A stretch of 64,000 bases of DNA from Roseibacillus sp. Lineage in GTDB: Bacteria > Verrucomicrobiota > Verrucomicrobiia > Verrucomicrobiales > Akkermansiaceae. The DNA lies in assembly GCA_051251855.1 (NCBI GenBank), contig JBPOGI010000007.1, positions 32,001 through 96,000 of the forward strand, written 5' to 3'. A model generated the notes under the pieces. The model did not search any database and had not been told where the DNA came from. It was given only the letters and a program-made list of their open reading frames with translations. The position numbers and the translations under genes were made by a program. This document shows positions 1-64,000 of this stretch, one piece after another (within the stretch, counting starts at the first letter, position 1; each line of letters starts with the position of its first letter).

Positions 1-117
1 TTGAACGGAGCCCACAACGGGAACGAGAATCGCCATTAAGGTGACAATAATAGTGATGACAACGAGGAGTTCTACCAAAGTAAAACCCTTGCGGTGAGGA
101 ACGGGACAATTTTTCAT
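1..117 (-). CDS. Prepilin-type N-terminal cleavage/methylation domain protein (5' part only; runs off the window)
   Basis: Manual translation from ATG at 117 gives MKNCPVPHRKGFTLVELLVVITIIVTLMAILVPVVGSVQ, with the G|FTLVELL type IV pilin-like motif. It is not in the ORF track. Confidence 0.9.
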   Translation of the reverse strand, partial: MKNCPVPHRKGFTLVELLVVITIIVTLMAILVPVVGSVQ

Positions 118-267
118 AAAGTTTTTAAGTGTGGTTGCGTGAACACTCAAATTACGAAAGAAAACACCGACTTGTCCATCCAGACTTTTGCTGCTTTCCA
201 TTCTGAAACCCATTCCAGCTCTATGAAAGCCAATCGAGTTCTTGCCAACAAGCGAGGCCCAGACACG

Positions 268-292
268 AAAAAAGCCCCGAAAAACGGGGCTT
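268..292 (-). terminator. Rho-independent terminator
   Basis: Minus strand AAGCCCCG-TTTTT-CGGGGCTT followed by a T run, downstream of the 398..628 ORF. Confidence 0.75.
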
Positions 293-397
293 AGAGGAGT
301 AAGCGAAGCCATGGGAGCAACTGCGAAAATTCGCATTCTCGCCTAATCCGGCAGGATGAATAGATTCCTCCAGCAAACCTCTCGCGAGGCTTTAAGG

Positions 398-628
398 CTA
401 CTGCTTGAGGCGAATCACGTTCTCTCCTGAAGAGTTATCCACCTGCAATCGGAGGCGTTTGATATCACCAGGCGTATCGTTGATAGCTTGGAACATCTCG
501 TTCTCTTTTTCTGTGATAACGATCTCTGCTTGTGCTTCCTGCCCCTTGGTAATGACAGACTTGCAAATCAAGACGGTGTTGAGGACACAGTGAAGTGCGA
601 ACCCTATGAAGATAACTTTGAATTCCAT
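398..628 (-). CDS. Small hypothetical protein with a hydrophobic N-terminus (76 aa)
   Basis: ATG-started ORF between an AT-rich promoter-like region (660-840) and a terminator. No family recognised. Confidence 0.5.
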   Translation of the reverse strand: MEFKVIFIGFALHCVLNTVLICKSVITKGQEAQAEIVITEKENEMFQAINDTPGDIKRLRLQVDNSSGENVIRLKQ

Positions 629-876
629 GACGCCGAATTATTAACCTAATCACTCCCGATAGGCAACATTTTTTTATAATCTCATTCTCAAAAAAGTTAA
701 ACTTGAACGGTATTTTTGTATTAATTGAATTCTCAACAACCTTAAAACAAGCCAGTTACGGGAAACAGGACCTTAAACTTAAACTTGTCGTATTTTTTAA
801 TAAAAATTAATTTTCCGGAGAAGTTTTACCGAAAAGGACCTCACAACTTGCAGAATAGGGGTGCCAAGGTATCACT

Positions 877-1524
877 TTGGCGGTGTTTCCCCTCTGTCAA
901 AAAGTCCTGCTTGGCCTCATTTGCCTCATCTTTGTGGTCTTCTTAGGGCAAATCTTCGTTCCTGAGCTCTTTGACGACCAAACCTCTGTTCCCCGAGATC
1001 TCGCCGAAGCTTGGAATCAGCTCATCTCTGGCAACACCGACGCCCAAGTATTCCAAACCCTATCCACCACCCTTTCAGCGACCCTCATGCATGGAAGCTG
1101 GGACCATATTATCTACAATATGCTCTTTCTCTGGGTCTTTGCAGGACTGGTAGGCGAACTCCTAGGAACCCGCTGGATGCTTGCCATCTTCCTTTTTACC
1201 GCAATTGCAGGTTATGTCGGCGACGCCATTCTACGCTCAGGAAGCGTGGTCCCAGCCCTTGGTGCCTCAGGGGCCGTGATGGGCTTCGAGGGAGCCTATT
1301 TAGGTTTGGCCGTCCGCTGGTCGCTACCGAAACCGAAGATTTGGCCCATTGCACACCCCATTCCTCCTCTTCGCTTGGTGATTCTTGCGGGAGTTGGTTT
1401 CGCACTCGATATCTCAGGAGCCGTCGGAGGAAGTTCCGGCATCGCCCATGGAGCTCACTTAGGAGGATTCTTGGGTGGGCTCTTCCTGACTTCCTTCGTA
1501 GTTCGCTCTCCTCGGCTAAATTAG
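877..1524 (+). CDS. Rhomboid family intramembrane serine protease
   Basis: H-x4-H-x3-N motif (HGSWDHIIYN), catalytic GASG, AHLGG and multiple TM segments. Confidence 0.92.
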   Translation: MAVFPLCQKVLLGLICLIFVVFLGQIFVPELFDDQTSVPRDLAEAWNQLISGNTDAQVFQTLSTTLSATLMHGSWDHIIYNMLFLWVFAGLVGELLGTRWMLAIFLFTAIAGYVGDAILRSGSVVPALGASGAVMGFEGAYLGLAVRWSLPKPKIWPIAHPIPPLRLVILAGVGFALDISGAVGGSSGIAHGAHLGGFLGGLFLTSFVVRSPRLN

Positions 1525-1609
1525 GGTTTACTCAGAAAGGGTCCGGAAAGCCTCTCTTTTCTTAATCTCGAAAAATCAGACCGTCCTTCGAGGCTTTTCC
1601 GAACACACA

Positions 1610-3514
1610 CTAATCTTTCGCCGAAAATTCAAGCTCCTTGAAGAGGTCGCGCACAAGCTTCGGCTTGTATTCGTGCGAATACATTCCCATCCCGCTCCAC
1701 CCATTCGCTCGTCGATTGCCGGTATAGGTTTTGCGAGAGCGATAATCCTTGAGAATCCAGTAAGTGTAACCAGCGAGAGGTGGCGTATGCTGACGGAGAA
1801 CCTCCCATTGTCGTCTCAGCAGGTCTGCCTGCCAATCTTCGGTTCCCCTCTGGTCACTCTTTCCTCGCTTTCCGAGTTCGGACCACGCGCCGTTCTCCAA
1901 AATAACGATAGGCTTTCCTGGATTCAGCTCCCGCACCTTCCTCATATCTGGGTCCAGCTTCTCAAAGGGATCCATCGCTCCTCTGTATTCGTTAAATCCA
2001 ACCACATCGGCCCACTGGAAATGCGGCTCGCCAAAGTGCGGATGCCAGGCCGCCCAAGTCACCGGCAGGAGCCCTTCATCGATCTCACGCACAAGTGTAC
2101 GATTCATTTTCACAAAAGGTTCATACTCGGGGCAGAATTGGTGGCACTCATTATTCGTACACCACAAAACCACTGAGGGTCGGTTCATCAGATCCCAAAC
2201 CGCTACCCGTCCCATGGACTGGAACACCGACTGAGTATCCTCGGTCTGGGCCCCCATCGCCTTTTCCTTATACCAAAAACCGCCCCACTCCCCTGTCAGC
2301 ATCAACCCCATCTCGTCGGCTAATTGATAGACGATCGGATCGCGTTGCCGGACAGGAAGGCGGACAAAGTTGGCCCCCGCTTCTTTAGCGAGCGAGAGTA
2401 TCCGCCGGTGTTCTTCCCGCGTAATCGCCACCCCGCGCTCCGTCTCACTGTAGGCCGCCACTCCTTTTAAGAAGACCGGAACGCCATTTAGCAAAAGGCG
2501 TCCCCCGTCCACAACGAACTCCCTTAATCCAAACCGGAGTTCACAACCATCCACCGCTTTCTCTCCAATTCCCAATTGTGCTGACAACTGATGAAGGGTC
2601 GGAGTCTCAGGGCTCCAGCGAGCAGCGTCTTTACGAAGCTCCATCTCAAAGGTGACCACTCGGCTTTCGCCCTTCGCAATCGCCAGCTCTTTCGTGACCA
2701 ACAGCCCCTCCATGACAAGACTCTTCAAGCGAAGCTCACCTACAAAGTCTTTATCGGAAGCGTTCGTCACATAGGCCCGCACTTGGAGCCTTTCCCCCAT
2801 CGGCCGAACCTGTAATTTGCGGATCGTGGTTGCCCCCTCTTGCCACAGCACCACTGATCCCGTGATGCCGGCATAAGGCCAATAGTCGGGAGCTTTGGGA
2901 TAGGGAGTATGAACGGACTCGATCTCGTCCCAACCTCCATCCTCTCGCTTACGATGACTCGCCAAGCGAAGAACCTTCACCCTGAGCTCGTTTTCCCCAG
3001 ACATGAGCTTCTCAGTGACATCAATCGAAAACGGAGCTCCCAACCCTTCATGCATCGCCACTTGCTTCTCATTCAGCCACACCCGCGCACGCTCCCTCAC
3101 CCCTCGAAATTCCAGTCGATAGCGTTTTCCGGGCTCCTTCTGCACATCCAGAGTTCGACGATACCAACCTGCGCCATCGAAGCGCGCTGGATTCGCGGGC
3201 GAAACATCGTTCTTGTCCCAGAACTTACTCCCCTCCATGCCCTCCCAAGAATGCGGGACGTTCACCTCTCGATAAGCCTTCTCACCCTCGAATCGAAACT
3301 CCCATACCCCATCCAACGAAGTCCGCTGGCGCCAGCCATTGCCCTCAAGAGCCTCGAAGTCCGGTCGTATTTCCCCGTATTGAAATATAGTCGCAACCCC
3401 GTCCACCTGCCTCGTCTCCACCATCATTGCGTGCGAAAACTCAGCATGATCTCCCAAATCTGGGTCAGCAGCCAAAACGAGTGAAGAAACCAAAAAGAAA
3501 ATTCCTACTCCCAA
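1610..3514 (-). CDS. Glycoside hydrolase family 2, probably exported (start uncertain: TTG 3514 or ATG 3586)
   Basis: GH2 sugar-binding domain (SLDGVWEF, GAGWYRR), WSPETPTLH, FGLR..LNG.P.FLKG, acid/base WCTNNE and nucleophile ILENG. Confidence 0.88.
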   Translation of the reverse strand: MGVGIFFLVSSLVLAADPDLGDHAEFSHAMMVETRQVDGVATIFQYGEIRPDFEALEGNGWRQRTSLDGVWEFRFEGEKAYREVNVPHSWEGMEGSKFWDKNDVSPANPARFDGAGWYRRTLDVQKEPGKRYRLEFRGVRERARVWLNEKQVAMHEGLGAPFSIDVTEKLMSGENELRVKVLRLASHRKREDGGWDEIESVHTPYPKAPDYWPYAGITGSVVLWQEGATTIRKLQVRPMGERLQVRAYVTNASDKDFVGELRLKSLVMEGLLVTKELAIAKGESRVVTFEMELRKDAARWSPETPTLHQLSAQLGIGEKAVDGCELRFGLREFVVDGGRLLLNGVPVFLKGVAAYSETERGVAITREEHRRILSLAKEAGANFVRLPVRQRDPIVYQLADEMGLMLTGEWGGFWYKEKAMGAQTEDTQSVFQSMGRVAVWDLMNRPSVVLWCTNNECHQFCPEYEPFVKMNRTLVREIDEGLLPVTWAAWHPHFGEPHFQWADVVGFNEYRGAMDPFEKLDPDMRKVRELNPGKPIVILENGAWSELGKRGKSDQRGTEDWQADLLRRQWEVLRQHTPPLAGYTYWILKDYRSRKTYTGNRRANGWSGMGMYSHEYKPKLVRDLFKELEFSAKD

Positions 3515-3584
3515 TCTCTTCCTAAAAGTCGCTCTCCCAAAGTGAGAGGTTGCTCCCTCATCGATCGAGGCGCATATTTGCCAC

Positions 3585-3974
3585 ATGAGAAAAGTATTCC
3601 TCCCTCTCTTCATCGTCTTCCTCCTTTGGTCCAAAACATTTGCAGCAGAGGAAACGACAGCTCCTGCCGGAGTCTTGCGACATATTGTCATGGTTCAGTT
3701 CAAAAAGGAGACCACTCCTGAGACTGTGAAAGCACTCGAACTCCAATTCGCCAGCCTCGAGAAGTCGATCGATACCATCATCGACTTTGAATGGGGATTG
3801 GCCTCGACGGTCGAAAAAGGCATGGACCAAGGCTTCACCCACTGCTTCGTGGTCACCTTCAAGGATAAGGCCGGCCTCGAGGTCTATCTCCCCCACGAAG
3901 CCCACCTCGCTTTTGTGGAAGTCTTCAAGCCCGAAATCGAAAAGGTTCTCGTCCTCGACTATGTAGCGCAATAG
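3585..3974 (+). CDS. Dabb family (stress-responsive A/B barrel) protein with signal peptide
   Basis: LRHIVMVQFK, GFTHCFVVTF, YLPHEAH and VLVLDY motifs. Confidence 0.9.
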   Translation: MRKVFLPLFIVFLLWSKTFAAEETTAPAGVLRHIVMVQFKKETTPETVKALELQFASLEKSIDTIIDFEWGLASTVEKGMDQGFTHCFVVTFKDKAGLEVYLPHEAHLAFVEVFKPEIEKVLVLDYVAQ

Positions 3975-4001
3975 GCCTGGAACAAGCTTACCCCTTCCCC
4001 A

Positions 4002-6578
4002 ATGAAGCCGCTCCACATCCCCTTCCAGCTCCTTGCCATTCTCCTATTAATGGCTGCGGGAGCGCAAGCAGCCCCCCTTCGAGTCGCCACTTTTAATATC
4101 GAAGGAGAGTTCTTCAACAGCCAGCGCCAGTTTTCCCTCACCGCACCGGGCACCTCCGACTACGACAGTATTCGAGATATTCTCGCTCGCATTGACGCCG
4201 ACGTCGTCTGCCTGCAAGAGGTCTACCCCAGCGACTACGACAACGGGAGCAGTCAGCACTTCGCCAGCCTCGCCAGCGAACTCGGATATAGCCACACAGT
4301 CCTTTCCACCCGCTCCAACTCTTTCGACTTTCAACTCAGAAACGCCATCCTCTCCCGATATCCTTTCGAGGACCTCGAAGAGATCGGGTCCGCTGACTAC
4401 TGCGACGACCGAGGCCTTGTGGGCACGAACGGTAGTCGAGCGAAAGAACTGACTCGGACCCAACCTGCCATCGTCATCGATGTTCCTGGCGCTGCCAAAC
4501 CCACCACCATCATCACCCTCCACAACAAGGCCCTCTCTAGCCCTGTCACCGACGACAAGTTTCGCCAAGCGATCGAGTTAGCGAGGATGAGAGAATACCT
4601 GTTAGACTCCGGCCTCGATAACACTGATAACATTATCATTCTAGGAGACTTCAATCTCGGCGGCTCTTCGGTCACCTTCACCGCCGAGCCCACCACCCTT
4701 CCCTCTACCTACAATCGCGGAACCGACATCCCACTCCCCATCTCCTACGAAGAAGACCCCGACTTCTACTTCCCAACCCCTTTTCAAATGACCGCGCTCG
4801 ACGCCCGCGCAGTCAACAACAACGATGCCACCACCTTTAGTGGTTCCACTCTCGACTTCATCCTCGCCACCCCAGCCATGACCCTCCTTGGGTCGGAAAT
4901 CTATCGCTCTACTCTCGACACCTCCAACGCCCAAGGCCTCACCAAAGCCGGAGACCCGCTGCCCTCGAACACCTCCGCCGAGGCCTCCGATCACTACGCC
5001 GTCTTTGCCGACTTCGAACTAGAAGACGACATCCCTGCGCCCTCTTCCTACTCCCTCACCGACGCGGCCCCAAAAATCTCCGAAACCTTCGACAGCTTCA
5101 CAGGCACAGCTCCTCCTGCTCTTTGGACTTCTAGCAATAGCGACTGGCAAGGCTTTTACTCCAACCAAACTTTGCAAGCCAACTACGGGTTCGATAGTAG
5201 CGGAGACCGCTCCGTTGGATTGGTAGCAAGCGCTACCCCCTCCACCTTTTCGGCAACCTTCGACAACGACACCAGCGGCACCATTGAAGGGCTCGACTTC
5301 TCTTACCTTGCGCAACAATTTACCGCCAACGACCCAGGAACAGACGACACATTCACCGCCAGTCTCACCATAGCAGGAGGAAGCCCCGTCTCTCTACCAG
5401 ACCTCAACTTTACGGCAGACTCCAGCAACAGCCTTCCTTTTTCAGAAGGCCTCTCCACCACACTCCAGGGACTATCCATCGCTCCCGGCTCCTCCTTCAC
5501 ACTGACTCTGACCGCCACCCAAGGGCCCGATTCCGGCGGACCAGTCTCATCCGAAGTGTTTATTAACGAGTTCCACTATGACAACACCTCCACCGATACG
5601 GGAGAGTTTGTCGAAGTCGTTGTCGCTCCCGGCTTTACGACCTCGGGAGGCAACCTCGCCCAGATCGAAGTCATCCTTTACAACGGCAATTCTGGGCAAG
5701 CTCCCTACGACACCATTCCACTCACCGACTTTGACAACTTCTCTGCCCCCACTGTCAGCAACGGTTATCAAATATTTACCCACAATGTCGTCCTACAGAA
5801 CGGCCCTGATGGAATCGCGATTGCCAACGATGGAGTTGTCACTCAGTTCATCTCTTACGAAGGCACTCTCGATGCTCTTGCTGGCCCTGCAACCGGCCAA
5901 CAATCGGTAGATATCGGAGAAGAACAAGACCCCCAGTTTTCCGCAGGGGTCGCCTCCATTGGTCTCACCGGCGCAGGTGCGGATTCAGGGAGCATGAGCT
6001 GGACGCGCTTCGGCAACACCGTCGCCCACACTCCTGGCCAACTCAACCCAGGCCAGACCTTCACAGGTTCCTCTCCTTCCGCCTCTCAGGCATTTTCCTT
6101 TGATAATGTGACTGTATGTATAGCAGCCCCACCTGACAACGACATGGATGGCGACCCCGACTCCACTGACCCCGATGATGACAACGATCAACTTCCTGAC
6201 TTGTTAGAAGCGCTTCTCGGTCTCGACCCTTTGCTCGCAGACAGCGACAACAATGGCACCAGCGATGGAGACGAAGATAGCGATGGCGACGGTCAAAGCA
6301 ACCTCGCTGAACTGCTCATCACTCTCACGGACCCAGCCGACTCTGGCAGTAGCTTTACCGCTTGCTTGGAGGAACACCCTACCAATCCTAACCAGCTTGC
6401 GCTCATCTTCCCGACCCTCCTAGGACGCAACTACCAGATCCTCAGTAGCCAAGATCCGACCGCGCTCACTCTTCTCGCCAACTATACAGGCACGGGCAAT
6501 GAATTCATTTTCACCATCGTGCCCAATCAACCGCAGGCAACCTTTTTTGCTGTCGGAGTGAGCCTCGCGGAAGAATAA
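4002..6578 (+). CDS. Secreted endonuclease/exonuclease/phosphatase-family protein with a lamin-tail-like domain and Asp-rich repeats
   Basis: RVATFNI, DVVCLQEV, GDFN and SDHYAV (EEP motifs); VFINEFHYDN..GEFVEV (LTD-like); DxDxD repeats near the C-terminus. Confidence 0.88.
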   Translation: MKPLHIPFQLLAILLLMAAGAQAAPLRVATFNIEGEFFNSQRQFSLTAPGTSDYDSIRDILARIDADVVCLQEVYPSDYDNGSSQHFASLASELGYSHTVLSTRSNSFDFQLRNAILSRYPFEDLEEIGSADYCDDRGLVGTNGSRAKELTRTQPAIVIDVPGAAKPTTIITLHNKALSSPVTDDKFRQAIELARMREYLLDSGLDNTDNIIILGDFNLGGSSVTFTAEPTTLPSTYNRGTDIPLPISYEEDPDFYFPTPFQMTALDARAVNNNDATTFSGSTLDFILATPAMTLLGSEIYRSTLDTSNAQGLTKAGDPLPSNTSAEASDHYAVFADFELEDDIPAPSSYSLTDAAPKISETFDSFTGTAPPALWTSSNSDWQGFYSNQTLQANYGFDSSGDRSVGLVASATPSTFSATFDNDTSGTIEGLDFSYLAQQFTANDPGTDDTFTASLTIAGGSPVSLPDLNFTADSSNSLPFSEGLSTTLQGLSIAPGSSFTLTLTATQGPDSGGPVSSEVFINEFHYDNTSTDTGEFVEVVVAPGFTTSGGNLAQIEVILYNGNSGQAPYDTIPLTDFDNFSAPTVSNGYQIFTHNVVLQNGPDGIAIANDGVVTQFISYEGTLDALAGPATGQQSVDIGEEQDPQFSAGVASIGLTGAGADSGSMSWTRFGNTVAHTPGQLNPGQTFTGSSPSASQAFSFDNVTVCIAAPPDNDMDGDPDSTDPDDDNDQLPDLLEALLGLDPLLADSDNNGTSDGDEDSDGDGQSNLAELLITLTDPADSGSSFTACLEEHPTNPNQLALIFPTLLGRNYQILSSQDPTALTLLANYTGTGNEFIFTIVPNQPQATFFAVGVSLAEE

Positions 6579-6627
6579 GTCATTTACTCGAAAAGCTCTC
6601 CTTCAAACCCTCGTAAAAAACCATCCA

Positions 6628-7776
6628 ATGAAACGCCTCACCCTTCCTCTTCTGCTCTGTCCCCTCATTCTCAATGCGGAACCTAGCATCAAACAAATTG
6701 GCGGAGACTTCAAGCGCCCCATTCATGTCACCTCGCGTCCCAATGATGCCAACCTGCTCTTCGTCGTCGAACAAGCCGGCAAAGTCATCCTCCACGACCA
6801 AGCAAAGAACAAAACGCTCAACACCCCTTTCCTCGACATCACCGCCGACGTCTCTCGTAAACACAATGAGGAAGGCCTTCTCGGCTTCACCCTCTCTCCC
6901 GACTACGCGCAATCGGGGCGTGTCTACGCCAATTTCTCCAACGCAAAACGCACCAACGAAATCGTCCGCTACACCGTCAAGAACCCAGCAGAAGACCTCG
7001 TCTGCGACCCAGACACCAAGGAAATCCTCCTCACCTACAAACAACCCCACGGCAACCATAATGGTGGCTATCTCGAATTCGGGCCCGACGGGCTCCTCTA
7101 CATCGGCACCGGCGACGGAGGCTCAGCTAACGACCCTGGAGACAACGCGCAAGACCTCACCAACCTGCTAGGTAAGATTCTCCGGATTGATGTCTCACCT
7201 TCCGAAGGCTACCTCATCCCCGAAGACAATCCTTTCGCCGAAAGCGAGAGTCCCGAAATTCTCGCCTACGGACTTCGTAACCCCTGGCGCTGCTGCTGGG
7301 ATGGAGACCACTTCTACATCGCCGACGTCGGCCAAAACGCCTGGGAAGAAGTCAACGTCGTCACCTCCAAACAACTCAATGGAGCCAACTTCGGATGGCG
7401 CCCCCGCGAAGGATTCCATGAGACCCCGAAAAAAGGAGTTGGCGGCCCCATGAAGAGCGAATACACCGACCCTGTTGTTGAATACAAACACAACATGGAA
7501 AGCGATGGCGGACTCTCCATCAATGGAGGCTATGTTTACCGCGGTTCGGTTAAGGAGCTGCAAGGAAAATACCTTTACAGCGACCATGTGAACCCCCGCA
7601 TTTGGTCCTTCGAATTCGCCGGTGGCAAGGCAACCAACCAGCAAGACCTCTCCGAGATCCTCTCTCGCCCGGATGACTTGGAGTTCCGACAACTCTCCGC
7701 CTTCGGTCAAGACGCCGACAAAGAGGTCTACATCATCGAGATGGGCGACGGAGCCATTTGGAAAATCTTGGAGTAA
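6628..7776 (+). CDS. PQQ-dependent glucose/sorbosone dehydrogenase family protein
   Basis: EEGLLG, NHNGG.LEFGPDG.LYIGTGDGG, GKILRIDV, YGLRNPWR and DVGQNAWEEVN. Confidence 0.92.
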   Translation: MKRLTLPLLLCPLILNAEPSIKQIGGDFKRPIHVTSRPNDANLLFVVEQAGKVILHDQAKNKTLNTPFLDITADVSRKHNEEGLLGFTLSPDYAQSGRVYANFSNAKRTNEIVRYTVKNPAEDLVCDPDTKEILLTYKQPHGNHNGGYLEFGPDGLLYIGTGDGGSANDPGDNAQDLTNLLGKILRIDVSPSEGYLIPEDNPFAESESPEILAYGLRNPWRCCWDGDHFYIADVGQNAWEEVNVVTSKQLNGANFGWRPREGFHETPKKGVGGPMKSEYTDPVVEYKHNMESDGGLSINGGYVYRGSVKELQGKYLYSDHVNPRIWSFEFAGGKATNQQDLSEILSRPDDLEFRQLSAFGQDADKEVYIIEMGDGAIWKILE

Positions 7777-7882
7777 AGGCCCTCTTGTGCCGTGGGTCTC
7801 CCGCATCGGCCCAGACAACCTTCGTCAAAGAGAGCCAAAAACTCCTCGACTGTTTTTCATCACGGTCCACCTTGGGAAAGTT

Positions 7883-8761
7883 ATGTATCGTTCTGCTCTC
7901 ATCTCTGCTGCTTGCGCCACTCTCGCTCCCCTTGCTCACGCTCAGCTCGCTCCGGCACCTTTCCTTTTGGGAGGTGAGTATCAACTCTCATCCGACATCG
8001 ATGGCGGTGGCAGCTTCTCTCGCTCCGTGGCGCGGACCCGCATCAGTGCACCCCTCTTTCTGGGCGAAGACACCATCATCGGTCTGAGCGCTGGCTATCA
8101 ATACGAATCCTTTCAATTCGACGACCTTCTCTCCGATCCTTGGGGTGAAATCCACCGCAATCGAATTGGAATCGCCGCCAAAGGAGATCTCGCCAACGGC
8201 TGGTCTTGGCTCGCGCTGCCTTGGCTAGCCTCTAACGGCGAGAGCGGAGCTGACTGGGGTGAATCCCTGACTTTTGGAGGAATTGGTGCTGCGTGGTACA
8301 AAGTCAACGACACCCTATCGTTAGGAGTGGGTGCCGGATTCGGCACTCAACTCGAGGACGACACCTCCGTCTTTCCCATTTTGGTTATCGACTGGCAATT
8401 TGCCGAGAACTGGACCCTATCAACCCTGCCACCAGAAGGTTTTCGCATTGGACCAGGGGCAAGCATCCGTTGGGACGCCCGCGAAGACTTAAGCCTCTCC
8501 TTCATTTACCAATACCAGAGTGACCAACATCGCCTTGACCAAGATTCGACCACCGCAGCCAATGGCCTCGGAGAGCTTCGTCAACATCGAGTCGCTCTCG
8601 CTGCCACTTATCGCTTCAATGATAATCTCAGCCTCACGGGACACGCAGGTCTCACCTTCGGCGGCGAAATCGAGCTCCAAAACAGCTCCGGAAACACTCT
8701 CGGGGAGAACGACTTCGATTCCAGCCTCGTCTTCGGTCTCGAGGGTTCTTGGCGCTTTTGA
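7883..8761 (+). CDS. Outer-membrane beta-barrel protein (DUF6268-like)
   Basis: Signal peptide from ATG 7883 (MYRSALIS..AHA), amphipathic strands and C-terminal GSWRF. Confidence 0.75.
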   Translation: MYRSALISAACATLAPLAHAQLAPAPFLLGGEYQLSSDIDGGGSFSRSVARTRISAPLFLGEDTIIGLSAGYQYESFQFDDLLSDPWGEIHRNRIGIAAKGDLANGWSWLALPWLASNGESGADWGESLTFGGIGAAWYKVNDTLSLGVGAGFGTQLEDDTSVFPILVIDWQFAENWTLSTLPPEGFRIGPGASIRWDAREDLSLSFIYQYQSDQHRLDQDSTTAANGLGELRQHRVALAATYRFNDNLSLTGHAGLTFGGEIELQNSSGNTLGENDFDSSLVFGLEGSWRF

Positions 8762-8797
8762 CTTTTCCTCGGCTCCTGAAAACGAGAGAAAAGAGGG

Positions 8798-9376
8798 GTG
8801 AATAAATACAGGCTTGAGCCCGTTTCAACAATCGTGTCCGCCTTCCGCGCCCTTCCTCTTCTGCTATTGCCTCTGCTACTCGGCAGTTGCTCGACCTCTC
8901 GACTCGTCGATTCCGATCGGGTCCTTGACCCAGGGCCACACACGATCCGCTCCATCATCGATAGCGATATCCTGATTCCTGCCGACAGCTCTCTCCACGT
9001 CGATTATGCCGCCGGAAACCGCTTCTTCGTCCAATCCGGAGGGACCCTTACCGGCCTTTCCAAAGGAGTCCAGAGTTCAACCATCTACGGCGAAGAGGGA
9101 GCTCTCATCCCAACTCGCAGCAAAAAATCGACTCTTAAAATCGTCAACGTAAGCGACGCCGAACAAAGCTTCCGCGACCGCTTCAAAACTCTCTTGCCCG
9201 CCAATGCCACGCCCAATCGCTCCTCCTCAGGTACAGGGGTCGTTGTGGGCGGAGCCTTCTATGGAGGCGGCTATTATGGTCACGGGCATCGTTACCATCG
9301 AGCCAGGCGCCAGTCGTCCTCCTCTCGCTCGGTCTCAGTGAAACCCGACTCCTATCGCACCCGCACCCGCAACTAA
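8798..9376 (+). CDS. Hypothetical lipoprotein
   Basis: Lipobox-like LLGSC after a hydrophobic stretch; Gly/Tyr/Arg-rich tail. Confidence 0.6.
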   Translation: MNKYRLEPVSTIVSAFRALPLLLLPLLLGSCSTSRLVDSDRVLDPGPHTIRSIIDSDILIPADSSLHVDYAAGNRFFVQSGGTLTGLSKGVQSSTIYGEEGALIPTRSKKSTLKIVNVSDAEQSFRDRFKTLLPANATPNRSSSGTGVVVGGAFYGGGYYGHGHRYHRARRQSSSSRSVSVKPDSYRTRTRN

Positions 9377-9398
9377 ACAACACTACAAAAACAACACT

Positions 9399-9977
9399 AT
9401 GAAAACCATCCTCATCTCATCATTAGCTAGCCTCATCGCGCTGGCCTGCTCAGCTCAAGCCCAATTCGCAAACACCTCTGGCGGCGTGATGCTCGGCGGC
9501 GGATATCTCGAAAACCCCGAAAAGGGCTACGCCTTCGGCCAGCTTCGCGGCACTTTTTACGAAGACGACAGCTTCTCCCACACCGCTTTCCTTGAAATTC
9601 TTGGGCATGCCGATGATGCCGAGCTCACCTTCACGAAGGGAGGAGTGAGTTCCACCGAAGACGGCGACATCACCTTCGTCAACATCACCGCCAACTACGA
9701 ACTCGAAGCTAAGCTCTTTGGTCCCATTTCAGCCTATGCAGGTGGGGGCATCGGGGTGGAGATTGTCTCTGTTGACGACCGCTTCGACATCGTGCTCGAT
9801 TCCGACGCCAACTTTGTGGCTCAAGTCTTCATGGGGCTCCGCGCGGACTTCGGCAACGGCTTTCTCCTACAAGCGGGAGCCCGCTACCTGATGCGGGAAG
9901 ACTCCGAGGTTCTCGACAAACAATTCATCACTGAAGACAGCTGGGCCTTCGAAATCGGAGCTGGCTTTCAGTTCTAA
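9399..9977 (+). CDS. Small outer-membrane beta-barrel protein (OmpA/porin-like)
   Basis: Signal peptide, YAGGGIG strand and C-terminal GAGFQF. Confidence 0.8.
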   Translation: MKTILISSLASLIALACSAQAQFANTSGGVMLGGGYLENPEKGYAFGQLRGTFYEDDSFSHTAFLEILGHADDAELTFTKGGVSSTEDGDITFVNITANYELEAKLFGPISAYAGGGIGVEIVSVDDRFDIVLDSDANFVAQVFMGLRADFGNGFLLQAGARYLMREDSEVLDKQFITEDSWAFEIGAGFQF

Positions 9978-10055
9978 GGCCTGAGAACATTGCTTCCCTT
10001 CTGAGCAGAACTTTTTCGAACGAGTCTCCTGCTTTAACCCGTTTAAACTAACGAT

Positions 10056-10763
10056 ATGAAACTCAAATATCTCCTCACTGGCTGCCTCTTGGCAAGCTTG
10101 GCCTGGGCTCCAGCCCGGACCTGGACCAGTTCGGATGGCGCGAAAACTTTTGAGGGTGACCTCAGGGAATTCGATGATGCCTCCGGCAAAGTCACCGTTC
10201 TCGTCAACGGCAAACAATTGGTCTTCACAAAAGACAAGCTCTCCGAGGATGACCAATCCTTCCTCGCTGAGTGGAAAGCCGAAGCCGACAAGCCGGATGC
10301 AACCGAAGTCCTCGAATCTCAAACAATCGGCAAAGAACTAACCGACAAAGTGCTCAGTCGCTTGGACGGCAAGAAGTTCAAAAAGGCCTCCATGGAAAAG
10401 GCCCCAGAGTATTACCTTCTCTACTTTTCAGCCTCTTGGTGACCCCCTTGTCGCGCAGGAGCTCCACAGTTAGTGGAGAAATATAACAAGCATATCGCCG
10501 AAGTTCCTAACGTCGAATTCGTTCACGTCTCACTCGACCGCGACGAAGACGCCGCTGAAGAATGGGCTGCCAAGGAACAATTCCCTTGGCTCACCATCAT
10601 GCCTGATAAAGTCGATCGCAGCGGCTTGCGGGATTACAAAACCACCAACGCAGTGCCTGAGTATCATCTCGTCGATGGCGAAGGTAATACCATCGTGAAA
10701 GGCACTTCTTCGGGAGCCGCCGCGTTTGCCAAAATCGACGAACTCGCTAAAGAGAGCAAATAA
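10056..10763 (+). CDS. Exported SHD1-domain thioredoxin-like (tryparedoxin/nucleoredoxin-type) selenoprotein, 235 aa, with Sec at UGA 10440-10442
   Basis: ORFs 10056..10442 and 10473..10763 are in the same frame. Reading through the TGA gives YYLLYFSASW-U-PPCRAGAPQLVEKY, matching the YFSAxWCPPC motif. N-terminal RTWTSSDG..LSEDDQ is SHD1-like. Confidence 0.85.
10462..10478 (+). promoter_or_regulatory. Candidate bacterial SECIS hairpin
   Basis: CTCCAC-AGTTA-GTGGAG forms a perfect 6-bp stem with a GU-containing loop. The loop begins 25 nt after the in-frame UGA. Confidence 0.6.
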
Positions 10764-10785
10764 ACGAAACCCCTTCCATTTCACG

Positions 10786-10818
10786 AACGGGCCTCCTGCA
10801 AAGGGTGCCCGTTTTTTT
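10786..10818 (+). terminator. Rho-independent terminator
   Basis: AACGGGC...GCCCGTT stem followed by a T run. Confidence 0.75.
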
Positions 10819-10948
10819 GGATCATTTGATCGGAGGTCGGCTTCAGCCGTCCAAAACGAGTCAATAGAATAGAAACCAGAACACTTTTCAGCATTTCGCT
10901 TAACAAGAGTGTCGACGACTAAAGAAGGTTCCGCTCCTCCTGTAACGA

Positions 10949-11347
10949 TTACTCCGAGTCGCTCTCCTCAGCCCAAGAGACTTCCTTGGCATCACCCCAA
11001 AGTTCTTCCAACGCGTAGGTTTCACGCATTTCTTGGTGAAGGATATGCACCATCACGTCAAAGTAATCCAAAACTACCCAGCGAGTGACAGCCTTACCCT
11101 CAGTATGAGAGGGACTATCCCCTGTTCGCTCGGCGACACCTTTGTTCACCTCACGCAGAATCGCCTTCAAATGAGGCATGGAACTCCCCGAACAAACGAC
11201 CATGAAATCGGTCAAGGTCGAGAGCCCTCGAAGATCGAGGATACGAACATCTTCTGCTTGAATTTCGGCGGCGGCCTTCGCGCATTCGATAGCGAGAGAG
11301 AGCCCTTTGACTTCGGTAGTTTTCACTTGTGGGAGCGAGTTTGCCAC
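10949..11347 (-). CDS. rsfS: Ribosome silencing factor (Iojap); start at GTG 11347 or 11326
   Basis: ILDLRGLSTLTDFMVVCSG, WVVLDYFDVMVH and R..Y.LE.LW. Confidence 0.93.
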   Translation of the reverse strand: MANSLPQVKTTEVKGLSLAIECAKAAAEIQAEDVRILDLRGLSTLTDFMVVCSGSSMPHLKAILREVNKGVAERTGDSPSHTEGKAVTRWVVLDYFDVMVHILHQEMRETYALEELWGDAKEVSWAEESDSE

Positions 11348-11383
11348 AAGAACCCACTTTCCCGAAAAACAGTTTCGAAAAAG

Positions 11384-11456
11384 TGGAGCATAGCGGATTC
11401 GAACCGCTGACCCCCTGCATGCCATGCAGGTGCTCTACCAACTGAGCTAATGCCCC
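11384..11456 (-). tRNA. tRNA-Ala(GGC); CCA not encoded
   Basis: GGGGCATTAGCTCAGTTGGTAGAGCACCTGCATGGCATGCAGGGGGTCAGCGGTTCGAATCCGCTATGCTCCA; G3:U70 pair and anticodon GGC. Confidence 0.96.
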
Positions 11457-11473
11457 TTACTTGCGGGCGCAGA

Positions 11474-11502
11474 GCGTTACCCGAGAGCAGGGAGCGGTGC
11501 AA
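11474..11502 (-). promoter_or_regulatory. Putative sigma70 promoter of tRNA-Ala/rsfS
   Basis: TTGCAC-N17-TAACGC followed by a GC-rich discriminator. Confidence 0.5.
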
Positions 11503-11575
11503 GCCTTGTTTTTATCTAGTTGTCAGATTTCATCAGCCCGTCCTCATCGTGCTCTCTAGTGGAAATCGAGAAGAC

Positions 11576-12061
11576 TTAAGGGACGCGAAACCGCTTGGCC
11601 TTCGATAGGTCAGGCGTCCCATCCTTATTTTTCATTTGTTTCCCCGTTTCCGGATCAATGGGAATGGTAGAAGGGTCAATGAGTTCATCATCCGATTCCA
11701 TACCAGTGGTATCGAGAATGCTGTAGGGAGGATAAGGAGAAATCACCGTATTTGGCTTAATTGAAGAGGTTGCCATCGGAAACGCGGATGCAGCCTCATC
11801 CACCACTTTTCTCTCAAAGGACTTGGACTTGGCAGCCTTCTGATTGAGCGCGCTCTCTTTGACTTCCTGATTACTCATTCTCGATTTCTCTTCAAGTGAA
11901 GCAAAGTTCTCAGACTCCCCCCTAGCCCCTTCACTTCGCCCCGCTTCCTCTCCTTGACCCTTAAGCCCGCTTACCAACAGCCAAAGTGCTAGCCCTAGAA
12001 GCAAAATGCTGATCCCAGCTCCTAACATTCTCTTCGAGCGATCATCTTTACTCATCCTCAT
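11576..12061 (-). CDS. Hypothetical membrane-anchored protein
   Basis: N-terminal TM segment; C-terminal VISPY..D..G......DP..KRFRVP segment. Confidence 0.7.
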   Translation of the reverse strand: MRMSKDDRSKRMLGAGISILLLGLALWLLVSGLKGQGEEAGRSEGARGESENFASLEEKSRMSNQEVKESALNQKAAKSKSFERKVVDEAASAFPMATSSIKPNTVISPYPPYSILDTTGMESDDELIDPSTIPIDPETGKQMKNKDGTPDLSKAKRFRVP

Positions 12062-12193
12062 AATTTAATCGTTTCGCTATCCTCATCGCAATCCCATTCT
12101 TCGCTGATCGCCTCCTCCAATGCCCCCAGTAATACAACCTGCTCTTTCATTATTCGCTGGCGTTTCTTCCGTCTCCATGGAGACTTTTTCTCA

Positions 12194-12877
12194 ATGAAAC
12201 TCCTTCTCCCCATCCTGCTTCTAACCGCTCCTCTTTGGGCTGAGCCCGCTACCAATCAATTGACTACAGCTGAAAAAGAGGCTGGCTGGACCTTGCTCTT
12301 TGATGGTCAATCCATCGAACATTTTCGCAACTACCAGAAGGAGGACTTAAGCAAAATTTGGGAAGTGAAAGACGGGGCCATCACCCTCACAAAAAAAGGA
12401 GGGGGCGACCTCGTCACCAAGAAGCAATATGGCGCCTTCGAATTCACTCTCGACTATAAGATTTCCAAAGGAGGTAACTCCGGAGTGATGATCCATGTTC
12501 AAGAGAGCGAGCCAAAACCTTGGCACACCGGTGCCGAAATCCAAATTCAAGACAACGTCGATGGGCGCGACCCTCAGAAAGCAGGCTGGCTGTATCAACT
12601 CTACAAACCTGAGCCCATGAAAGACGCCACCAACCCTGCCGGCGAGTGGAACACTCTCCGCATTCTCATCACCCCAGAAAAGTGCGTCCACTGGATGAAC
12701 GGTGAAAAGTATTTCGAATACGTCAAAGGCTCCGACGACTGGAACGAGCGTGTTGCGGCCTCCAAATTTTCAGATAAGCCTCTTTTTGGCAAAGCCAGCG
12801 AAGGCCACATTTGCCTACAAGACCACGGCAATATCGTCTCTTTCCGAAACATCAAAATTCGCGAGATCTCAAAATAA
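12194..12877 (+). CDS. DUF1080 (3-keto-disaccharide hydrolase family) protein
   Basis: GWTLLFDG, GGNSGV, EIQIQD, GEWN, GHICLQDHG and FRNIKIREI. Confidence 0.92.
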   Translation: MKLLLPILLLTAPLWAEPATNQLTTAEKEAGWTLLFDGQSIEHFRNYQKEDLSKIWEVKDGAITLTKKGGGDLVTKKQYGAFEFTLDYKISKGGNSGVMIHVQESEPKPWHTGAEIQIQDNVDGRDPQKAGWLYQLYKPEPMKDATNPAGEWNTLRILITPEKCVHWMNGEKYFEYVKGSDDWNERVAASKFSDKPLFGKASEGHICLQDHGNIVSFRNIKIREISK

Positions 12878-12904
12878 AGCAACGCCCTCCCCCCTGCTCC
12901 TCTC

Positions 12905-14281
12905 ATGAAATCACTCATCCTCCTCACGCTCGGCCTAGCCTCCTCCCTCGCCTTCTCCGAAACAAAACCGAACATCCTCTTCATCTTTGCGGATGACTGG
13001 GGTTGGGGCGACCTCAGCTGCCACGACCACCCCTACGTCAAGACGCCGAATATCGATCGCTTGGCAGAAGAAGGCACCGACTTTCATCGCTTTAGCGTCG
13101 CCAGCGGAGTCTGTTCACCTAGCCGCACCGCAGTAATGACGGGCCACTTTCCCGCCCGCTATCACATTGACGGGCACTTTGCCTGGGTGCCTAACAATGC
13201 CAAGAGAGGCATGCCAGATTGGCTGAGTCCCCAAGCCCCCCTATTGCCACGCTTCCTACAAACTGCTGGCTATGCCACTGCCCACTTTGGCAAATGGCAT
13301 CTCTCTAACAATATGATCCCCGACTCCCCTCTCCCCAGTGAATACGGCTACGACACCTACGGCGCCTTCAATTGCGCGGGTGAGCAGATGCCGGTTCACG
13401 AGGACTCCAAGCACACCATCGACTTCATCGAAAAGAGCCACAGCGAAGGAAAACCCTTTTTTGTGAACCTTTGGATCCACGAACCGCACACCCCCTTTCA
13501 CACCGTCCCAAAGTATCGCTGGCGCTTCCCTGACCTCGATGAGCCCGATAACATCTACGCCTCTGTCCTTTCCCACGCCGACGACCGTATTGGCGAGGTG
13601 CTGGATGCTCTCGATAGACTTGAGCTCACCGAAAACACCCTCGTCATCTTCAGCTCTGACAATGGCCCTGCCCGAGGAAAAGCCGGAAGCAAGCCAGAGC
13701 TCATGCACGATACTGCCACTGGGGCCGGCTTTGGAATCGGAGCTGCCAAAGGAATCACCGGCGGCCGCAAAGGCTACAAGGGCGCGCTCTTCGAAGGCGG
13801 CGTGGGAGTGCCCTTCATTGCCCGCTGGCCCGGAAAAATTGCCGCTGGCGAAGTTAATGCCTCCACCCTCATCTCAGCAGTCGATCTTCTCCCCACTTTC
13901 TGCAACCTCGCAGGAGCCCAACTGCCATCAAATTACATCCCAGATGGAATCAACCAGACCAATGCCCTTATCGGAGACTCCGCACCGGAGCGCGAAAAGC
14001 CACTCTTCTGGCGGACGAGCTCAGCCCGCGCATACTCTCCTAAGGACAATTACCATTGGGTGCTCTACTCCATCGTCGACAAGGACATGAAGTTGATGAC
14101 CGACAAAAACTTCACTCACATGGAGCTCTACGACCTCTCGACCGATCCCCTTGAGAAAAACGACTTAAGCGAAGAACAACCCGAAGTCACCCAAACTCTC
14201 CTCGCGAAAATTAAGATTTGGAAAGAGTCCCTTCCTAAAGGACCAGACCCTACTTGCTTTTCCGAGGAACGCTCGAAGTAA
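12905..14281 (+). CDS. Formylglycine-dependent sulfatase
   Basis: PNILFIFADD, CSPSR (CxPxR), GKWHL, SSDNG and ELYDL..DP.E. Confidence 0.95.
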   Translation: MKSLILLTLGLASSLAFSETKPNILFIFADDWGWGDLSCHDHPYVKTPNIDRLAEEGTDFHRFSVASGVCSPSRTAVMTGHFPARYHIDGHFAWVPNNAKRGMPDWLSPQAPLLPRFLQTAGYATAHFGKWHLSNNMIPDSPLPSEYGYDTYGAFNCAGEQMPVHEDSKHTIDFIEKSHSEGKPFFVNLWIHEPHTPFHTVPKYRWRFPDLDEPDNIYASVLSHADDRIGEVLDALDRLELTENTLVIFSSDNGPARGKAGSKPELMHDTATGAGFGIGAAKGITGGRKGYKGALFEGGVGVPFIARWPGKIAAGEVNASTLISAVDLLPTFCNLAGAQLPSNYIPDGINQTNALIGDSAPEREKPLFWRTSSARAYSPKDNYHWVLYSIVDKDMKLMTDKNFTHMELYDLSTDPLEKNDLSEEQPEVTQTLLAKIKIWKESLPKGPDPTCFSEERSK

Positions 14282-14390
14282 CAGCCTTCAAAGTTCTGCC
14301 ATTAGCTACCCCGATGCCGCACAAGAATTCTCTTCTGCAAATTGTGAGCATTCTGGTGCCTGAAACAAATCCGGCAGGTAAAACGCAAGC

Positions 14391-15206
14391 TCACTTCTGA
14401 AGAACCACCTTCTCGCCAGCAGTCTCACTAATCTCCTTACAGAGCTCTCTCACCTGCTCCTCAAAACTCTCCCAATCCGCGGTCATCTTCCAATCACTGG
14501 CTGACCTCTCGCCTCCTTTCCCTTCCAATCGATAGAAGGCCAACTCGCGATCCGCTTTTAGGGGACCGCCCGTCTTCATCAGGCCACGGCTCCCTTGTCC
14601 AAGGCCCGACACATGGAAATGAATCTCATCTTCATCCTGCGAGAGATTGGAAGTCACCCCTGGCAGTCCCTCTTCATCTTTCAGGAAAGCGACCCTCACT
14701 TGCCGCTCGAACACCCGCCCTCGCAACCATTCAGCTACACTCAGGAGAGCCGCCACCGAGGCGGAGTTCTGTTCATCACTATACTCGCACCACACCAGCA
14801 CAGCGCCATCATCCCCCTTCTCAGTGCTATCCACCCAGTAGCTTTTCCAAATACGGCCTCCCGTAGTCATTCCTTCATCACTCTGCACCTTGTAACCCAG
14901 ATTAATCGAAGACAAAGAACCCGTGATAAACGAGATCATCTGCTGCATCGTTATCTGTCCCTCGGGAGTCTCAAAATCTCTCTTACCAATTGAATTCTCT
15001 GCCTTGTTAGCTGCATCACGTAGATTAGAAGCCGAAAACTCAGTCGCCGAATAGGTCACCCCCTCCATTCCGGTCTTAGCACCCTGACTTATTTTTAAAC
15101 CCACCGCAATTGCTGCCGACAAAGCTAAGCCAACAGGCAAAGCCACAATCGCGGCCTTCCAGATCCACGGGCTTTTAGCATCATTCTGTTCTTCATTATT
15201 GCTCAT
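14391..15206 (-). CDS. Membrane-anchored hypothetical protein resembling a degenerate M28 peptidase
   Basis: N-terminal TM; NSASVAALLSVAEWL..RQVRVAF resembles the M28 core, but the metal ligands are not evident. Confidence 0.6.
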   Translation of the reverse strand: MSNNEEQNDAKSPWIWKAAIVALPVGLALSAAIAVGLKISQGAKTGMEGVTYSATEFSASNLRDAANKAENSIGKRDFETPEGQITMQQMISFITGSLSSINLGYKVQSDEGMTTGGRIWKSYWVDSTEKGDDGAVLVWCEYSDEQNSASVAALLSVAEWLRGRVFERQVRVAFLKDEEGLPGVTSNLSQDEDEIHFHVSGLGQGSRGLMKTGGPLKADRELAFYRLEGKGGERSASDWKMTADWESFEEQVRELCKEISETAGEKVVLQK

Positions 15207-15207
15207 A

Positions 15208-16317
15208 TTACGACTCTTCTAGTAATTCTTCGACCGCTTGGGCCACTCGTTCATGCACTCCGCCCTCGCCCAACTCGGCCGCAATCGCAAGTAGTTCTTG
15301 CTTGAGGTTTTCACGCTCCTCCTTGTGTTCCAATTGCCCTTCCACCCAGTCGGCAAGCCGCGCAGGTTCCACGTCGTTCTGCAAAAACTCTGGCACCACC
15401 TCGCGGCCAGCCAAAATATTCACAATCCCCGCATACTCCACCTTCACCACCATCTTCGCCACCCGCCAAGTCAAAGGAGCCATCTTGTAAACGAGACAAT
15501 ACGGCAAACCGAACCACGCCGCTTCCAGCGTTGCGGTCCCACTCGCCATCACGGCGCAAGTCGCCCGCTGCATCAAATTCTGACTGGAGCCCACCTTAAT
15601 CACAATCTCATCCTCAGCCGACAACATCGCCCGCATCGAATCGGCCAATTTTTCCGAGATAGCAGGCACCTCAAACGTCAACTCTGGTCGCTCCCTTTTT
15701 AAGATTCGACTTGTCTCGAGCAAAGGTGGGAAGAGGCGGTCCACTTCCCTGCCACGGCTTCCCGGAAATAGCCCCACCAAGTTTTCCTCCCGAGAGACCT
15801 CTTCTTTTTTCTCCCGAAGCTCATCCACAATCGGATGCCCCAGATACAACCCCGGACAGCCCCCTTTGGCCAATACATCTACCTCGAATGGAAAAAGACA
15901 CACCACTTGGTCCAGCCATTTTGCCATTTTAGGGATTCGGCTCTGCTTCCAAGCCCAAACCTGCGGGCAGACATACTGCAAAATCTTCACCTCTGGAAAT
16001 TGCGCCCGCACCGCCTTCGCTAGACGGAGATTGAAGCCTGGGTAATCAATCAAAACCAAGACATCCGGTTTCAACTCAGCAATCTCAGCCATCGTCTCGT
16101 GAAACCGCTCCTTGAACCAAGAATACTGCTTCAGAACATCCCAAATGCCCATCACCCCCGCTTTTTCCACCCAATCACGTGTCCCACCCGCCTCGGCCAT
16201 GTGAGGGCCTCCCCAGCCACCAAAGCCATGCTCACCCGTTTTTTTCAACGCCGAAATGAGCTCCGCGCCATGCAAATCACCGCTCACTTCCCCCGCAACC
16301 AGATAAATCAACGCCAT
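15208..16317 (-). CDS. lpxB: Lipid-A-disaccharide synthase
   Basis: Start at ATG 16317 (MALIYLVAGEVSGDLHG); IDYPGFN, PQVWAW, PGSR and SGTATLE. Confidence 0.96.
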   Translation of the reverse strand: MALIYLVAGEVSGDLHGAELISALKKTGEHGFGGWGGPHMAEAGGTRDWVEKAGVMGIWDVLKQYSWFKERFHETMAEIAELKPDVLVLIDYPGFNLRLAKAVRAQFPEVKILQYVCPQVWAWKQSRIPKMAKWLDQVVCLFPFEVDVLAKGGCPGLYLGHPIVDELREKKEEVSREENLVGLFPGSRGREVDRLFPPLLETSRILKRERPELTFEVPAISEKLADSMRAMLSAEDEIVIKVGSSQNLMQRATCAVMASGTATLEAAWFGLPYCLVYKMAPLTWRVAKMVVKVEYAGIVNILAGREVVPEFLQNDVEPARLADWVEGQLEHKEERENLKQELLAIAAELGEGGVHERVAQAVEELLEES

Positions 16318-16396
16318 TCGGCGCAAGCATAACGTCGAATCTGGCAGCGACAAGAGCTTGCGTCCTGTCCTCTGACACGTTAATTCCCTCCTTCGC

Positions 16397-17371
16397 ATGT
16401 CGGAAGAATCTAAGTCCAGCACACCAGCCGCTCCAGCGCCTCTCGGCGAGATCGAGCACGGTCCCTCCAAATTCGATGAATTCATGGAGAAAAACGTGAA
16501 GAAACTCATTCTTCTCGCCCTTCTTATCGTGATCGGTGTCGCCGCCGTCGTCATCATGAGCCAGCTGGCCGACGCCAAGCAACGCGAAGCAGGGAACGCC
16601 CTTCTGGCTGCGGAAAGCCCCGACGACTATCGCAAAGTCAGTGCAGACTTCCCCGATTCGGGTGCCGCAGGCTCTGCGCAACTTCTTCTTGCCGGTCAAC
16701 TTTGGGATGAAGGAAAAGAAAGCGAAGCCATCGAGACTCTCCAAGCCCTCATCAGCAAGAGCGACAACCTTGCCGCTGCACAAGCCAAGTTCTCTCTCGC
16801 GGGCATGCTACTAAAGCAAGGCAAGACTGACGAAGCGAAGGCCAACTACGAGGCCCTTCTGTCCAACAGTGAGGCCAAATATCTCCAGCCGATGAGCTTG
16901 GTAGCCCTCGGAGACATTGCCCAAGCTGCCGGCGATGAGGAAAAGGCCAAAGAATACTACCAGCGCAAGTTGGACGAATTCACCGCCTATGGGGACCAGA
17001 ACTTGGCCGTCACCCGCCTCAACCTTGTCGGCGTTGATTCACCCGAAAAGGTTTCTCCTCCTCCCGCCCCAGAGCCTGCCGCCAACCCAAACCAAGGCAT
17101 CCCCTCTTCTTTCACCACCCCGATTCCAAACCCAAGCAATCCCGGCGCGCCTGGAATCACAATCGAGTCACCCACTCCAGCCATCGAAGTCGCCCCAGCC
17201 CCTATTGAAACACCCGCTGTTGAAGCACCTGAAGCAGAGGCAGAAATGGCTCCTGCAGCAGAGGAAGAGCAACCTGAAGAATCCGCTGAAGAATCAACCC
17301 CCGGTTCGGACGACTCCTCAGACGGGGAGACTCCTACTTTTCAAGAGGCTACTGCCGAAGAAGAAGAGTAA
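16397..17371 (+). CDS. Single-TM tetratricopeptide-repeat protein (YfgM-like) with a Pro/Glu-rich tail
   Basis: N-terminal TM, TPR-like helices and a low-complexity C-terminus. Confidence 0.75.
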   Translation: MSEESKSSTPAAPAPLGEIEHGPSKFDEFMEKNVKKLILLALLIVIGVAAVVIMSQLADAKQREAGNALLAAESPDDYRKVSADFPDSGAAGSAQLLLAGQLWDEGKESEAIETLQALISKSDNLAAAQAKFSLAGMLLKQGKTDEAKANYEALLSNSEAKYLQPMSLVALGDIAQAAGDEEKAKEYYQRKLDEFTAYGDQNLAVTRLNLVGVDSPEKVSPPPAPEPAANPNQGIPSSFTTPIPNPSNPGAPGITIESPTPAIEVAPAPIETPAVEAPEAEAEMAPAAEEEQPEESAEESTPGSDDSSDGETPTFQEATAEEEE

Positions 17372-17495
17372 AAATAGTTGCTCTTTTTCACTCGTCGGCG
17401 ACGTTCTTGAACTACGCCCTATCTTCCCGAAAATTACCGTGCTCTCGACGAGTAATTCGTTGACAGCTCACCTCTAAATTAATTCACTTACGCAA

Positions 17496-18047
17496 ATGTT
17501 TCAAAAGATCATTAATAACGACGAAGCGGCCGCAGGCAAAGCTCCACACGTCGCCAATTCCCCCCAAGCTTCTCAACCCGCAGCAGCTCCTTCTCAGCCA
17601 TCAGCAACTCCTCAACCACAGGCCGCTGGCGGACACCGCAACCGACTTTCTTCTGATGTTGAAATCAAAGGAACCATCCGTTTCCAAGACGAATTGATCG
17701 TCGATGGTAAGGTCGAAGGCGAAATTACCTCTACAGGCGCCCTTGCCATCCAAGAGAACGCACGCATCCGCGCCGAGATCAAGGTAGGATCCGTGGTCAT
17801 TCAAGGCAAGGTCCATGGCAACATCACTGCCTCGCAAACTATTGAGCTTCGCGCAGGTTCCGAGGTCGTTGGCGACATCAAAGCTGCCGTTCTCACCATG
17901 GAAGCTGGCGCGGTCTTCGTCGGTCGTTCCGAGGTTGGAGCTCCTAGCAGCCAGCCTGCTTCAAAGCCTGCTCAAAACAAATCTCAGCAAGGTGGCTCGA
18001 AGCCCCAGCAAAGTGGTCAGAAGAAGGAAGTTGCTAAAGCCTCCTAA
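17496..18047 (+). CDS. Bactofilin (polymer-forming cytoskeletal protein)
   Basis: Beta-helix repeats VEIKGTI..LIVDGKVEGEI..VHGNI..VVGDI..MEAGAVFVG. Confidence 0.92.
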   Translation: MFQKIINNDEAAAGKAPHVANSPQASQPAAAPSQPSATPQPQAAGGHRNRLSSDVEIKGTIRFQDELIVDGKVEGEITSTGALAIQENARIRAEIKVGSVVIQGKVHGNITASQTIELRAGSEVVGDIKAAVLTMEAGAVFVGRSEVGAPSSQPASKPAQNKSQQGGSKPQQSGQKKEVAKAS

Positions 18048-18100
18048 TCAGACCTCCGCGAGGCAATCCAGCCCGCTCAACATCCCATCTCTTCACCTCT

Positions 18101-19276
18101 CTGTTCGGTAAACGTCGAGCTCCTGAATTCGTTGATCTCAGCTGTCCCCTTTGTGGGCATACACAGCGGGAGTCTTCACTTGCAATGTCGACAAACTGTC
18201 GCAGCTGCCAGACCTATTACAAAATTGAAGACGGGGTCGCTGTTCCTCCCGTCAAATTCGACGACAATCCACGTTATCAGGCTAGCGCGGACGAGCCAGA
18301 AGCAGACTCGGAGCCAGAGTCCACCGTCACACCGGTCCAGCCAGTCAAAGCGCCCGAGCAAAAGAAAAGCATCGAGCCCCTCCCCTCAGCCCCCGCTCAA
18401 GAGACCCGCCCCACTTCTAAGGTATCGTCGCCAACACCACCTGTCCCTGCGGAAATCCCGCTTGAGGACACTCCTCCAGCAGCTTCGGTTCCCAGCACTC
18501 AGCCACGAAACCCTCTCCCTAAAAAGGCGATGAAGCCCAAAGCTCCTCCACCGCCGCCCAAACCCGAGGCCGCCCCAACCGCCCCAGCCGAAGAAGTCTT
18601 AGTCAACACCCCATCCAAAAAAGCTCCGGAGGCAACTATACCCAAACCTTCTGAGCCAGATGTGACCCAAGCATCTCCCGAGCGCTATCGTCCTCCCTCT
18701 TCAGCAACATCCGAAACGAGTAAGCCCAAAATTGCGCCTCTTATCAATCGTGAGAAGAAGCGCGACGTCAAATGCTTCGAGTGTAACGAATCTCATGAAA
18801 TCCTCGCCGACTCAACTTCCGCCATGTGCCCTCATTGCGGAGCCTACATTGGCCTCAAAGACTACGACATCCGCGAGCAAGAGAACTCCCGTATCCAGAC
18901 CCGCGGTAACGTTTTCATTCACAAAAAGGGCTACGTAACGGGCATCACTATCCATGCTCACAATCTCATTATTGAAGGCGAAATCCAAGGTGGTGCCGAA
19001 TGCACTGGCGACTTCGTTGTTCGTAAAAACGGTAAGATCAACGGAGCCGTCACCAGTGACCGAGTCATCATTGAGCGCCGAGCCGAAGTCGACTTCCTCA
19101 GCACCGTAGAAGCTCGCGAAGTCATTATCGATGGCCACGTCACCGGATCCGTTGCCTGTAAAAAGCTGGTTCTTAAAAAGCGCGCCACTCTTGATGGCGA
19201 CCTCACCGTCGCCTCCCTCTCTGTAGAAGAAGGAGCCAAACACACTGGTAAAATTCAAATGACAGGACTCTTATAG
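18101..19276 (+). CDS. Bactofilin with two zinc ribbons and a Pro-rich linker (probable CTG start at 18101; first ATG at 18185)
   Basis: The in-frame upstream extension supplies CPLC to pair with CRSC. A second ribbon is CFEC/CPHC; the bactofilin domain is C-terminal. Confidence 0.8.
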   Translation: MFGKRRAPEFVDLSCPLCGHTQRESSLAMSTNCRSCQTYYKIEDGVAVPPVKFDDNPRYQASADEPEADSEPESTVTPVQPVKAPEQKKSIEPLPSAPAQETRPTSKVSSPTPPVPAEIPLEDTPPAASVPSTQPRNPLPKKAMKPKAPPPPPKPEAAPTAPAEEVLVNTPSKKAPEATIPKPSEPDVTQASPERYRPPSSATSETSKPKIAPLINREKKRDVKCFECNESHEILADSTSAMCPHCGAYIGLKDYDIREQENSRIQTRGNVFIHKKGYVTGITIHAHNLIIEGEIQGGAECTGDFVVRKNGKINGAVTSDRVIIERRAEVDFLSTVEAREVIIDGHVTGSVACKKLVLKKRATLDGDLTVASLSVEEGAKHTGKIQMTGLL

Positions 19277-19295
19277 ATCTCCTGATTCCTTCGCT

Positions 19296-20234
19296 ATGTC
19301 TAGCCATCTCACTCTCGGAACACGCGGCAGCGCCCTCGCCCTTTGCCAGGCCGAAATGACCGAAGCCGCCCTTGCCTCCTTTTGCCAGCTCACCCGCCAA
19401 GTCATCGTCACCACCGGTGACAAGCGCACCGACGTCCCTCTCGCCGCTGTGGCTGCGGCCTCCGGAGTCGTCGACAAAGGCGTCTTCATCAAAGAACTAG
19501 AAGTCGCCCTATTGGATGGCGAAATCGATTTCGCCGTCCACTCGCTCAAGGATGTTCCCACCATCCTCGAACCCGAGTTCGAGGTCTGCGCCGTCCTTCC
19601 CCGCGCCCCCACCGGTGATGTCCTCATCACAAGCGGCCCTTCTCTCGGCGAACTACCCGCAGGAGCCACTATCGGAACCTCATCCGTCCGTCGTAAGCTG
19701 CAACTCCTCCACCTTCGCCCTGACCTCAATGTCGTCGACATCCGAGGCAACGTTCCCACCCGTTTACAAAAGGTTGTCGACCAACCCGAACTCGACGGCA
19801 CTATCCTTGCCGAAGCTGGTCTCGTCCGCCTCGGCTACGAAACGAATGGCGCTCTCACCACCGAAGCTGGAGACCCCCTCGCGGCCCACCTTCTCGACGC
19901 TACCGAATTCCTTCCCGCCGCCGGCCAAGGTGCGGTCGCAATGGAAATTCTCAAAAGCAACGATGCCGCCCGAGAAATCCTCCAAAACATCAATCACGAG
20001 GAAACCATGGCGCGCATCACAGCCGAGCGCCACTTCCTCGCCCTCCTCCAAGCCGGCTGCGACACCCCCGTCGGGGTACAATCTTCAGTCACTGGTGACT
20101 CTCTCCAAATGGAAGCTCGAGTTTTCGAAGAGGACGGCAGCCTCCGAGCTAGCAAAGCCATCGGCTCCCTCGGCACTCCAGAGATATTGGCAGATAACCT
20201 CTTCCGATCTCTGGCAAATATCTCTCCCCAATAA
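19296..20234 (+). CDS. hemC: Hydroxymethylbilane synthase (porphobilinogen deaminase)
   Basis: GTRGSALAL, KGVFIKELE, AVHSLKD, GTSSVRR, IRGNV.TRL, PAAGQG and GCDTPVG. Confidence 0.97.
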   Translation: MSSHLTLGTRGSALALCQAEMTEAALASFCQLTRQVIVTTGDKRTDVPLAAVAAASGVVDKGVFIKELEVALLDGEIDFAVHSLKDVPTILEPEFEVCAVLPRAPTGDVLITSGPSLGELPAGATIGTSSVRRKLQLLHLRPDLNVVDIRGNVPTRLQKVVDQPELDGTILAEAGLVRLGYETNGALTTEAGDPLAAHLLDATEFLPAAGQGAVAMEILKSNDAAREILQNINHEETMARITAERHFLALLQAGCDTPVGVQSSVTGDSLQMEARVFEEDGSLRASKAIGSLGTPEILADNLFRSLANISPQ

Positions 20235-20459
20235 CTGGCACGCTAACCACCACAGGGAAACGCTCAAACTACTAAATTCAAGCACTTTACGCTCGTCTCA
20301 CTCACGAAGTGACGCCCATGACAGCAAGAGAAACTTGATGATAAATGTAGAACCCCGCCGGAAACCGCTTTATGTTAGATAACTGGCGAAGTTTCCTTAT
20401 GAAGATTCGTTCTCAAAAGACTGTTAAGATATTCGATTCCAAAACGTTAGTAATTGATA

Positions 20460-23400
20460 ATGAATAAAGCCTTTCTCCCCCATCCCAAACGGCTTGCTTC
20501 CTCTCTGGGCTGCTTCCTTCTATGCCTGTGTTCCGCCTCCGGCGACACTACCATCAATGTTTGGGGCCTGGACCGAGATTCTTTTGGCTCAAACGTGGGC
20601 TCTCAAGGAGCCATTACAACGACAACAGCCGGAAATCGACAAACAGTGACCTACAACGTCACAAATCTGGACCTTGCCGAGGATGGATCGGCCAACGACA
20701 CCCTCACGTTCTCGATCGAAGTAGCGGCTGATGGAGGTACCGTTTCAGGCTATTCGAATGCCGATGGCGACCCTTGGGGCGTCAGCAGCGCTGCTGGCGA
20801 TGCCATCCGCTTAGGGGAAGGTCTTAACTTCAGCCTCCTTTCTTCCGACATCACCTTTGGAACTCAAGGATCAGAAGCAGGACTCGCATTCGTCGGCTTT
20901 ACTGGGGTGAATTCTTGGTTCTCAAATGGCGATGTAGGAAGAATCGCTGGAGCCACTTCCACCGTATCAGGAGACGATTTTGGGACTTCTATCGTGTCAG
21001 GAGGGTCAAACGTCGGAACGGACTTTCAGGAACCAGTCGACCAATTTTTCATTCGTTCCGAAGGACCCGCAGCCAACGGCTTTCATCTCGGAAAACTGAG
21101 ATTAACGTTCAAAGCTTCCCCCTTGAGCACCTTGTCAGGGGTATTGGACCAAATGGAGGCTCACTTGAATGGTTCAAGCACTCTCAATGCTGGGCAGATT
21201 CAGACTCTCAGCACGAATCTGCGAAACAACATCGATATGCTCGGTGCCAGCGAGGACATTTTAGAGCAAGCCATCGCGGTGGTGGAACTCTATGAGGACG
21301 TGCGTGGGAGTATCTTTAGCGGCGGTCAATTCAACCGCGATCAATTCAACAACGTCAATAATGCCCTCAGACAGACTTCATTGGACTTGCAGCAGGGGTT
21401 GATTCTCCATGGTTGGACCCCTCAGAACGTGCAACGCTTTCGAAGCTCTCTGGAGGACAAGCCTTTCTTATCTGCCAACTTCTTCCCGGGAGCAGTAGCC
21501 CCACCAGCGAATCCAAGCGCAGTCTATCAAGTCCAAATCAACGCCGATGTGCCTCGACAATTTGGGTTTCCTCACTTGTTCAAATGGGATGCCACCCGTC
21601 GCCCCACCGGAGCTTATCTCGCCCCAGGGAGCATCGCGGTGGTGACTGTCCCCCCTGAATTGGTCGATAAGGGCTATCAAATTCGAGTCAATGCACACGT
21701 GCACGAACTTGAGCGTTTGTCTTGGTATCGACGAATGGACTACATTTCAAAGGTCTACCCCATTACTTCCGAAACGGTCGAAATTGCCAGTCCCGTCGGA
21801 GGAGGAATTTACATCGATGTCCCCTATGGCTCGGAACATGGCCTTCAGACCATTCAATTCCAGAACATTGTCCGGGCCCCCTTCTATTCGAATACCGTGG
21901 CACGCCAAACGTCCCTTCAAGATTGGTTGGATACCGAGCGGCATCACCCCGCTCCTTGGGCCGACTTTGAGTCCGACGTCTACATGATGACTCTCCCCCG
22001 AGATTGGGTCTACGCTTGGGGGGTGAATAGCGGCGACGACAATCCCGCTTTCTCGATGGACCAGTGGGACGACACCATGGACGTGATCAATCACCTCTAC
22101 GGTTATAAAGAAAAACGTTCCAAGACCACGCTCTATCTCATTGTTGATGTCGCCATCCGAGCGAATGTGTTTTCGCCGGGCTACCCTCAGTCCAACAGCT
22201 CCTTCAATCCAGCGAGTGCCTCCCAAAACGGACGTTCAAGTAACGAAATCCTTAATGGACCCAAATTCTTAGGCTCCGAACAATTGCACGAGCTAGGGCA
22301 TGCCGAGTACTTCACCAAGTTTAATGGAGAAGTCGAAGCGGCAGTCAACATTCCCTACGTGATGGCTCATTACTTTGCCCTGAATGTCTCGATTGACCAA
22401 TCACTGGGACGGTCGGTAGGAGATGCTTCACGAAACGGATGGAGCCGAGACCAGTCGGCCATCCATTGGATGGTCACCGAAGATTTTCGAGAAGGAGTTT
22501 GGAACATGACCAGCCAACAGATGCAGTATCAGCAGCGCGGCTATGCGGACTACGCTGATCTTGCCTACATGTATGGTTTGAACTCGCTACACCGGTTTTG
22601 GTACGGCGACCACGTCGACTACGAAAATGGAATTTCTTATCTACGCAACAGTGACGAGTCCTACAGCCGCATCCAGCGAATGTCGAAAGCTGCTGGCATT
22701 GATCTGAATCCTCTCATGCACTTCTGGGGGAATGCTGCTGGGAGCCACAACAACATGCAGTCTTGGATGGATACGAATAACATCCCCGACTCCCGCCTCA
22801 TTTATGATCGGTTAAAGCACTACCAATCTGTTATTCCCAGCAATCTCACTCAGTTCCGGACTCACAGTAATATCTTCTATTCGCACCTCAATGCGACCGA
22901 CAAAGCCTACTACGACACCATGCGGGCCAATGGCGGATGGGGTCAGGAAGAGCACGATGAGGTCGATGCGCGAGTGCAGTGGATCATCGACCGCTTTTTC
23001 CCGAATGGGCGTCCCAAAATCACAAGCTATCCCCACGTCGCGAACTTCGACGACAATTACAACGAGTGGGGGCACCAAGAAAATGACGATTGGGATTGGC
23101 GCCTACACACCGGCCCCTCCGAGTCTACAACTGCGGGCTCCCTCGGTGCTCCCGATAACTCGCAGTATCTCCTGTTAGAAGGACACGATACCAGTAGCGG
23201 AGAGAAAAAATCGCACATGGATTGTGTCTACGACATGCGTGGCTTGTCAGGTGCGAAACTGACCTTCGACTACCACATGTGTGGTCCGTATGTCGACTCG
23301 CTCTCGGTGGACGTTCATGATGGCACGCAATGGCATGCCGATGTCTGGATCAAAGAAGGTCCCCAACAGCCGACTCCCAGCGATCCGTGGGAATCAGCAA

Positions 23401-24434
23401 CTGTTTCTTTGAGTGCTTTTGTCGGTAACGAACAAGTCGTAGTGCGGTTTCGGGGACAGAAAGCGTTTTGGAACGCCGGCGACATCTCTCTCGATAACGT
23501 TGTCGTTGATGAGGCCGTGAACTATCTCACTCTCCCCTACTCCGAGAGTTTTGAATCTGGTCTCGGCTCTTGGAAACAGGCTACAGGCGAAAACGTGAAT
23601 GGCGAGATGGATTGGACCCGTCACAGTGGCCCCACCGACACAGGGGCAACGGGCCCTTCGCAGGCCTCCGACGGCAGCTGGTTCATTTACTTCGAGGGTC
23701 ATGACAACGGCATTCAGTTTAAAACTGCCTCCATCGACAACTTTTTTGATTTCACCGGAAACTCAAATCCCCAGCTGAAGTTCGACTATCACATGTTCGG
23801 CCCCTACATCGATTTCCTAGCCGTTGATATTCATGATGGAACTGCTTGGACCGATGAAGTCTGGAAGAAAACAGGAGCCCAGCATGGAGCGAGTGAGGAC
23901 GCATGGAGCACGGCTACGGTTGATCTTTCGACTCAGGCAAACCTTCCCAATGTCACTATCCGCTTCCGCGCCAAACAGCAGCGATGGCACGCCGCAGATA
24001 TGGCGGTGGATAACATCTTCGTCGAGAATGTGGATCTCGCTACTCCCTACAGTCTGTGGGCCGCGGTAGCTCTTGCAGGAGCGACTCCAGGCACTGATAT
24101 CACCGAAAGCGGCAATGCCGATGGCGACCGCTATACCAACGTAGAAGAATGGATCTTACTCCTCGATCCCCTCGTTGCCGATCATCCTGTTTTAACAACA
24201 ATGACTACAGCGGGAGGCTTTTCAGTCACCTATGATCGACGCAATGTCGAAAACCCTCAGGTTCGCGCCGCTTGGTCGCGTGACTTACAACCAGGGAGTT
24301 GGAAGTATCATGGAGACGGATTAACAGAGACTCTTCTCCAGACGAACGGAGACGTCGAAACGGTCTCAGCTATTGTCCCCTTCGACGAAGAGAAAAAGTT
24401 CATCCGGCTCGAAGTCTGGACTTCGGCAAACTAA
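20460..24434 (+). CDS. Secreted M60-like zinc metallopeptidase with an unknown N-terminal domain, two MAM domains and a C-terminal sorting-like domain
   Basis: PTGAYLAPG, SPVGGGIYI, APWADFE and HELGH-x10-E; MAM-like units (W..HSGPT..TGP, LxFDYHM.G, D..[LV]DN). Confidence 0.85.
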   Translation: MNKAFLPHPKRLASSLGCFLLCLCSASGDTTINVWGLDRDSFGSNVGSQGAITTTTAGNRQTVTYNVTNLDLAEDGSANDTLTFSIEVAADGGTVSGYSNADGDPWGVSSAAGDAIRLGEGLNFSLLSSDITFGTQGSEAGLAFVGFTGVNSWFSNGDVGRIAGATSTVSGDDFGTSIVSGGSNVGTDFQEPVDQFFIRSEGPAANGFHLGKLRLTFKASPLSTLSGVLDQMEAHLNGSSTLNAGQIQTLSTNLRNNIDMLGASEDILEQAIAVVELYEDVRGSIFSGGQFNRDQFNNVNNALRQTSLDLQQGLILHGWTPQNVQRFRSSLEDKPFLSANFFPGAVAPPANPSAVYQVQINADVPRQFGFPHLFKWDATRRPTGAYLAPGSIAVVTVPPELVDKGYQIRVNAHVHELERLSWYRRMDYISKVYPITSETVEIASPVGGGIYIDVPYGSEHGLQTIQFQNIVRAPFYSNTVARQTSLQDWLDTERHHPAPWADFESDVYMMTLPRDWVYAWGVNSGDDNPAFSMDQWDDTMDVINHLYGYKEKRSKTTLYLIVDVAIRANVFSPGYPQSNSSFNPASASQNGRSSNEILNGPKFLGSEQLHELGHAEYFTKFNGEVEAAVNIPYVMAHYFALNVSIDQSLGRSVGDASRNGWSRDQSAIHWMVTEDFREGVWNMTSQQMQYQQRGYADYADLAYMYGLNSLHRFWYGDHVDYENGISYLRNSDESYSRIQRMSKAAGIDLNPLMHFWGNAAGSHNNMQSWMDTNNIPDSRLIYDRLKHYQSVIPSNLTQFRTHSNIFYSHLNATDKAYYDTMRANGGWGQEEHDEVDARVQWIIDRFFPNGRPKITSYPHVANFDDNYNEWGHQENDDWDWRLHTGPSESTTAGSLGAPDNSQYLLLEGHDTSSGEKKSHMDCVYDMRGLSGAKLTFDYHMCGPYVDSLSVDVHDGTQWHADVWIKEGPQQPTPSDPWESATVSLSAFVGNEQVVVRFRGQKAFWNAGDISLDNVVVDEAVNYLTLPYSESFESGLGSWKQATGENVNGEMDWTRHSGPTDTGATGPSQASDGSWFIYFEGHDNGIQFKTASIDNFFDFTGNSNPQLKFDYHMFGPYIDFLAVDIHDGTAWTDEVWKKTGAQHGASEDAWSTATVDLSTQANLPNVTIRFRAKQQRWHAADMAVDNIFVENVDLATPYSLWAAVALAGATPGTDITESGNADGDRYTNVEEWILLLDPLVADHPVLTTMTTAGGFSVTYDRRNVENPQVRAAWSRDLQPGSWKYHGDGLTETLLQTNGDVETVSAIVPFDEEKKFIRLEVWTSAN

Positions 24435-24449
24435 AGAAAGTAGCTGAGA

Positions 24450-25658
24450 ATGACTCATCTGCGCTCGCTCGCATCTCTTTTGGTAGGGTTCTTATGGGTA
24501 AGCATCCTTCCAATAGCGCAAGGTCATATCATTGATCAGGTCTACGCAGAGCTGAGAACCCAAGGAACAGGCTTCGAAGTCAAAATGGTGATCGACGCCG
24601 GCTATTGCCTTCCTGAATACCGAGGGGACAAGAACGAAAAAGCTCCAGACTCGGCTTGGATTAATGGACTCGACGAAGAAGAGCACGCCAGACTCAGAAG
24701 AGAGGCCGAGAGCTATCTCCGCAAGACGCTCACCTTCTTTCAAAACTCGGAAGAGGTCGCCTACGAGATTACCTTCGAAGACTACGCACAGGAGCCTTAC
24801 AAATTCTATGAATCCATGTTCGGCGCCCCCACACTTCGATTGAATCTGAAGGCTGAATTTCTTCCTGCAGGTGGTGAGCTGCGAGCAAGTTGGCAAGATC
24901 CCTACGAAGCTATCCTTCTCTTCGTCGTGAAGATAAGAACAGAAGAACGAAGAGAAAACATCTCCATCCCCATAGAACCTAAAACGGAAAAGAAGCTGGG
25001 AATTCATGTGGAGCCCTTCCTTGCCCCCGATAATTCGTCCTCGGAAGTGTTAGAAGGCCGAGCAACCAATCCCCTTTCGAAGCGTACGGTCACCACGACC
25101 TCGAAGCCTCTCGGCTGGCTGGACTTCGTGAAGCTCGGCTTTCGCCATGTCATCCCGCAAGGTCTGGATCATATTTTGTTTGTTGTCGGGCTTTTTCTCT
25201 TCAGTCCTAAGTGGCGCCCTCTCCTCCATCAATCTTTAGCCTTCACGGTAGCCCACTCGGTGACCCTTGCCCTCTCGCTTACCGGCCTCGTTGGTTTCTC
25301 AGGCAAGTGGGTCGAAGCCTTGATAGCCTTGTCGATCGTTTATGTGGCGGTCGAAAATCTGCGGACTCAAGAAGAGGAGAAAGTCGAGTGGCCGCGATTG
25401 TTTCTCATCTTTGGCTTTGGGCTCCTCCATGGTCTCGGTTTTGGAGCCATGCTGCGTTTCTTCATGCCCAGCCAAGACGTGATCGCCCCCGTCATTGGAT
25501 TCAACGTCGGAGTTGAATTGGGCCAAATTGCCGTCCTGGCCGTCTGTTTTCTCCTCTTCGGGTGGTTTACCAAGCAATTCAAGTGGATCCGCATTCCAGG
25601 CTCTGTCGTGATCGGCTTAGCTGGACTGATATGGTTCTTTGAACGTGCCTTAGCATGA
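24450..25658 (+). CDS. HupE/UreJ family membrane protein with an N-terminal periplasmic domain
   Basis: GFRHVIPQGLDHILF, AFTVAHSVTL, FGLLHGLGF and GFNVGVELGQ. Confidence 0.9.
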   Translation: MTHLRSLASLLVGFLWVSILPIAQGHIIDQVYAELRTQGTGFEVKMVIDAGYCLPEYRGDKNEKAPDSAWINGLDEEEHARLRREAESYLRKTLTFFQNSEEVAYEITFEDYAQEPYKFYESMFGAPTLRLNLKAEFLPAGGELRASWQDPYEAILLFVVKIRTEERRENISIPIEPKTEKKLGIHVEPFLAPDNSSSEVLEGRATNPLSKRTVTTTSKPLGWLDFVKLGFRHVIPQGLDHILFVVGLFLFSPKWRPLLHQSLAFTVAHSVTLALSLTGLVGFSGKWVEALIALSIVYVAVENLRTQEEEKVEWPRLFLIFGFGLLHGLGFGAMLRFFMPSQDVIAPVIGFNVGVELGQIAVLAVCFLLFGWFTKQFKWIRIPGSVVIGLAGLIWFFERALA

Positions 25659-25746
25659 CCACGCAAGATTCTTGAAAATGCTAAAGTCCGGATAGACGCT
25701 CTAAAACCGAATCTGTTGCTCTCTCTATCAGTGTCCACCTTTCTCC

Positions 25747-28575
25747 CTAAGGAAAAGTCTGTCCGGCGGGAACGAGAATGTAGAAACGCTTTGCGTCCGC
25801 CACATCATCTTCCACAAACGGAGAAGCGGAAACATCTTCCGCAATCGGAGTTCCGAAATTCACGAGGTCTGAAGAGGCATAGACATCAACATCTCCTGAC
25901 GAAGCGAATGAAACGCTGAACATCAATCCAGAATTCGTTCCAGGGGCGCTGCTACAATCAGTGATGACGATACCATCTGTGGCGCGAGGTGGCTCGACGG
26001 CATTGGGGTCAATCACGATGCTCCCCTCATCTTCTTGGGTGTCTACTGTGACATTTCCGGAGAGAGTTAGAACACCCGCTCCCTTTTTCAAAAGAGTGTA
26101 GGGTCCGACAAAGTCGCCTGAAATCACGACATCTTCCCCATTGGTATCAATCACTAGGAAGGAAGTTCCACCACCATCCCAAACGACGTCAGAAGAAATC
26201 GCAGCAAAGTCATCACCTGTCGCGTTGGAAGGTCCCGCAATCGCGCCAAAGCCTGCATTCGCGGAAACGCTTACGAGTGTGAGATCGGGAGTAATGGAAG
26301 CAAGACCATCAATAATGAGGCAACCTTCAGAAACCACAGTAGGCCCATAACTTTCAGGCGCGGTGCCAGCGACTCCAGCCGTGCCAGAGAAACGAAGAAC
26401 TCCCCCTCCCGTTTTGGTAACGGTCTTGGTTGCTGCTCCTTGGTTAACAAGGTCTGCAGAAACAAGAAGGTCAGTGGCTGCGGCTCCATCCTCGACATCA
26501 AAGGTAAAACTCGAACGAATGGTGACGCGACCAGCAATCGTGGACGAATCAGCGCTTGCCTCACTATTGACCGCGGTGCCAATCGCGAATGCAAATTGAC
26601 CAGCTCCACTGGTTTGAATGGTGCTGCCTCGAAGATTGTATTCAATGGCAAATCCATTGTCCCCTCCCGCAAGGTGGTCCACCACTCCGCCATCAAAGAC
26701 GTTCAGCACATCAACCCTCCGGGCCGCATTAAATCCTAGCGCATTTCCGACATTCAAATTGAGAACGCCAGGCCCCGTCACGGTCACCTCTCCCACCAGC
26801 GTGGGAATTGGACCCGCTCCTTGGGCTAACTCAAGCACCCCATCATTAACAAAGGTTCCACCGGTAAAAGTATTGCCCGCTTCAAGAATGACGGTCCCCT
26901 CTCCATTTTTAATCAAACTGGTGGAGCCAACGATACCCGCATCAACGTTAGGAACGAGGGTGTAGTCATTCCCAAGACTGTTGTTAAAAGTGACTGCAGC
27001 TGGCTCAAGTGGCCCAACAAAGTTGTCCAGGGTGACGATTCCTGCCGCCGTATCGGTAAAGGTCACGCTATCATCAGCGAAGAAAAAATCATTGCTACCG
27101 GCATTGTCCCAATTCTGATCCGCCGCAAAGTCATCGCCTACAGACCAGAAGCCGCTACTTCCAAAATTGCTCCATACTAAATCAGCTGCGGCAGCATCTT
27201 GAATCACGAGAGCTGAGCCAGTATCAACTACTTGACCGCGTCCCGTATAGACAAGGTCACTCAAATCTCCCAAGACACTTCCGGTGTAAGTTAAGAGGGT
27301 CAAATCCCCAGTAGGCGTTTCATTCAGATTCAACTCTATCGGCCCCGAAATAATGACATCACCAGAAACCGAAAGAGCACCAGCTGTGACAGTATCGATA
27401 CTAAGCGTCGCATCCGATTCGAGAATCAGATCACCAGTAATCGAACCTTCCCCCGCCAAGGTGCTTTCAACGGTAACTGTTGAACCAAAATCAGACTGCA
27501 AATCAACGGTCCCAGTCGTTATCGTGAGACCGCCGGTAGCACCACCATTGCTTCCGCTCAAGGTCAAGGTTGCGCTCCCTGATTTATTGAGGGGTGCGAT
27601 ACCTACCAAATCCGACGAAATAGTCGCGTCGGCACTCGTCAAAATCTCAGGCGAACTTCCACCCATTGTCAGCGTATCCCCGGCGATTTCGTACCCAGCG
27701 ATTTCGTACGTCAGCGCGTTCGCGGTCACCGGTTCTGCAAGAGTCACTGTTCCCGAGGCACTACCACCAAAGACTGCGCTAGCACCATTCACCCATAGAG
27801 AATCGGCTCCACCTGCGCTGGCATCATCCCAATTGTTAGTGGTTGCTAAATCCCAGCTTCCACTGCCACCGTTGGCATCACTGTCGATATCTGTTCCATC
27901 CCAAAAGAGACTTTGCTCGGCAGTTGTGGACAAGGTGAAGGTCGCCGAAAGGTTATCGACCCCAAAACCATTTCCGCCGTCGGAGATGACTTTGAAGTCC
28001 GGCTGTGGGCTAACAAAGTCGTAAGGATCGTTAGGACCGCCATCGGGGCTTGAGGTAATGCTAATCGGGTTATCATCAATAGTGGTCAAATTGACGGTAT
28101 CCCCACCACCCGGAAAACGGCTGAAGAATCCAGTGAAACCAGAAGAAACAATGACCAGCGACTCACTCGTAGCATCTCCAAAAATAGTCGTTGCTGTTAG
28201 ATTGCTAAAGGTCACTCCCTCGTCTAAGTCGATTTCATTATCGGCAGGATCAGCTGCCCCGTCGACGCCGTATGAATACGCAGCACCAGCCAAAGGGGCT
28301 AGATTGCCATTGATCGAGGTCACGTCGTAGGAAAAGGTCACCTCATCGTTCGCGGTCCCATCCTCAGCAATGTCCAATCCGCTGACCGTGAAAGTATGGG
28401 TCGCGCTCGCCGTCGTTCCGTCTGCCGGAGCAACTACCGCCCCGACTGTGCCAACACTAGAGGTAAAAGCCGCGTTCAGGTCCAGTCCGCTAAGATTGAC
28501 GACCTCTGTTGCGAGCGCCGTGTTTGTAAACACCGGAACAGCCAGTGACAGTAAGAGAGATTTGTTTGGTTTCAT
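25747..28575 (-). CDS. Secreted autotransporter-associated beta-strand-repeat protein (no beta-barrel)
   Basis: Signal peptide; repeats LNKSGSATLTLSG, LIKNGEGTVIL..NTFTGGT.V..G.L, TKTGGGVL and LKKGAGVLTLSG. Confidence 0.88.
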   Translation of the reverse strand: MKPNKSLLLSLAVPVFTNTALATEVVNLSGLDLNAAFTSSVGTVGAVVAPADGTTASATHTFTVSGLDIAEDGTANDEVTFSYDVTSINGNLAPLAGAAYSYGVDGAADPADNEIDLDEGVTFSNLTATTIFGDATSESLVIVSSGFTGFFSRFPGGGDTVNLTTIDDNPISITSSPDGGPNDPYDFVSPQPDFKVISDGGNGFGVDNLSATFTLSTTAEQSLFWDGTDIDSDANGGSGSWDLATTNNWDDASAGGADSLWVNGASAVFGGSASGTVTLAEPVTANALTYEIAGYEIAGDTLTMGGSSPEILTSADATISSDLVGIAPLNKSGSATLTLSGSNGGATGGLTITTGTVDLQSDFGSTVTVESTLAGEGSITGDLILESDATLSIDTVTAGALSVSGDVIISGPIELNLNETPTGDLTLLTYTGSVLGDLSDLVYTGRGQVVDTGSALVIQDAAAADLVWSNFGSSGFWSVGDDFAADQNWDNAGSNDFFFADDSVTFTDTAAGIVTLDNFVGPLEPAAVTFNNSLGNDYTLVPNVDAGIVGSTSLIKNGEGTVILEAGNTFTGGTFVNDGVLELAQGAGPIPTLVGEVTVTGPGVLNLNVGNALGFNAARRVDVLNVFDGGVVDHLAGGDNGFAIEYNLRGSTIQTSGAGQFAFAIGTAVNSEASADSSTIAGRVTIRSSFTFDVEDGAAATDLLVSADLVNQGAATKTVTKTGGGVLRFSGTAGVAGTAPESYGPTVVSEGCLIIDGLASITPDLTLVSVSANAGFGAIAGPSNATGDDFAAISSDVVWDGGGTSFLVIDTNGEDVVISGDFVGPYTLLKKGAGVLTLSGNVTVDTQEDEGSIVIDPNAVEPPRATDGIVITDCSSAPGTNSGLMFSVSFASSGDVDVYASSDLVNFGTPIAEDVSASPFVEDDVADAKRFYILVPAGQTFP

Positions 28576-28844
28576 TTTTTAGTTTTTTTAGTTTGTTCGA
28601 CGGTCGGGAAAAGGGTTCAGCTCCGAGAAGGAGGGCAAATTTCGCAAAGCATTGGTCCAGTGGATTTTGCAGCGATAGAAAAACTATGAATCCATTTTCA
28701 CCTCAATAGACTTGAGAAAAATGAGCCGAACACCGAAATGAACCTCTCATACAGTTCTCAGGAGACGCTGCTTTCCCGCCCATCAACGCCCCCCACGAAA
28801 AGGCTGTTCCTTGCGAAAGGAACGACTTTTGAAAAGGCAGTCTT

Positions 28845-29579
28845 CTATTTACGGCGACGAAGCAGACCGAGGAGGCCAAGACCGCCTAAAAGTGCTGCAG
28901 ATGGCTCAGGGATTGGAGTTGCCGTGAGCTGAAAATCGAGATGGCCCAGGTAATAACCATTTCCGGCAGTAGGGTCGCTATCTACGGAAAATGAGGGAGC
29001 TAAAGCATCAAAGTTACTGGTGGCGTTTCCTCCGTTGCCATGCAAAATAGCCCCTCCCTTGGGAGTGTTTCCGTTGGTTCCAGGCGCGATCGTGGCACCG
29101 GTAATTGTGGGAACATCGCCCCCTCCAGTATACCAACTTGAAAGCCCGGTGAAGCCATCGAAGGTGATTGTGGCCGCTCCAGGAGCATCGCCAAAAGCAA
29201 CAGCAAAAGAATCAAGGGCGAACGAAAGCCCCTCGCCTGGGTCAATCTCAGCATCGACCCAGCCAGTAACTCCCCATTCCCCGCCAGCAGCATTGATGTC
29301 GTCGATCACGTTTCCACCCGTAGCAGAGATGAGGATGGAGACAGTAAGAGTATCATTGGCGCTCATGTCCTCAGCCAAGTCCAAGCCGGAGATTTGATAG
29401 GTCACTAACTGAGTCGTCGATTGCGCTCCAGCGGTAGTCGCGCCTGCAGTTCCCACGGAAGTGGCAAAAGAATCAGTACCTGCGTCTGTTACGGCCACAA
29501 CAGTAACCGCATTCGCCTGCATACAAGGAAGGCACGCCACGGCAGCTAGAATAAAGAAAGGGTTTGGTTTAGCTTTCAT
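28845..29579 (-). CDS. PEP-CTERM sorting-domain protein
   Basis: Signal peptide and C-terminal IPEPSAALLGGLGLLGLLRRRK. Confidence 0.95.
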   Translation of the reverse strand: MKAKPNPFFILAAVACLPCMQANAVTVVAVTDAGTDSFATSVGTAGATTAGAQSTTQLVTYQISGLDLAEDMSANDTLTVSILISATGGNVIDDINAAGGEWGVTGWVDAEIDPGEGLSFALDSFAVAFGDAPGAATITFDGFTGLSSWYTGGGDVPTITGATIAPGTNGNTPKGGAILHGNGGNATSNFDALAPSFSVDSDPTAGNGYYLGHLDFQLTATPIPEPSAALLGGLGLLGLLRRRK

Positions 29580-29733
29580 AGATTTTTTTAGTGGAAGTTG
29601 AGTTTTGAATTTTATTTGAAGGAAGAGAGCCAGACCCTTCCATTTAATAGAACGAGAGCGATCTGATAAACTTTAACGCGTTTATGGAATTTTTTCTATT
29701 CATCAAAGATTGATTATTTATCACACCCAAGAG

Positions 29734-31770
29734 CTATTTCTCCACAAGCTCCACCGCAGAAGAAAGACTCTCCGAGAGAACCGTGGTCACCTGCTCGGAA
29801 GTCACAATCACCCTTCGCAGACTCCTCATTTCCTGCAAGGGTTCAAGCGATTGAATCTTCGTGTTTCGAATATCAATCTCTCTTAAACGAAGTCCCTGAA
29901 GGTCACTCAAATTAGTAATCCTCGTCCCACTGAGATCCAGCCGCTCAAGATCCAAAAAACGCAGGAGGCTACGAGATGTTGGCGACCGCACTAATCGACC
30001 CAACCCTGGCCCACCTATCTTCAAAGCACGGGCTTCCGGTTGATAGTGAAACTGCTTTGAGTCCCAATCGGGATTCGCGACCGCGAGGACTTCTCGCACG
30101 CAAGCCGCTCTCGTCGAGTTCGACCTTTCATTCCGAGCATCATATTCCAGCATTTTTTCCGCCAGAGCAGAACGACTCCGTAGGTCGGGAGAATTCAGCT
30201 CCTGCAATAACTCTAGAAAGTCATCGTCAGAAAGGCTCTCACGTTGGTGCTTTTTAAGCGCATACTTGCGAGCAAGAGGAACAAGATCCGGGAAGACATA
30301 CTTACCCTCTTCCGTAATTCCGACTGCTTTCTCAAATTGCTGAGTGAGAAAATACATCCAGAATTTCTGATTCCAAATGTAGTGTCCAGGGGGCGGATTC
30401 TCCTCCGTAACAGCCTCAAGCCCCTTCAGATTAGAATCGAGGAAATCGGCGAAGCTGAAATCTCTCTTAAAAAAAAGATCGACGAGTTGGGATGAAGCCG
30501 TCCACGACAAGCGCGCTTCCCGTTGCAAACGAGCTTCCGAAACTTCCTTCTCCTCCTGTAACTCCTCAAGCGCTTTCAGCGTCCGAATCTTTGCTCGCTC
30601 TTCATCCGCCTGTGCGATCGTCGCTTGGCTCATGGCTTTCTCAGCCGCGTCCCGTGCTCGATTCGCCTCGTTTCGGCTGCTCTGTAGATTGGCAATGAAG
30701 AGGCTCGTGGCGGCAAACAAGATGAGCAACGAACCCAAGATAATATTCGAGACCTGACGGTTCCGCCGGTAAAACAGAGCGATTTCTCTTCGCGCCGTTT
30801 TCTTCTCTACGGAAGTTCGAAACCCTCCCAGATAGCGCTCCAAATCAAGCTGCATTTCCTCCACGGTCCGGTAACGCATCTCAGGCTCATTGGCCTTGGC
30901 CTTGCTCACGATAGCTTCCAAACCAGCATCTGCTTCCTGCTCTTCCTCCCCCACGGAGCCAGCAGATGCCGGAACGAGCAATTCCTCCATGATACAGCCC
31001 AGCGCGTAGATGTCCATTTGAGGGGTTTTGAGAACCCTCGGGTCAAAGAGCTCGGGAGCCATGTAGTTAGTCGTGCCCTTCACCGCCTGTTGCATGGAGC
31101 CATAGAGATCAGGATCCAGTAGAACGTCCGAGGTCTTGTCCTCTTCTGTTTGCACGACCACGCCTAGACCCCAATCGCAAATTTGAACCTCTCCAAAAGC
31201 TCCCACTTGAATATTGGCTGGCTTGAGGTCGAGATGAAGAACCCGCCGCGAATGCGCGTAAGAAACACCCTCAAAAATTTTCTGTAGAATACCCAACCGG
31301 CGAAGCAGAGGCCAATCCTCCTCCCCTCTTGCTTCTCGAAAATCAGCAAGAAGCGCCTTGAGTGAGCGGCCACGCTTAAACTCCATCGTAAAGAAGGGAC
31401 GCTCCTTCTCATCCACCCCCATCCCAAAAAGGTTGATAATGCAAGGGTGCTCCAAACGAGCTGTAATATGAGCCTCGCGCAGGAAAGAGTCGTAAAAATC
31501 TCTCCCCAACTTTTGCAAAGGTTTGGCCAAGGCCACTTGACGAGAAGTCCTGCGATCATACACCAAGTAGACTTCTTTCATTCCGCCCGTTGCGATCAGC
31601 TTTTTTTCGACATAGCGATCGTCTTCAGCTCTGAGAGAATCATAAAGAGGGGTTTGCAAATCCACCTCCTCCTCGCTCAGGCTCATCGGATCACCCTCCT
31701 CATAGAGCGAGTCCGCGAAAGACTCTAATCCGGAGAGGCTAGCCTTCTTCTTTTCCTCACTTTTGATCAT
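29734..31770 (-). CDS. Hanks-type Ser/Thr protein kinase with a TM segment, coiled coil and C-terminal LRR-like repeats
   Basis: GGMKEV, FLREA..ARLEHP, HLDLKPANI, DWG, GT..YMAPE and DIYALG; LERLDLSGTRI / LREIDIRNTKI. Confidence 0.93.
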   Translation of the reverse strand: MIKSEEKKKASLSGLESFADSLYEEGDPMSLSEEEVDLQTPLYDSLRAEDDRYVEKKLIATGGMKEVYLVYDRRTSRQVALAKPLQKLGRDFYDSFLREAHITARLEHPCIINLFGMGVDEKERPFFTMEFKRGRSLKALLADFREARGEEDWPLLRRLGILQKIFEGVSYAHSRRVLHLDLKPANIQVGAFGEVQICDWGLGVVVQTEEDKTSDVLLDPDLYGSMQQAVKGTTNYMAPELFDPRVLKTPQMDIYALGCIMEELLVPASAGSVGEEEQEADAGLEAIVSKAKANEPEMRYRTVEEMQLDLERYLGGFRTSVEKKTARREIALFYRRNRQVSNIILGSLLILFAATSLFIANLQSSRNEANRARDAAEKAMSQATIAQADEERAKIRTLKALEELQEEKEVSEARLQREARLSWTASSQLVDLFFKRDFSFADFLDSNLKGLEAVTEENPPPGHYIWNQKFWMYFLTQQFEKAVGITEEGKYVFPDLVPLARKYALKKHQRESLSDDDFLELLQELNSPDLRSRSALAEKMLEYDARNERSNSTRAACVREVLAVANPDWDSKQFHYQPEARALKIGGPGLGRLVRSPTSRSLLRFLDLERLDLSGTRITNLSDLQGLRLREIDIRNTKIQSLEPLQEMRSLRRVIVTSEQVTTVLSESLSSAVELVEK

Positions 31771-32374
31771 AGAGGCTTTCCTGTTCGAGTCTGATTTGAG
31801 CAATCTCTTGCTGCACCCGTTTTTTCACGCGGCTCTTGAGGACATAAACACTCTGTGATCGAATCGACAATCTCTCCCCGACTTCTTCCGCAGAGACCCC
31901 TTCGAGAGACAATCGGAGAACCTCGAATGCATTGCTCGAAAATACCGGCTTGAGTCGCTCCAAAGCTGTCGCAACCACATGGCGCTGCCATTCTCGCTCA
32001 ATCATCACCGTGATCTCGGGCGCCGAAATCGTTCGTTCATCGACACTCTCATCAGTGCCACGCTTCAGGTCCCTGTTTTTCTGTCCCCGCAACCAATCAA
32101 TGGCCACATTCCGAATCACGACTGCCAACCAACTGCGAAACTTGGAATCTTCCGATTGCTTTTGGTAAGTGCCGAGTCTCTGCCAGAGTTTCAGAAACAC
32201 CTGCTGCCTCACATCATCGATATCGGGCTCTCGAAATCACATATTCCTCAATACGGCGTCGATGAAAGGCTCGTAAAACTGAAGAAACTCATTCCAGACG
32301 TCATGCTCCGAAGAGGTCGTCACCCGCTAAATCATCGACGGCTGGGTGAGCATGGTGGAATGGTTTGTTGCCAT
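31757..32374 (-). pseudogene. ECF (sigma-70 group 4) sigma factor interrupted by two in-frame stops
   Basis: From ATG 32374: MATNHSTMLTQPSMI*RVTTSSEHDVWNEFLQFYEPFIDAVLRNM*FREPDIDDVRQQVFLKLW..FRSWL. Stops are TAG at 32327-32329 and TGA at 32237-32239; region 4 is intact. Confidence 0.85.
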
Positions 32375-32669
32375 CTTTTGTCTTTAGAAGGAAAAGAGTT
32401 AGTAAAGCCTAAATACAGCTCTGTGATGAGAGGTTTATCACCCTAAGATAATGAAGGTTATTCCAGTTCAACTCTCCTGAAAAGTCCCACCTCATTGAAT
32501 TCGACCTCAGCACCCTCACTCATTGAATCAGTCCCTTCGCAGCCTTCTCCTAAGACCATTTCAAAAAAAGGAAACAAGCTCATTCTCAAAAAGCGACTCC
32601 GAACCAACCCTTTTATTGGGTAGGAGAATCTATTGAAAATCCCCCTCATCTCTGCCAGCTTCCGCCCAC

Positions 32670-34166
32670 ATGAAAGGAATTTGCTATCTCGTCGGCGCTG
32701 GCCCCGGAGACATCGGTTTGACCACCATCAAGGCCAAGGAATGCATCGAGACCTGTGACGTCCTCGTTTACGACGCCCTGAGCAGCGCCGAACTCCTCAA
32801 TTGGACCAAACCCGGCTGCGAAAAAATCTTTGCGGGCAAGCGCGCTAAGGACCACGCCATCCCCCAGGACCAAATCAATGACCTCATCGTGAAAAAGTCC
32901 CTCGAAGGAAAATCCGTCTGTCGACTCAAAGGTGGCGACCCCATGATTTTCGGACGCGGCGGCGAGGAAGCAGCCGAACTCGCTGAGGCCGGCGTCCCCT
33001 TCGAGATCGTGCCTGGAATATCCTCCACCATCGGCGGCCCCGCCTACGCCGGCATCCCCGTCACCCACCGCGCCCACAATACCCAACTCACCATCTTCAC
33101 CGGGCACGAAGACCCGACTAAGGACGAGTCCTCCTTCGACTACGACCAACTCGCCAAAGCACCCGGCACTAAAGTCTTTGTGATGGGAGTGGCTCGCTTA
33201 CGCGAAATCACCACCAAGTTCATCGAACACGGCGCTGCACCTGACACCCCCATAGCCCTCACGCGCTGGGCCACTACTGGTCGGCACCGTACCATCACCG
33301 GCACTCTCACCGACATCGCCGATACCGCCGAGCGCGAAAACTTCAAGTCCCCCGCCGTCGCCGTCATCGGCACCGTCGTTAACGAGCGCGAGAAGATCAA
33401 CTGGTTCGAGAGTCGCCCTCTCTTTGGCAAGCGCATCGTCGTCACCCGCACCCGTGAGCAAGCGGGCAAGCTCTCCAAGCAGCTCAGCAACCTTGGTGCG
33501 GATGTGATCGAGCTTCCTACCATCCGTATAGAGAACCCTGACGACACCCTCGATTTCGCCGAATCTGTTCGCGACGCTCATACCTACGACTGGCTCGTCT
33601 TCACCAGCCCCAACGGAGTCGAACGCTTCTTCGAAGGCTTCTACGCCATCTACAAAGATGCTCGCAGTCTCGGCGGACCCAAAATCGCCGCCATCGGGCC
33701 CGCCACCGTTGCAAAGATCAACGAATATCGTTTCACCGTCGATCTCGTGCCCGACAAGCACGTCGCCGAGGGTCTTCTTGATGCCTTCAAAGACCAATTC
33801 GTTGATAGCCAGACCATCCTCTGGGTCAAAGCCGACGAAACCCGCATGGTTATCGCCGACGGCCTGAATGCTCTCAACGCAATCGTCGACATCTGCGTCG
33901 CCTACAAAACCGTCCCCGAAACCGAGGACCCCACGGGCGCACGCGAGATTCTTGAAAAAGAAGGTGCCGACTTCATCACCTTCACCAGTGGCAGTACTGC
34001 CGAGCACTTCTTTGCAATGGGGATTCCCCTCCCCGAACACTGCAAGCTCGCCTCCATCGGTCCCGTCACGAGCAAAACCCTCACCACACTCGGGCACACT
34101 CCTCACATCGAAGCCAAGTCTCACGACATCCCTGGACTCGTCGAAGCGATCCTCGAATCCGAGTAA
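32670..34166 (+). CDS. cobA: Fused uroporphyrinogen-III C-methyltransferase / uroporphyrinogen-III synthase (CobA-HemD)
   Basis: YLVGAGPGD, RLKGGDP.IFGRGGEE and YAGIPVTHR, then HemD motifs IVVTR, FTSPNGV, FTSGST and IGPVT. Confidence 0.95.
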   Translation: MKGICYLVGAGPGDIGLTTIKAKECIETCDVLVYDALSSAELLNWTKPGCEKIFAGKRAKDHAIPQDQINDLIVKKSLEGKSVCRLKGGDPMIFGRGGEEAAELAEAGVPFEIVPGISSTIGGPAYAGIPVTHRAHNTQLTIFTGHEDPTKDESSFDYDQLAKAPGTKVFVMGVARLREITTKFIEHGAAPDTPIALTRWATTGRHRTITGTLTDIADTAERENFKSPAVAVIGTVVNEREKINWFESRPLFGKRIVVTRTREQAGKLSKQLSNLGADVIELPTIRIENPDDTLDFAESVRDAHTYDWLVFTSPNGVERFFEGFYAIYKDARSLGGPKIAAIGPATVAKINEYRFTVDLVPDKHVAEGLLDAFKDQFVDSQTILWVKADETRMVIADGLNALNAIVDICVAYKTVPETEDPTGAREILEKEGADFITFTSGSTAEHFFAMGIPLPEHCKLASIGPVTSKTLTTLGHTPHIEAKSHDIPGLVEAILESE

Positions 34167-34174
34167 AGCTCAAC

Positions 34175-34264
34175 TGGAGGGGCGGCCTTTACTGCCGCCC
34201 GATTCGTTGCAGGCGGCAATAAAAGCCGCCTCTCCATTCCTATGACGAATCAAGTCGTCAATCC
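34175..34264. repeat. REP-like palindromes (GGAG type): an inverted pair plus a second unit
   Basis: TGGAGGGGCGGCCTTTACTGCCGCC (34175-34199) is inverted against 34212-34236. ATGACGAATCAAGTCGTCAATCC lies at 34242-34264. Both unit types recur near 55404-55463. Confidence 0.75.
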
Positions 34265-34909
34265 TCAAGCTTCGTAGTCGCTCAAGTTGTCCGCAATATG
34301 CACTGCATGGTCGCCAATTCTCTCTAGCGAACGCGCCACAAACATGAGGTGAATCAACTCCTTGTAGTTCTCAGGGTTCCCCTCAATCGCCGAAGTGTAA
34401 GTCTTACGCGCCTTCTTATAGAGCTTATCGATCTCATTATCCTCCTCTCCCAACTCAGAAACCATATCCGGGTTGTTGTCGCTATAAGCTACGATGGCCT
34501 GCCCCAAGGCTTGATCCGCCTTCAAGTAAATCGGCTCCAAAAGGTTCACCTCTGCCACCTCAGCAATCGCCAAAATTTTGGGAGCCCTCTTCGCAATCTT
34601 TACCACATGGCTAGAAATACGTTCAAGGTTCGCGGCTACCTTCATCGAAGCGAGAACAAAACGCAGGTCCGAAGCCACGGGCTGAAAGCGAACAATCACA
34701 TTCATGGAATCCTCATCGATACGTGATGCTAAAGAAGTCATTTCATCCTGACTCGCCAATACCTCCGCGACCTTATCCAACTCTCGCTTGAGGAGAGCGT
34801 CGATGGAAAGATGTAAATTCGTGCGGCAAAGGACTCCCAGTTCAAGGACATCCTCTTTCAATCCGGTGAGAGCTTCATCAAAGCTCGCTAAAATGTGTTT
34901 ACCTGGCAT
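34265..34909 (-). CDS. phoU: Phosphate signalling complex protein PhoU
   Basis: QPVASDLR, LERIS.H and ARSLERIGDHA; last gene of the pst operon. Confidence 0.95.
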   Translation of the reverse strand: MPGKHILASFDEALTGLKEDVLELGVLCRTNLHLSIDALLKRELDKVAEVLASQDEMTSLASRIDEDSMNVIVRFQPVASDLRFVLASMKVAANLERISSHVVKIAKRAPKILAIAEVAEVNLLEPIYLKADQALGQAIVAYSDNNPDMVSELGEEDNEIDKLYKKARKTYTSAIEGNPENYKELIHLMFVARSLERIGDHAVHIADNLSDYEA

Positions 34910-34993
34910 AAGAAAAAATTGGGGTGCTTCTATTTGTCAGAAACAACTTCGATAGTTTGAGCCTACTACAGAGTCGGTGACTTCGCATTATTT

Positions 34994-35824
34994 TTATCCA
35001 AAGCGGCCACTGATGTAATCTTCCGTTTGCTTCTGCTGAGGAGTACTAAAGAGGCTCGCAGTGGTATCATACTCGATCAACTTACCGAGATAGAAGAAGG
35101 CTGTATTATCCGAAATACGCGACGCCTGCTGCATACTGTGAGTCACAATCACGATGGTGTAGTCCTCTCGGAGTTCCATAATGAGCTCCTCCACCTTGGC
35201 AGTCGCAATTGGATCGAGCGCAGAACAAGGCTCATCCATCAAGATAACATGAGGCTGCACCGCAATCGCACGCGCAATACAAAGACGCTGCTGCTGACCA
35301 CCCGAGAGACCAAAAGCACTGGTATTCAGTCTATCTTTCACTTCATCCCACAAAGCCGCCCCTTTCAGGCTCCGCTCTACAATCGCTTCTAACTCTTTCT
35401 TATCCCGAATACCTTGGATACGCGGGCCATACGAGACGTTCTCGAAAATCGACTTCGGGAAGGGATTATACTTTTGAAACACCATCCCTACCTGCTTGCG
35501 CAACTCAATAACATCCACCTCAGGAGAATGAATCTCCTGCCCCATAATCTTAATCTCACCGCTCGTCACTTTCGCAGTATCGATGAGGTCGTTCATGCGA
35601 TTGAAACAACGAAGAAAGGTCGACTTACCACAACCCGAGGGCCCGATAAATGCCGTTACCTGCTTCTCGGGAATATCGAGGGTGATGTGATCCAGGGTGT
35701 TGGTCTTGCCGTGGTCGTAACTGAAACTGAGGTCGGAGACCTCGATCATCGTCTTTCCCTCCACCGCGCCAATGACGGCTTCGTCAGGCATCTCTTCTCC
35801 TAAAACTTCGGTTTCTTGATTCAT
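34994..35824 (-). CDS. pstB: Phosphate ABC transporter ATP-binding protein
   Basis: [31 protein letters not shown] and [10 protein letters not shown]. Confidence 0.98.
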
Positions 35825-35830
35825 CTCGAA

Positions 35831-37474
35831 CTACCACTTTAATTTACTGCGCATACGGATACGCAACCATACGGAAAGCCCTGCAAAGGACATCACAAAA
35901 AGCATAAAGACCAACACCGCCCCATCCTGCATCGGACGGGTGTATTCCGATTGCGGAATGCGAGCCGCCACCGTGTAAATATGATAGGGCAGCGCCTGCA
36001 CTGACTGCGACATAAACTCGAAGAACCAACCTAACCCCGCGCGATTGATCCCTTCCCAAGGCAAAAGCGAACGCTCGGCCAGGGCCGCCGTGAACATAAT
36101 GGGCGCCGTCTCTCCCGCAACCCTCGTAATTCCCAAAACCGAGGCCGTCAGAATCCCCGGCATCGCGTAGGGCAAGACTGCAGTTCGAATCGACTGCCAT
36201 TTCGTCGCCCCCAGAGCCAGAGAAGCCTCGCGATACCCTTTCGGAACCGCCCGCAAGGATTCCTCGCAGGCTGTGATAATCACCGGTAACACCATCACCG
36301 CGAGCGTGAAGCCACCCGCCAACATGCAAGTCCCCCACCCCTCAAAACTGAGATACCAACGACCATTCCAAACCGCCTTGGAGCGATTCGCATTGGCGAG
36401 GCGAATCCCGTCCTTAATAGGTTCACCCTTCACCACCAAAATATCACGTTCAATTTGCTGGCGAACCGAAGGCTCCGAAAAAGAGGGCCACAACGGCACT
36501 CGAATCGCATCACGCACCGCCACCACATTCGTGACCTTGGGAGCGAGAAAGACAAAGAGCATCAATCCAAAAAGCCCGAAGACAATCGAAGGAACACCCG
36601 CCAAGTTTAAAATCGCGAGACGAACCACGCCCAAAAAGGAGCCCTGCTTCGCGTACTCACTGAGATAGACACTGGCCGCAACCCCCACGAAGAGAGCCAC
36701 AACCATACAAATAATCACTAACAAAGCAGTGCCTATTAAGGGACCTAGTACCCCGCCAGCAGAGTAGGAATGAGTCTCCTCATCCACATCCTTCAATGCT
36801 TCGGGATTCAGGCCCTTGATTTTGAAAGAGATGGAAGAAGGCATTTCCAAAGCCGCTTTCTCAGCAAGGGAAAACCGCTTACGAGGATCGGAAACGGTCA
36901 CTGCCTGAGGATCGCGAATCGTCAAGTTGGCCGCAGCCGTTTGAAAGGATTCAAAGTCCACCGTGTCCATCATTCCTGCCAAAGCCTTTTTTACCTCAAT
37001 CGTCACCTCCCCATTTGGGTAACGCTTCAAGTAGTCGAACTTGGCTCCGGTCACTCCTTCCAAATCTCGCACCGACCCCAATGGGATACGATAGTCGCCC
37101 TCAGGAACGGCAAAAGTGGTGCGCTCTCGCTCGACCTCAAAGTTCTCTACGTTCGTGAATTTCGCCTGCGGATTCGAACGCTCCAAACGAGCAAAATCAG
37201 CCGGTGCTAACTCCAAGGGAGTATCGGCCGCAATCTTGAGCACAAAAAGAGTCTCCGGACTCTCGGTAATGAAGCTGGAACCATACTTCATCAACACCGG
37301 CACCCCGCGAACCGCGATGGTGCCGAAAATAATTCCCGCAATGAGAAGCACGAACCACGTCGAAGACCAAAGAACAGCTCGCTGAACCTTCTCCACTTTT
37401 TGCAAAGAACTCTCACGCGCTCCAAAAGGGTTGGAGGCGTTCGCTTTCTGTAGGGCTGTTTTCTTTTCCTTCAT
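35831..37474 (-). CDS. pstA: Phosphate ABC transporter permease PstA with a periplasmic insertion
   Basis: ATG 37474 overlaps the pstC stop (ATGA); [23 protein letters not shown] and RVAGETAP. Confidence 0.93.
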
Positions 37475-39438
37475 GATTTGCTCCCGTAGCGTTTCAGAAT
37501 TTGTTGAGCGATTGAGTTCAAACCTAACGAAATCGTAAAGAGCACCATTCCGACCATAAAGAGCGCGCGCCAATGGAGAGAGCCTTGCTCTACTTCACCG
37601 GTCTCCTGCGCAATGATTCCCGTCATGGTGTGGGTAGGCTGAGCAATAATTCCCAATCCTTCCGCAAACTCGGGCATCGCAATCTTATTACCCGCCACCA
37701 AGAGCACCACCATGGTCTCACCAATAATGCGTCCAAATCCGAGCAAAACAGCTGCAATAATTCCCGAAAGCGCGGTCGGCACAATCACTTTTAGAATCGT
37801 CTGCAAGCGCGTGCTCCCCAATGCCAAAGAAGCATCACGATAGGCCTTGGGCACGTTGTTAAGCGCATCCTCTGCTAGCGTGAAAATGGTAGGAATAGAC
37901 ATGAAGGCCAGTAGCAACCCCGCGTTGAGGGCATTGAGACGCTCCTGCATCGGGAAGCCGGGAATCCAAGACAAAAACTCTAACTGACTGAAGTCCCGCA
38001 GAAAATCACCCAGCACCACAATTCCGAAGAATCCTAACACGATTGAAGGAATGGCCTGAATGAACTCGATCGTTGGCTTGATGAGGTTCTGCTCGCGAGG
38101 CCCCGCGATCTGATTCACGTAAATCGCGGAAGCCACCGAAAAAGGAACCGCGATAAAGATCGCAATCAGCGCAATCATGCACGAACCAGAAAACAAAGGC
38201 ATGAGACCATAGACATCGTTCCAGCTCGAGTTCGTCACCCACTCAGTTCCCAGGAAAAAGGTGGTCACCGAGTGCCACATCCCAATCTCATTCTTGTGAG
38301 ACCAATCCGCCGCTTGCTGGCCAAGATGCGCAAACTGCTTCTCAAACTTGGCCTCGACCTCCGGCAGCCCTGCCAAAATCTCATTCGAACTCTTGGCTGC
38401 CACTTGCTTGGGAAACTTTTGAACCAACTCTCGAGTCTGCGCGAAAAGCTGCTTTCGAACAGCGACATGCTCATCGCGTTTGGCATAGACAGCCTCGGTC
38501 ATCGCATCTGGGTCCGGCTCGGAGAGTTCAATAGCCGCCGCCCGAGCCAACATATCTGCTTTCTTGGCGGCGTCATCCGTCAAGCTCGCCCCGTCTTCGA
38601 GCGCCTTCTTGCGTCGAGGAGCCGTCTGCGACTTCTCCACCTCTTTCCGGTTGTCCGCCGTAGTAGACCGCAGGCCACTCCAAAGTTCTTCGAGCGGACT
38701 CTGCGCCGCCACCAACTCCCTCACCGCAGCTCCAAATTCGGCATACTTTTCCGCAGCTGCCCCCTGCTTCGATTCAATGGTCTCTTCCAGCTCCGCCAAC
38801 CACGGCGACTCCTCGCCCGCCAACGTTCGCACCACACTGCGCCTCGCATCAGCGAAATCCGCGGCCGCAGGCTTGACCTTGTTGCGCTCTAAATCATCCA
38901 AGAAAGTAGCCTCCCCCGCCTTCTTCACCGCCTCTTGATAAGCCTTTTTCGCCAGCTTGACTTCCGCCAAAGCCGCATCCAGCGCCTCTCCGCCCACAAA
39001 CTCCATCACCCCTGCTTTTTCCTCTGCTTTTTTGAGCGCCCGTTTCTCATCCTCCACCTTCTCCCGAATCAAGCCCTTCAGCTCCTGCACCACCTCCAAC
39101 AACGCCAACTCCCCTTCAGCGGCTTCCCGAATCTGCAGATTATAAGCCTGGGTCGCTTGCGAGGTGATTTTTCGATGAGCTTTGAGCTCCGCATCCATAT
39201 AACCTACATACTCCTGCCCCGTATTTCGATAGGCCCGAAGTTCCTCCAAATGCCGGGGAAAAAAGAAAAACGCCTCCTTCGCCAAAAAGGCCGAAATGAG
39301 AATCAAGACCACGATCGCCACCATCGCATTTCCGCCAAAGAAATAGCGGATTAGATCCTGCAGGCCCTTGCCTAGGATATTAAAGCCCGCTTTTTTGCGG
39401 AAGGCCTTCGCCTCACCTGTCACGGTGGTTTTTGACAT
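37471..39438 (-). CDS. pstC: Phosphate ABC transporter permease PstC with a large helical insertion
   Basis: [19 protein letters not shown] and [13 protein letters not shown]. Confidence 0.93.
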
Positions 39439-39577
39439 CGGAGTTTTGAGGTAGTCTGGACGCTTGCGAGTTGTAAAGAACGGACTCTTGGGTTCAGACC
39501 TGCGAGACTAGAAGACCGTTCGAAATCTTTCAAATCGGAAGGAGAATCGAATTCTACTTCCCCTCTCTTAATAAATG

Positions 39578-39609
39578 AAAAAGGCGCCGGCTCTTACCTA
39601 CCAGCGCCT
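39578..39609 (-). terminator. Stem-loop or terminator between pstS and pstC
   Basis: Minus strand AGGCGCTGG...CCGGCGCCT followed by TTTT. Confidence 0.6.
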
Positions 39610-39631
39610 CTGAGATTTTATTTAAGCGATT

Positions 39632-40444
39632 CTACTTCTTAGCGGAAACGAATCCCACCTTTTCAATCACCTTTTGGGCAGTATCGTCGGTCTTTACCCA
39701 ATTCAAAAACTTCGCAACTTCACCGTCAGGCTCTCCCACAGTGTAGAAGTAAAGATTGCGCGAGAGTGGGTATTCCTCTGGAGATTCCAAGGCCTTGCCC
39801 TCTACCAACACAGGAGCCAATCCATCATTCTTCGCATACGCCAAGCCAACGTATCCGATGCCATTAGGGTTCTTGCCAACTTCAGAAGCAATGGCCTCGT
39901 TTCCAGCCATCTTCTGAGTAGAGGAACCATAGTCCCGCTTATTCATCGCTAACTCTTGGAAGCTCTTGTAGGTGCCGGAAGAAGTATTGCGGGTGTAGAC
40001 CGAAATGGCACCTTTCTTCCCTCCAAGCTCACTCCAATCGGTGATCTCTCCCGTGAAAACGCCTTCTATCTGCTTCTTCGTGAGGTCTTTAACAGAATTC
40101 CCTTCGTTAACCACGACCGCAATCATATCGATCCCAGCCACATGCTCGATAAGCTCCTTACCCTTCGCGGTAAAGGAGTCCTTTTCTCCATCTTTAGAGC
40201 CACGCGAGCTCATCCCAATGTCGGCGGTTCCTTCCAATAAAGAGGTGAAGGCAGTAGAAGAGCCCTCGGCCGCAATCTCAAATTCGGTCGCATTCCCCAT
40301 CGCTTTGTAAACAGCGGTCAATTGAGGAACCATCTTAGCGCCAAGGGTATCTGAGCCCTTAATTACGATTTTCGATTGCCCCAAAGCGACTCCGCTTAGG
40401 AGAACTCCAGTGGCGAGGGTAGCAATAACAGTTTTTACTTTCAT
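39632..40444 (-). CDS. pstS: Phosphate ABC transporter substrate-binding protein
   Basis: IKGSDT, GSSTAF, DIGMSSR, R..SSGT, IGYVG and YPLSR.L. Confidence 0.95.
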   Translation of the reverse strand: MKVKTVIATLATGVLLSGVALGQSKIVIKGSDTLGAKMVPQLTAVYKAMGNATEFEIAAEGSSTAFTSLLEGTADIGMSSRGSKDGEKDSFTAKGKELIEHVAGIDMIAVVVNEGNSVKDLTKKQIEGVFTGEITDWSELGGKKGAISVYTRNTSSGTYKSFQELAMNKRDYGSSTQKMAGNEAIASEVGKNPNGIGYVGLAYAKNDGLAPVLVEGKALESPEEYPLSRNLYFYTVGEPDGEVAKFLNWVKTDDTAQKVIEKVGFVSAKK

Positions 40445-40537
40445 AGTGTTGCAATTGTGGGTTCAGCCCGCAGCGATGAGCTGGTCCTGAACACGGGTCC
40501 AAAATGACGACTTCCTCTGGTCATGCGCATTCTTTTG

Positions 40538-40617
40538 TGTGACAGAATTGTCACAATAATCCGTCCTTGCTCTGTCAATTCACCTGCAATAAAGCCCTTT
40601 GTGACGATTTGGTAACA
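40538..40617. promoter_or_regulatory. Two Pho-box-like sites in the pstS/porin divergent region
   Basis: TGTGACA-GAAT-TGTCACA (40538-40555) and TGTGACG-ATTT-GGTAACA (40600-40617); half-sites are 11 bp apart. Confidence 0.6.
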
Positions 40618-40675
40618 ATTGTCTAGGAACCGGACCGCAATTCAACCGGCGAGGTGGCTCCGAAAAACACAGACC

Positions 40676-41920
40676 ATGCAACATACAAACAACATCAAGA
40701 CAGTGGGTCTTTTGGCCCTAGGTTTGAGCGGCTTCGCCTCGGCAGGCGATAGCTACAGCCCCATTGCTAACACTCCCGTCATGCAAGAAGAAGCCTCCTC
40801 CACCGGATGGTGCGACGGGCTTAAGTCCATCGGCAAGCTCTATAAGAATTCCGAGAACCCACTCATTCAAGAGTTCAGCGTCTTTGGTCGTCTTCAGTAT
40901 CAGGGAGCATGGGTCAATGGAGAAGACGAGAACGGTGACGATTTCGATGACTCCTATGACGAGTTCCGCCGCGTCCGGATCGGAGCCAAAGGAAAATTTC
41001 TGCAGTACTTTGACTTCAAAGCGAACATCAACCTCTTGAGCGACGGCCGCCCGTCTGGAAACGATCTCGATTGGGGAGTTGAAAACTTTGACGAAGCCCT
41101 GATTGGCTTCGACATCAAAAAGGCTTTCGGCATCGACCAACTTGACAAGCTTCACCTCAGCTACGGCCGGCACAAGTTTGCCATTTCTCACGAGGCCGTT
41201 GAGTCCTCCAAAAACATCGTGACCGTCGAGCGCTCGGCAATCTCCAACAAAGTCTACGGTTCAGATCGCCCCACCGGCTTCAAACTGAAAGCAGCGCAGG
41301 GACCTTGGAGTGCTCTCCTCGGAATCTACTCCACAGAAGTGAATGACAAGTTCATCGCGGATTGGGGCGGTTCTGTCGCGTATCAAGCAAGCTTGGGCTA
41401 TCAAGTCTCCGACGAGTTGAGCCTGCTCGCTGACTTCGCCTATAACGATGGTGATGTCTCCGGCACGGCCTGGGGATATAAGTGGGCCACTTCCTTAAGT
41501 GCTGTTTACGAGTCCGGACGATTTGGACTCGTGACTGACTTCATCTACGGTGACAACGGAGATGTAAACGACGGTCAAAATGTCGATCGCCAGGACAGTT
41601 TCTGGGGTGTGGTCGTCATTCCTCACTACTGGCTGGTCGAGGATCGTCTCCAAGCGGTTGCCCGCTATCAGTATCAAGGGTCTGATGGCTCCGAAGGCAT
41701 TCGCCTCAACAGCCGCTACGTGCGTCGTAACGATGACACCGGAGCGGCAATCAACAGCGGCCGCGGTGATTCTCACCACAGCATCTACGCTGGCCTCAAC
41801 TACTATCTCTGCGACAACAACGCCAAGTTTATGGCCGGTGTCGAATACGACAGCCTCGACACTCCCGACGGAGACGTGAGCGCGACCACATTCTGGCTTG
41901 CTTTCCGCACCTATTTTTAG
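40676..41920 (+). CDS. Phosphate-selective porin (OprO/OprP-like)
   Basis: Signal peptide, GRLQY, EFRRVRIG, ERS motif and C-terminal FRTYF; divergent from pstS. Confidence 0.82.
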   Translation: MQHTNNIKTVGLLALGLSGFASAGDSYSPIANTPVMQEEASSTGWCDGLKSIGKLYKNSENPLIQEFSVFGRLQYQGAWVNGEDENGDDFDDSYDEFRRVRIGAKGKFLQYFDFKANINLLSDGRPSGNDLDWGVENFDEALIGFDIKKAFGIDQLDKLHLSYGRHKFAISHEAVESSKNIVTVERSAISNKVYGSDRPTGFKLKAAQGPWSALLGIYSTEVNDKFIADWGGSVAYQASLGYQVSDELSLLADFAYNDGDVSGTAWGYKWATSLSAVYESGRFGLVTDFIYGDNGDVNDGQNVDRQDSFWGVVVIPHYWLVEDRLQAVARYQYQGSDGSEGIRLNSRYVRRNDDTGAAINSGRGDSHHSIYAGLNYYLCDNNAKFMAGVEYDSLDTPDGDVSATTFWLAFRTYF

Positions 41921-41942
41921 GCCGACCAACTCCCTTCTATTT

Positions 41943-41977
41943 AAAAAAGGCCTTCAGGAAACTGAAGGTCTTTTTTT
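41943..41977 (+). terminator. Rho-independent terminator (A and T tails, possibly bidirectional)
   Basis: AAAAAAGGCCTTCAG-GAAA-CTGAAGGTCTTTTTTT. Confidence 0.85.
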
Positions 41978-42090
41978 GTAATCAATCAGCGCGAACCCTG
42001 AAGCTACCAGTCCAAAAACTCGCGCAATTTTCCCGATGGTAGAACCTCCCACACTGTGTTCAACTTTATGCACATCGCTCTTCCCCTCTG

Positions 42091-43896
42091 ATGAAATATC
42101 TCAATCTTCTCCTACTCACCTTCTTCCTCGCCGTGGCTTCCCTTGCCCAAGGAAGAACCGAACTCCAAAACACCCCTAGCGGCTGGCAAATGACTGTGGA
42201 TGGCGAGCCCTTCTACGTCAAAGGCTTCACCTGGTCCCACACCCCCGTCGGAATGAAATACGATTACAACCTCTTCGCGGAAGAAGAGCCCGTCATCAAG
42301 GCCGCCCTCAAGCGTGACCTCACCCTCATTCGCGATGCTGGAGGGAACACTCTCCGCCATATTTATCCTCCTGTCTGGATGAAATACATGCACGAAACTT
42401 ACGGCATGCACTTCATCGCCAACGACTACTGCGGCCGCTACGGCCTCACCATCGACGGCAAGTTCATCGCCAACACCGACTACTCCGATCCCAAGACGCG
42501 CGAGTTCATCAAGCAAACTTGGCGCGACCTCGTCACCAAGAACAAAGATGTCCCCGGCCTCCTCGCCTACGCCCTTGGCAACGAAAACAACTACGGTCTC
42601 GAGTGGATCTCAGCCGCAGTGGAAAACCTTCCCGAAGGCGAGCGCCAAACCGCCAAAGCACGCCACCTCTACTCCCTATTCAACGAAATCGCTCTCGAGG
42701 TCAAAGCCCTCGACCCCGACCACCCCGTCGGCATCGTCAATGGCGACCTGCAATACCTCGACCTCATCGCCGAACTCTGTCCCGACATCGACTTCCTCGG
42801 CGTCAACGCCTATCGCGGCGAAACCTTCTCCGACCTCTTCACCAAGGTCAAAGCCACCCTCAACAAGCCCGTCATCCTCATGGAAACCGGATGCGACGCC
42901 TACCACGCCGTGAAAGAGAAAGAAGAACAAACCTCTCAAGCGCTCATGGTGCACGACAACTGGATCGACCTCTACCGCAACACCCTGATGAACGGCGGTA
43001 GCGGCAACTGCCTGGGTGGACTTCACTTTCAATGGGCCGACGAGTGGTGGAAGCACGGTCAAGAATACGGCCTCAACGACCACGACACCACCGGCAGCTG
43101 GCACCACGCCGAATACACTCACGACGCCGCCGCCAAACAGAACATGAACGAAGAATGGTTCGGCGTCTGCGCCATCAGCGACCGAGCTCTCAATGGCGTT
43201 CACCTCATCCGCCCTCGCGCCTCCTACTTCGCCCTCAAAGACCTTTGGAAACAAAACCCCTACACTATTGGAACCAAAAAACTGCAAGCACTCACCTTCA
43301 ACGCACCCGCCGCCACCCAGCAAGCCAACGCAGCCACAAAAGAATTCGAAAGCCAACTCTCCAGCGCCGAGACACCCTACCATCAATCCCCCAACGCCAA
43401 GCTCCCCGCCCCCATCTACCTCGAAGGCAACACCGAAGCCTTCTGGGCCGCCTCCGGAGTGATGCCCGAGAAAAGCTTTCTCACCGTCAACCCGAACAGC
43501 ACCGAGAACCCACACTCCGGCGAAACCTGCCTCGAGTTCCGATACACCTCCGGCGGCGACTGGTCCGGCCTGCAATTTCAACACCCCGCTGGCGACTGGG
43601 AGAACAACAGCCCCGGCGGATACAATCTCAACGGAGCCACCACCCTCAAGCTCTGGGCCCGCGGCCACCAAGGCGGGGAAAAGCTCGCCCTCAGTATGGG
43701 CGGAGGCCTCACCGGGCTCTACCCCAACACCTGCCAAGCCGACCTCGGCACCATCGAGCTCACCACCAAGTGGAAACAATTCACCTTCCCCCTCGAAGGC
43801 AAAGACCTGCGCCGCATCAAGAACCCCCTCACCATCGTCCTCAGCGGCACCGGCTTCCCCTACCGCGCCTACCTCGACGACATCGTCTTCGAGTAA
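42091..43896 (+). CDS. Secreted clan GH-A TIM-barrel glycoside hydrolase (GH2-like) with a C-terminal CBM-like domain
   Basis: VDGEPFYVKG, ALGNENNY (acid/base), GVNAYRG, METGCD (nucleophile), FQWADEWWK and NEEWFG. Confidence 0.8.
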   Translation: MKYLNLLLLTFFLAVASLAQGRTELQNTPSGWQMTVDGEPFYVKGFTWSHTPVGMKYDYNLFAEEEPVIKAALKRDLTLIRDAGGNTLRHIYPPVWMKYMHETYGMHFIANDYCGRYGLTIDGKFIANTDYSDPKTREFIKQTWRDLVTKNKDVPGLLAYALGNENNYGLEWISAAVENLPEGERQTAKARHLYSLFNEIALEVKALDPDHPVGIVNGDLQYLDLIAELCPDIDFLGVNAYRGETFSDLFTKVKATLNKPVILMETGCDAYHAVKEKEEQTSQALMVHDNWIDLYRNTLMNGGSGNCLGGLHFQWADEWWKHGQEYGLNDHDTTGSWHHAEYTHDAAAKQNMNEEWFGVCAISDRALNGVHLIRPRASYFALKDLWKQNPYTIGTKKLQALTFNAPAATQQANAATKEFESQLSSAETPYHQSPNAKLPAPIYLEGNTEAFWAASGVMPEKSFLTVNPNSTENPHSGETCLEFRYTSGGDWSGLQFQHPAGDWENNSPGGYNLNGATTLKLWARGHQGGEKLALSMGGGLTGLYPNTCQADLGTIELTTKWKQFTFPLEGKDLRRIKNPLTIVLSGTGFPYRAYLDDIVFE

Positions 43897-43911
43897 GATT
43901 GAAGGCAAGCT

Positions 43912-44988
43912 TTAGCCTCTTTTAGCTCGCACCTTTCGAGCACCCTTCTTCATCACTTGTGGAAGAAACGGCGAAGTCATCGCCCTCAGTAGAGCACTAT
44001 AATCGAGACCAAAGGACACCTCAGACCCCACTTTTAGCAGCCGACAATCGCCACTCACCTCAACGACGAGATGGTCGCTACTAGCTGCTAGAATCTTCAT
44101 CCCTCGCGGCGGAGTCAATCCATCCGGATCCACATCCTGCCTCCCTATCGCCAGAATCGCTTGTCGAATCGAACCTCGATTAAGACTGGAAATCACCTCC
44201 CCAAAAGCACTTTGCGCAATCTCACCCCACGGTTGTGAAGGCTTATTTTTCAACTCAATCACTTCCGCCACTAGGGTAATCGCCGAAGTATGGAGCCCCT
44301 TAATCACTGTGCGATGCAGAGGCTCACACCCCAAAAGCAGCGCCTCTCCCAAACGGAGATTATTCACCCGCCCCACCTTTTCGCCACTCAGTGCCCAATC
44401 CAGATTCGCCGAATTCCCTCCCGAAACCGTATGAACTATGGGCCCAAAGGCATCGTCTATCGAGTCTGCCAGCGCCGAAAGCTGTGCCATATTTTTGCCA
44501 TCGGGCGAGACCCCGCTCCGGCACGCCAGATTCGCCCCAATCCCCATAAAGGCCACATTCGAGAACCCCAAGACTTGCCGCACCACTCTTTCCAAGTTCA
44601 CCGGCATAATTCCCTCTCGAAGGTCACCTAGCTCCACCATCAGAACTACCCCATGAATACAATCGATTCTCTTCGCCGCCTCTGACAGCTTACGAATCAC
44701 CTCAATCTCCGTATTCAAGCTCACATTCGTCAGCGCCACTACTTGCTCCACCTGACTCAACATCGGAGTGCGAATCAAAGTCATCGCCGCAGGCGTCTTG
44801 GCGGCCCTCATCCTCTGAATATTTTCGATCCGCGAGTCCCCCATGCCTCCGACTCCTGCCCGCAACCAAGTGCGCGCAATCTCAGGCGCGCCCAAGGTCG
44901 CCTTCGTCACACCCGTCACCGAAATCCCACGCTTGCGCAGGCGCGACACCAAGGTCAAAGCATTGTGATAAATCTTGTCGAGGTCCAC
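43912..44988 (-). CDS. Alanine/ornithine racemase family PLP-dependent enzyme
   Basis: GVTK (PLP lysine), DSRIENI, MVELGDLREG, SGGNS, LRLGEALLLG and ASSDHL. Confidence 0.9.
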   Translation of the reverse strand: MDLDKIYHNALTLVSRLRKRGISVTGVTKATLGAPEIARTWLRAGVGGMGDSRIENIQRMRAAKTPAAMTLIRTPMLSQVEQVVALTNVSLNTEIEVIRKLSEAAKRIDCIHGVVLMVELGDLREGIMPVNLERVVRQVLGFSNVAFMGIGANLACRSGVSPDGKNMAQLSALADSIDDAFGPIVHTVSGGNSANLDWALSGEKVGRVNNLRLGEALLLGCEPLHRTVIKGLHTSAITLVAEVIELKNKPSQPWGEIAQSAFGEVISSLNRGSIRQAILAIGRQDVDPDGLTPPRGMKILAASSDHLVVEVSGDCRLLKVGSEVSFGLDYSALLRAMTSPFLPQVMKKGARKVRAKRG

Positions 44989-45014
44989 CTCAAGACGCGG
45001 AGCCGGCTGACGCT

Positions 45015-46199
45015 TTAAGTCGATACGGCGCCCCCGATCTGCGGGAAGGCGTTCATCACCATATCAACCAAACGCTCAGGAGAACGAGTCAACGCGTCGG
45101 TGGAGGGAATTCCAAATTCCTTCTCATATCCCTCAATCGCGTCCGTCACCTCACCATCGGTCATATTCTCATGATTGATGGTGAGCCCAATCACCTTCGT
45201 CTTTGCAAACAACTCAATGAGCTCAATTTCCGAATTCGGAGTCGGCATCGCCATGCCATCAAAATCGCAGCGATACTTCCGGCCCGGAGCATGTTGGAGA
45301 ATCACTCCCTGCGGACAACTCCCTCGTAGAATAAAGCTCGAAGTCGAATAGGCTGGGTGACTCAACGAACCTTGTCCTTCAATCAAAATGACATCGGGAC
45401 TCTCCTTTTCAAACGCTTCCACAATGGTGGCCTCCAATTCCCCCGCACAAAATTGCGACGGCACCGCATCCAGCGCCAAGCCATAGCGCGCCCCTTGAAT
45501 CAAGCCCGTCTGGCCCGTGCCAATGAGCACCGTCTTGAAACCACGATCCCTCAAAGCCGCGGCCAAGACCGTTGCCGTGGTTCGTTTCCCGATCGCGCAA
45601 TCTGTTCCCAGCACCGCAATCCGCGGGCAAGTCACTTTCGAAATCCCCCCACTAAACACCCGCAAATCCTTCTTATCGCGTGGCCTCCGCACATCACGAA
45701 TCACCACCCCGTGCTTTTCGGCAGCTTCCGCAAACTCAGGGTCATCATTGAGAAACTCATGAAGTCCATTCACAATGTTAATGCCATACGCAATCGCCCG
45801 CAGCAACACTCTCCGCTCTGCCTTCGAAAGCAACCCACTCGCCGGCGCGATTCCAAAAATCAAATGGTCTGGCGCACCACCCGCTTGCGCCAAAGCCGTC
45901 CCGAGGTCTCGATAGATCGCAATCCCGTTTTTCTTACCATCAAGGACTTCCCCCGCATCCTCTTCCGCCTTTTCGCTATCGATGATCGAAAGAATTTTAT
46001 ATTTCTCCGAATGCCGAACGAGACCATTCGCCGTCTTGCCGTCAATTCCACCAAAGTTCCCCTCACAGTAAACAATCGCGGTCTCCTGTGGAATGGCTTT
46101 CGAAACCGTAGGTTTGAAGCCCTCCTTGGGAGCAGCAGAAGAAGAGTCCATCGTTTCAAAGAAACCCGATGAAGACGGTCGTTTATTTTTAGTCGGCAT
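45015..46199 (-). CDS. DUF1611 family P-loop protein (DgcN-like)
   Basis: GKTANGL, NGLH.FL, GTDCAIGKRTT, TGQTG and IEGQGSLSHP. Confidence 0.9.
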   Translation of the reverse strand: MPTKNKRPSSSGFFETMDSSSAAPKEGFKPTVSKAIPQETAIVYCEGNFGGIDGKTANGLVRHSEKYKILSIIDSEKAEEDAGEVLDGKKNGIAIYRDLGTALAQAGGAPDHLIFGIAPASGLLSKAERRVLLRAIAYGINIVNGLHEFLNDDPEFAEAAEKHGVVIRDVRRPRDKKDLRVFSGGISKVTCPRIAVLGTDCAIGKRTTATVLAAALRDRGFKTVLIGTGQTGLIQGARYGLALDAVPSQFCAGELEATIVEAFEKESPDVILIEGQGSLSHPAYSTSSFILRGSCPQGVILQHAPGRKYRCDFDGMAMPTPNSEIELIELFAKTKVIGLTINHENMTDGEVTDAIEGYEKEFGIPSTDALTRSPERLVDMVMNAFPQIGGAVST

Positions 46200-46568
46200 A
46201 GCAGTTTCACAAGCGAGCCTTGAAAGAAGCACCCCAACCTCAACCGCCAGAAGCAGCTGAAAATCAGCAAGTCGCACCCATCAAGAAAAGCAAGTAACCC
46301 AGCCTTGTAACACGGTTCTTCGCAGAAGATAGCATTACTTGGTCTTCTATCAGAACGAGACCCAAAAGTGATTGCGCAGAGATGATTCATTGAATGCTCC
46401 AGATTCTCTGTTTCTTGTGACTTCCATTGTGATCTCAGCACAACTACTTGAAATCACAGTCAAACAATTCCTCTTCCTTCGAGGTCCTCTCTATTGCTAG
46501 TAAATCCATCACCTCGTAAATCTTCTGGAAAAGGGGAAGGACACTCTCTATTTCTTCAGTGCAGTGTT

Positions 46569-49500
46569 ATGTTCTCTCATTTAAAAGCGTATCTTAGAAT
46601 ATTTTTCTTTTCATGGCTCACAGTCTTTGAACTCCATGCACAATTCGTCGTCACAAATACTGATGATAGTGGTGCCGGTTCTCTTCGCGCGGCCATCGCC
46701 TCAGGGAACAAGACGGTCACCTTTGATGAATCCTTGAATGGGACTGTCATTACGGTGCAATCGCCGCTTGTCCTCGATAATGAGATTACGATTACGGCTT
46801 CTTCTTTGCCTGATGGAATCCGCTTGAGTGGCAGTGGAGTGGGTCGAATTTTAGAAATCACTACCCTCTCTCCCTGCAACCTTCGGGGTCTGACTTTAGA
46901 ACAGGGTTTCAGCACTTCTGGAGCAGGGGCGGTCTTATGCGGGAGTGGAACCGTACCTTTCTTTGTGAATTGTATTTTCACAAATAATAGCACCTTGCAA
47001 TCGGGTGGCGCTGTTTATTGCGCTCAAGCGACTCCGACTTTTGAAAACTGCATCTTCCTTGGAAATAGCGCGGGCTCGACAGGCGGAGGTCTTACCAACC
47101 AAGACTCGGTTGTCACTTTGCGTAACTGCACCTTGACCCAAAACTCGAGCATCAATGGTGCCGCTGCGATTCATTCCACCACTGGGGGAAGCTCGATTAC
47201 GACCCTGAGAAATACCATTGTCTGGGATAATTCCGTGGGCGGTAACAGCTCGAATGCCAACGCTTCCATCAGCTTCGGAGGCGGAAATGTCGCTCGATTC
47301 CAATCTTCCATGCTGGCTAATTACAATGCGACAACGTTGGACAACAGCAATGTCGCATCAGGGAGCAACTTCTCTTCCGTCGATCCTCAGTTTCGATTGG
47401 AGACCTCGGACGATCTCCGTCTACTCCAGACTTCTCCCCTTCTCAATGGCGGAAACAATGCATGGGTGGACACGACAGGCCTCGACGTTTACAAACTGCC
47501 CAGACTCGTTGGCACTAATGTGGACCTTGGCGCAGCGGAAGCCCGTCGGCTCATCTACGTCGACATCGCCACCAATGGAGGGGAAACGGGCGACTCCTGG
47601 GCCGATGCCTTCACCTCTCTGCAAGAAGCGCTCTTCGACCAAAACGGCTCCGAAGCATTGGAAGTCTGGGTCGCGGAGGGCGTCTACTTGTCAAGCGACG
47701 GAGTCCCCAGCAACGCTCCTAACATCTTTACCATCACTGAGCATATTTCGATCTACGGGGGCTTCCCCTCAGGAGGAGGTGACGGCACTTTTGAAGAAAG
47801 AAACAACAAGCGGACCCCGAGCATTCTGACACGGGTCTTGAGTGCTGCAGAGCAAGCCGACCCATTTATTAGCAACGAATTTCGAGATCCCGATGTGATC
47901 GATATGGACGCTGAGAATGCTCCCGCAATTCTTGATGGCTTCACCATCACCGGCGGAAGATCAGAATGCTCGGGAGAGTGTATTGTGAGGAATTGCCATT
48001 TCACGGAGACAAAAGGGGTTGGTCTATTCGTCCTTCCCAACTATTCCCCGCCGCCTCCGGTGCTGATCGAAGATTGTGAATTCACCAAAATCGAGAGTAG
48101 AGGTTTGCCGAATGATCTAGGAGGCTTAGGTTCACCATTGGTTGGAGGCGCGCTCCGCATTCAAGAATTCAATCAGCAAGAAGCCTTCTCGATGGTCGTG
48201 AGACGTTGTTCATTCCGAGGAAACCTCTCTCGAACAGGCTCTCCCGGCATCAGCACGAGAATCACCTTCGATGAATCCCGCCTTGAAATTGAAGGCTGCG
48301 AGTTCACCGGAAACGTCGGCATTACCACCCCCAGTGCCATTGAATCGATTGGCTTTCATCAACTCTCCATCAGGAACTCAACTTTCCACGGGAATTCATC
48401 GGTCGCGGAAGAGGGTTCCCTTTTTCGACAAGAAGTGATCGTGGCCTCTCCTCCCTTTGGCCAGTCCCTCTTGTCCCGTGTTTCTCTCGCAGGATGCGTT
48501 GTTTCAGGAAATAACTTTCCCGGTAATATCTCGGTCTTCTACAAGCTGGATGGCGACCCTCAGAACATTCATATTGCAAATATGATTGAGGGGCTCTCCG
48601 CCTCATTTTTAAACAACCTCAGCATTTTCAATTCCGGTAATATTGATGAATCAGATCCGTTGTTCTTCCATCCCATCACTCCCGGAGACAGCCCCCAACT
48701 CACTGCCGATGTCCGTATCGCAGCCACCTCTCCCCTTCTCGACGGCTTAGCCTCCAACCCCAATAAGTTTGATCGCCAAGGCAACCCTCGGAATATCAAT
48801 GGCTCGCAAGACATCGGCGCCTACGAAGGGGGTAACATCATTCACGTGGATGCGGCAAGAGCTGGAGGAGATGGCTCAGGTTGGACTCAAGCGATGGTAG
48901 ACCTGCAGGATGCGCTAGACCTCGCCGAGACGCGGAGCGCTACGATTCCGGCCCAAGAAATCTGGGTAGCAGCGGGTGAATACCTTCCCGACGAAGGCTC
49001 TAGCCAGACGAACAACTTGAGAGACTCTACCTTCCATCTTCTTTCAGGAGTGAGGCTCCAAGGAGGCTACCCGAGCTTGGAATCAGGACTCCCTGCCGAC
49101 CGAGATTTCGTCGCCAATCGGACCACCCTTTCCGGAGATATCGATGGGGACGGATTGCTGGATGACAATTGCTATCACGTCGTCACCGCAACTGATACCG
49201 ACTGTTTGGCCAGCCTTGATGGCTTCACGGTGACGGGAGGAAATGCCAACTCGAGCTCAACTCGCGGACAAGGGGCTGGGTTATACATTGCGCAAAATGG
49301 AAGAGCTCACTTCGAAAGTTGTCAGTTTTTGGGGAACTCCGCTCGCTTTGGAGGCGGAGCCTTTGTGACTGCAGGCTCCTTTCCATCCTTCACCTCCTGT
49401 CTTTTTTCGGGGAATGCCGCGAGTAATGATGGAGGCGCTCTTGTCAGCGTCAGCAGCTCACTACCCGTCCTGACAAACTGCACTTTACAAGGAAACACCG

Positions 49501-52148
49501 CTCAAAGAGGAGGCGCACTCGCTCTCTTGTTAGGCTCGGTAGAGCTTTGCAATACCATCATCTGGAACAACGCCGCCGCCGATGATTCCCTGACGACAAA
49601 CGCTTCGCTCTTCATGATGCCAGGGGGAGAGGAACCGACATTTTCTCATTCGCTCATCGCGAATTGGAGCAAAAGCAGCCTCGACTCATCAGGAGGAAGT
49701 CCAGCTACCAACTTGGAGCCCGTTGACCCGTCGCTCCAAGCCTTAGTCGATCTCGGCGAAGTGCCAACTGACACGGGTGACTCTCGGTTGACCCTTTCTT
49801 CTCCACTCTTTAATCTCGGAAAGGTCTTTAGCGATCAGCCATTACTCGACGCCAACGGTCAGCCCCGCTTCCGGAATGGCACTCCTGAGCTTGGAGCCTT
49901 CGAGCAAGACTTCATCCTCATCTATGTCGACGATACCGCAGTTGCGGGTGCTAATAACGGCACGAGTTGGGAGAACGCCTACCTGTCCTTAGACAATGCC
50001 ATTGGGACTTCGCAGCAGAACCTAGAGGGACGTATTTTCTATCTCGTGGCTGAAGGGCAATACTCCGGAGGAGGCGGCCACAATCGAGAGAGTAGTGTCT
50101 TTGGTGGCTTCCCCAATGGCGGCAGTATCTTCACCGCTCGCTCACCTGAGGACTTCGAGACGATTATCAACTCTCGCTACCAAGTGAGCGCCGTGAATAG
50201 TTCGCCGTCAGTCACCCTTGATGGGTTGATTTTTGAAGACGAGAGGGTCAGCGCTGTTGCAACAGACTTAACCCTTAAAGACTGCACCTTTCGAGCGACT
50301 AGCCTAGCTGCATTCTCTCAGGATGAGCCAGGAGTAGACGGACAAGACTCAAACATCTCAATAAACGGTTGCCAATTTCTCAGTGAATTTGGAGCGACTC
50401 GGGTAGACCTTTCCAACCTCCCCGGTTCGAACGCTAGCTACCGCCTGACAATGAGCGACACTTTCTTTCAGCGCCCTTCGCTCAGAACTTCTGGTTCTAT
50501 TGCTTCCATTGACGTGTTAAATACGCGCTTTCAAGAGCAGGGAACTCCTATCAATTCTTTCCCAGGTATCGGCTTATTCTCCGATCTGGCGAGTTGTCTC
50601 ACCTCATTCATTGATTGCGCCTTCGATGCTCCTGGAGGCCTCACCTTGGCACCAGGAACTCTCACTATTCAGGATTCTGAATTTATCGACACCAGCTTTA
50701 CTCACAGCGGAAGTTCGACCATCACAAGCTCGTCCTTCGAAACCACCAATCCATCCATTCAACAATTCGTGTTCATCTCTCTCGGAGATACAGCCATTGG
50801 TGAGATCAAGGATTGTGAGTTCACGGTTCCACTGAGTCTCAGTATCGGGGCAGCCTCCTCGTCAAATCACGGCATCACGAACACCTCCTTCTCAGATATC
50901 ACAGAAACCGCCCTAACCATTCTCAATGGGACTGAGGATGAGGCCGCTGTCACTCTCGATAGCTGTGACTTTACAAACAACTCATCCGATCGAGGAGGTG
51001 CTCTGAGTGCCAATGGAGTGACCGCGGAAAATTGTCGTTTTCGTGCCAATGAAGCGGCTTCCTTTGGGGGTGCCGTGCACTTAACTGGCGGTGAAAGCGT
51101 CTTTACCTCCTGCCAATTTTCTGGGAATTCAGTGTCCCAGATTTCTACAAGCGGGCTGGGTGGTGGTGGCGCCTTCCGTGCACTTAATGCTGATGCTACT
51201 TTTACAAACTGCATCTTCTCTGGCAACGAATCGAATCACCCCAATCGCCAAGGCGGAGTCATGCGAACCGATGGCACCGGGAGCTTTGCTTTTATCAATT
51301 GCCTCTTTCAAGGCAACTCAGGCTTCTCGGCTGGGGCCATTTATCAGGATGACGACGGAGTCAATTTCCAGTTTAGTAACTGCGTTTCCTGGGAAAATTT
51401 CACCTTGGACGTTCCCGGAGGAGTTAATTCTCCACCGACGCCTGCAGACCCTCAGAGTTATTTTTATGGCTTTAGCCCGAACGTGGATCCCGACTTGGAA
51501 TTCTTGCACTGCATGATCGAACATTTCGATGGCAGCGAATTAGATTCTTTCCCGAACTCCAGCAACAACCTCAAGCCAAAGGATCCTCTTTTCGTGGGTT
51601 CCATTTTACCCGCAGCAGCCCCAACTACTGCAGGTAACTTTAGACTCACGCAAAACTCTCCCCTTTTGGATGTCGGCTTCAATGGCGCCAACTCGACCTC
51701 CGAAGACATTGCAGGCCTCGCTCGGGTATTCAATGGCATCATTGACATCGGCCCCTACGAGTTCGATCCCAACGCCCCCGTAAACGATTTCGCCAGCCTC
51801 TTCCCGGGCCTAGTTCCCAACGGGGACGCGAACCAAAATGGGCTCACTAACTTCGAGGATTACGCTTCGGGAGCCGATCCCACGCTACCCCACGATCCTG
51901 ACTTTCTACCCTGCTATCACTCCACCAGTGGCAACCTCACTTTCCGCTCTCGCAATGACGTGGTAGACTTCCTTCTCGTCCGCGAACAGTCGACAACTCT
52001 TCTCCAGGATTCGTGGGTTACCATGCAGGAGGGTGTTCACTATCAACTTATCAATGAGACTGATCTCGGTCTCTTCACTTCAGTAGAGATTCAGATTCTC
52101 TCGGCCGAGCCTAAGCTCTTCTTCCGACTGAATTACACCACTCCTTAG
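46569..52148 (+). CDS. Large secreted right-handed beta-helix repeat protein (Pmp / choice-of-anchor Q-like)
   Basis: VVTNTDDSGAGSLRAAI; many FxxN..GGA repeats; modules ending D[LI]GA[AYF]E followed by I[YH]VD..G.[SG]W..A. Confidence 0.85.
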   Translation: MFSHLKAYLRIFFFSWLTVFELHAQFVVTNTDDSGAGSLRAAIASGNKTVTFDESLNGTVITVQSPLVLDNEITITASSLPDGIRLSGSGVGRILEITTLSPCNLRGLTLEQGFSTSGAGAVLCGSGTVPFFVNCIFTNNSTLQSGGAVYCAQATPTFENCIFLGNSAGSTGGGLTNQDSVVTLRNCTLTQNSSINGAAAIHSTTGGSSITTLRNTIVWDNSVGGNSSNANASISFGGGNVARFQSSMLANYNATTLDNSNVASGSNFSSVDPQFRLETSDDLRLLQTSPLLNGGNNAWVDTTGLDVYKLPRLVGTNVDLGAAEARRLIYVDIATNGGETGDSWADAFTSLQEALFDQNGSEALEVWVAEGVYLSSDGVPSNAPNIFTITEHISIYGGFPSGGGDGTFEERNNKRTPSILTRVLSAAEQADPFISNEFRDPDVIDMDAENAPAILDGFTITGGRSECSGECIVRNCHFTETKGVGLFVLPNYSPPPPVLIEDCEFTKIESRGLPNDLGGLGSPLVGGALRIQEFNQQEAFSMVVRRCSFRGNLSRTGSPGISTRITFDESRLEIEGCEFTGNVGITTPSAIESIGFHQLSIRNSTFHGNSSVAEEGSLFRQEVIVASPPFGQSLLSRVSLAGCVVSGNNFPGNISVFYKLDGDPQNIHIANMIEGLSASFLNNLSIFNSGNIDESDPLFFHPITPGDSPQLTADVRIAATSPLLDGLASNPNKFDRQGNPRNINGSQDIGAYEGGNIIHVDAARAGGDGSGWTQAMVDLQDALDLAETRSATIPAQEIWVAAGEYLPDEGSSQTNNLRDSTFHLLSGVRLQGGYPSLESGLPADRDFVANRTTLSGDIDGDGLLDDNCYHVVTATDTDCLASLDGFTVTGGNANSSSTRGQGAGLYIAQNGRAHFESCQFLGNSARFGGGAFVTAGSFPSFTSCLFSGNAASNDGGALVSVSSSLPVLTNCTLQGNTAQRGGALALLLGSVELCNTIIWNNAAADDSLTTNASLFMMPGGEEPTFSHSLIANWSKSSLDSSGGSPATNLEPVDPSLQALVDLGEVPTDTGDSRLTLSSPLFNLGKVFSDQPLLDANGQPRFRNGTPELGAFEQDFILIYVDDTAVAGANNGTSWENAYLSLDNAIGTSQQNLEGRIFYLVAEGQYSGGGGHNRESSVFGGFPNGGSIFTARSPEDFETIINSRYQVSAVNSSPSVTLDGLIFEDERVSAVATDLTLKDCTFRATSLAAFSQDEPGVDGQDSNISINGCQFLSEFGATRVDLSNLPGSNASYRLTMSDTFFQRPSLRTSGSIASIDVLNTRFQEQGTPINSFPGIGLFSDLASCLTSFIDCAFDAPGGLTLAPGTLTIQDSEFIDTSFTHSGSSTITSSSFETTNPSIQQFVFISLGDTAIGEIKDCEFTVPLSLSIGAASSSNHGITNTSFSDITETALTILNGTEDEAAVTLDSCDFTNNSSDRGGALSANGVTAENCRFRANEAASFGGAVHLTGGESVFTSCQFSGNSVSQISTSGLGGGGAFRALNADATFTNCIFSGNESNHPNRQGGVMRTDGTGSFAFINCLFQGNSGFSAGAIYQDDDGVNFQFSNCVSWENFTLDVPGGVNSPPTPADPQSYFYGFSPNVDPDLEFLHCMIEHFDGSELDSFPNSSNNLKPKDPLFVGSILPAAAPTTAGNFRLTQNSPLLDVGFNGANSTSEDIAGLARVFNGIIDIGPYEFDPNAPVNDFASLFPGLVPNGDANQNGLTNFEDYASGADPTLPHDPDFLPCYHSTSGNLTFRSRNDVVDFLLVREQSTTLLQDSWVTMQEGVHYQLINETDLGLFTSVEIQILSAEPKLFFRLNYTTP

Positions 52149-52210
52149 AAATCGTTCGGCCCTTCAATTTCGAGGGAGTACAAAATTCAAGACAACTCAC
52201 TGCCTATAAA

Positions 52211-52296
52211 TGGTACGCACGAGAGGACTCGAACCTCCACATCCAAAGGACACTGCCACCTGAAGACAGCGCGTCTACCAATTCCGCCACGTGCGC
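52211..52296 (-). tRNA. tRNA-Leu(CAG)
   Basis: GCGCACGTGGCGGAATTGGTAGACGCGCTGTCTTCAGGTGGCAG...GGTTCGAGTCCTCTCGTGCGTACCA; long variable arm and encoded CCA. Confidence 0.96.
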
Positions 52297-52446
52297 ACGT
52301 TGCTGGTAAGTGGCGACAAAATCATGATTGGGCGCGCAAATCAACCTGAAATCCACTCTGTCTGAAGAGATTTCTCAGAATCTCGCCTGTCGCACTTTTC
52401 TCTATCGATCCGTTCCCTTTCTCTTACCTTGGGCTACACAATTCTC

Positions 52447-55389
52447 ATGAAGAAAGCACTCCCGCTCATTTTTGCCATCGCCATCCTTGGTGCTGGCTTT
52501 CTCATCGTCTCCCAGAAACAACGAGAAGACCCCGAGGTTTCACCGAACTCTTCCGAAGAAAGGGCCGAAACGGAAACTCAAAAGACTTCCGAAGAGCCTG
52601 AGGAGAGTCCTGCCGAAGCCACCTTCGCGACCGCCCCCCGCGTTCCTTGGCCTCACGAGACCGGTGACATCCCCGCCAACGAGCGTGCCACTTTCGGCTC
52701 TCTCGAAAACGGCCTGCGCTACGTGATCATCCCCAACTCCGAGCCCCCGAAGCGCGTTTCGCTCCGTCTCCACATCGATGCCGGCTCTCTCCACGAAGCC
52801 GACGACCAACAAGGGGTCGCCCACTTCTTGGAGCACATGGTCTTTAACGGTTCCCGCAACTTCCCTGACCCCAAGGACCTCATTCCCCAGATGGAGCGCC
52901 TCGGAATCGCCTTCGGTGCCCACGCGAATGCTTACACTTCCTTCGACGAAACGGTCTACATGTTAGACCTCCCCAACCTCGCCGAGCCAACTCTCCAACT
53001 CGCCTTCACCGTGATGGGCGACTTCGCTGACGGGGCTCTTCTCAAAAGCGAAGAAATCGACAAGGAACGCGGTGTCATTCTTTCCGAGAAAAACTCCCGC
53101 GACTCGGTGCAAACCCGCCTCATGGAACAGCAATTTGAGATGCTCATGCCGGATTCGCTCATCACTCGCCGCTTCCCCATCGGCATTGAGGAAGTCATTA
53201 AAAACGCCGTTCGCGAGCGCTTTGTCAATTTCTACGAGAACTACTACGTTCCTCAAAAAATGACCTTCATCGTCGCCGGTGACATCGAAGTCGCAGCCAT
53301 GGAAGAACGCATCCAGAAGGCCTTCGCCTCCCTGAAAAACCCCGAAACTCCCGGTGCTGACCCCGACTTGGGCTCCATCCCTAGCGGCACCGGATTCCGC
53401 GCCGCCATTTTCTCAGACCCCGAGGTCGCTTCCGACGACCTCTCTCTGCTCCAACTGAATAAGGCCGAAGTGAAATCCGATTCCGTAGCCGTGCGCCTTG
53501 AAAAGCAGCCTCTCTCAGTCGCCCACGCCATGCTCAACCGCCGCTTCTCCATTCTCGCTAAGAAGGAAAATTCCCCTATTCAAAGCGGAAGCGCTTCCAA
53601 GGGCGTCTGGTTCCAAGCGATGGAATACGGTTCCATCGACATCACCGCCGCCGAAGACCGCTGGCAAGACGCCGTTCCTGTTCTTGAGCAAGAATTCCGT
53701 CGCGCTCTCGAATACGGCTTCAACCAATCCGAGTTCGACGAAATCAAAGCGAACCTTCTCAACGCTTACGAACAAGCGGTTGAACGTGAAGCCACTACCC
53801 AATCCCCCAACTTAGCCATGTCCGTCGTGCAAGGCATCAATGACCTCGGAGCGTTCTCCTCTCCTACCGAAAACCTTCGCATCGCTCAACTCGGACTCGA
53901 CAAGCTCACCCCCAAAGCCTGCCACCAAGCCTTCCAAGAGTTCTGGGACACCCCCGACCTTACTCTCGTCCTCACCACTTCCAAGGAAGAGGACGACACC
54001 AAGGACACCCTCCTCTCACTCTACGAACAAAGCAAAGGACAAGAGGTCAAGCAGATGATCGAAGAAGCCACCGCTGACTTTGCCTACACCCAATTCGGAA
54101 CCACAGGCTCCATCGAATCTGAGACCCGCGTCGAAGAACTCGACATCACCCAACTTGTTCTCTCCAACCAAGTGCGCGTCAACCTCAAGCGCACTGAGTT
54201 TGCCAAAAACTCCATCAGCTTAACAGCCCTCTTCGGCAGCGGCAAACAGACCATGCCCAAGGACAAGCCCGGTCTCGACCAACTCGCGGGAGCGCTCCTC
54301 AACGCCGGCGGCCTCGGCCAGCACTCCGAGGACGACCTCCAGCGCATCCTCGCTGGCATCAACGTAGGAGCGGGCTTCGGCATCTCCGATACCGCGCTGA
54401 GCCTTTCCGGCCGCACCACCCCCGACGACCTCGAACGCCAACTCCAGCTCATGTGCGCCTACCTCACCGACCCTGGTTTTCGCCAAGAGGCCATCCGCCA
54501 ATACCAAAAGGCTCTCCCCGACATGTATGACCAACTCAAGCACGACATGAGCGGCGCCCAAGCCAAGATGTCGCAATGGCTTTACAGCGATGACTCCCGC
54601 TTCACCATCCCCCCCCTCGAGCAGGCGCTCAGCTATAGCGAAAAGGACGTGAAGGACTGGCTTCTCCCCCAGATTGACAGTGACTACCTCGAACTCAGCA
54701 TCGTAGGCGACTTCGACCCTGAAGCTCTCAAAGCTGCACTCACCACCACCTTCGGAGCTCTCCCCGTGCGCCAAGCCACTCCTCAAGAATACCCCGAAGC
54801 CCTCACCATCCAATTCCCGTCGACACAACAGGAGAAAGTCTTCACCTACGAATCCAAGATTCCTAAAGCCGCAGCCATGGTCCTTTGGAAGACCCAGGGA
54901 ATGGGCGAAGAAATCTCCAAAGCACGCCGCTTCAACATCGTCGCCGACATTTTGAGCAATCGTATGCGTGAAAAAATCCGCGAAGAACTCGGTGCAACCT
55001 ACTCTCCTCAAGCCGCCTCCCAACCCTCGGATAGCTTCCCTGACTTTGGCTACCTCTTCGGATTCTCCATCGCGAAACCGGAAGACCTCGCCACCATCAA
55101 TGCCATCACTTTGGAACTCGGCGAAACCTTCAGCAAGGAAGGCGCCACCGCCGACGAACTCGAACGCGCCATCAACCCCGTCATCTCCCAGCTTGAACAA
55201 GTCGAAAGAGATAACGGATACTGGCTCGGAACTGTGATGTCTCGTTCCCAGTCAGAGCCCAAGCGTCTCGAGTGGGCCATCCAGCGCAACGACGACTACA
55301 AGTCTATCACCTTGGACGAAGTCAATCAACTCGCCGCCGAATACCTCCAGCCAGCCAATGCGATTCAGGTTGAACTCAAGCCAGAATAA
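52447..55389 (+). CDS. M16 family zinc peptidase (PqqL-like insulinase)
   Basis: LENGLRY, HFLEH (HxxEH), NAYTSFDET.Y and IREELGATY; N-terminal anchor. Confidence 0.93.
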   Translation: MKKALPLIFAIAILGAGFLIVSQKQREDPEVSPNSSEERAETETQKTSEEPEESPAEATFATAPRVPWPHETGDIPANERATFGSLENGLRYVIIPNSEPPKRVSLRLHIDAGSLHEADDQQGVAHFLEHMVFNGSRNFPDPKDLIPQMERLGIAFGAHANAYTSFDETVYMLDLPNLAEPTLQLAFTVMGDFADGALLKSEEIDKERGVILSEKNSRDSVQTRLMEQQFEMLMPDSLITRRFPIGIEEVIKNAVRERFVNFYENYYVPQKMTFIVAGDIEVAAMEERIQKAFASLKNPETPGADPDLGSIPSGTGFRAAIFSDPEVASDDLSLLQLNKAEVKSDSVAVRLEKQPLSVAHAMLNRRFSILAKKENSPIQSGSASKGVWFQAMEYGSIDITAAEDRWQDAVPVLEQEFRRALEYGFNQSEFDEIKANLLNAYEQAVEREATTQSPNLAMSVVQGINDLGAFSSPTENLRIAQLGLDKLTPKACHQAFQEFWDTPDLTLVLTTSKEEDDTKDTLLSLYEQSKGQEVKQMIEEATADFAYTQFGTTGSIESETRVEELDITQLVLSNQVRVNLKRTEFAKNSISLTALFGSGKQTMPKDKPGLDQLAGALLNAGGLGQHSEDDLQRILAGINVGAGFGISDTALSLSGRTTPDDLERQLQLMCAYLTDPGFRQEAIRQYQKALPDMYDQLKHDMSGAQAKMSQWLYSDDSRFTIPPLEQALSYSEKDVKDWLLPQIDSDYLELSIVGDFDPEALKAALTTTFGALPVRQATPQEYPEALTIQFPSTQQEKVFTYESKIPKAAAMVLWKTQGMGEEISKARRFNIVADILSNRMREKIREELGATYSPQAASQPSDSFPDFGYLFGFSIAKPEDLATINAITLELGETFSKEGATADELERAINPVISQLEQVERDNGYWLGTVMSRSQSEPKRLEWAIQRNDDYKSITLDEVNQLAAEYLQPANAIQVELKPE

Positions 55390-55403
55390 GTTCTTCAATT
55401 GAC

Positions 55404-55601
55404 CGGAGGGGCGGCTTTTATTGCCGCCCTTTTTGTTACGATGACGACTGAAGTTGTCACTCCCAGATTATCGAACCGTCAAGGAGGGGCAGCTTCGGTC
55501 GTCTAGTGCTGCAATCTTCACGTAGCCGCTTTGGTGACAAAGCGGGCTGAACACTCCTTCTCGAGGCTCTCACCGCCCGAATTGTCACCAAATCAGCTAC
55601 G
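55404..55601. repeat. Cluster of REP-like palindromes (GGAG units and an inverted GTAG pair)
   Basis: CGGAGGGGCGGCTTTTATTGCCGCC (55404-55428) and ATGACGACTGAAGTTGTCACTCC (55441-55463). CGTAGCCGCTTTGGTGACAAAGCGGGC (55521-55547) is inverted against 55575-55601. Confidence 0.78.
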
Positions 55602-55680
55602 ATAAAAGCAGATCAAGAAATCTGAAAAACAACACCGACTCGCGCGATAAAATGAGCAGCGAAATCGAAAAAAGAGAAAA

Positions 55681-55756
55681 TGGAGCCGGCTAACGGATTC
55701 GAACCGTTGACCTACTGATTACAAATCAGTTGCTCTACCAACTGAGCTAAGCCGGC
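55681..55756 (-). tRNA. tRNA-Thr(UGU)
   Basis: GCCGGCTTAGCTCAGTTGGTAGAGCAACTGATTTGTAATCAGTAGGTCAACGGTTCGAATCCGTTAGCCGGCTCCA. Confidence 0.97.
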
Positions 55757-55791
55757 CATTCCCTTACGGGAATTCTCTTTCGAGGGCGCGG

Positions 55792-55819
55792 AGTATGCCT
55801 TTTCTCCCCTTCCACGCAA
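55792..55819 (-). promoter_or_regulatory. Putative sigma70 promoter of tRNA-Thr
   Basis: TTGCGT-N16-CATACT followed by a GC-rich discriminator. Confidence 0.5.
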
Positions 55820-55899
55820 GACCAAAGAGAATCCAATTTGGCATTTTTCCGCCCGCACTCCTGACTCCGTTCTCGATAAATCCAGTCTCCCCAATTCAG

Positions 55900-56388
55900 C
55901 TAGTGAAAAGGAAACGAGCCCACACTCTTGGAGCCATCAGGTTTTTCGATCTCCAGCCACCACTGGCCACCTTCAGGGAGCGGATCCGGGGCTACCAAAT
56001 GAACATCGTAGTCATCATGTCCGGAAGCCCAGACGCCCTTGCCCACCGACGAAAGAGTACGGTCCTCGGTGCCAATCCAAGCTCGAAGCACGGTCGCTCC
56101 GCTATCATTATAGGGCAGTTTAATCACAAGGTGGCCTTCTTTCCCTGCTTCCACGACACCGTGCATTTGCGCGGCCTCAACAGTAGTCTCACCAATCGTC
56201 ACCTCGCCAATCGGCATTTCCTCTCCGTGATCATGGTCATGGGGATCTTCTTCCTTGGCAGCGGACTCTTCATGGCCCTCGCCTTCCGCATGGTCGTGAC
56301 CCGCATGAGGATCCGTGCTTGCGGGCTTACAACTCACGAGAAGAGCAGCGGTCATCATTATGGGAGCTAGGGCAGTGGTGGCTTTCAT
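55900..56388 (-). CDS. His-rich lipoprotein, probable metal-binding accessory protein
   Basis: LLVSC lipobox; HAGHDH and HDHDHG; start overlaps the RND gene stop. Confidence 0.8.
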   Translation of the reverse strand: MKATTALAPIMMTAALLVSCKPASTDPHAGHDHAEGEGHEESAAKEEDPHDHDHGEEMPIGEVTIGETTVEAAQMHGVVEAGKEGHLVIKLPYNDSGATVLRAWIGTEDRTLSSVGKGVWASGHDDYDVHLVAPDPLPEGGQWWLEIEKPDGSKSVGSFPFH

Positions 56389-59300
56389 TTCGTTTTTCTT
56401 TCTTTTGTGTTGGTTTGAGATTTTTTTCCAGAGACTCGGTGGATGGCAGCATAACCTGCCGGCACTACAATCAAATTGAGGAAGGTGGACGACAGCAATC
56501 CTCCCAGAATGACCACTGAAAGAGGAGCGAGAATTTCGTTCCCCGGCTTGTCCCCTTTCAGGACGATGGGCACGACGGCCAGCGCAGCAGTGAGCGCCGT
56601 CATCAAAATCGGGATCAGACGCTCGCTGGAACCCTGAACAATCGCCTCATACATCGTCTTCCCCTCATGCGCCACCAGATGCTGATAATGATTGACTAAG
56701 AGAATTCCGTTGCGCACCGCGATTCCAAACAAAGTGATAAACCCAACCATACTGGCAATCGAAATCACTGGGGCAGTGTAATGCCCCCCTTGCCCAAAGA
56801 GCGCCATGATATTGCTCAACAATCCTGGTGACTCAGCCAAGAAGATGGCAACCACTCCTCCGATGAGCGCCAAAGGCAGATTCACCAAAACAAGCAGCGC
56901 CACTCGAAACGATCCCACCGCAAGTTGCAGCAGGAAAATCATAATAAACACCACCAGCCCGCTATAGATAAAGATGGTGCGACTCGCCGACTGCTGAGCC
57001 TCGAACTGCCCTCCGTAGCTGACGGTGAAACCATACTTTCCCACAATGGGATCCACGCGCTCGCGGACCTCACCCACCAAATGCCCTAGATTGTAACCTT
57101 CTTCCACGTTTAAGGTGATGACCGCCTTGCGCTGGGCATTCTCCCGCGCGATGAGATTGGACGTCATCTCCGGGCCGATGTCCGCCACCTCATGCAGGCG
57201 AACCAAAGCACCCCCCTGCCCGCGCAGAATCAGGTTTTCGAGGTCGCACACTTCGTCCCGCTCCGATTCATCGAGCCTCACCGCCAACTGATAGCGTTTG
57301 GTTCCTTCGTTAATCTCCGCCACCGTAATGCCAAAGACCGCATCGCGCACTTGTTGCGAAGCCGACTGGGGAGTGAGACCGTAGGCTGCTAAATCGGCAG
57401 GACGATAAATCACCGGCAACGACTGAATGAGAACCTCCCGACTCGCCGCAACATCCCGCGTCCCCGGGAGAGGCTTGAGCACGCCTTCAATCTCTTTCGC
57501 AATGATGCGCAGGGTGTCCAAGTCCTCGCCATAAACACTGATCGCAATTGCAGCTGGCGTCCCCGAGAGAATGTGGCTCAAGCGATGCTCGATGGGTTGC
57601 CCAATATTGGTCGTGATCCCGGGAACGCTCTCTAACACCTGACTCATCTCTTGGCGCACTTTCTCCTGCGAAAACCCTTCCCGCACAGTCACCTCGATAT
57701 CAGAATTACTCACCGGCTCAGCGTGCTCATCGCGCTCCGCTCGACCAGTCCGGCGAGTCACACTCTTCACTCCTTCAATCGCTAGCAGCTGTTTCTCGAC
57801 TCCACGAGCCATACGGTCACTCGCTTGCAGAGAAGTTCCCGGTGGCGCGAAAAGCCCCACCAAAAAGGTGCCTTCATTAAATTCAGGCAAAAACGAAGTC
57901 CCAAAAGTCGACCCCAACCAAGCCGCCATCCCGGTCGCCACCATCGCAGTAACCAAGACCAGCGCCTTGAACCGAACGGCTAGCCGCACCAACGGAGTGT
58001 AGAGCTTTTTCAAAGACCGAACCAAGAAAGGCTCACTCTTTTCCTTCGTTTTTTTCTGCCCATGCATCAAGTAGCGACACATGGCAGGCGTGACCGTGAG
58101 CGCCACCGCCAGCGAGGCGATAATGGAAACTCCAAACGCGATCCCCAGCGGACGGAAGAAGCGTCCTTCGATTCCCCCTAAAAACATGAGCGGTAAAAAG
58201 GCGAGCACGATGATGAGGGTAGCAAAGACCATCGCCGGTCGAATCTCATTACTGGCATCCAGAATCACGGTCAGTCGTGGCCGCTGCTCAGAGTCGGGCT
58301 TGGCCGCATTCTCATTGAGCCGTCGAAAGACGTTTTCAACATCGATGATGGCATCGTCGACGAGACTCCCCACTGCAATCGCAAGCCCGCCAAGCGTCAT
58401 GACGTTGACCGACATTTGCATCCATTCAAAAACTAACAACCCCACCGCCAACGAAAGAGGAATTGCGATAAGGGTGATGATGGTGGTGCGTACGTTGAGA
58501 AGAAACAGAATCAAAATCACCGCCACAATGATGGCCGCGTCGCGCAGGGCATGGACCACGTTTTCGACCGAGCGCTCGATGAACTCCGCTTGCCGAAAGA
58601 CATCGCGATTGATTTCCAATCCCTCCGGAAGAGACGACGCCAACTCATCGAGCATCACATCCACCGTCTCCGTCACCGCCAGAGTGTTGGTCCCGGGAGC
58701 CTTTTGCACTGTTAAGACCACCGCAGCCCTTCCCCCATCCGCTCCCGTTCCCCGCACCGGAGCTGGCGCGATACGAACGTCGGCCACTTGACTGATCGGA
58801 ACCGGAAAGTTGTCGTGATATTTGATAATCGTCCCCGCAACATCTTCCACTGACCGAACCCGACCCGTTTGCCGAATCGGAAGCTCCAGCGAGTCCACGT
58901 TCATCAAATAGCCTGCACTCAGCGTGCTATGCGAAGCCCCCGCCGCCTCCGCCACATCGGCCAAAGTCAAGTCGTAGAGTCTCAAGTCATCCTGCCTCAC
59001 ACTGACCTGATACTCCGGCAGCTCACCTCCAATGACTGACACCTGCGAGACCCCGGGAATAGCGAGCAGACGATTGCGCAAATCGAATTCAGCAAAGGAT
59101 CGAATCTCCATCTGACTCATCTCCCCCGCGGGTGAAGTCAGTGCCAGCAACATGATCTCCCCCGTGATGGAGGTGATGGGCGTCATCTCGGCATGAGCAT
59201 CGGGAGGCAACACCTCGCGCACCGCGTCCAGCCGTTCCGAGACCATCTGCCGAGCGGTAAAGATTTCCATATCCCAATCAAATTCGACGTAGGCAATGGA

Positions 59301-59570
59301 GAGACCAATCGCGCTCGAGGTCCGAACCCGTCGCACCCCCGGTATCCCATTCACCGCCGTCTCGATCGGAAAAGTCACGTATTGCTCGACCTCATCAGCG
59401 GCAAGGCCAGGTGACTCGGTCATGATCACCACCGTGGGCGCATTGAGTTCCGGAAAGACATCTACCGGAATGTGCTGCAAGCGGGCCAAAACAAAGGCCA
59501 GGAGCACCCCAGCCAGCACCAGCACCAGCGCGGCGTGATGGAGGGAAAATTGAATCAGTTTGCTCAGCAT
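56385..59570 (-). CDS. CzcA/CusA family heavy-metal efflux RND permease
   Basis: PVDVFPEL, TFPIETAVNG, LGGLAIA.G.LVDDAIIDVEN, TGRAE.DEH, GIAVRNG and RLIPILMTA. Confidence 0.95.
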   Translation of the reverse strand: MLSKLIQFSLHHAALVLVLAGVLLAFVLARLQHIPVDVFPELNAPTVVIMTESPGLAADEVEQYVTFPIETAVNGIPGVRRVRTSSAIGLSIAYVEFDWDMEIFTARQMVSERLDAVREVLPPDAHAEMTPITSITGEIMLLALTSPAGEMSQMEIRSFAEFDLRNRLLAIPGVSQVSVIGGELPEYQVSVRQDDLRLYDLTLADVAEAAGASHSTLSAGYLMNVDSLELPIRQTGRVRSVEDVAGTIIKYHDNFPVPISQVADVRIAPAPVRGTGADGGRAAVVLTVQKAPGTNTLAVTETVDVMLDELASSLPEGLEINRDVFRQAEFIERSVENVVHALRDAAIIVAVILILFLLNVRTTIITLIAIPLSLAVGLLVFEWMQMSVNVMTLGGLAIAVGSLVDDAIIDVENVFRRLNENAAKPDSEQRPRLTVILDASNEIRPAMVFATLIIVLAFLPLMFLGGIEGRFFRPLGIAFGVSIIASLAVALTVTPAMCRYLMHGQKKTKEKSEPFLVRSLKKLYTPLVRLAVRFKALVLVTAMVATGMAAWLGSTFGTSFLPEFNEGTFLVGLFAPPGTSLQASDRMARGVEKQLLAIEGVKSVTRRTGRAERDEHAEPVSNSDIEVTVREGFSQEKVRQEMSQVLESVPGITTNIGQPIEHRLSHILSGTPAAIAISVYGEDLDTLRIIAKEIEGVLKPLPGTRDVAASREVLIQSLPVIYRPADLAAYGLTPQSASQQVRDAVFGITVAEINEGTKRYQLAVRLDESERDEVCDLENLILRGQGGALVRLHEVADIGPEMTSNLIARENAQRKAVITLNVEEGYNLGHLVGEVRERVDPIVGKYGFTVSYGGQFEAQQSASRTIFIYSGLVVFIMIFLLQLAVGSFRVALLVLVNLPLALIGGVVAIFLAESPGLLSNIMALFGQGGHYTAPVISIASMVGFITLFGIAVRNGILLVNHYQHLVAHEGKTMYEAIVQGSSERLIPILMTALTAALAVVPIVLKGDKPGNEILAPLSVVILGGLLSSTFLNLIVVPAGYAAIHRVSGKKSQTNTKERKTK

Positions 59571-59582
59571 GGTGGTATCGAA

Positions 59583-60839
59583 TTATTCCGCGTGAAAGGT
59601 TCCATCGGCATGAAAGTGCCCCCCTTTTTGGCTACTACCAGATTGTGAGGTCGCCAACTTCAACTCATAAGCACCATCGAAAACCACTTCATCCTGAGGG
59701 CCGAGACCGCTCTTCACTTCCACCCAACGACCATCATCAACACCCAGGTCGGCTTCCACTCGAATGGCCTTGTTAGCGTTCAGGGGATCCCTTTGGAAAA
59801 AGACATGCGTGATGCCATCCTTGACCACCGCCGAGCGCGGAATCGCCAACACCACCCCCTCGGTGGACTCAGTGGCCACTTCCAGAAAGGCGGAGACTCC
59901 TGCCTTGGCCCAAGGAGCGGTCTCGGTTGGGATAGCGTAGATAGTGGTGGTCCGAGTAGCGGGGTCGGAGCTCAGCCCGAGAGTGAGACTGGCTTCGAGA
60001 GACTCATTGATACTCGCCCCCCGAGCCTGCGGAGGAACGATTCGAACCAGTTGACCCTGTTCAAAGAGCGGCAAGTCACTTTGCAAGGCCAGCGCTCGGA
60101 AACGAATCATCTGTGGGTCAATGGTAGTCAGAAGCAAATCCCCCTCTGGAACAAAAGCGCCATTGGTGACTGCGAGCGACTGCACCACCGCAGCGCGAGT
60201 TGCTCGAATCTCGATCCAATCATCGTTCGAACTCCCCACATCGCCTTCTCCAGGCTTGGATGAACTCTGAAAACTCTCGAACTGCGAAGCCGCCTTCTGC
60301 GCCACCCTCAACTCGGCTTCTTGCCGAGATACCTCTGCGGCGAGAGCGCCGACTTCAGCTTCCAATTCTGCCCGCTTGAATCCTGCTGCCTGCAACTTCC
60401 GGAGCCGTTCGGCACTCGATTGCGCCTTCGCCTTCGTCTCCAGCAGAGCGGCCTGAGCCAGCTCAATCTTCGCCTGCAACTGCAGCCCTGCCGTCGAACG
60501 GAAGCGATAAAGAACGGCCCCTTCCTGAACGACATCGAACTGACCGACCCGGAACTCTACCGTGCCCGGGAGCATGGCGCGAAACTCCTGACTCGCCCGC
60601 GGCTGGAGCTCAAAGGAACCCGGAACCCGAATCGTGGTCGCCACCTCGCGACGCTCTACTTTGGCAAAAGTAATGCCGAGATTGCTTCGCACCAAAGCCG
60701 GGATTTCTACCCGATTGGTCGGGGTCTCAGCCTCACCCTCGTCATGATGATCTTCATGCGCAGGCTCGCTCGGTCCCTCACACCCCATCAGCAAAAGAAG
60801 AAGGGCAAAGAGAGGAATAAATTTTCGAATTCTGTTCAT
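59583..60839 (-). CDS. RND membrane-fusion protein (CzcB/CusB-like) lipoprotein
   Basis: LLMGC lipobox, HEDHH, alpha hairpin, IPRSAVV, VEVKSGL and terminal HFHADGTFH. Confidence 0.9.
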   Translation of the reverse strand: MNRIRKFIPLFALLLLLMGCEGPSEPAHEDHHDEGEAETPTNRVEIPALVRSNLGITFAKVERREVATTIRVPGSFELQPRASQEFRAMLPGTVEFRVGQFDVVQEGAVLYRFRSTAGLQLQAKIELAQAALLETKAKAQSSAERLRKLQAAGFKRAELEAEVGALAAEVSRQEAELRVAQKAASQFESFQSSSKPGEGDVGSSNDDWIEIRATRAAVVQSLAVTNGAFVPEGDLLLTTIDPQMIRFRALALQSDLPLFEQGQLVRIVPPQARGASINESLEASLTLGLSSDPATRTTTIYAIPTETAPWAKAGVSAFLEVATESTEGVVLAIPRSAVVKDGITHVFFQRDPLNANKAIRVEADLGVDDGRWVEVKSGLGPQDEVVFDGAYELKLATSQSGSSQKGGHFHADGTFHAE

Positions 60840-60863
60840 TTTTTAAAAAGTGGGTGGGTAATT

Positions 60864-62231
60864 CTAGAGCCCTTGGAGCAGGCGATACTCGGTCTGAACC
60901 TGAGCGAGGTCCCGGTGTATTGAGATGAGATCGAGTTTCACTTCATGCGCTCGCACAAGGCTTTCTAACAAAACCAAACTACTCCCCTCGCCCAGCGCAA
61001 CGAGATTCCAAGCATCCCCAATCTGCCGGTCAACGAGCGGCACCAAGGTCTGCTCGAGGTTGGATCGACGAGCCTTGATTCCTCTCGCTTTTGCATTCAG
61101 CGAAGCAAGGCGACCGACCATGCGTTCGTATCCGGTTTCGTAGGCAGCGCGGGCCAGCTCACGTTCGGCGCGAGCAGTGGCAATGCCTCCTTTGTTCGAA
61201 TTGAGAATCGGAACAGGAATCCCTGACAGGAGACCGATTCGGGACTGCCCTTCTTCCCGCTCAAGCGCGGGACCAATGGTGAGGTCGGGATACTGTTTAC
61301 GAATTTCGCGCAGCAGGGTCTTTTCCGCCACTTCATACTCTGCCGAAAGACGAAGCATCGTGGGGTGCGAGTCACTGGGCTTTCCGCTCTCGCAAGAGTC
61401 TTCAAAAGAAGCAGAGGGCACCAGCTCAACCTGAGCCCCAGGGGAAAGCCCCATCAGCGCTCGCAGATTCTGCCCACTTTCCTCTAGCTCTCCTTGCAAT
61501 CGCGCCAGCTCTCCACGGCGTTGCTCTTGCTCGATATGAAAGAGCTTTGACTCGGTTTGAGGCATTTCCCCCACCTCGGCCAGCTTCGAAGTACCCACCA
61601 CAATCGGTTCGAGCTGGGCCATGAGGCCTTTCGTTTCTTCGAGTTCGAGCCCTACTGCCGTCCATCGCAACCATTCTTCGCGGAGGTCATGGAGAACCTT
61701 TTGCTCCGTCTCCGCAATCTTGGCGAGCTCCGCTTGGGAAACCGCTTTCGCCCGAGACCGCTCAACCTCCAAACGGCCAGAAACTGGCAATGTTAAGGAG
61801 AGCGAGGAGCTCAAAAGCCAAGGACTCGGCACGCTCTCGGTGACTCGCAGAACATCGAAGCCCAACTGCGGGTCGTCCCAAAGACCCGCGTGCTCAGCAG
61901 TGGCGAGAGCCACTCCCGCATGTGCACGCGCCAATCGCAAATCAGGATGATAGAGCAAAGCAACGGTCTCCCCTTCAGCGAGAGAGAGACCGTTTCCGGA
62001 ATCAAATTTCCCGCCACGCGACGAGCCTTTGGAGAGCTTTCTCGCGAAAGAGCGAACGTCCTCATTGGAAGAAGAGCGGGCTCGCCAAGACTCAGCATGA
62101 GAGGCCAAGTCGAGAGGCTGCGACTGATAACTTTGGCATCCTGTTAGGACAACCATCGCCAGCGCGCACCCAAGAACATTGGCGGCGTAAAATTGATTTT
62201 TGAACAAGAAGAGATTGGGAACCGATTGCAT
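60864..62231 (-). CDS. TolC-family outer-membrane efflux protein (CzcC-like); start uncertain
   Basis: LTGC lipobox, AL..HPDL, YPDL.IGP and IP.PI.N.NKG.I..A; operon position. Confidence 0.88.
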   Translation of the reverse strand: MQSVPNLFLFKNQFYAANVLGCALAMVVLTGCQSYQSQPLDLASHAESWRARSSSNEDVRSFARKLSKGSSRGGKFDSGNGLSLAEGETVALLYHPDLRLARAHAGVALATAEHAGLWDDPQLGFDVLRVTESVPSPWLLSSSLSLTLPVSGRLEVERSRAKAVSQAELAKIAETEQKVLHDLREEWLRWTAVGLELEETKGLMAQLEPIVVGTSKLAEVGEMPQTESKLFHIEQEQRRGELARLQGELEESGQNLRALMGLSPGAQVELVPSASFEDSCESGKPSDSHPTMLRLSAEYEVAEKTLLREIRKQYPDLTIGPALEREEGQSRIGLLSGIPVPILNSNKGGIATARAERELARAAYETGYERMVGRLASLNAKARGIKARRSNLEQTLVPLVDRQIGDAWNLVALGEGSSLVLLESLVRAHEVKLDLISIHRDLAQVQTEYRLLQGL

Positions 62232-62427
62232 AAGCGAGATGCGGGAAAACAGATAGAACCTGAAAAAAATAGACTCATCGATGGCACTGTCCCCATTCAC
62301 TAGGGATGAGAATAACCAAAAACTCTTGAGAAGATTTCGTACACCTTCCGCAGATCGAATTGAGTCAATGAATCACGGAAAGAGAATGGCTCAACGAAAT
62401 CGTGAGGCCTTCTTTCCGAATAAGTTT

Positions 62428-62847
62428 TCAAGCCTGTTGAGGCGGCTTGGTAATCTCGAGATAAGGTTCCTCGGGAGAGGGCTCGCACTTCGAATGAATA
62501 CGACCCTCGGGCTTGGAGTCAGGCCGAAGAGCGAAAGGTTCCGATACTGGCTGGGCAAAGTCCAGGTTCAGCGTGATGACGTGGTGATGAGGTGCAGGCT
62601 CGTTTCCTGAGGGCGAATCCGGCTTTTCGCTCGGGGTGTCCTTCGAATCAGAATGAACGTCGTGTGAATGAGAATGGCCGTGATGACAGTCATCCGAGTG
62701 ATGCGTAGAGTGAAACTCTTCCCCGGGGAAATAGTGACAAGGCTCCCCTTCGAAAGCATGAGTATGCTCGATTTCAATACCCACTGACCCGAAGACGTAC
62801 ACGGGCGCGAAGCAGGAGAGCACCAGCAACGCAACCAGCCTTCTCAT
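62428..62847 (-). CDS. Exported His-rich hypothetical protein upstream of the efflux operon
   Basis: Signal-like N-terminus (MRRLVALLVLSC..); HSTHHSDDCHHGHSHSHDVH and PHHH; C-terminal KPP. Confidence 0.7.
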   Translation of the reverse strand: MRRLVALLVLSCFAPVYVFGSVGIEIEHTHAFEGEPCHYFPGEEFHSTHHSDDCHHGHSHSHDVHSDSKDTPSEKPDSPSGNEPAPHHHVITLNLDFAQPVSEPFALRPDSKPEGRIHSKCEPSPEEPYLEITKPPQQA

Positions 62848-62993
62848 TAGGGTCGTCATCTCGTAAAAGACTACGAACTTCGCCCCTTCGGTCAATCATG
62901 AACTCAGTATGAGCTCGCGCCACGCATTGATTCAAAGAGAGGCCTTGAGGTTGACCAACCTAACGATAGCAGGCATGGCTCCAGTCCGCCCGA

Positions 62994-63683
62994 GTGAAAC
63001 CATCCAACCAATCCAACCCTCTCCACGAAGCTCTTCGACTCGGCTGGGGCGGAGCCAAATCCAACCTCATCCCCGGGGCGGTGCTCTGGCTCATTGGACT
63101 CGCGCTTGTCGTCTCCTACTACCAACTCGACTCCGTGGCCATCGCTTTTGACCACATCGGTATTTGGAAAGACAACTTCTCCCCCTGGTTTGCAATGCTT
63201 TCGACAGGAATCTTCGGAAGCCTAGTTCCTTGGCTAGTCGGAGCCTTGTTTTTGCCGCAGGAGAAGAAACAACCGTTTCGCCGCGTGCCCTTTCTCTTTC
63301 TCTTTTGGGCCATTCATGGCTGGCAAGTGGACAAACTCTACGAACTCCAGTCGGTTGTCTTCGGAAGCGACCTCAAAACCTCCACCATCATATTCAAAAC
63401 CCTCGTCGATCAGTTTCTCTGGAGCCCCTTCCTAGCCACCCCACAGGTGCTTCTTTTTTACCTCTTCAGTGAACACGACCACTCGTTCCGTCATTTCAAG
63501 CAGGCTTTGCAGCGAAAAAATTTCCTGCAACGACTAATTCCCCTCCTTCTAACGAACTGGGTGGTGTGGATTCCCTCGGTGGCTCTCATCTACCTCTTCC
63601 CGCTCCCCTTGCAGCTCCCTTTGATGAACATCATCCTCGCGATCTGGTGTTTGATTCTCAGCTTCTTTGCAAAGAACGGGTGA
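62994..63683 (+). CDS. Mpv17/PMP22-like integral membrane protein
   Basis: K.LVDQF.W.P, NWVVWIP and P.PLQ......W...LS motifs; multiple TM segments. Confidence 0.7.
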   Translation: MKPSNQSNPLHEALRLGWGGAKSNLIPGAVLWLIGLALVVSYYQLDSVAIAFDHIGIWKDNFSPWFAMLSTGIFGSLVPWLVGALFLPQEKKQPFRRVPFLFLFWAIHGWQVDKLYELQSVVFGSDLKTSTIIFKTLVDQFLWSPFLATPQVLLFYLFSEHDHSFRHFKQALQRKNFLQRLIPLLLTNWVVWIPSVALIYLFPLPLQLPLMNIILAIWCLILSFFAKNG

Positions 63684-63728
63684 GACTTCACGCAGCACGG
63701 AACGCGGGTCTTTAGCCACTACCTCCTC

Positions 63729-63787
63729 CTGCAAAAACCTCTGCAAAAACCTCTGCGACCACTCCGCGACCTCTGTGGCTCTGCGTC
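63729..63787. repeat. 12-bp tandem duplication and CTC[TC]G[CT]G-rich intergenic repeats
   Basis: CTGCAAAAACCT x2 followed by CTCTGCG, CTCCGCG, CTCTGTG and CTCTGCG. Confidence 0.55.
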
Positions 63788-63880
63788 CAAATCGAATTCC
63801 CCTCGCGCCCCACTTTAGGAAATCATCACACGATTGGGTATTCTCCCCTCCCTCTCATCCCGTTAAAACCCTCCCAACAA

Positions 63881-64000
63881 ATGACCGAACTCTACCTCAT
63901 CCGCCACGGCGAAACCGAATGGAACCGCTCCGGCCTCTGGCAAGGACTACAAGACTCTCCCCTCACTGAAAACGGTATCGAACAGGCCCAATGCCTTGGC
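63881..64000 (+). CDS. Histidine phosphatase (phosphoglycerate mutase-like) family protein, 5' part only
   Basis: MTELYLIRHGETEWNRSGLWQGLQDSPLTENG, containing the RHG motif. Confidence 0.92.
   Translation, partial: MTELYLIRHGETEWNRSGLWQGLQDSPLTENGIEQAQCLG

Follow-up and report, generated by a model that had tools for sequence, protein, structure and literature searches.

In the genome of a Roseibacillus sp., a TGA interrupts an otherwise open reading frame at the point where a thioredoxin-like protein should feature its first redox cysteine. The question is whether this triplet ends a protein, is read with a changed meaning, or encodes selenocysteine (Sec). The locus resides in a window of 64,000 nucleotides, the whole stretch of DNA that was analysed. 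Translation of positions 10056-10763 gives 128 residues, the TGA (10440-10442), 106 further residues and a TAA stop, the TGA being flanked by YFSASW and PPC. An earlier inspection of the letters, hereafter the sequence-only reading, had placed the TGA at the first redox-Cys position of W-x-P-P-C in one 235-codon frame, and the translation confirms it. The elements of the gene are:

10056..10763, + strand: complete gene of 235 codons, interrupted by one TGA and closed by TAA (frame translation; AlphaFold2 model).
10440..10442, + strand: TGA in frame, where Sec129 is predicted as attacking residue of W-U-P-P-C (column comparison in homologues).
10449..10451, + strand: Cys132, predicted resolving cysteine (invariant in 28/28 aligned homologues).
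10656..10658, + strand: Pro201, conserved, likely cis, proline of the thioredoxin fold (invariant in 28/28 homologues).

The role of Pro201 is presumably the one known in general for the thioredoxin fold. The read-through protein is modelled by AlphaFold2 with a mean pLDDT of 91.7 and a pTM of 0.78, pLDDT being low at residues 1-14. The reading preferred here, with a probability of about 0.8, is that of a 235-codon gene in which UGA would be decoded as Sec by means of SelB and a downstream hairpin, to give a predicted secreted SHD1-like/tryparedoxin-like protein, likely a periplasmic disulfide reductase. That the internal UGA specifies Sec is, judging from sequence comparisons, almost certain. 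No RNA data set is listed among the sequencing runs that contain this DNA. One short record from another study crosses 10410-10487 and lists no difference at the TGA, too little to count; a single contig covers the gene and shows no difference, but may be where the present DNA comes from, and is therefore not independent.

The genes to which the Sec proposal had been tied, selA, selB, selD and that for tRNA-Sec, all reside in the genome. The first three score above their cut-offs, and selD itself has an in-frame TGA; tRNA-Sec scores 63.9 bits, the gathering score being 47. A paralogue of the gene, 46% identical, was found at C1:1583736-1584419, and displays the same W-U-P-P-C motif and an identical 17-nt hairpin.

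Homologues carry either Sec or Cys codons at the column of interest. Matches at E<=1e-10 were found in 40 of 61 genomes, and TGA copies in 18. selB is present in 18/18 genomes with TGA copies, against 4/22 of the other matching genomes, closely related genomes not being independent in these counts. At the 30 loci from this search the Sec column reads TGA 22 times and TGC/TGT 12 times. TGA is present in 76 of the 77 matches obtained at E<=1e-40 from 401 genomes of the family, its position having been verified for fetched loci only. All the loci examined amount to 173 distinct DNA copies, 77 with TGA and 96 with a Cys codon (TGC/TGT). No other codon occurs, and the alternation of Cys and UGA expected by the sequence-only reading is thus observed in 173/173 DNA homologues. 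The frame past the TGA is open for 95-110 codons in 54/54 copies. In comparisons with eight close relatives, pN measures 0.14-0.27 downstream and 0.14-0.29 upstream of the TGA, pS 0.54-0.84. With pN far below pS, the downstream half appears to be under purifying selection, and the decay that would speak against a selenoprotein is not seen. The same TGA recurs across genera and in two families.

Tandem gene copies mark many relatives (L026, L028, L031, L032, L183, L189-L194, L199, L200, L205, L206). In several cases, the second copy matches the gene only downstream of about residue 63-100. In some, the W before Sec is changed to T or F, and a G-C replaces the C-G pair beside the hairpin loop.

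Two structured elements lie past the TGA:

10462..10478, + strand: hairpin of bacterial SECIS type, with a stem of 6 bp and the loop AGUUA (10468-10472), whose G is at 10469 (conservation, covariation, folding).
10785..10818, + strand: bulged hairpin resembling a terminator, with T7 after it, directed towards the convergent rsfS (folding: stem -18.5 kcal/mol, z -2.5).

The hairpin, CTCCAC-AGTTA-GTGGAG, has the sequence, the loop G and the spacing originally claimed. In the accessible text of PMC13188914, bacterial SECIS (bSECIS) elements are described by loops of 3-9 nt, stems of 4-16 bp, a G in loop positions 1-2, a distance of 16-37 nt from the UGA, and an MFE <= -7.5. The hairpin falls within all these limits, as scored by a script of our own and not by bSECISearch: loop of 5 nt, stem of 6 bp, G as second loop base, loop beginning 25 nt past the UGA, -7.9 kcal/mol for the stem-loop. 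Considered without its homologues, the hairpin region is no more stable than shuffled sequences (z -0.79; 39/200 shuffles equally good), and a simple bSECIS filter of our own is passed by 139/4000 random TGAs in the genome (3.5%). Weak as a single sequence, the hairpin therefore owes its significance to conservation across homologues.

Conservation is pronounced. The loop G and five or more of the six stem pairs are kept in 54/54 TGA copies found by protein searches, a count from which 22 metagenome loci were removed beforehand because they had been found by a pattern needing TGA and hairpin. The hairpin is kept in 2/96 Cys copies, 80 of which come from a scan of genome contigs with a Cys pattern, and are not an unbiased sample. 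In 22 aligned copies, 95.5% of the cells are paired, against 33-61% in slid controls, and 0/500 shuffles score as high. Compensatory double changes occur in 4/6 stem pairs, each represented by one sequence among related sequences. Synonymous sites across the hairpin are nearly frozen: the six hairpin codons show synonymous identities of 0.71, 0.85, 1.0, 0.49 (loop), 1.0 and 0.87 across 38 full-length copies, in which 194 other codons average 0.42. The SECIS-like hairpin of the sequence-only reading thus proves to covary, and to be nearly confined to TGA copies.

A terminator had been reported after the second half of the gene. A bulged stem followed by T7 is indeed present, but a consensus scan does not list the element at 10785-10818, and no + strand promoter was found either. 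Further downstream, and convergent, is rsfS (10949-11425), which is found downstream in three copies of the genus. Upstream, at 8798-9977, are a lipoprotein-like ORF and one for an outer-membrane beta-barrel (PF13505, weak). No functional link of these flanking ORFs (8798-9977, 10949-11425) to the selenoprotein was seen.

As anticipated, one gene has been split by annotation pipelines, and public records end at the UGA. Among 53 protein-database matches, 39 stop precisely with the W that precedes the UGA, Cys occupies the column in 11, and 3 have W or G. Records ended at the UGA include RefSeq entries from Roseibacillus ishigakijimensis and Rubritalea marina, and are named hypothetical or SLA1-domain proteins. 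By eye, the truncated WP_200391158.1 (Roseibacillus ishigakijimensis) corresponds to the N-terminal half of L025, a locus in a genome of the same genus. The finding corrects a systematic annotation error, the family being mostly stored cut in half in public databases.

Split genes and halved records are also what would be seen if the TGA were a true stop, and the locus either a pseudogene or two genes, one encoding a 128-aa SHD1 protein and the other a 96-aa ORF starting from GTG at 10473. The second ORF would have its start codon within the hairpin and be devoid of both redox residues, and in the predicted model the cut lands mid-fold; these observations, the recurrence of the TGA and the intact downstream half make a true stop highly improbable. 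Equally improbable is that UGA is read as Trp, Gly or Cys, through a changed genetic code or leaky read-through. The sole tRNA with a TCA anticodon found in the genome is tRNA-Sec, other genes here end at TGA, Cys codons are the only alternative in DNA homologues, and W or G would remove the nucleophile. The three database proteins which favour recoding, having W or G at the Sec column (P0006, P0013, P0015), are most simply viewed as mis-assignments, gene callers having likely switched to codes 4 or 25 on short contigs.

The read-through protein is made of three parts:

10056..10115, + strand: putative signal peptide of residues 1-20, predicted to be cleaved; A-P-A precedes R21, and a lipobox is absent (by eye).
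10116..10289, + strand: SHD1-like small beta-barrel domain, residues about 21-78 (profile and fold matches).
10311..10760, + strand: thioredoxin-fold domain, tryparedoxin/nucleoredoxin type (Pfam Thioredoxin_8), residues about 86-235 (PF13905, E 2.4e-14).

The signal peptide pattern, recognized by eye, starts with MKLKY and continues with a hydrophobic stretch up to A-P-A; homologues retain a hydrophobic leader with Ala ahead of RTWT. The SHD1 label given to the N-terminal domain by the sequence-only reading holds at the fold and profile level, but not at the Pfam cut-off. The best match in profile searches against the PDB is the SHD1 domain of Sla1 (2hbp, E 3.9e-4). With the predicted domain model as query, VIA-align aligns 56 residues to Sla1 SHD1 (Z 8.3, rmsd 2.3), the only chain of 48,161 at Z>=5, the next being at Z 4.9. 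Sla1 SHD1 is also ranked first by Foldseek (TM 0.76, E 0.014). The window protein is below the gathering threshold of Pfam SHD1 (PF03983), and gave no match; 5/28 homologues match at E<=0.01.

Assignment of the catalytic domain to the thioredoxin fold stands, with a refinement: profile E-values point to a tryparedoxin/nucleoredoxin-like rather than to a TlpA-like protein. PF13905 is matched by the window protein with 53.9 bits, the gathering score being 27, and by 28/28 homologues. In profile searches against the PDB, a nematode thioredoxin and tryparedoxins score E 1e-21 to 5e-26, ResA/TlpA 1e-12 or weaker; tryparedoxins and ResA are about level in Foldseek. The protein reaches no family cut-off in NCBIfam, where no selenoprotein model matches it, and a search of the protein-cluster Atlas returned only Verrucomicrobiota thioredoxin-like clusters.

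These features suggest how the protein may work. SelB bound to the hairpin 25 nt downstream would decode the UGA as Sec. In the mature protein, Sec129 would attack as selenolate the disulfide of a target, Cys132 would resolve the mixed bond, and the membrane protein DsbD would re-reduce the resulting selenenylsulfide. Attack, resolution and reset by a donor are established steps of thioredoxin chemistry. Reducing thioredoxins typically have PP or GP between their two redox residues, and the direction of catalysis is taken from these general properties of CPPC/CGPC proteins. More speculatively, enzymes of envelope repair might be the clients, for instance the MsrA and peroxiredoxin lipoproteins of this genome, and docking on a partner might be the task of the SHD1-like domain. 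The genome encodes one DsbD-type protein, an MsrA whose leader is lipobox-like, and a candidate Sec-peroxiredoxin that is lipobox-like as well, which makes a path from DsbD through the selenoredoxin to repair enzymes plausible. Gene neighbourhoods are not conserved, and no redox partner was found in the 66 flanking frames scanned, out of 93 from 27 loci; DsbD and clients are therefore linked to the gene only by their presence in the genome.

By analogy with reducing thioredoxins, a DsbD-fed reductase is the probable role. The presence of DsbD, the PP/GP motif, which in general marks reducing thioredoxins, and the Foldseek ranking of ResA-type DsbD/CcdA clients level with tryparedoxins all weigh against an exported selenoprotein that is not fed by DsbD, and works as an isomerase or oxidase of secreted proteins, as a direct scavenger of peroxide or sulfenic acids, or, like tryparedoxin, with a low-molecular-weight thiol. 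Such alternatives are rather unlikely, but draw on the lack of a genetic link to dsbD or any client, and on the closest solved relatives being tryparedoxins, which take electrons from trypanothione.

Tryparedoxins, nucleoredoxins and nematode 16-kDa thioredoxins (PDB 1ewx, 1fg4, 4fyu) provide the best profile and the top fold matches, and share a WCPPC-type motif with the protein described here. They are eukaryotic Cys enzymes, and tryparedoxins are cytosolic or mitochondrial users of trypanothione; the present protein is bacterial, features a predicted Sec, a predicted leader peptide and an extra domain, and is only 25-32% identical to them. ResA, TlpA and DsbE (CcmG) belong to the same fold superfamily, and like them the protein is predicted to be extracytoplasmic and fed by DsbD. 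In contrast to them, it lacks a membrane anchor, is not linked with genes for cytochrome c maturation, and scores far below the NCBIfam cut-offs (dsbE 40 vs 123; ResA 32 vs 170; TlpA 24 vs 230). With Sla1 SHD1 (PF03983, PDB 2hbp) the N-terminal domain shares the fold, as judged from the predicted model, and the pattern W-T...KLS..D, but identity is 21% and the score is below the Pfam cut-off. The yeast SHD1 domain binds NPFxD endocytic motifs. The gene offers a way into the question of which ligands bacterial SHD1-like domains recognize.

Thioredoxin-fold selenoproteins of the UxxC type are well known, and abundant in marine bacteria (Table 1 of PMC13188914; accessible text of PMC2398784), being among the commonest bacterial classes. 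The former table lists Trx (PF00085), thiol-disulfide isomerase-like (cd02966), Redoxin family (PF08534) and thiol:disulfide interchange (PF13098) proteins; the latter text describes 'Trx-like 1' (COG0526), with 321 sequences. The present protein resembles them in the predicted attacking-position Sec, in an in-ORF SECIS fitting the consensus, and in the marine habitat. It differs from the forms named in Table 1 of PMC13188914 in having an N-terminal SHD1-like domain, a predicted signal peptide and a tryparedoxin-type domain. SHD1, tryparedoxin, nucleoredoxin and Verrucomicrobi have 0 matches in the main text of that paper, and the SHD1-fused tryparedoxin-type architecture is absent from the 119-family selenoprotein catalogue. 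The GOS 'Trx-like 1' sequence set of PMC2398784 may already include fragments or members of the family. In the literature searched, mostly excluding subscription papers, no paper was found on SHD1 and selenocysteine, SHD1 and Verrucomicrobia, or Roseibacillus selenoproteins. The tryparedoxin-type, SHD1-fused, predicted exported protein is a new subtype within a known class of bacterial selenoproteins, and involves no new decoding mechanism and no new chemistry.

Sec and Cys copies are intermingled in the family tree. The tree was made from 101 near-full-length rows (53 Sec, 48 Cys), partial matches and truncated records being excluded, the Sec/Cys column alone being masked, and the 22 pattern-found metagenome loci being retained. 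It needs 7 Sec/Cys changes, at least 5 of which are forced by starred branches, and monophyly of Sec copies is rejected (p-AU 1.7e-47). In a quick outgroup-rooted tree, based on 125 columns with 12 rows dropped and long branches present, a Sec-containing clade is found within the Cys diversity (SH-aLRT 99), and includes 15 Cys rows and one outgroup row. The Cys copies nested in the Sec clade suggest several Sec-to-Cys reversions. Because the same hairpin, at the same position, is common to every Sec copy, the simplest reading is probably that Sec was gained once and reverted several times. Cys codons without hairpin were confirmed on DNA in L034 and L039, where selB is present, and in L063, L038, L040 and L044, several DNA-confirmed Cys loci being located near the clade base or on long branches. 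The most deeply nested Cys rows (P0001-5, P0007-9, P0020) are known as proteins alone. The peptide PQLV, imposed by the hairpin, is lost in 8/9 of them, which argues for real reversion. A class-wide search for the DNA of P0001-P0005 found no close genome among 401, and their Cys codons are putative. According to the accessible texts of PMC1794560 and PMC13188914, Sec-to-Cys changes are rare in bacteria, and mostly limited to FdhA and SelD.

The close Sec/Cys sister pairs of this family lend themselves to the question of which advantage Sec confers in the periplasm. A broader reading is somewhat less likely than not. The genes would form a family, so far uncatalogued, of tryparedoxin-type selenoenzymes that are exported and dock through an SHD1-like domain, in which Sec and SECIS were gained once in Verrucomicrobiales and Cys returned several times, also in Sec-decoding genomes; its members would be the reducing centre of an envelope redox network of marine bacteria, based on selenium and largely unannotated. 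If true, the close pairs would make the trade-off between Sec and Cys outside the cytoplasm directly testable.

Selenoprotein candidates in the genome (G000) are at least 16: nine loci and SelD, two SHD1-first genes, one with an SHD1 tail, and three ASPIC genes. Most have leaders, as judged by eye. The list is a lower bound, because the genome-wide TGA screen is noisy, and missed the known SelD and Sec-MsrA. The nine loci with in-frame TGA are C1:1403243, C1:1812084, C6:486626, C6:461808.., C6:712145, C8:303832, C9:31937, C10:234380 and C11:99365. They comprise FdhA, VPGUxxT type 2, DUF3179, MsrA, a metal-binding-like domain, peroxiredoxin, thioredoxin and two redoxins. The VPGUxxT type 2 candidate scores above the NF041383 cut-off, and resides just after selA. 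The candidate with SHD1 and thioredoxin in reverse order, on the minus strand at G000:C7:209450-210118 (L052), features by eye a leader, a T-U-G-P-C domain and an SHD1-like tail, and has no Pfam or NCBIfam match.

Three FG-GAP/ASPIC-UnbV (CRTAC1-like) genes, at G000:C6:415249-417771, C6:420364.. and C6:424413.. (L053, L143), have an in-frame TGA in the motif D-L-U-S-x-x-W. ASPIC-UnbV matches at E<=1e-40 were found in 17/61 genomes, up to 16 per genome, and 86/86 contain TGA, counted in relatives anywhere in the match and not at a fixed position. selB is present in 17/17 of these genomes. ASPIC-UnbV selenoprotein candidates are absent from Table 1 of PMC13188914, and listed in S9 Table of PMC4807772. 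Elsewhere in the genome, at G000:C10:114076-115599, ten tRNA genes are arrayed compactly.

Follow-up and report, generated by a model that had tools for sequence, protein, structure and literature searches.

Three neighbouring genes in the 64,000-nucleotide stretch of Roseibacillus sp. DNA analysed here (contig JBPOGI010000007.1, positions 32,001 to 96,000; hereafter, the window) encode exported proteins of different build, namely an M60-like peptidase, a PATR beta-strand-repeat protein and a small PEP-CTERM protein, and all three carry a similar domain behind the signal peptide. The locus raises the question of what one domain does both at the front of large secreted proteins and in a protein that consists of little else (hereafter, a solo). 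The features concerned are as follows.

20235..32669, no strand: inserted cassette of about 12.4 kb between hemC and cobA/hemD (from adjacency of the flanks elsewhere and GC content)
20454..24434, + strand: M60-like peptidase, 1326 aa, with signal peptide (by inspection), shared domain, M60-like_N, Peptidase_M60, two MAM domains and a C-terminal domain
20544..21125, + strand: shared domain copy 1 (P0001), in the M60-like peptidase
22287..22301, + strand: HELGH zinc motif of the M60-like peptidase, with a further Glu after it (GEVE) (motif as given in part of PMC3267712)
24099..24431, + strand: uncatalogued C-terminal domain of the M60-like peptidase, predicted to be Ig-like
24450..25658, + strand: HupE/UreJ_2 membrane protein (Pfam)
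25747..28575, − strand: PATR beta-strand-repeat protein, 942 aa, with a C-terminal domain of the same kind as that of the M60-like peptidase
27922..28509, − strand: shared domain copy 2 (P0002), in the PATR protein; by the tree, of another subfamily than copies 1 and 3
28845..29579, − strand: PEP-CTERM solo, 244 aa, with signal peptide, shared domain, PEP at 28902-28910, hydrophobic stretch and basic tail
28920..29507, − strand: shared domain copy 3 (P0003), in the PEP-CTERM solo; acidic loop at 29337-29402
29734..31803, − strand: Ser/Thr kinase with C-terminal leucine-rich repeats, open frame
31757..32374, − strand: ECF sigma factor gene, probable pseudogene (TAG at 32327-32329, TGA at 32237-32239)

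Three Exported Proteins Share a Homologous Domain

The three domain regions translate without stops, and all 18 sequence blocks through which the first-pass annotation had proposed a common domain were found in frame where it had placed them. That proposal is borne out for a domain of about 195 residues. The copies are homologous at about 40% identity (42% for the M60 copy and 38% for the PATR copy, each against the PEP-CTERM copy, over 206 columns), and the local alignment scores of the three pairs (225, 325 and 231) are more than twice the best of 500 shuffles each (96, 81 and 90, respectively; z of 19-30). A recent local duplication is ruled out, since long DNA similarity between the copies is absent. 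In a FastTree phylogeny of 117 rows, the solo groups with M60 copies (SH 95); the PATR copy falls among solos from other lineages, outside the subfamily of copies 1 and 3, and is 59-61% identical to those solos, i.e., closer to them than to the solo next to it. All window copies are acidic (21-27 D+E against 1-8 K+R), and the PATR copy contains no Trp.

Pfam agreed with the host proteins as first described (M60-like_N, Peptidase_M60 and MAM; PATR repeats; PEP-CTERM). The peptidase carries the HExxHx(8,28)E motif and matches PF13402 and is divergent (Pfam E 1.4e-11; no sequence relatives in the PDB at E<=0.01). The tail of the solo scores 23.8 bits with PF07589 against a cut-off of 20.7, and the genome holds two matches to the exosortase family PF09721 above cut-off.

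The Locus Is an Insertion with a Disabled Sigma Factor Gene

Since hemC and cobA/hemD are adjacent in four of five same-genus genomes, the segment between them in the window is an insertion; its GC content is 51.6%, versus 54.4% and 53.8% in the flanks. Terminal repeats and a convincing shared upstream motif were not found in the cassette (the upstream motif was sought partly by eye). In the closest same-genus genome (G004:C1), hemC lies 294 kb from cobA/hemD; the junction has thus been rearranged more than once.

The ECF gene lies directly beside the intact kinase gene, and the pair had been expected to control the surface proteins. As encoded, it cannot do so: the sigma factor gene contains two in-frame stops, and ECF control of the window locus is therefore broken. 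Similarity to two intact paralogs continues through both stops, and a contig in run X1, which may be the source of this DNA, is identical. Recoding is unlikely, as two different stop codons would have to be read through in one gene of a table-11 genome. Kinase-linked ECF groups are described in part of PMC7826278. The two paralogous ECF-kinase pairs closest to that of the window lie in or beside solo-plus-cargo loci built on other domains. This suggests that the solo-plus-cargo layout is usually ECF-controlled, in which case solo and cargo would be induced together, and that this control has been disabled here. In hand-picked loci of the domain family, a FecR-like or kinase gene directly precedes the solo in 6 of 27 cases. 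The window locus is a decaying, horizontally acquired example; intact loci, such as L057-L059, exist elsewhere. By eye, a hairpin followed by a T-rich sequence (28800-28840, − strand) is also seen directly after the solo gene and could make expression of the PATR gene weaker than that of the solo.

An Uncatalogued Domain Family with an Acidic Loop

The domain, which the first-pass annotation did not recognise, belongs to an uncatalogued family. None of the three window copies matched Pfam at E<=0.1; sets of 28 and 59 family members gave only single marginal matches in Pfam, none of them to a CBM family, and likewise only single marginal matches in NCBIfam. A profile search of PDB sequences returned nothing at E<=10. 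All Atlas matches (best 0.76) were to hypothetical or unnamed clusters and serve as a lead only. A search of the openly accessible literature found no published description of the domain or of the solo-plus-neighbour pattern.

The family is nonetheless broad. A three-row profile retrieved 43 representatives among 1.84 billion, 15 of them at E<=1e-10, with named relatives in Pontiella, Phycisphaeraceae and Mariniblastus; the same profile matched none of eight same-genus genomes. With a 28-row profile, the domain was found in at least 22 of 300 genomes of the same family, at least 8 of 400 of the phylum and at least 10 of 54 of another family, the genome-search counts (n=300-400) being lower bounds with 8-11 candidates scored per genome. 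One genome (G691) alone yielded 22 matches with a 59-row profile; the first searches thus understated the size of the family. Pattern scanning, an insensitive method and a weak guide to absence, gave one locus in genomes and none in metagenomes with the core alignment, and no loci with the M60 alignment; a search for longer proteins with the domain gave a single match, which is weak evidence.

The first-pass annotation had read the motif D[LI]AEDxxAND as Ca2+-binding. A Ca2+ loop is plausible; as a hallmark of the family, the motif does not hold, since 12 of 117 rows have the D[LI]AED form, a subfamily variant. The wide family consensus of the acidic loop is LDLDGxGxxxD, which we take to resemble the Dx[DN]xDG calcium loop. 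The best-kept polar residues are D43, D47, N/D51 and D52 of this loop, together with E92 (over 117 rows, position 52 is D in 92% and position 92 is E in 81%), and conservation overall is highest at the loop acids and at Phe/Gly of the core. Most of the conserved aromatics are strand Phe residues, probably part of the core. To judge from this conservation, the DxDxG..D loop likely binds Ca2+.

The Predicted Fold Lies Closest to Carbohydrate-Binding Modules

A lectin-like beta-sandwich had been guessed from the sequence, and the predicted model is indeed all-beta with a lectin-like fold: copy 3 was modelled as a 12-strand jelly-roll (pLDDT 90.2, pTM 0.87). Its best structural match among 48,161 chains is 9q5u_A, titled a putative CBM (Z 9.2, rmsd 3.5, 128 aligned residues, 16% identity) and the sole row above Z 8. 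A toxin domain follows at Z 7.5, and then, at Z 6.1-7.2, CBM8 (7.2), CBM22, CBM29, CBM15 and a porphyran CBM, with many CBMs near 6. Foldseek returned no row at E<=0.001; CBM32, CBM6 and discoidin-type domains make up most of its weak rows, and a CBM32 (E 0.026) leads the non-viral ones. The model thus places the domain among the jelly-rolls, with carbohydrate-binding modules as its nearest predicted neighbours, a modest match in a fold that does not by itself show function.

The Domain Occurs as a Solo and as an Optional Part of Larger Proteins

The family alignment comprises 103 proteins: 59 with PEP-CTERM, 29 larger fusions and 15 short or partial entries (including the three trimmed window domains). 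Within large proteins, the domain may be N-terminal, internal or in tandem, with up to four copies. Its fusion partners are sulfatases, GHL15 proteins, a beta-helix protein, DUF1800 proteins, a His-phosphatase, Ig-repeat proteins, and M60 and PATR proteins; the DUF1800 and His-phosphatase carriers are not glycan enzymes. The domain was absent from all 18 M60 relatives taken from hand-picked loci; an M60 of this kind is present in at least 27 of 300 genomes of the same family. On these architectures, it behaves as an optional accessory module. A sulfatase gene is present in 28 of 43 hand-picked family loci, compared with 30% of random 20-kb windows, a background rate drawn from the source genome only.

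Several variants were noted in passing. Distant members in the same genome include a PEP-CTERM solo beside a DUF1800 fusion (L085:4097-9105) and a protein of 794 aa that has the domain three times in tandem (L028). In three solos (L058:6613-7419, L059:7756-8541 and L060:8106-8903), a tail of the form LL.[IV]G[GN][IL].[IL]I[LM], with few or no basic residues, replaces PEP-CTERM and is possibly another sorting signal. In P0009, P0011, P0022, P0023 and P0052, the solo domain is followed by a twice-repeated acidic motif that resembles a dockerin; P0009 had no NCBIfam match.

Solos and Fusions Often Lie Side by Side

The arrangement of a PEP-CTERM solo plus a cargo fusion, which the first-pass annotation had suggested might recur, is found in other loci. 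Among the 43 hand-picked loci, 7 hold a solo and a fusion, three of which (L057-L059) are probably one orthologous locus; two further such loci are present in G691. Counted by gene in the hand-picked set, a partner of the other form lies within 10 kb of 10 of 27 solos and of 9 of 32 fusions, with L124 counted as a fusion, although it is in fact a PEP-CTERM solo in a 360-aa frame. For 12 hand-picked solos with a neighbouring fusion, the neighbour was among the 4 closest of 50 fusion domains in 7 cases and ranked 18-47 in 4. Co-occurrence of anchor and cargo is not a rule of whole genomes: with the wide profile, 5 of 10 genomes hold one form only, two having fusions only (G735, with five, and G077, with one four-copy protein) and three solos only (G035, G492 and G481), and a further three hold both forms far apart. 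The pairing is thus real and often subfamily-matched, and it is not obligatory.

A similar layout is seen with unrelated domains throughout the source genome, which has 85 PEP-CTERM frames by pattern. For 16 of its 72 PEP-CTERM solos, a non-PEP frame of at least 500 aa contains a homologous domain, and for 9 of these 16 such a large homologue lies within 10 kb, compared with 0.21 expected from permuting solos over the PEP-CTERM positions (none of 10,000 shuffles reached 9). The nine paired solos represent eight families without detectable mutual similarity; in the eight outside the window, as in the window's own, Pfam matches are limited to the tail. Most paired cargos carry the domain after the signal peptide. 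In hand-picked foreign loci, four of five other-family solos with a large homologue have one in the same locus (0.35 expected). Since pairing occurs with eight unrelated domains, the window is one case of a general anchor-beside-enzyme layout that is apparently undescribed. Loci L077-L084 (G000 C1, C6 and C8) hold the seven further unnamed families common to a PEP-CTERM solo and neighbouring large proteins, with identities of up to 62% (C1:565729 and C1:566722).

The large homologues have an end of their own, a shared C-terminal domain in 22 of 28 cases. This uncatalogued domain (S.DL..W...F[FY]R[LV]; the last ~75 aa of the PATR protein) is found on about 140 large proteins of the genome and matches large unnamed Verrucomicrobiota clusters in the Atlas. 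Its model is Ig-like, matching generic Ig folds only (Z<=7.2), and T9SS C-terminal domains were absent among its fold matches. Judging by its distribution, it could be an export, secretion or anchoring tag of large proteins.

What the Shared Domain May Do

On balance, we lean towards the domain being a glycan-targeting accessory module common to a surface binder and to secreted proteins. The 195-residue domain would be a mobile, calcium-stabilised sugar-binding module with a predicted jelly-roll fold. The solo would be sorted to the cell surface by exosortase as a non-catalytic binder, while the domain at the front of the peptidase and of the adhesin-like protein would guide each to the same glycan as the solo, or to a similar one; export or retention of the large proteins would depend on their own C-terminal domain rather than on the shared module. 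The CBM-like fold, the glycan-active carriers, the mobile, tandem and optional use, the sulfatase-rich loci, the conserved acidic loop, the exosortases and the subfamily-matched neighbours all count for this reading. Against it count the single structural row above Z 8, the empty Foldseek result at its threshold, the lack of a sequence match to CBM families and the non-glycan carriers, and the acidity of all copies is awkward for sulfated glycans unless Ca2+ bridges. The conserved aromatics, mostly Phe and probably part of the core, and the lack of Trp in the PATR copy also weigh against it. A single ligand is not assured, because the PATR copy belongs to another subfamily than the solo and 4 of the 12 solo-fusion pairs are poorly matched.

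Next in rank, and rather unlikely in our view, is that the domain is a structural or adhesive block with no shared ligand, a Ca2+-stabilised beta-sandwich spacer or coat unit whose neighbouring copies arose from local domain swapping by duplication and recombination. Local pairing with eight unrelated domains is what a general recombination habit would produce, the position after the signal peptide in most paired cargos would suit such swapping, and loop acids together with core Phe/Gly are the residues best conserved; PEP-CTERM genes are, moreover, often duplicated and lost, according to part of PMC1569441. The age of the three copies speaks against it, as does the PATR copy, which resembles solos of other lineages more than its neighbour. 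The copies have also been kept together in a mobile cassette, which suggests selection on a joint job, and the fold neighbours are mostly CBMs. The least likely reading of the three, which we regard as improbable, is homotypic docking, raised in the first-pass annotation as an assembly tag: the displayed solo would bind the matching domain on secreted proteins and hold them at the surface, the eight families forming separate lock-and-key pairs. Extended to Verrucomicrobiota at large, with each PEP-CTERM solo a receptor for same-family domains on neighbouring enzymes or adhesins and at least eight orthogonal families in one genome, this jelly-roll among them, the proposal is equally doubtful. 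The excess of solo-carrier neighbours both genome-wide and in foreign loci, the sister grouping of solo and M60 copies, and a single clade that unites the solo and sulfatase-fused copies of three loci would all fit docking. A dedicated docking system is nevertheless not supported: the majority of solos and fusions have no partner within 10 kb, and some genomes have a single form. Copies in tandem or inside a protein would be expected of an avidity module more than of a tag, the domain is missing from closely related M60 enzymes, and most large homologues, both large window proteins included, carry a C-terminal domain of their own.

Relation to Known Systems

Glycan targeting by the shared domain would have its parallel in galactose-binding-domain-like CBMs (CBM32 2v72, CBM6, CBM8 7t7z, CBM22 and CBM29; the putative CBM 9q5u), which have the jelly-roll beta-sandwich predicted for the window domain and are also optional, mobile and sometimes tandem on secreted enzymes, with carriers that include glycan-active enzymes (here, sulfatase, GHL15, beta-helix and M60 proteins); a Ca2+ loop, likely in the window domain, would be a further likeness. 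The window domain differs in having no sequence match to Pfam CBM families, in its length (about 195 versus 130-160 residues), in its identity of at most 16% in structural rows and in occurring mostly as a stand-alone PEP-CTERM protein.

In Bacteroidota, polysaccharide utilisation loci encode surface glycan-binding proteins under ECF/anti-sigma control. The layout described here likewise places a predicted non-catalytic surface binder beside glycan-active enzymes, whereas a SusC/SusD-type pair was not seen in the cassette, and anchoring is by PEP-CTERM rather than by a lipoprotein signal. The cohesin-dockerin pair of the cellulosome consists of two unrelated folds in an obligatory partnership. 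There, too, an anchored non-catalytic protein is encoded beside modular secreted enzymes; in the window system, the same domain stands on both sides and most copies are partnerless, and neither Pfam nor NCBIfam found a dockerin or cohesin domain in the window's proteins.

According to part of PMC3267712, adhesion and glycan-binding domains account for 92% of the Pfam domains associated with M60-like proteins, and in BT4244 a CBM32 stands N-terminally (BACON-CBM32). Like the M60-like peptidases with N-terminal CBMs (BT4244; ZmpB 7jfs), the window M60 has an intact HExxH...E and a predicted beta-sandwich ahead of the catalytic unit; unlike them, it is a divergent enzyme from a marine free-living context with a new front module. 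The solo has the parts of a PEP-CTERM/exosortase substrate as set out in part of Haft et al. 2006 (PMC1569441), with signal peptide, PEP motif, hydrophobic stretch, basic tail and many copies per genome. Homologue pairs with and without the tail are called rare in the passages of that paper drawn on here, which do not mention neighbouring; in the source genome, a neighbouring large enzyme as the tail-less homologue is a pattern seen genome-wide.

In sum, this is a new domain family, CBM-like in its predicted fold, within a general anchor-beside-enzyme layout. Marine Verrucomicrobiota break down complex algal glycans, and dozens of their PEP-CTERM proteins match nothing. In this genome, many of them are free-standing counterparts of modules found on secreted enzymes nearby; for each, the substrate of the neighbour becomes a ligand to test, and the layout points to a pool of uncatalogued CBM-like families; docking, if true, would be a new way of holding enzymes on the cell.

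Two minor observations concern the window itself. A frame of 1884 aa at 46494-52148 (+ strand) has marginal Pfam matches only. Short, near-identical contig pieces (0-5 differences) from a macroalgae metagenome (run X7) cover 19000-28042, a weak hint of an alga-associated habitat.
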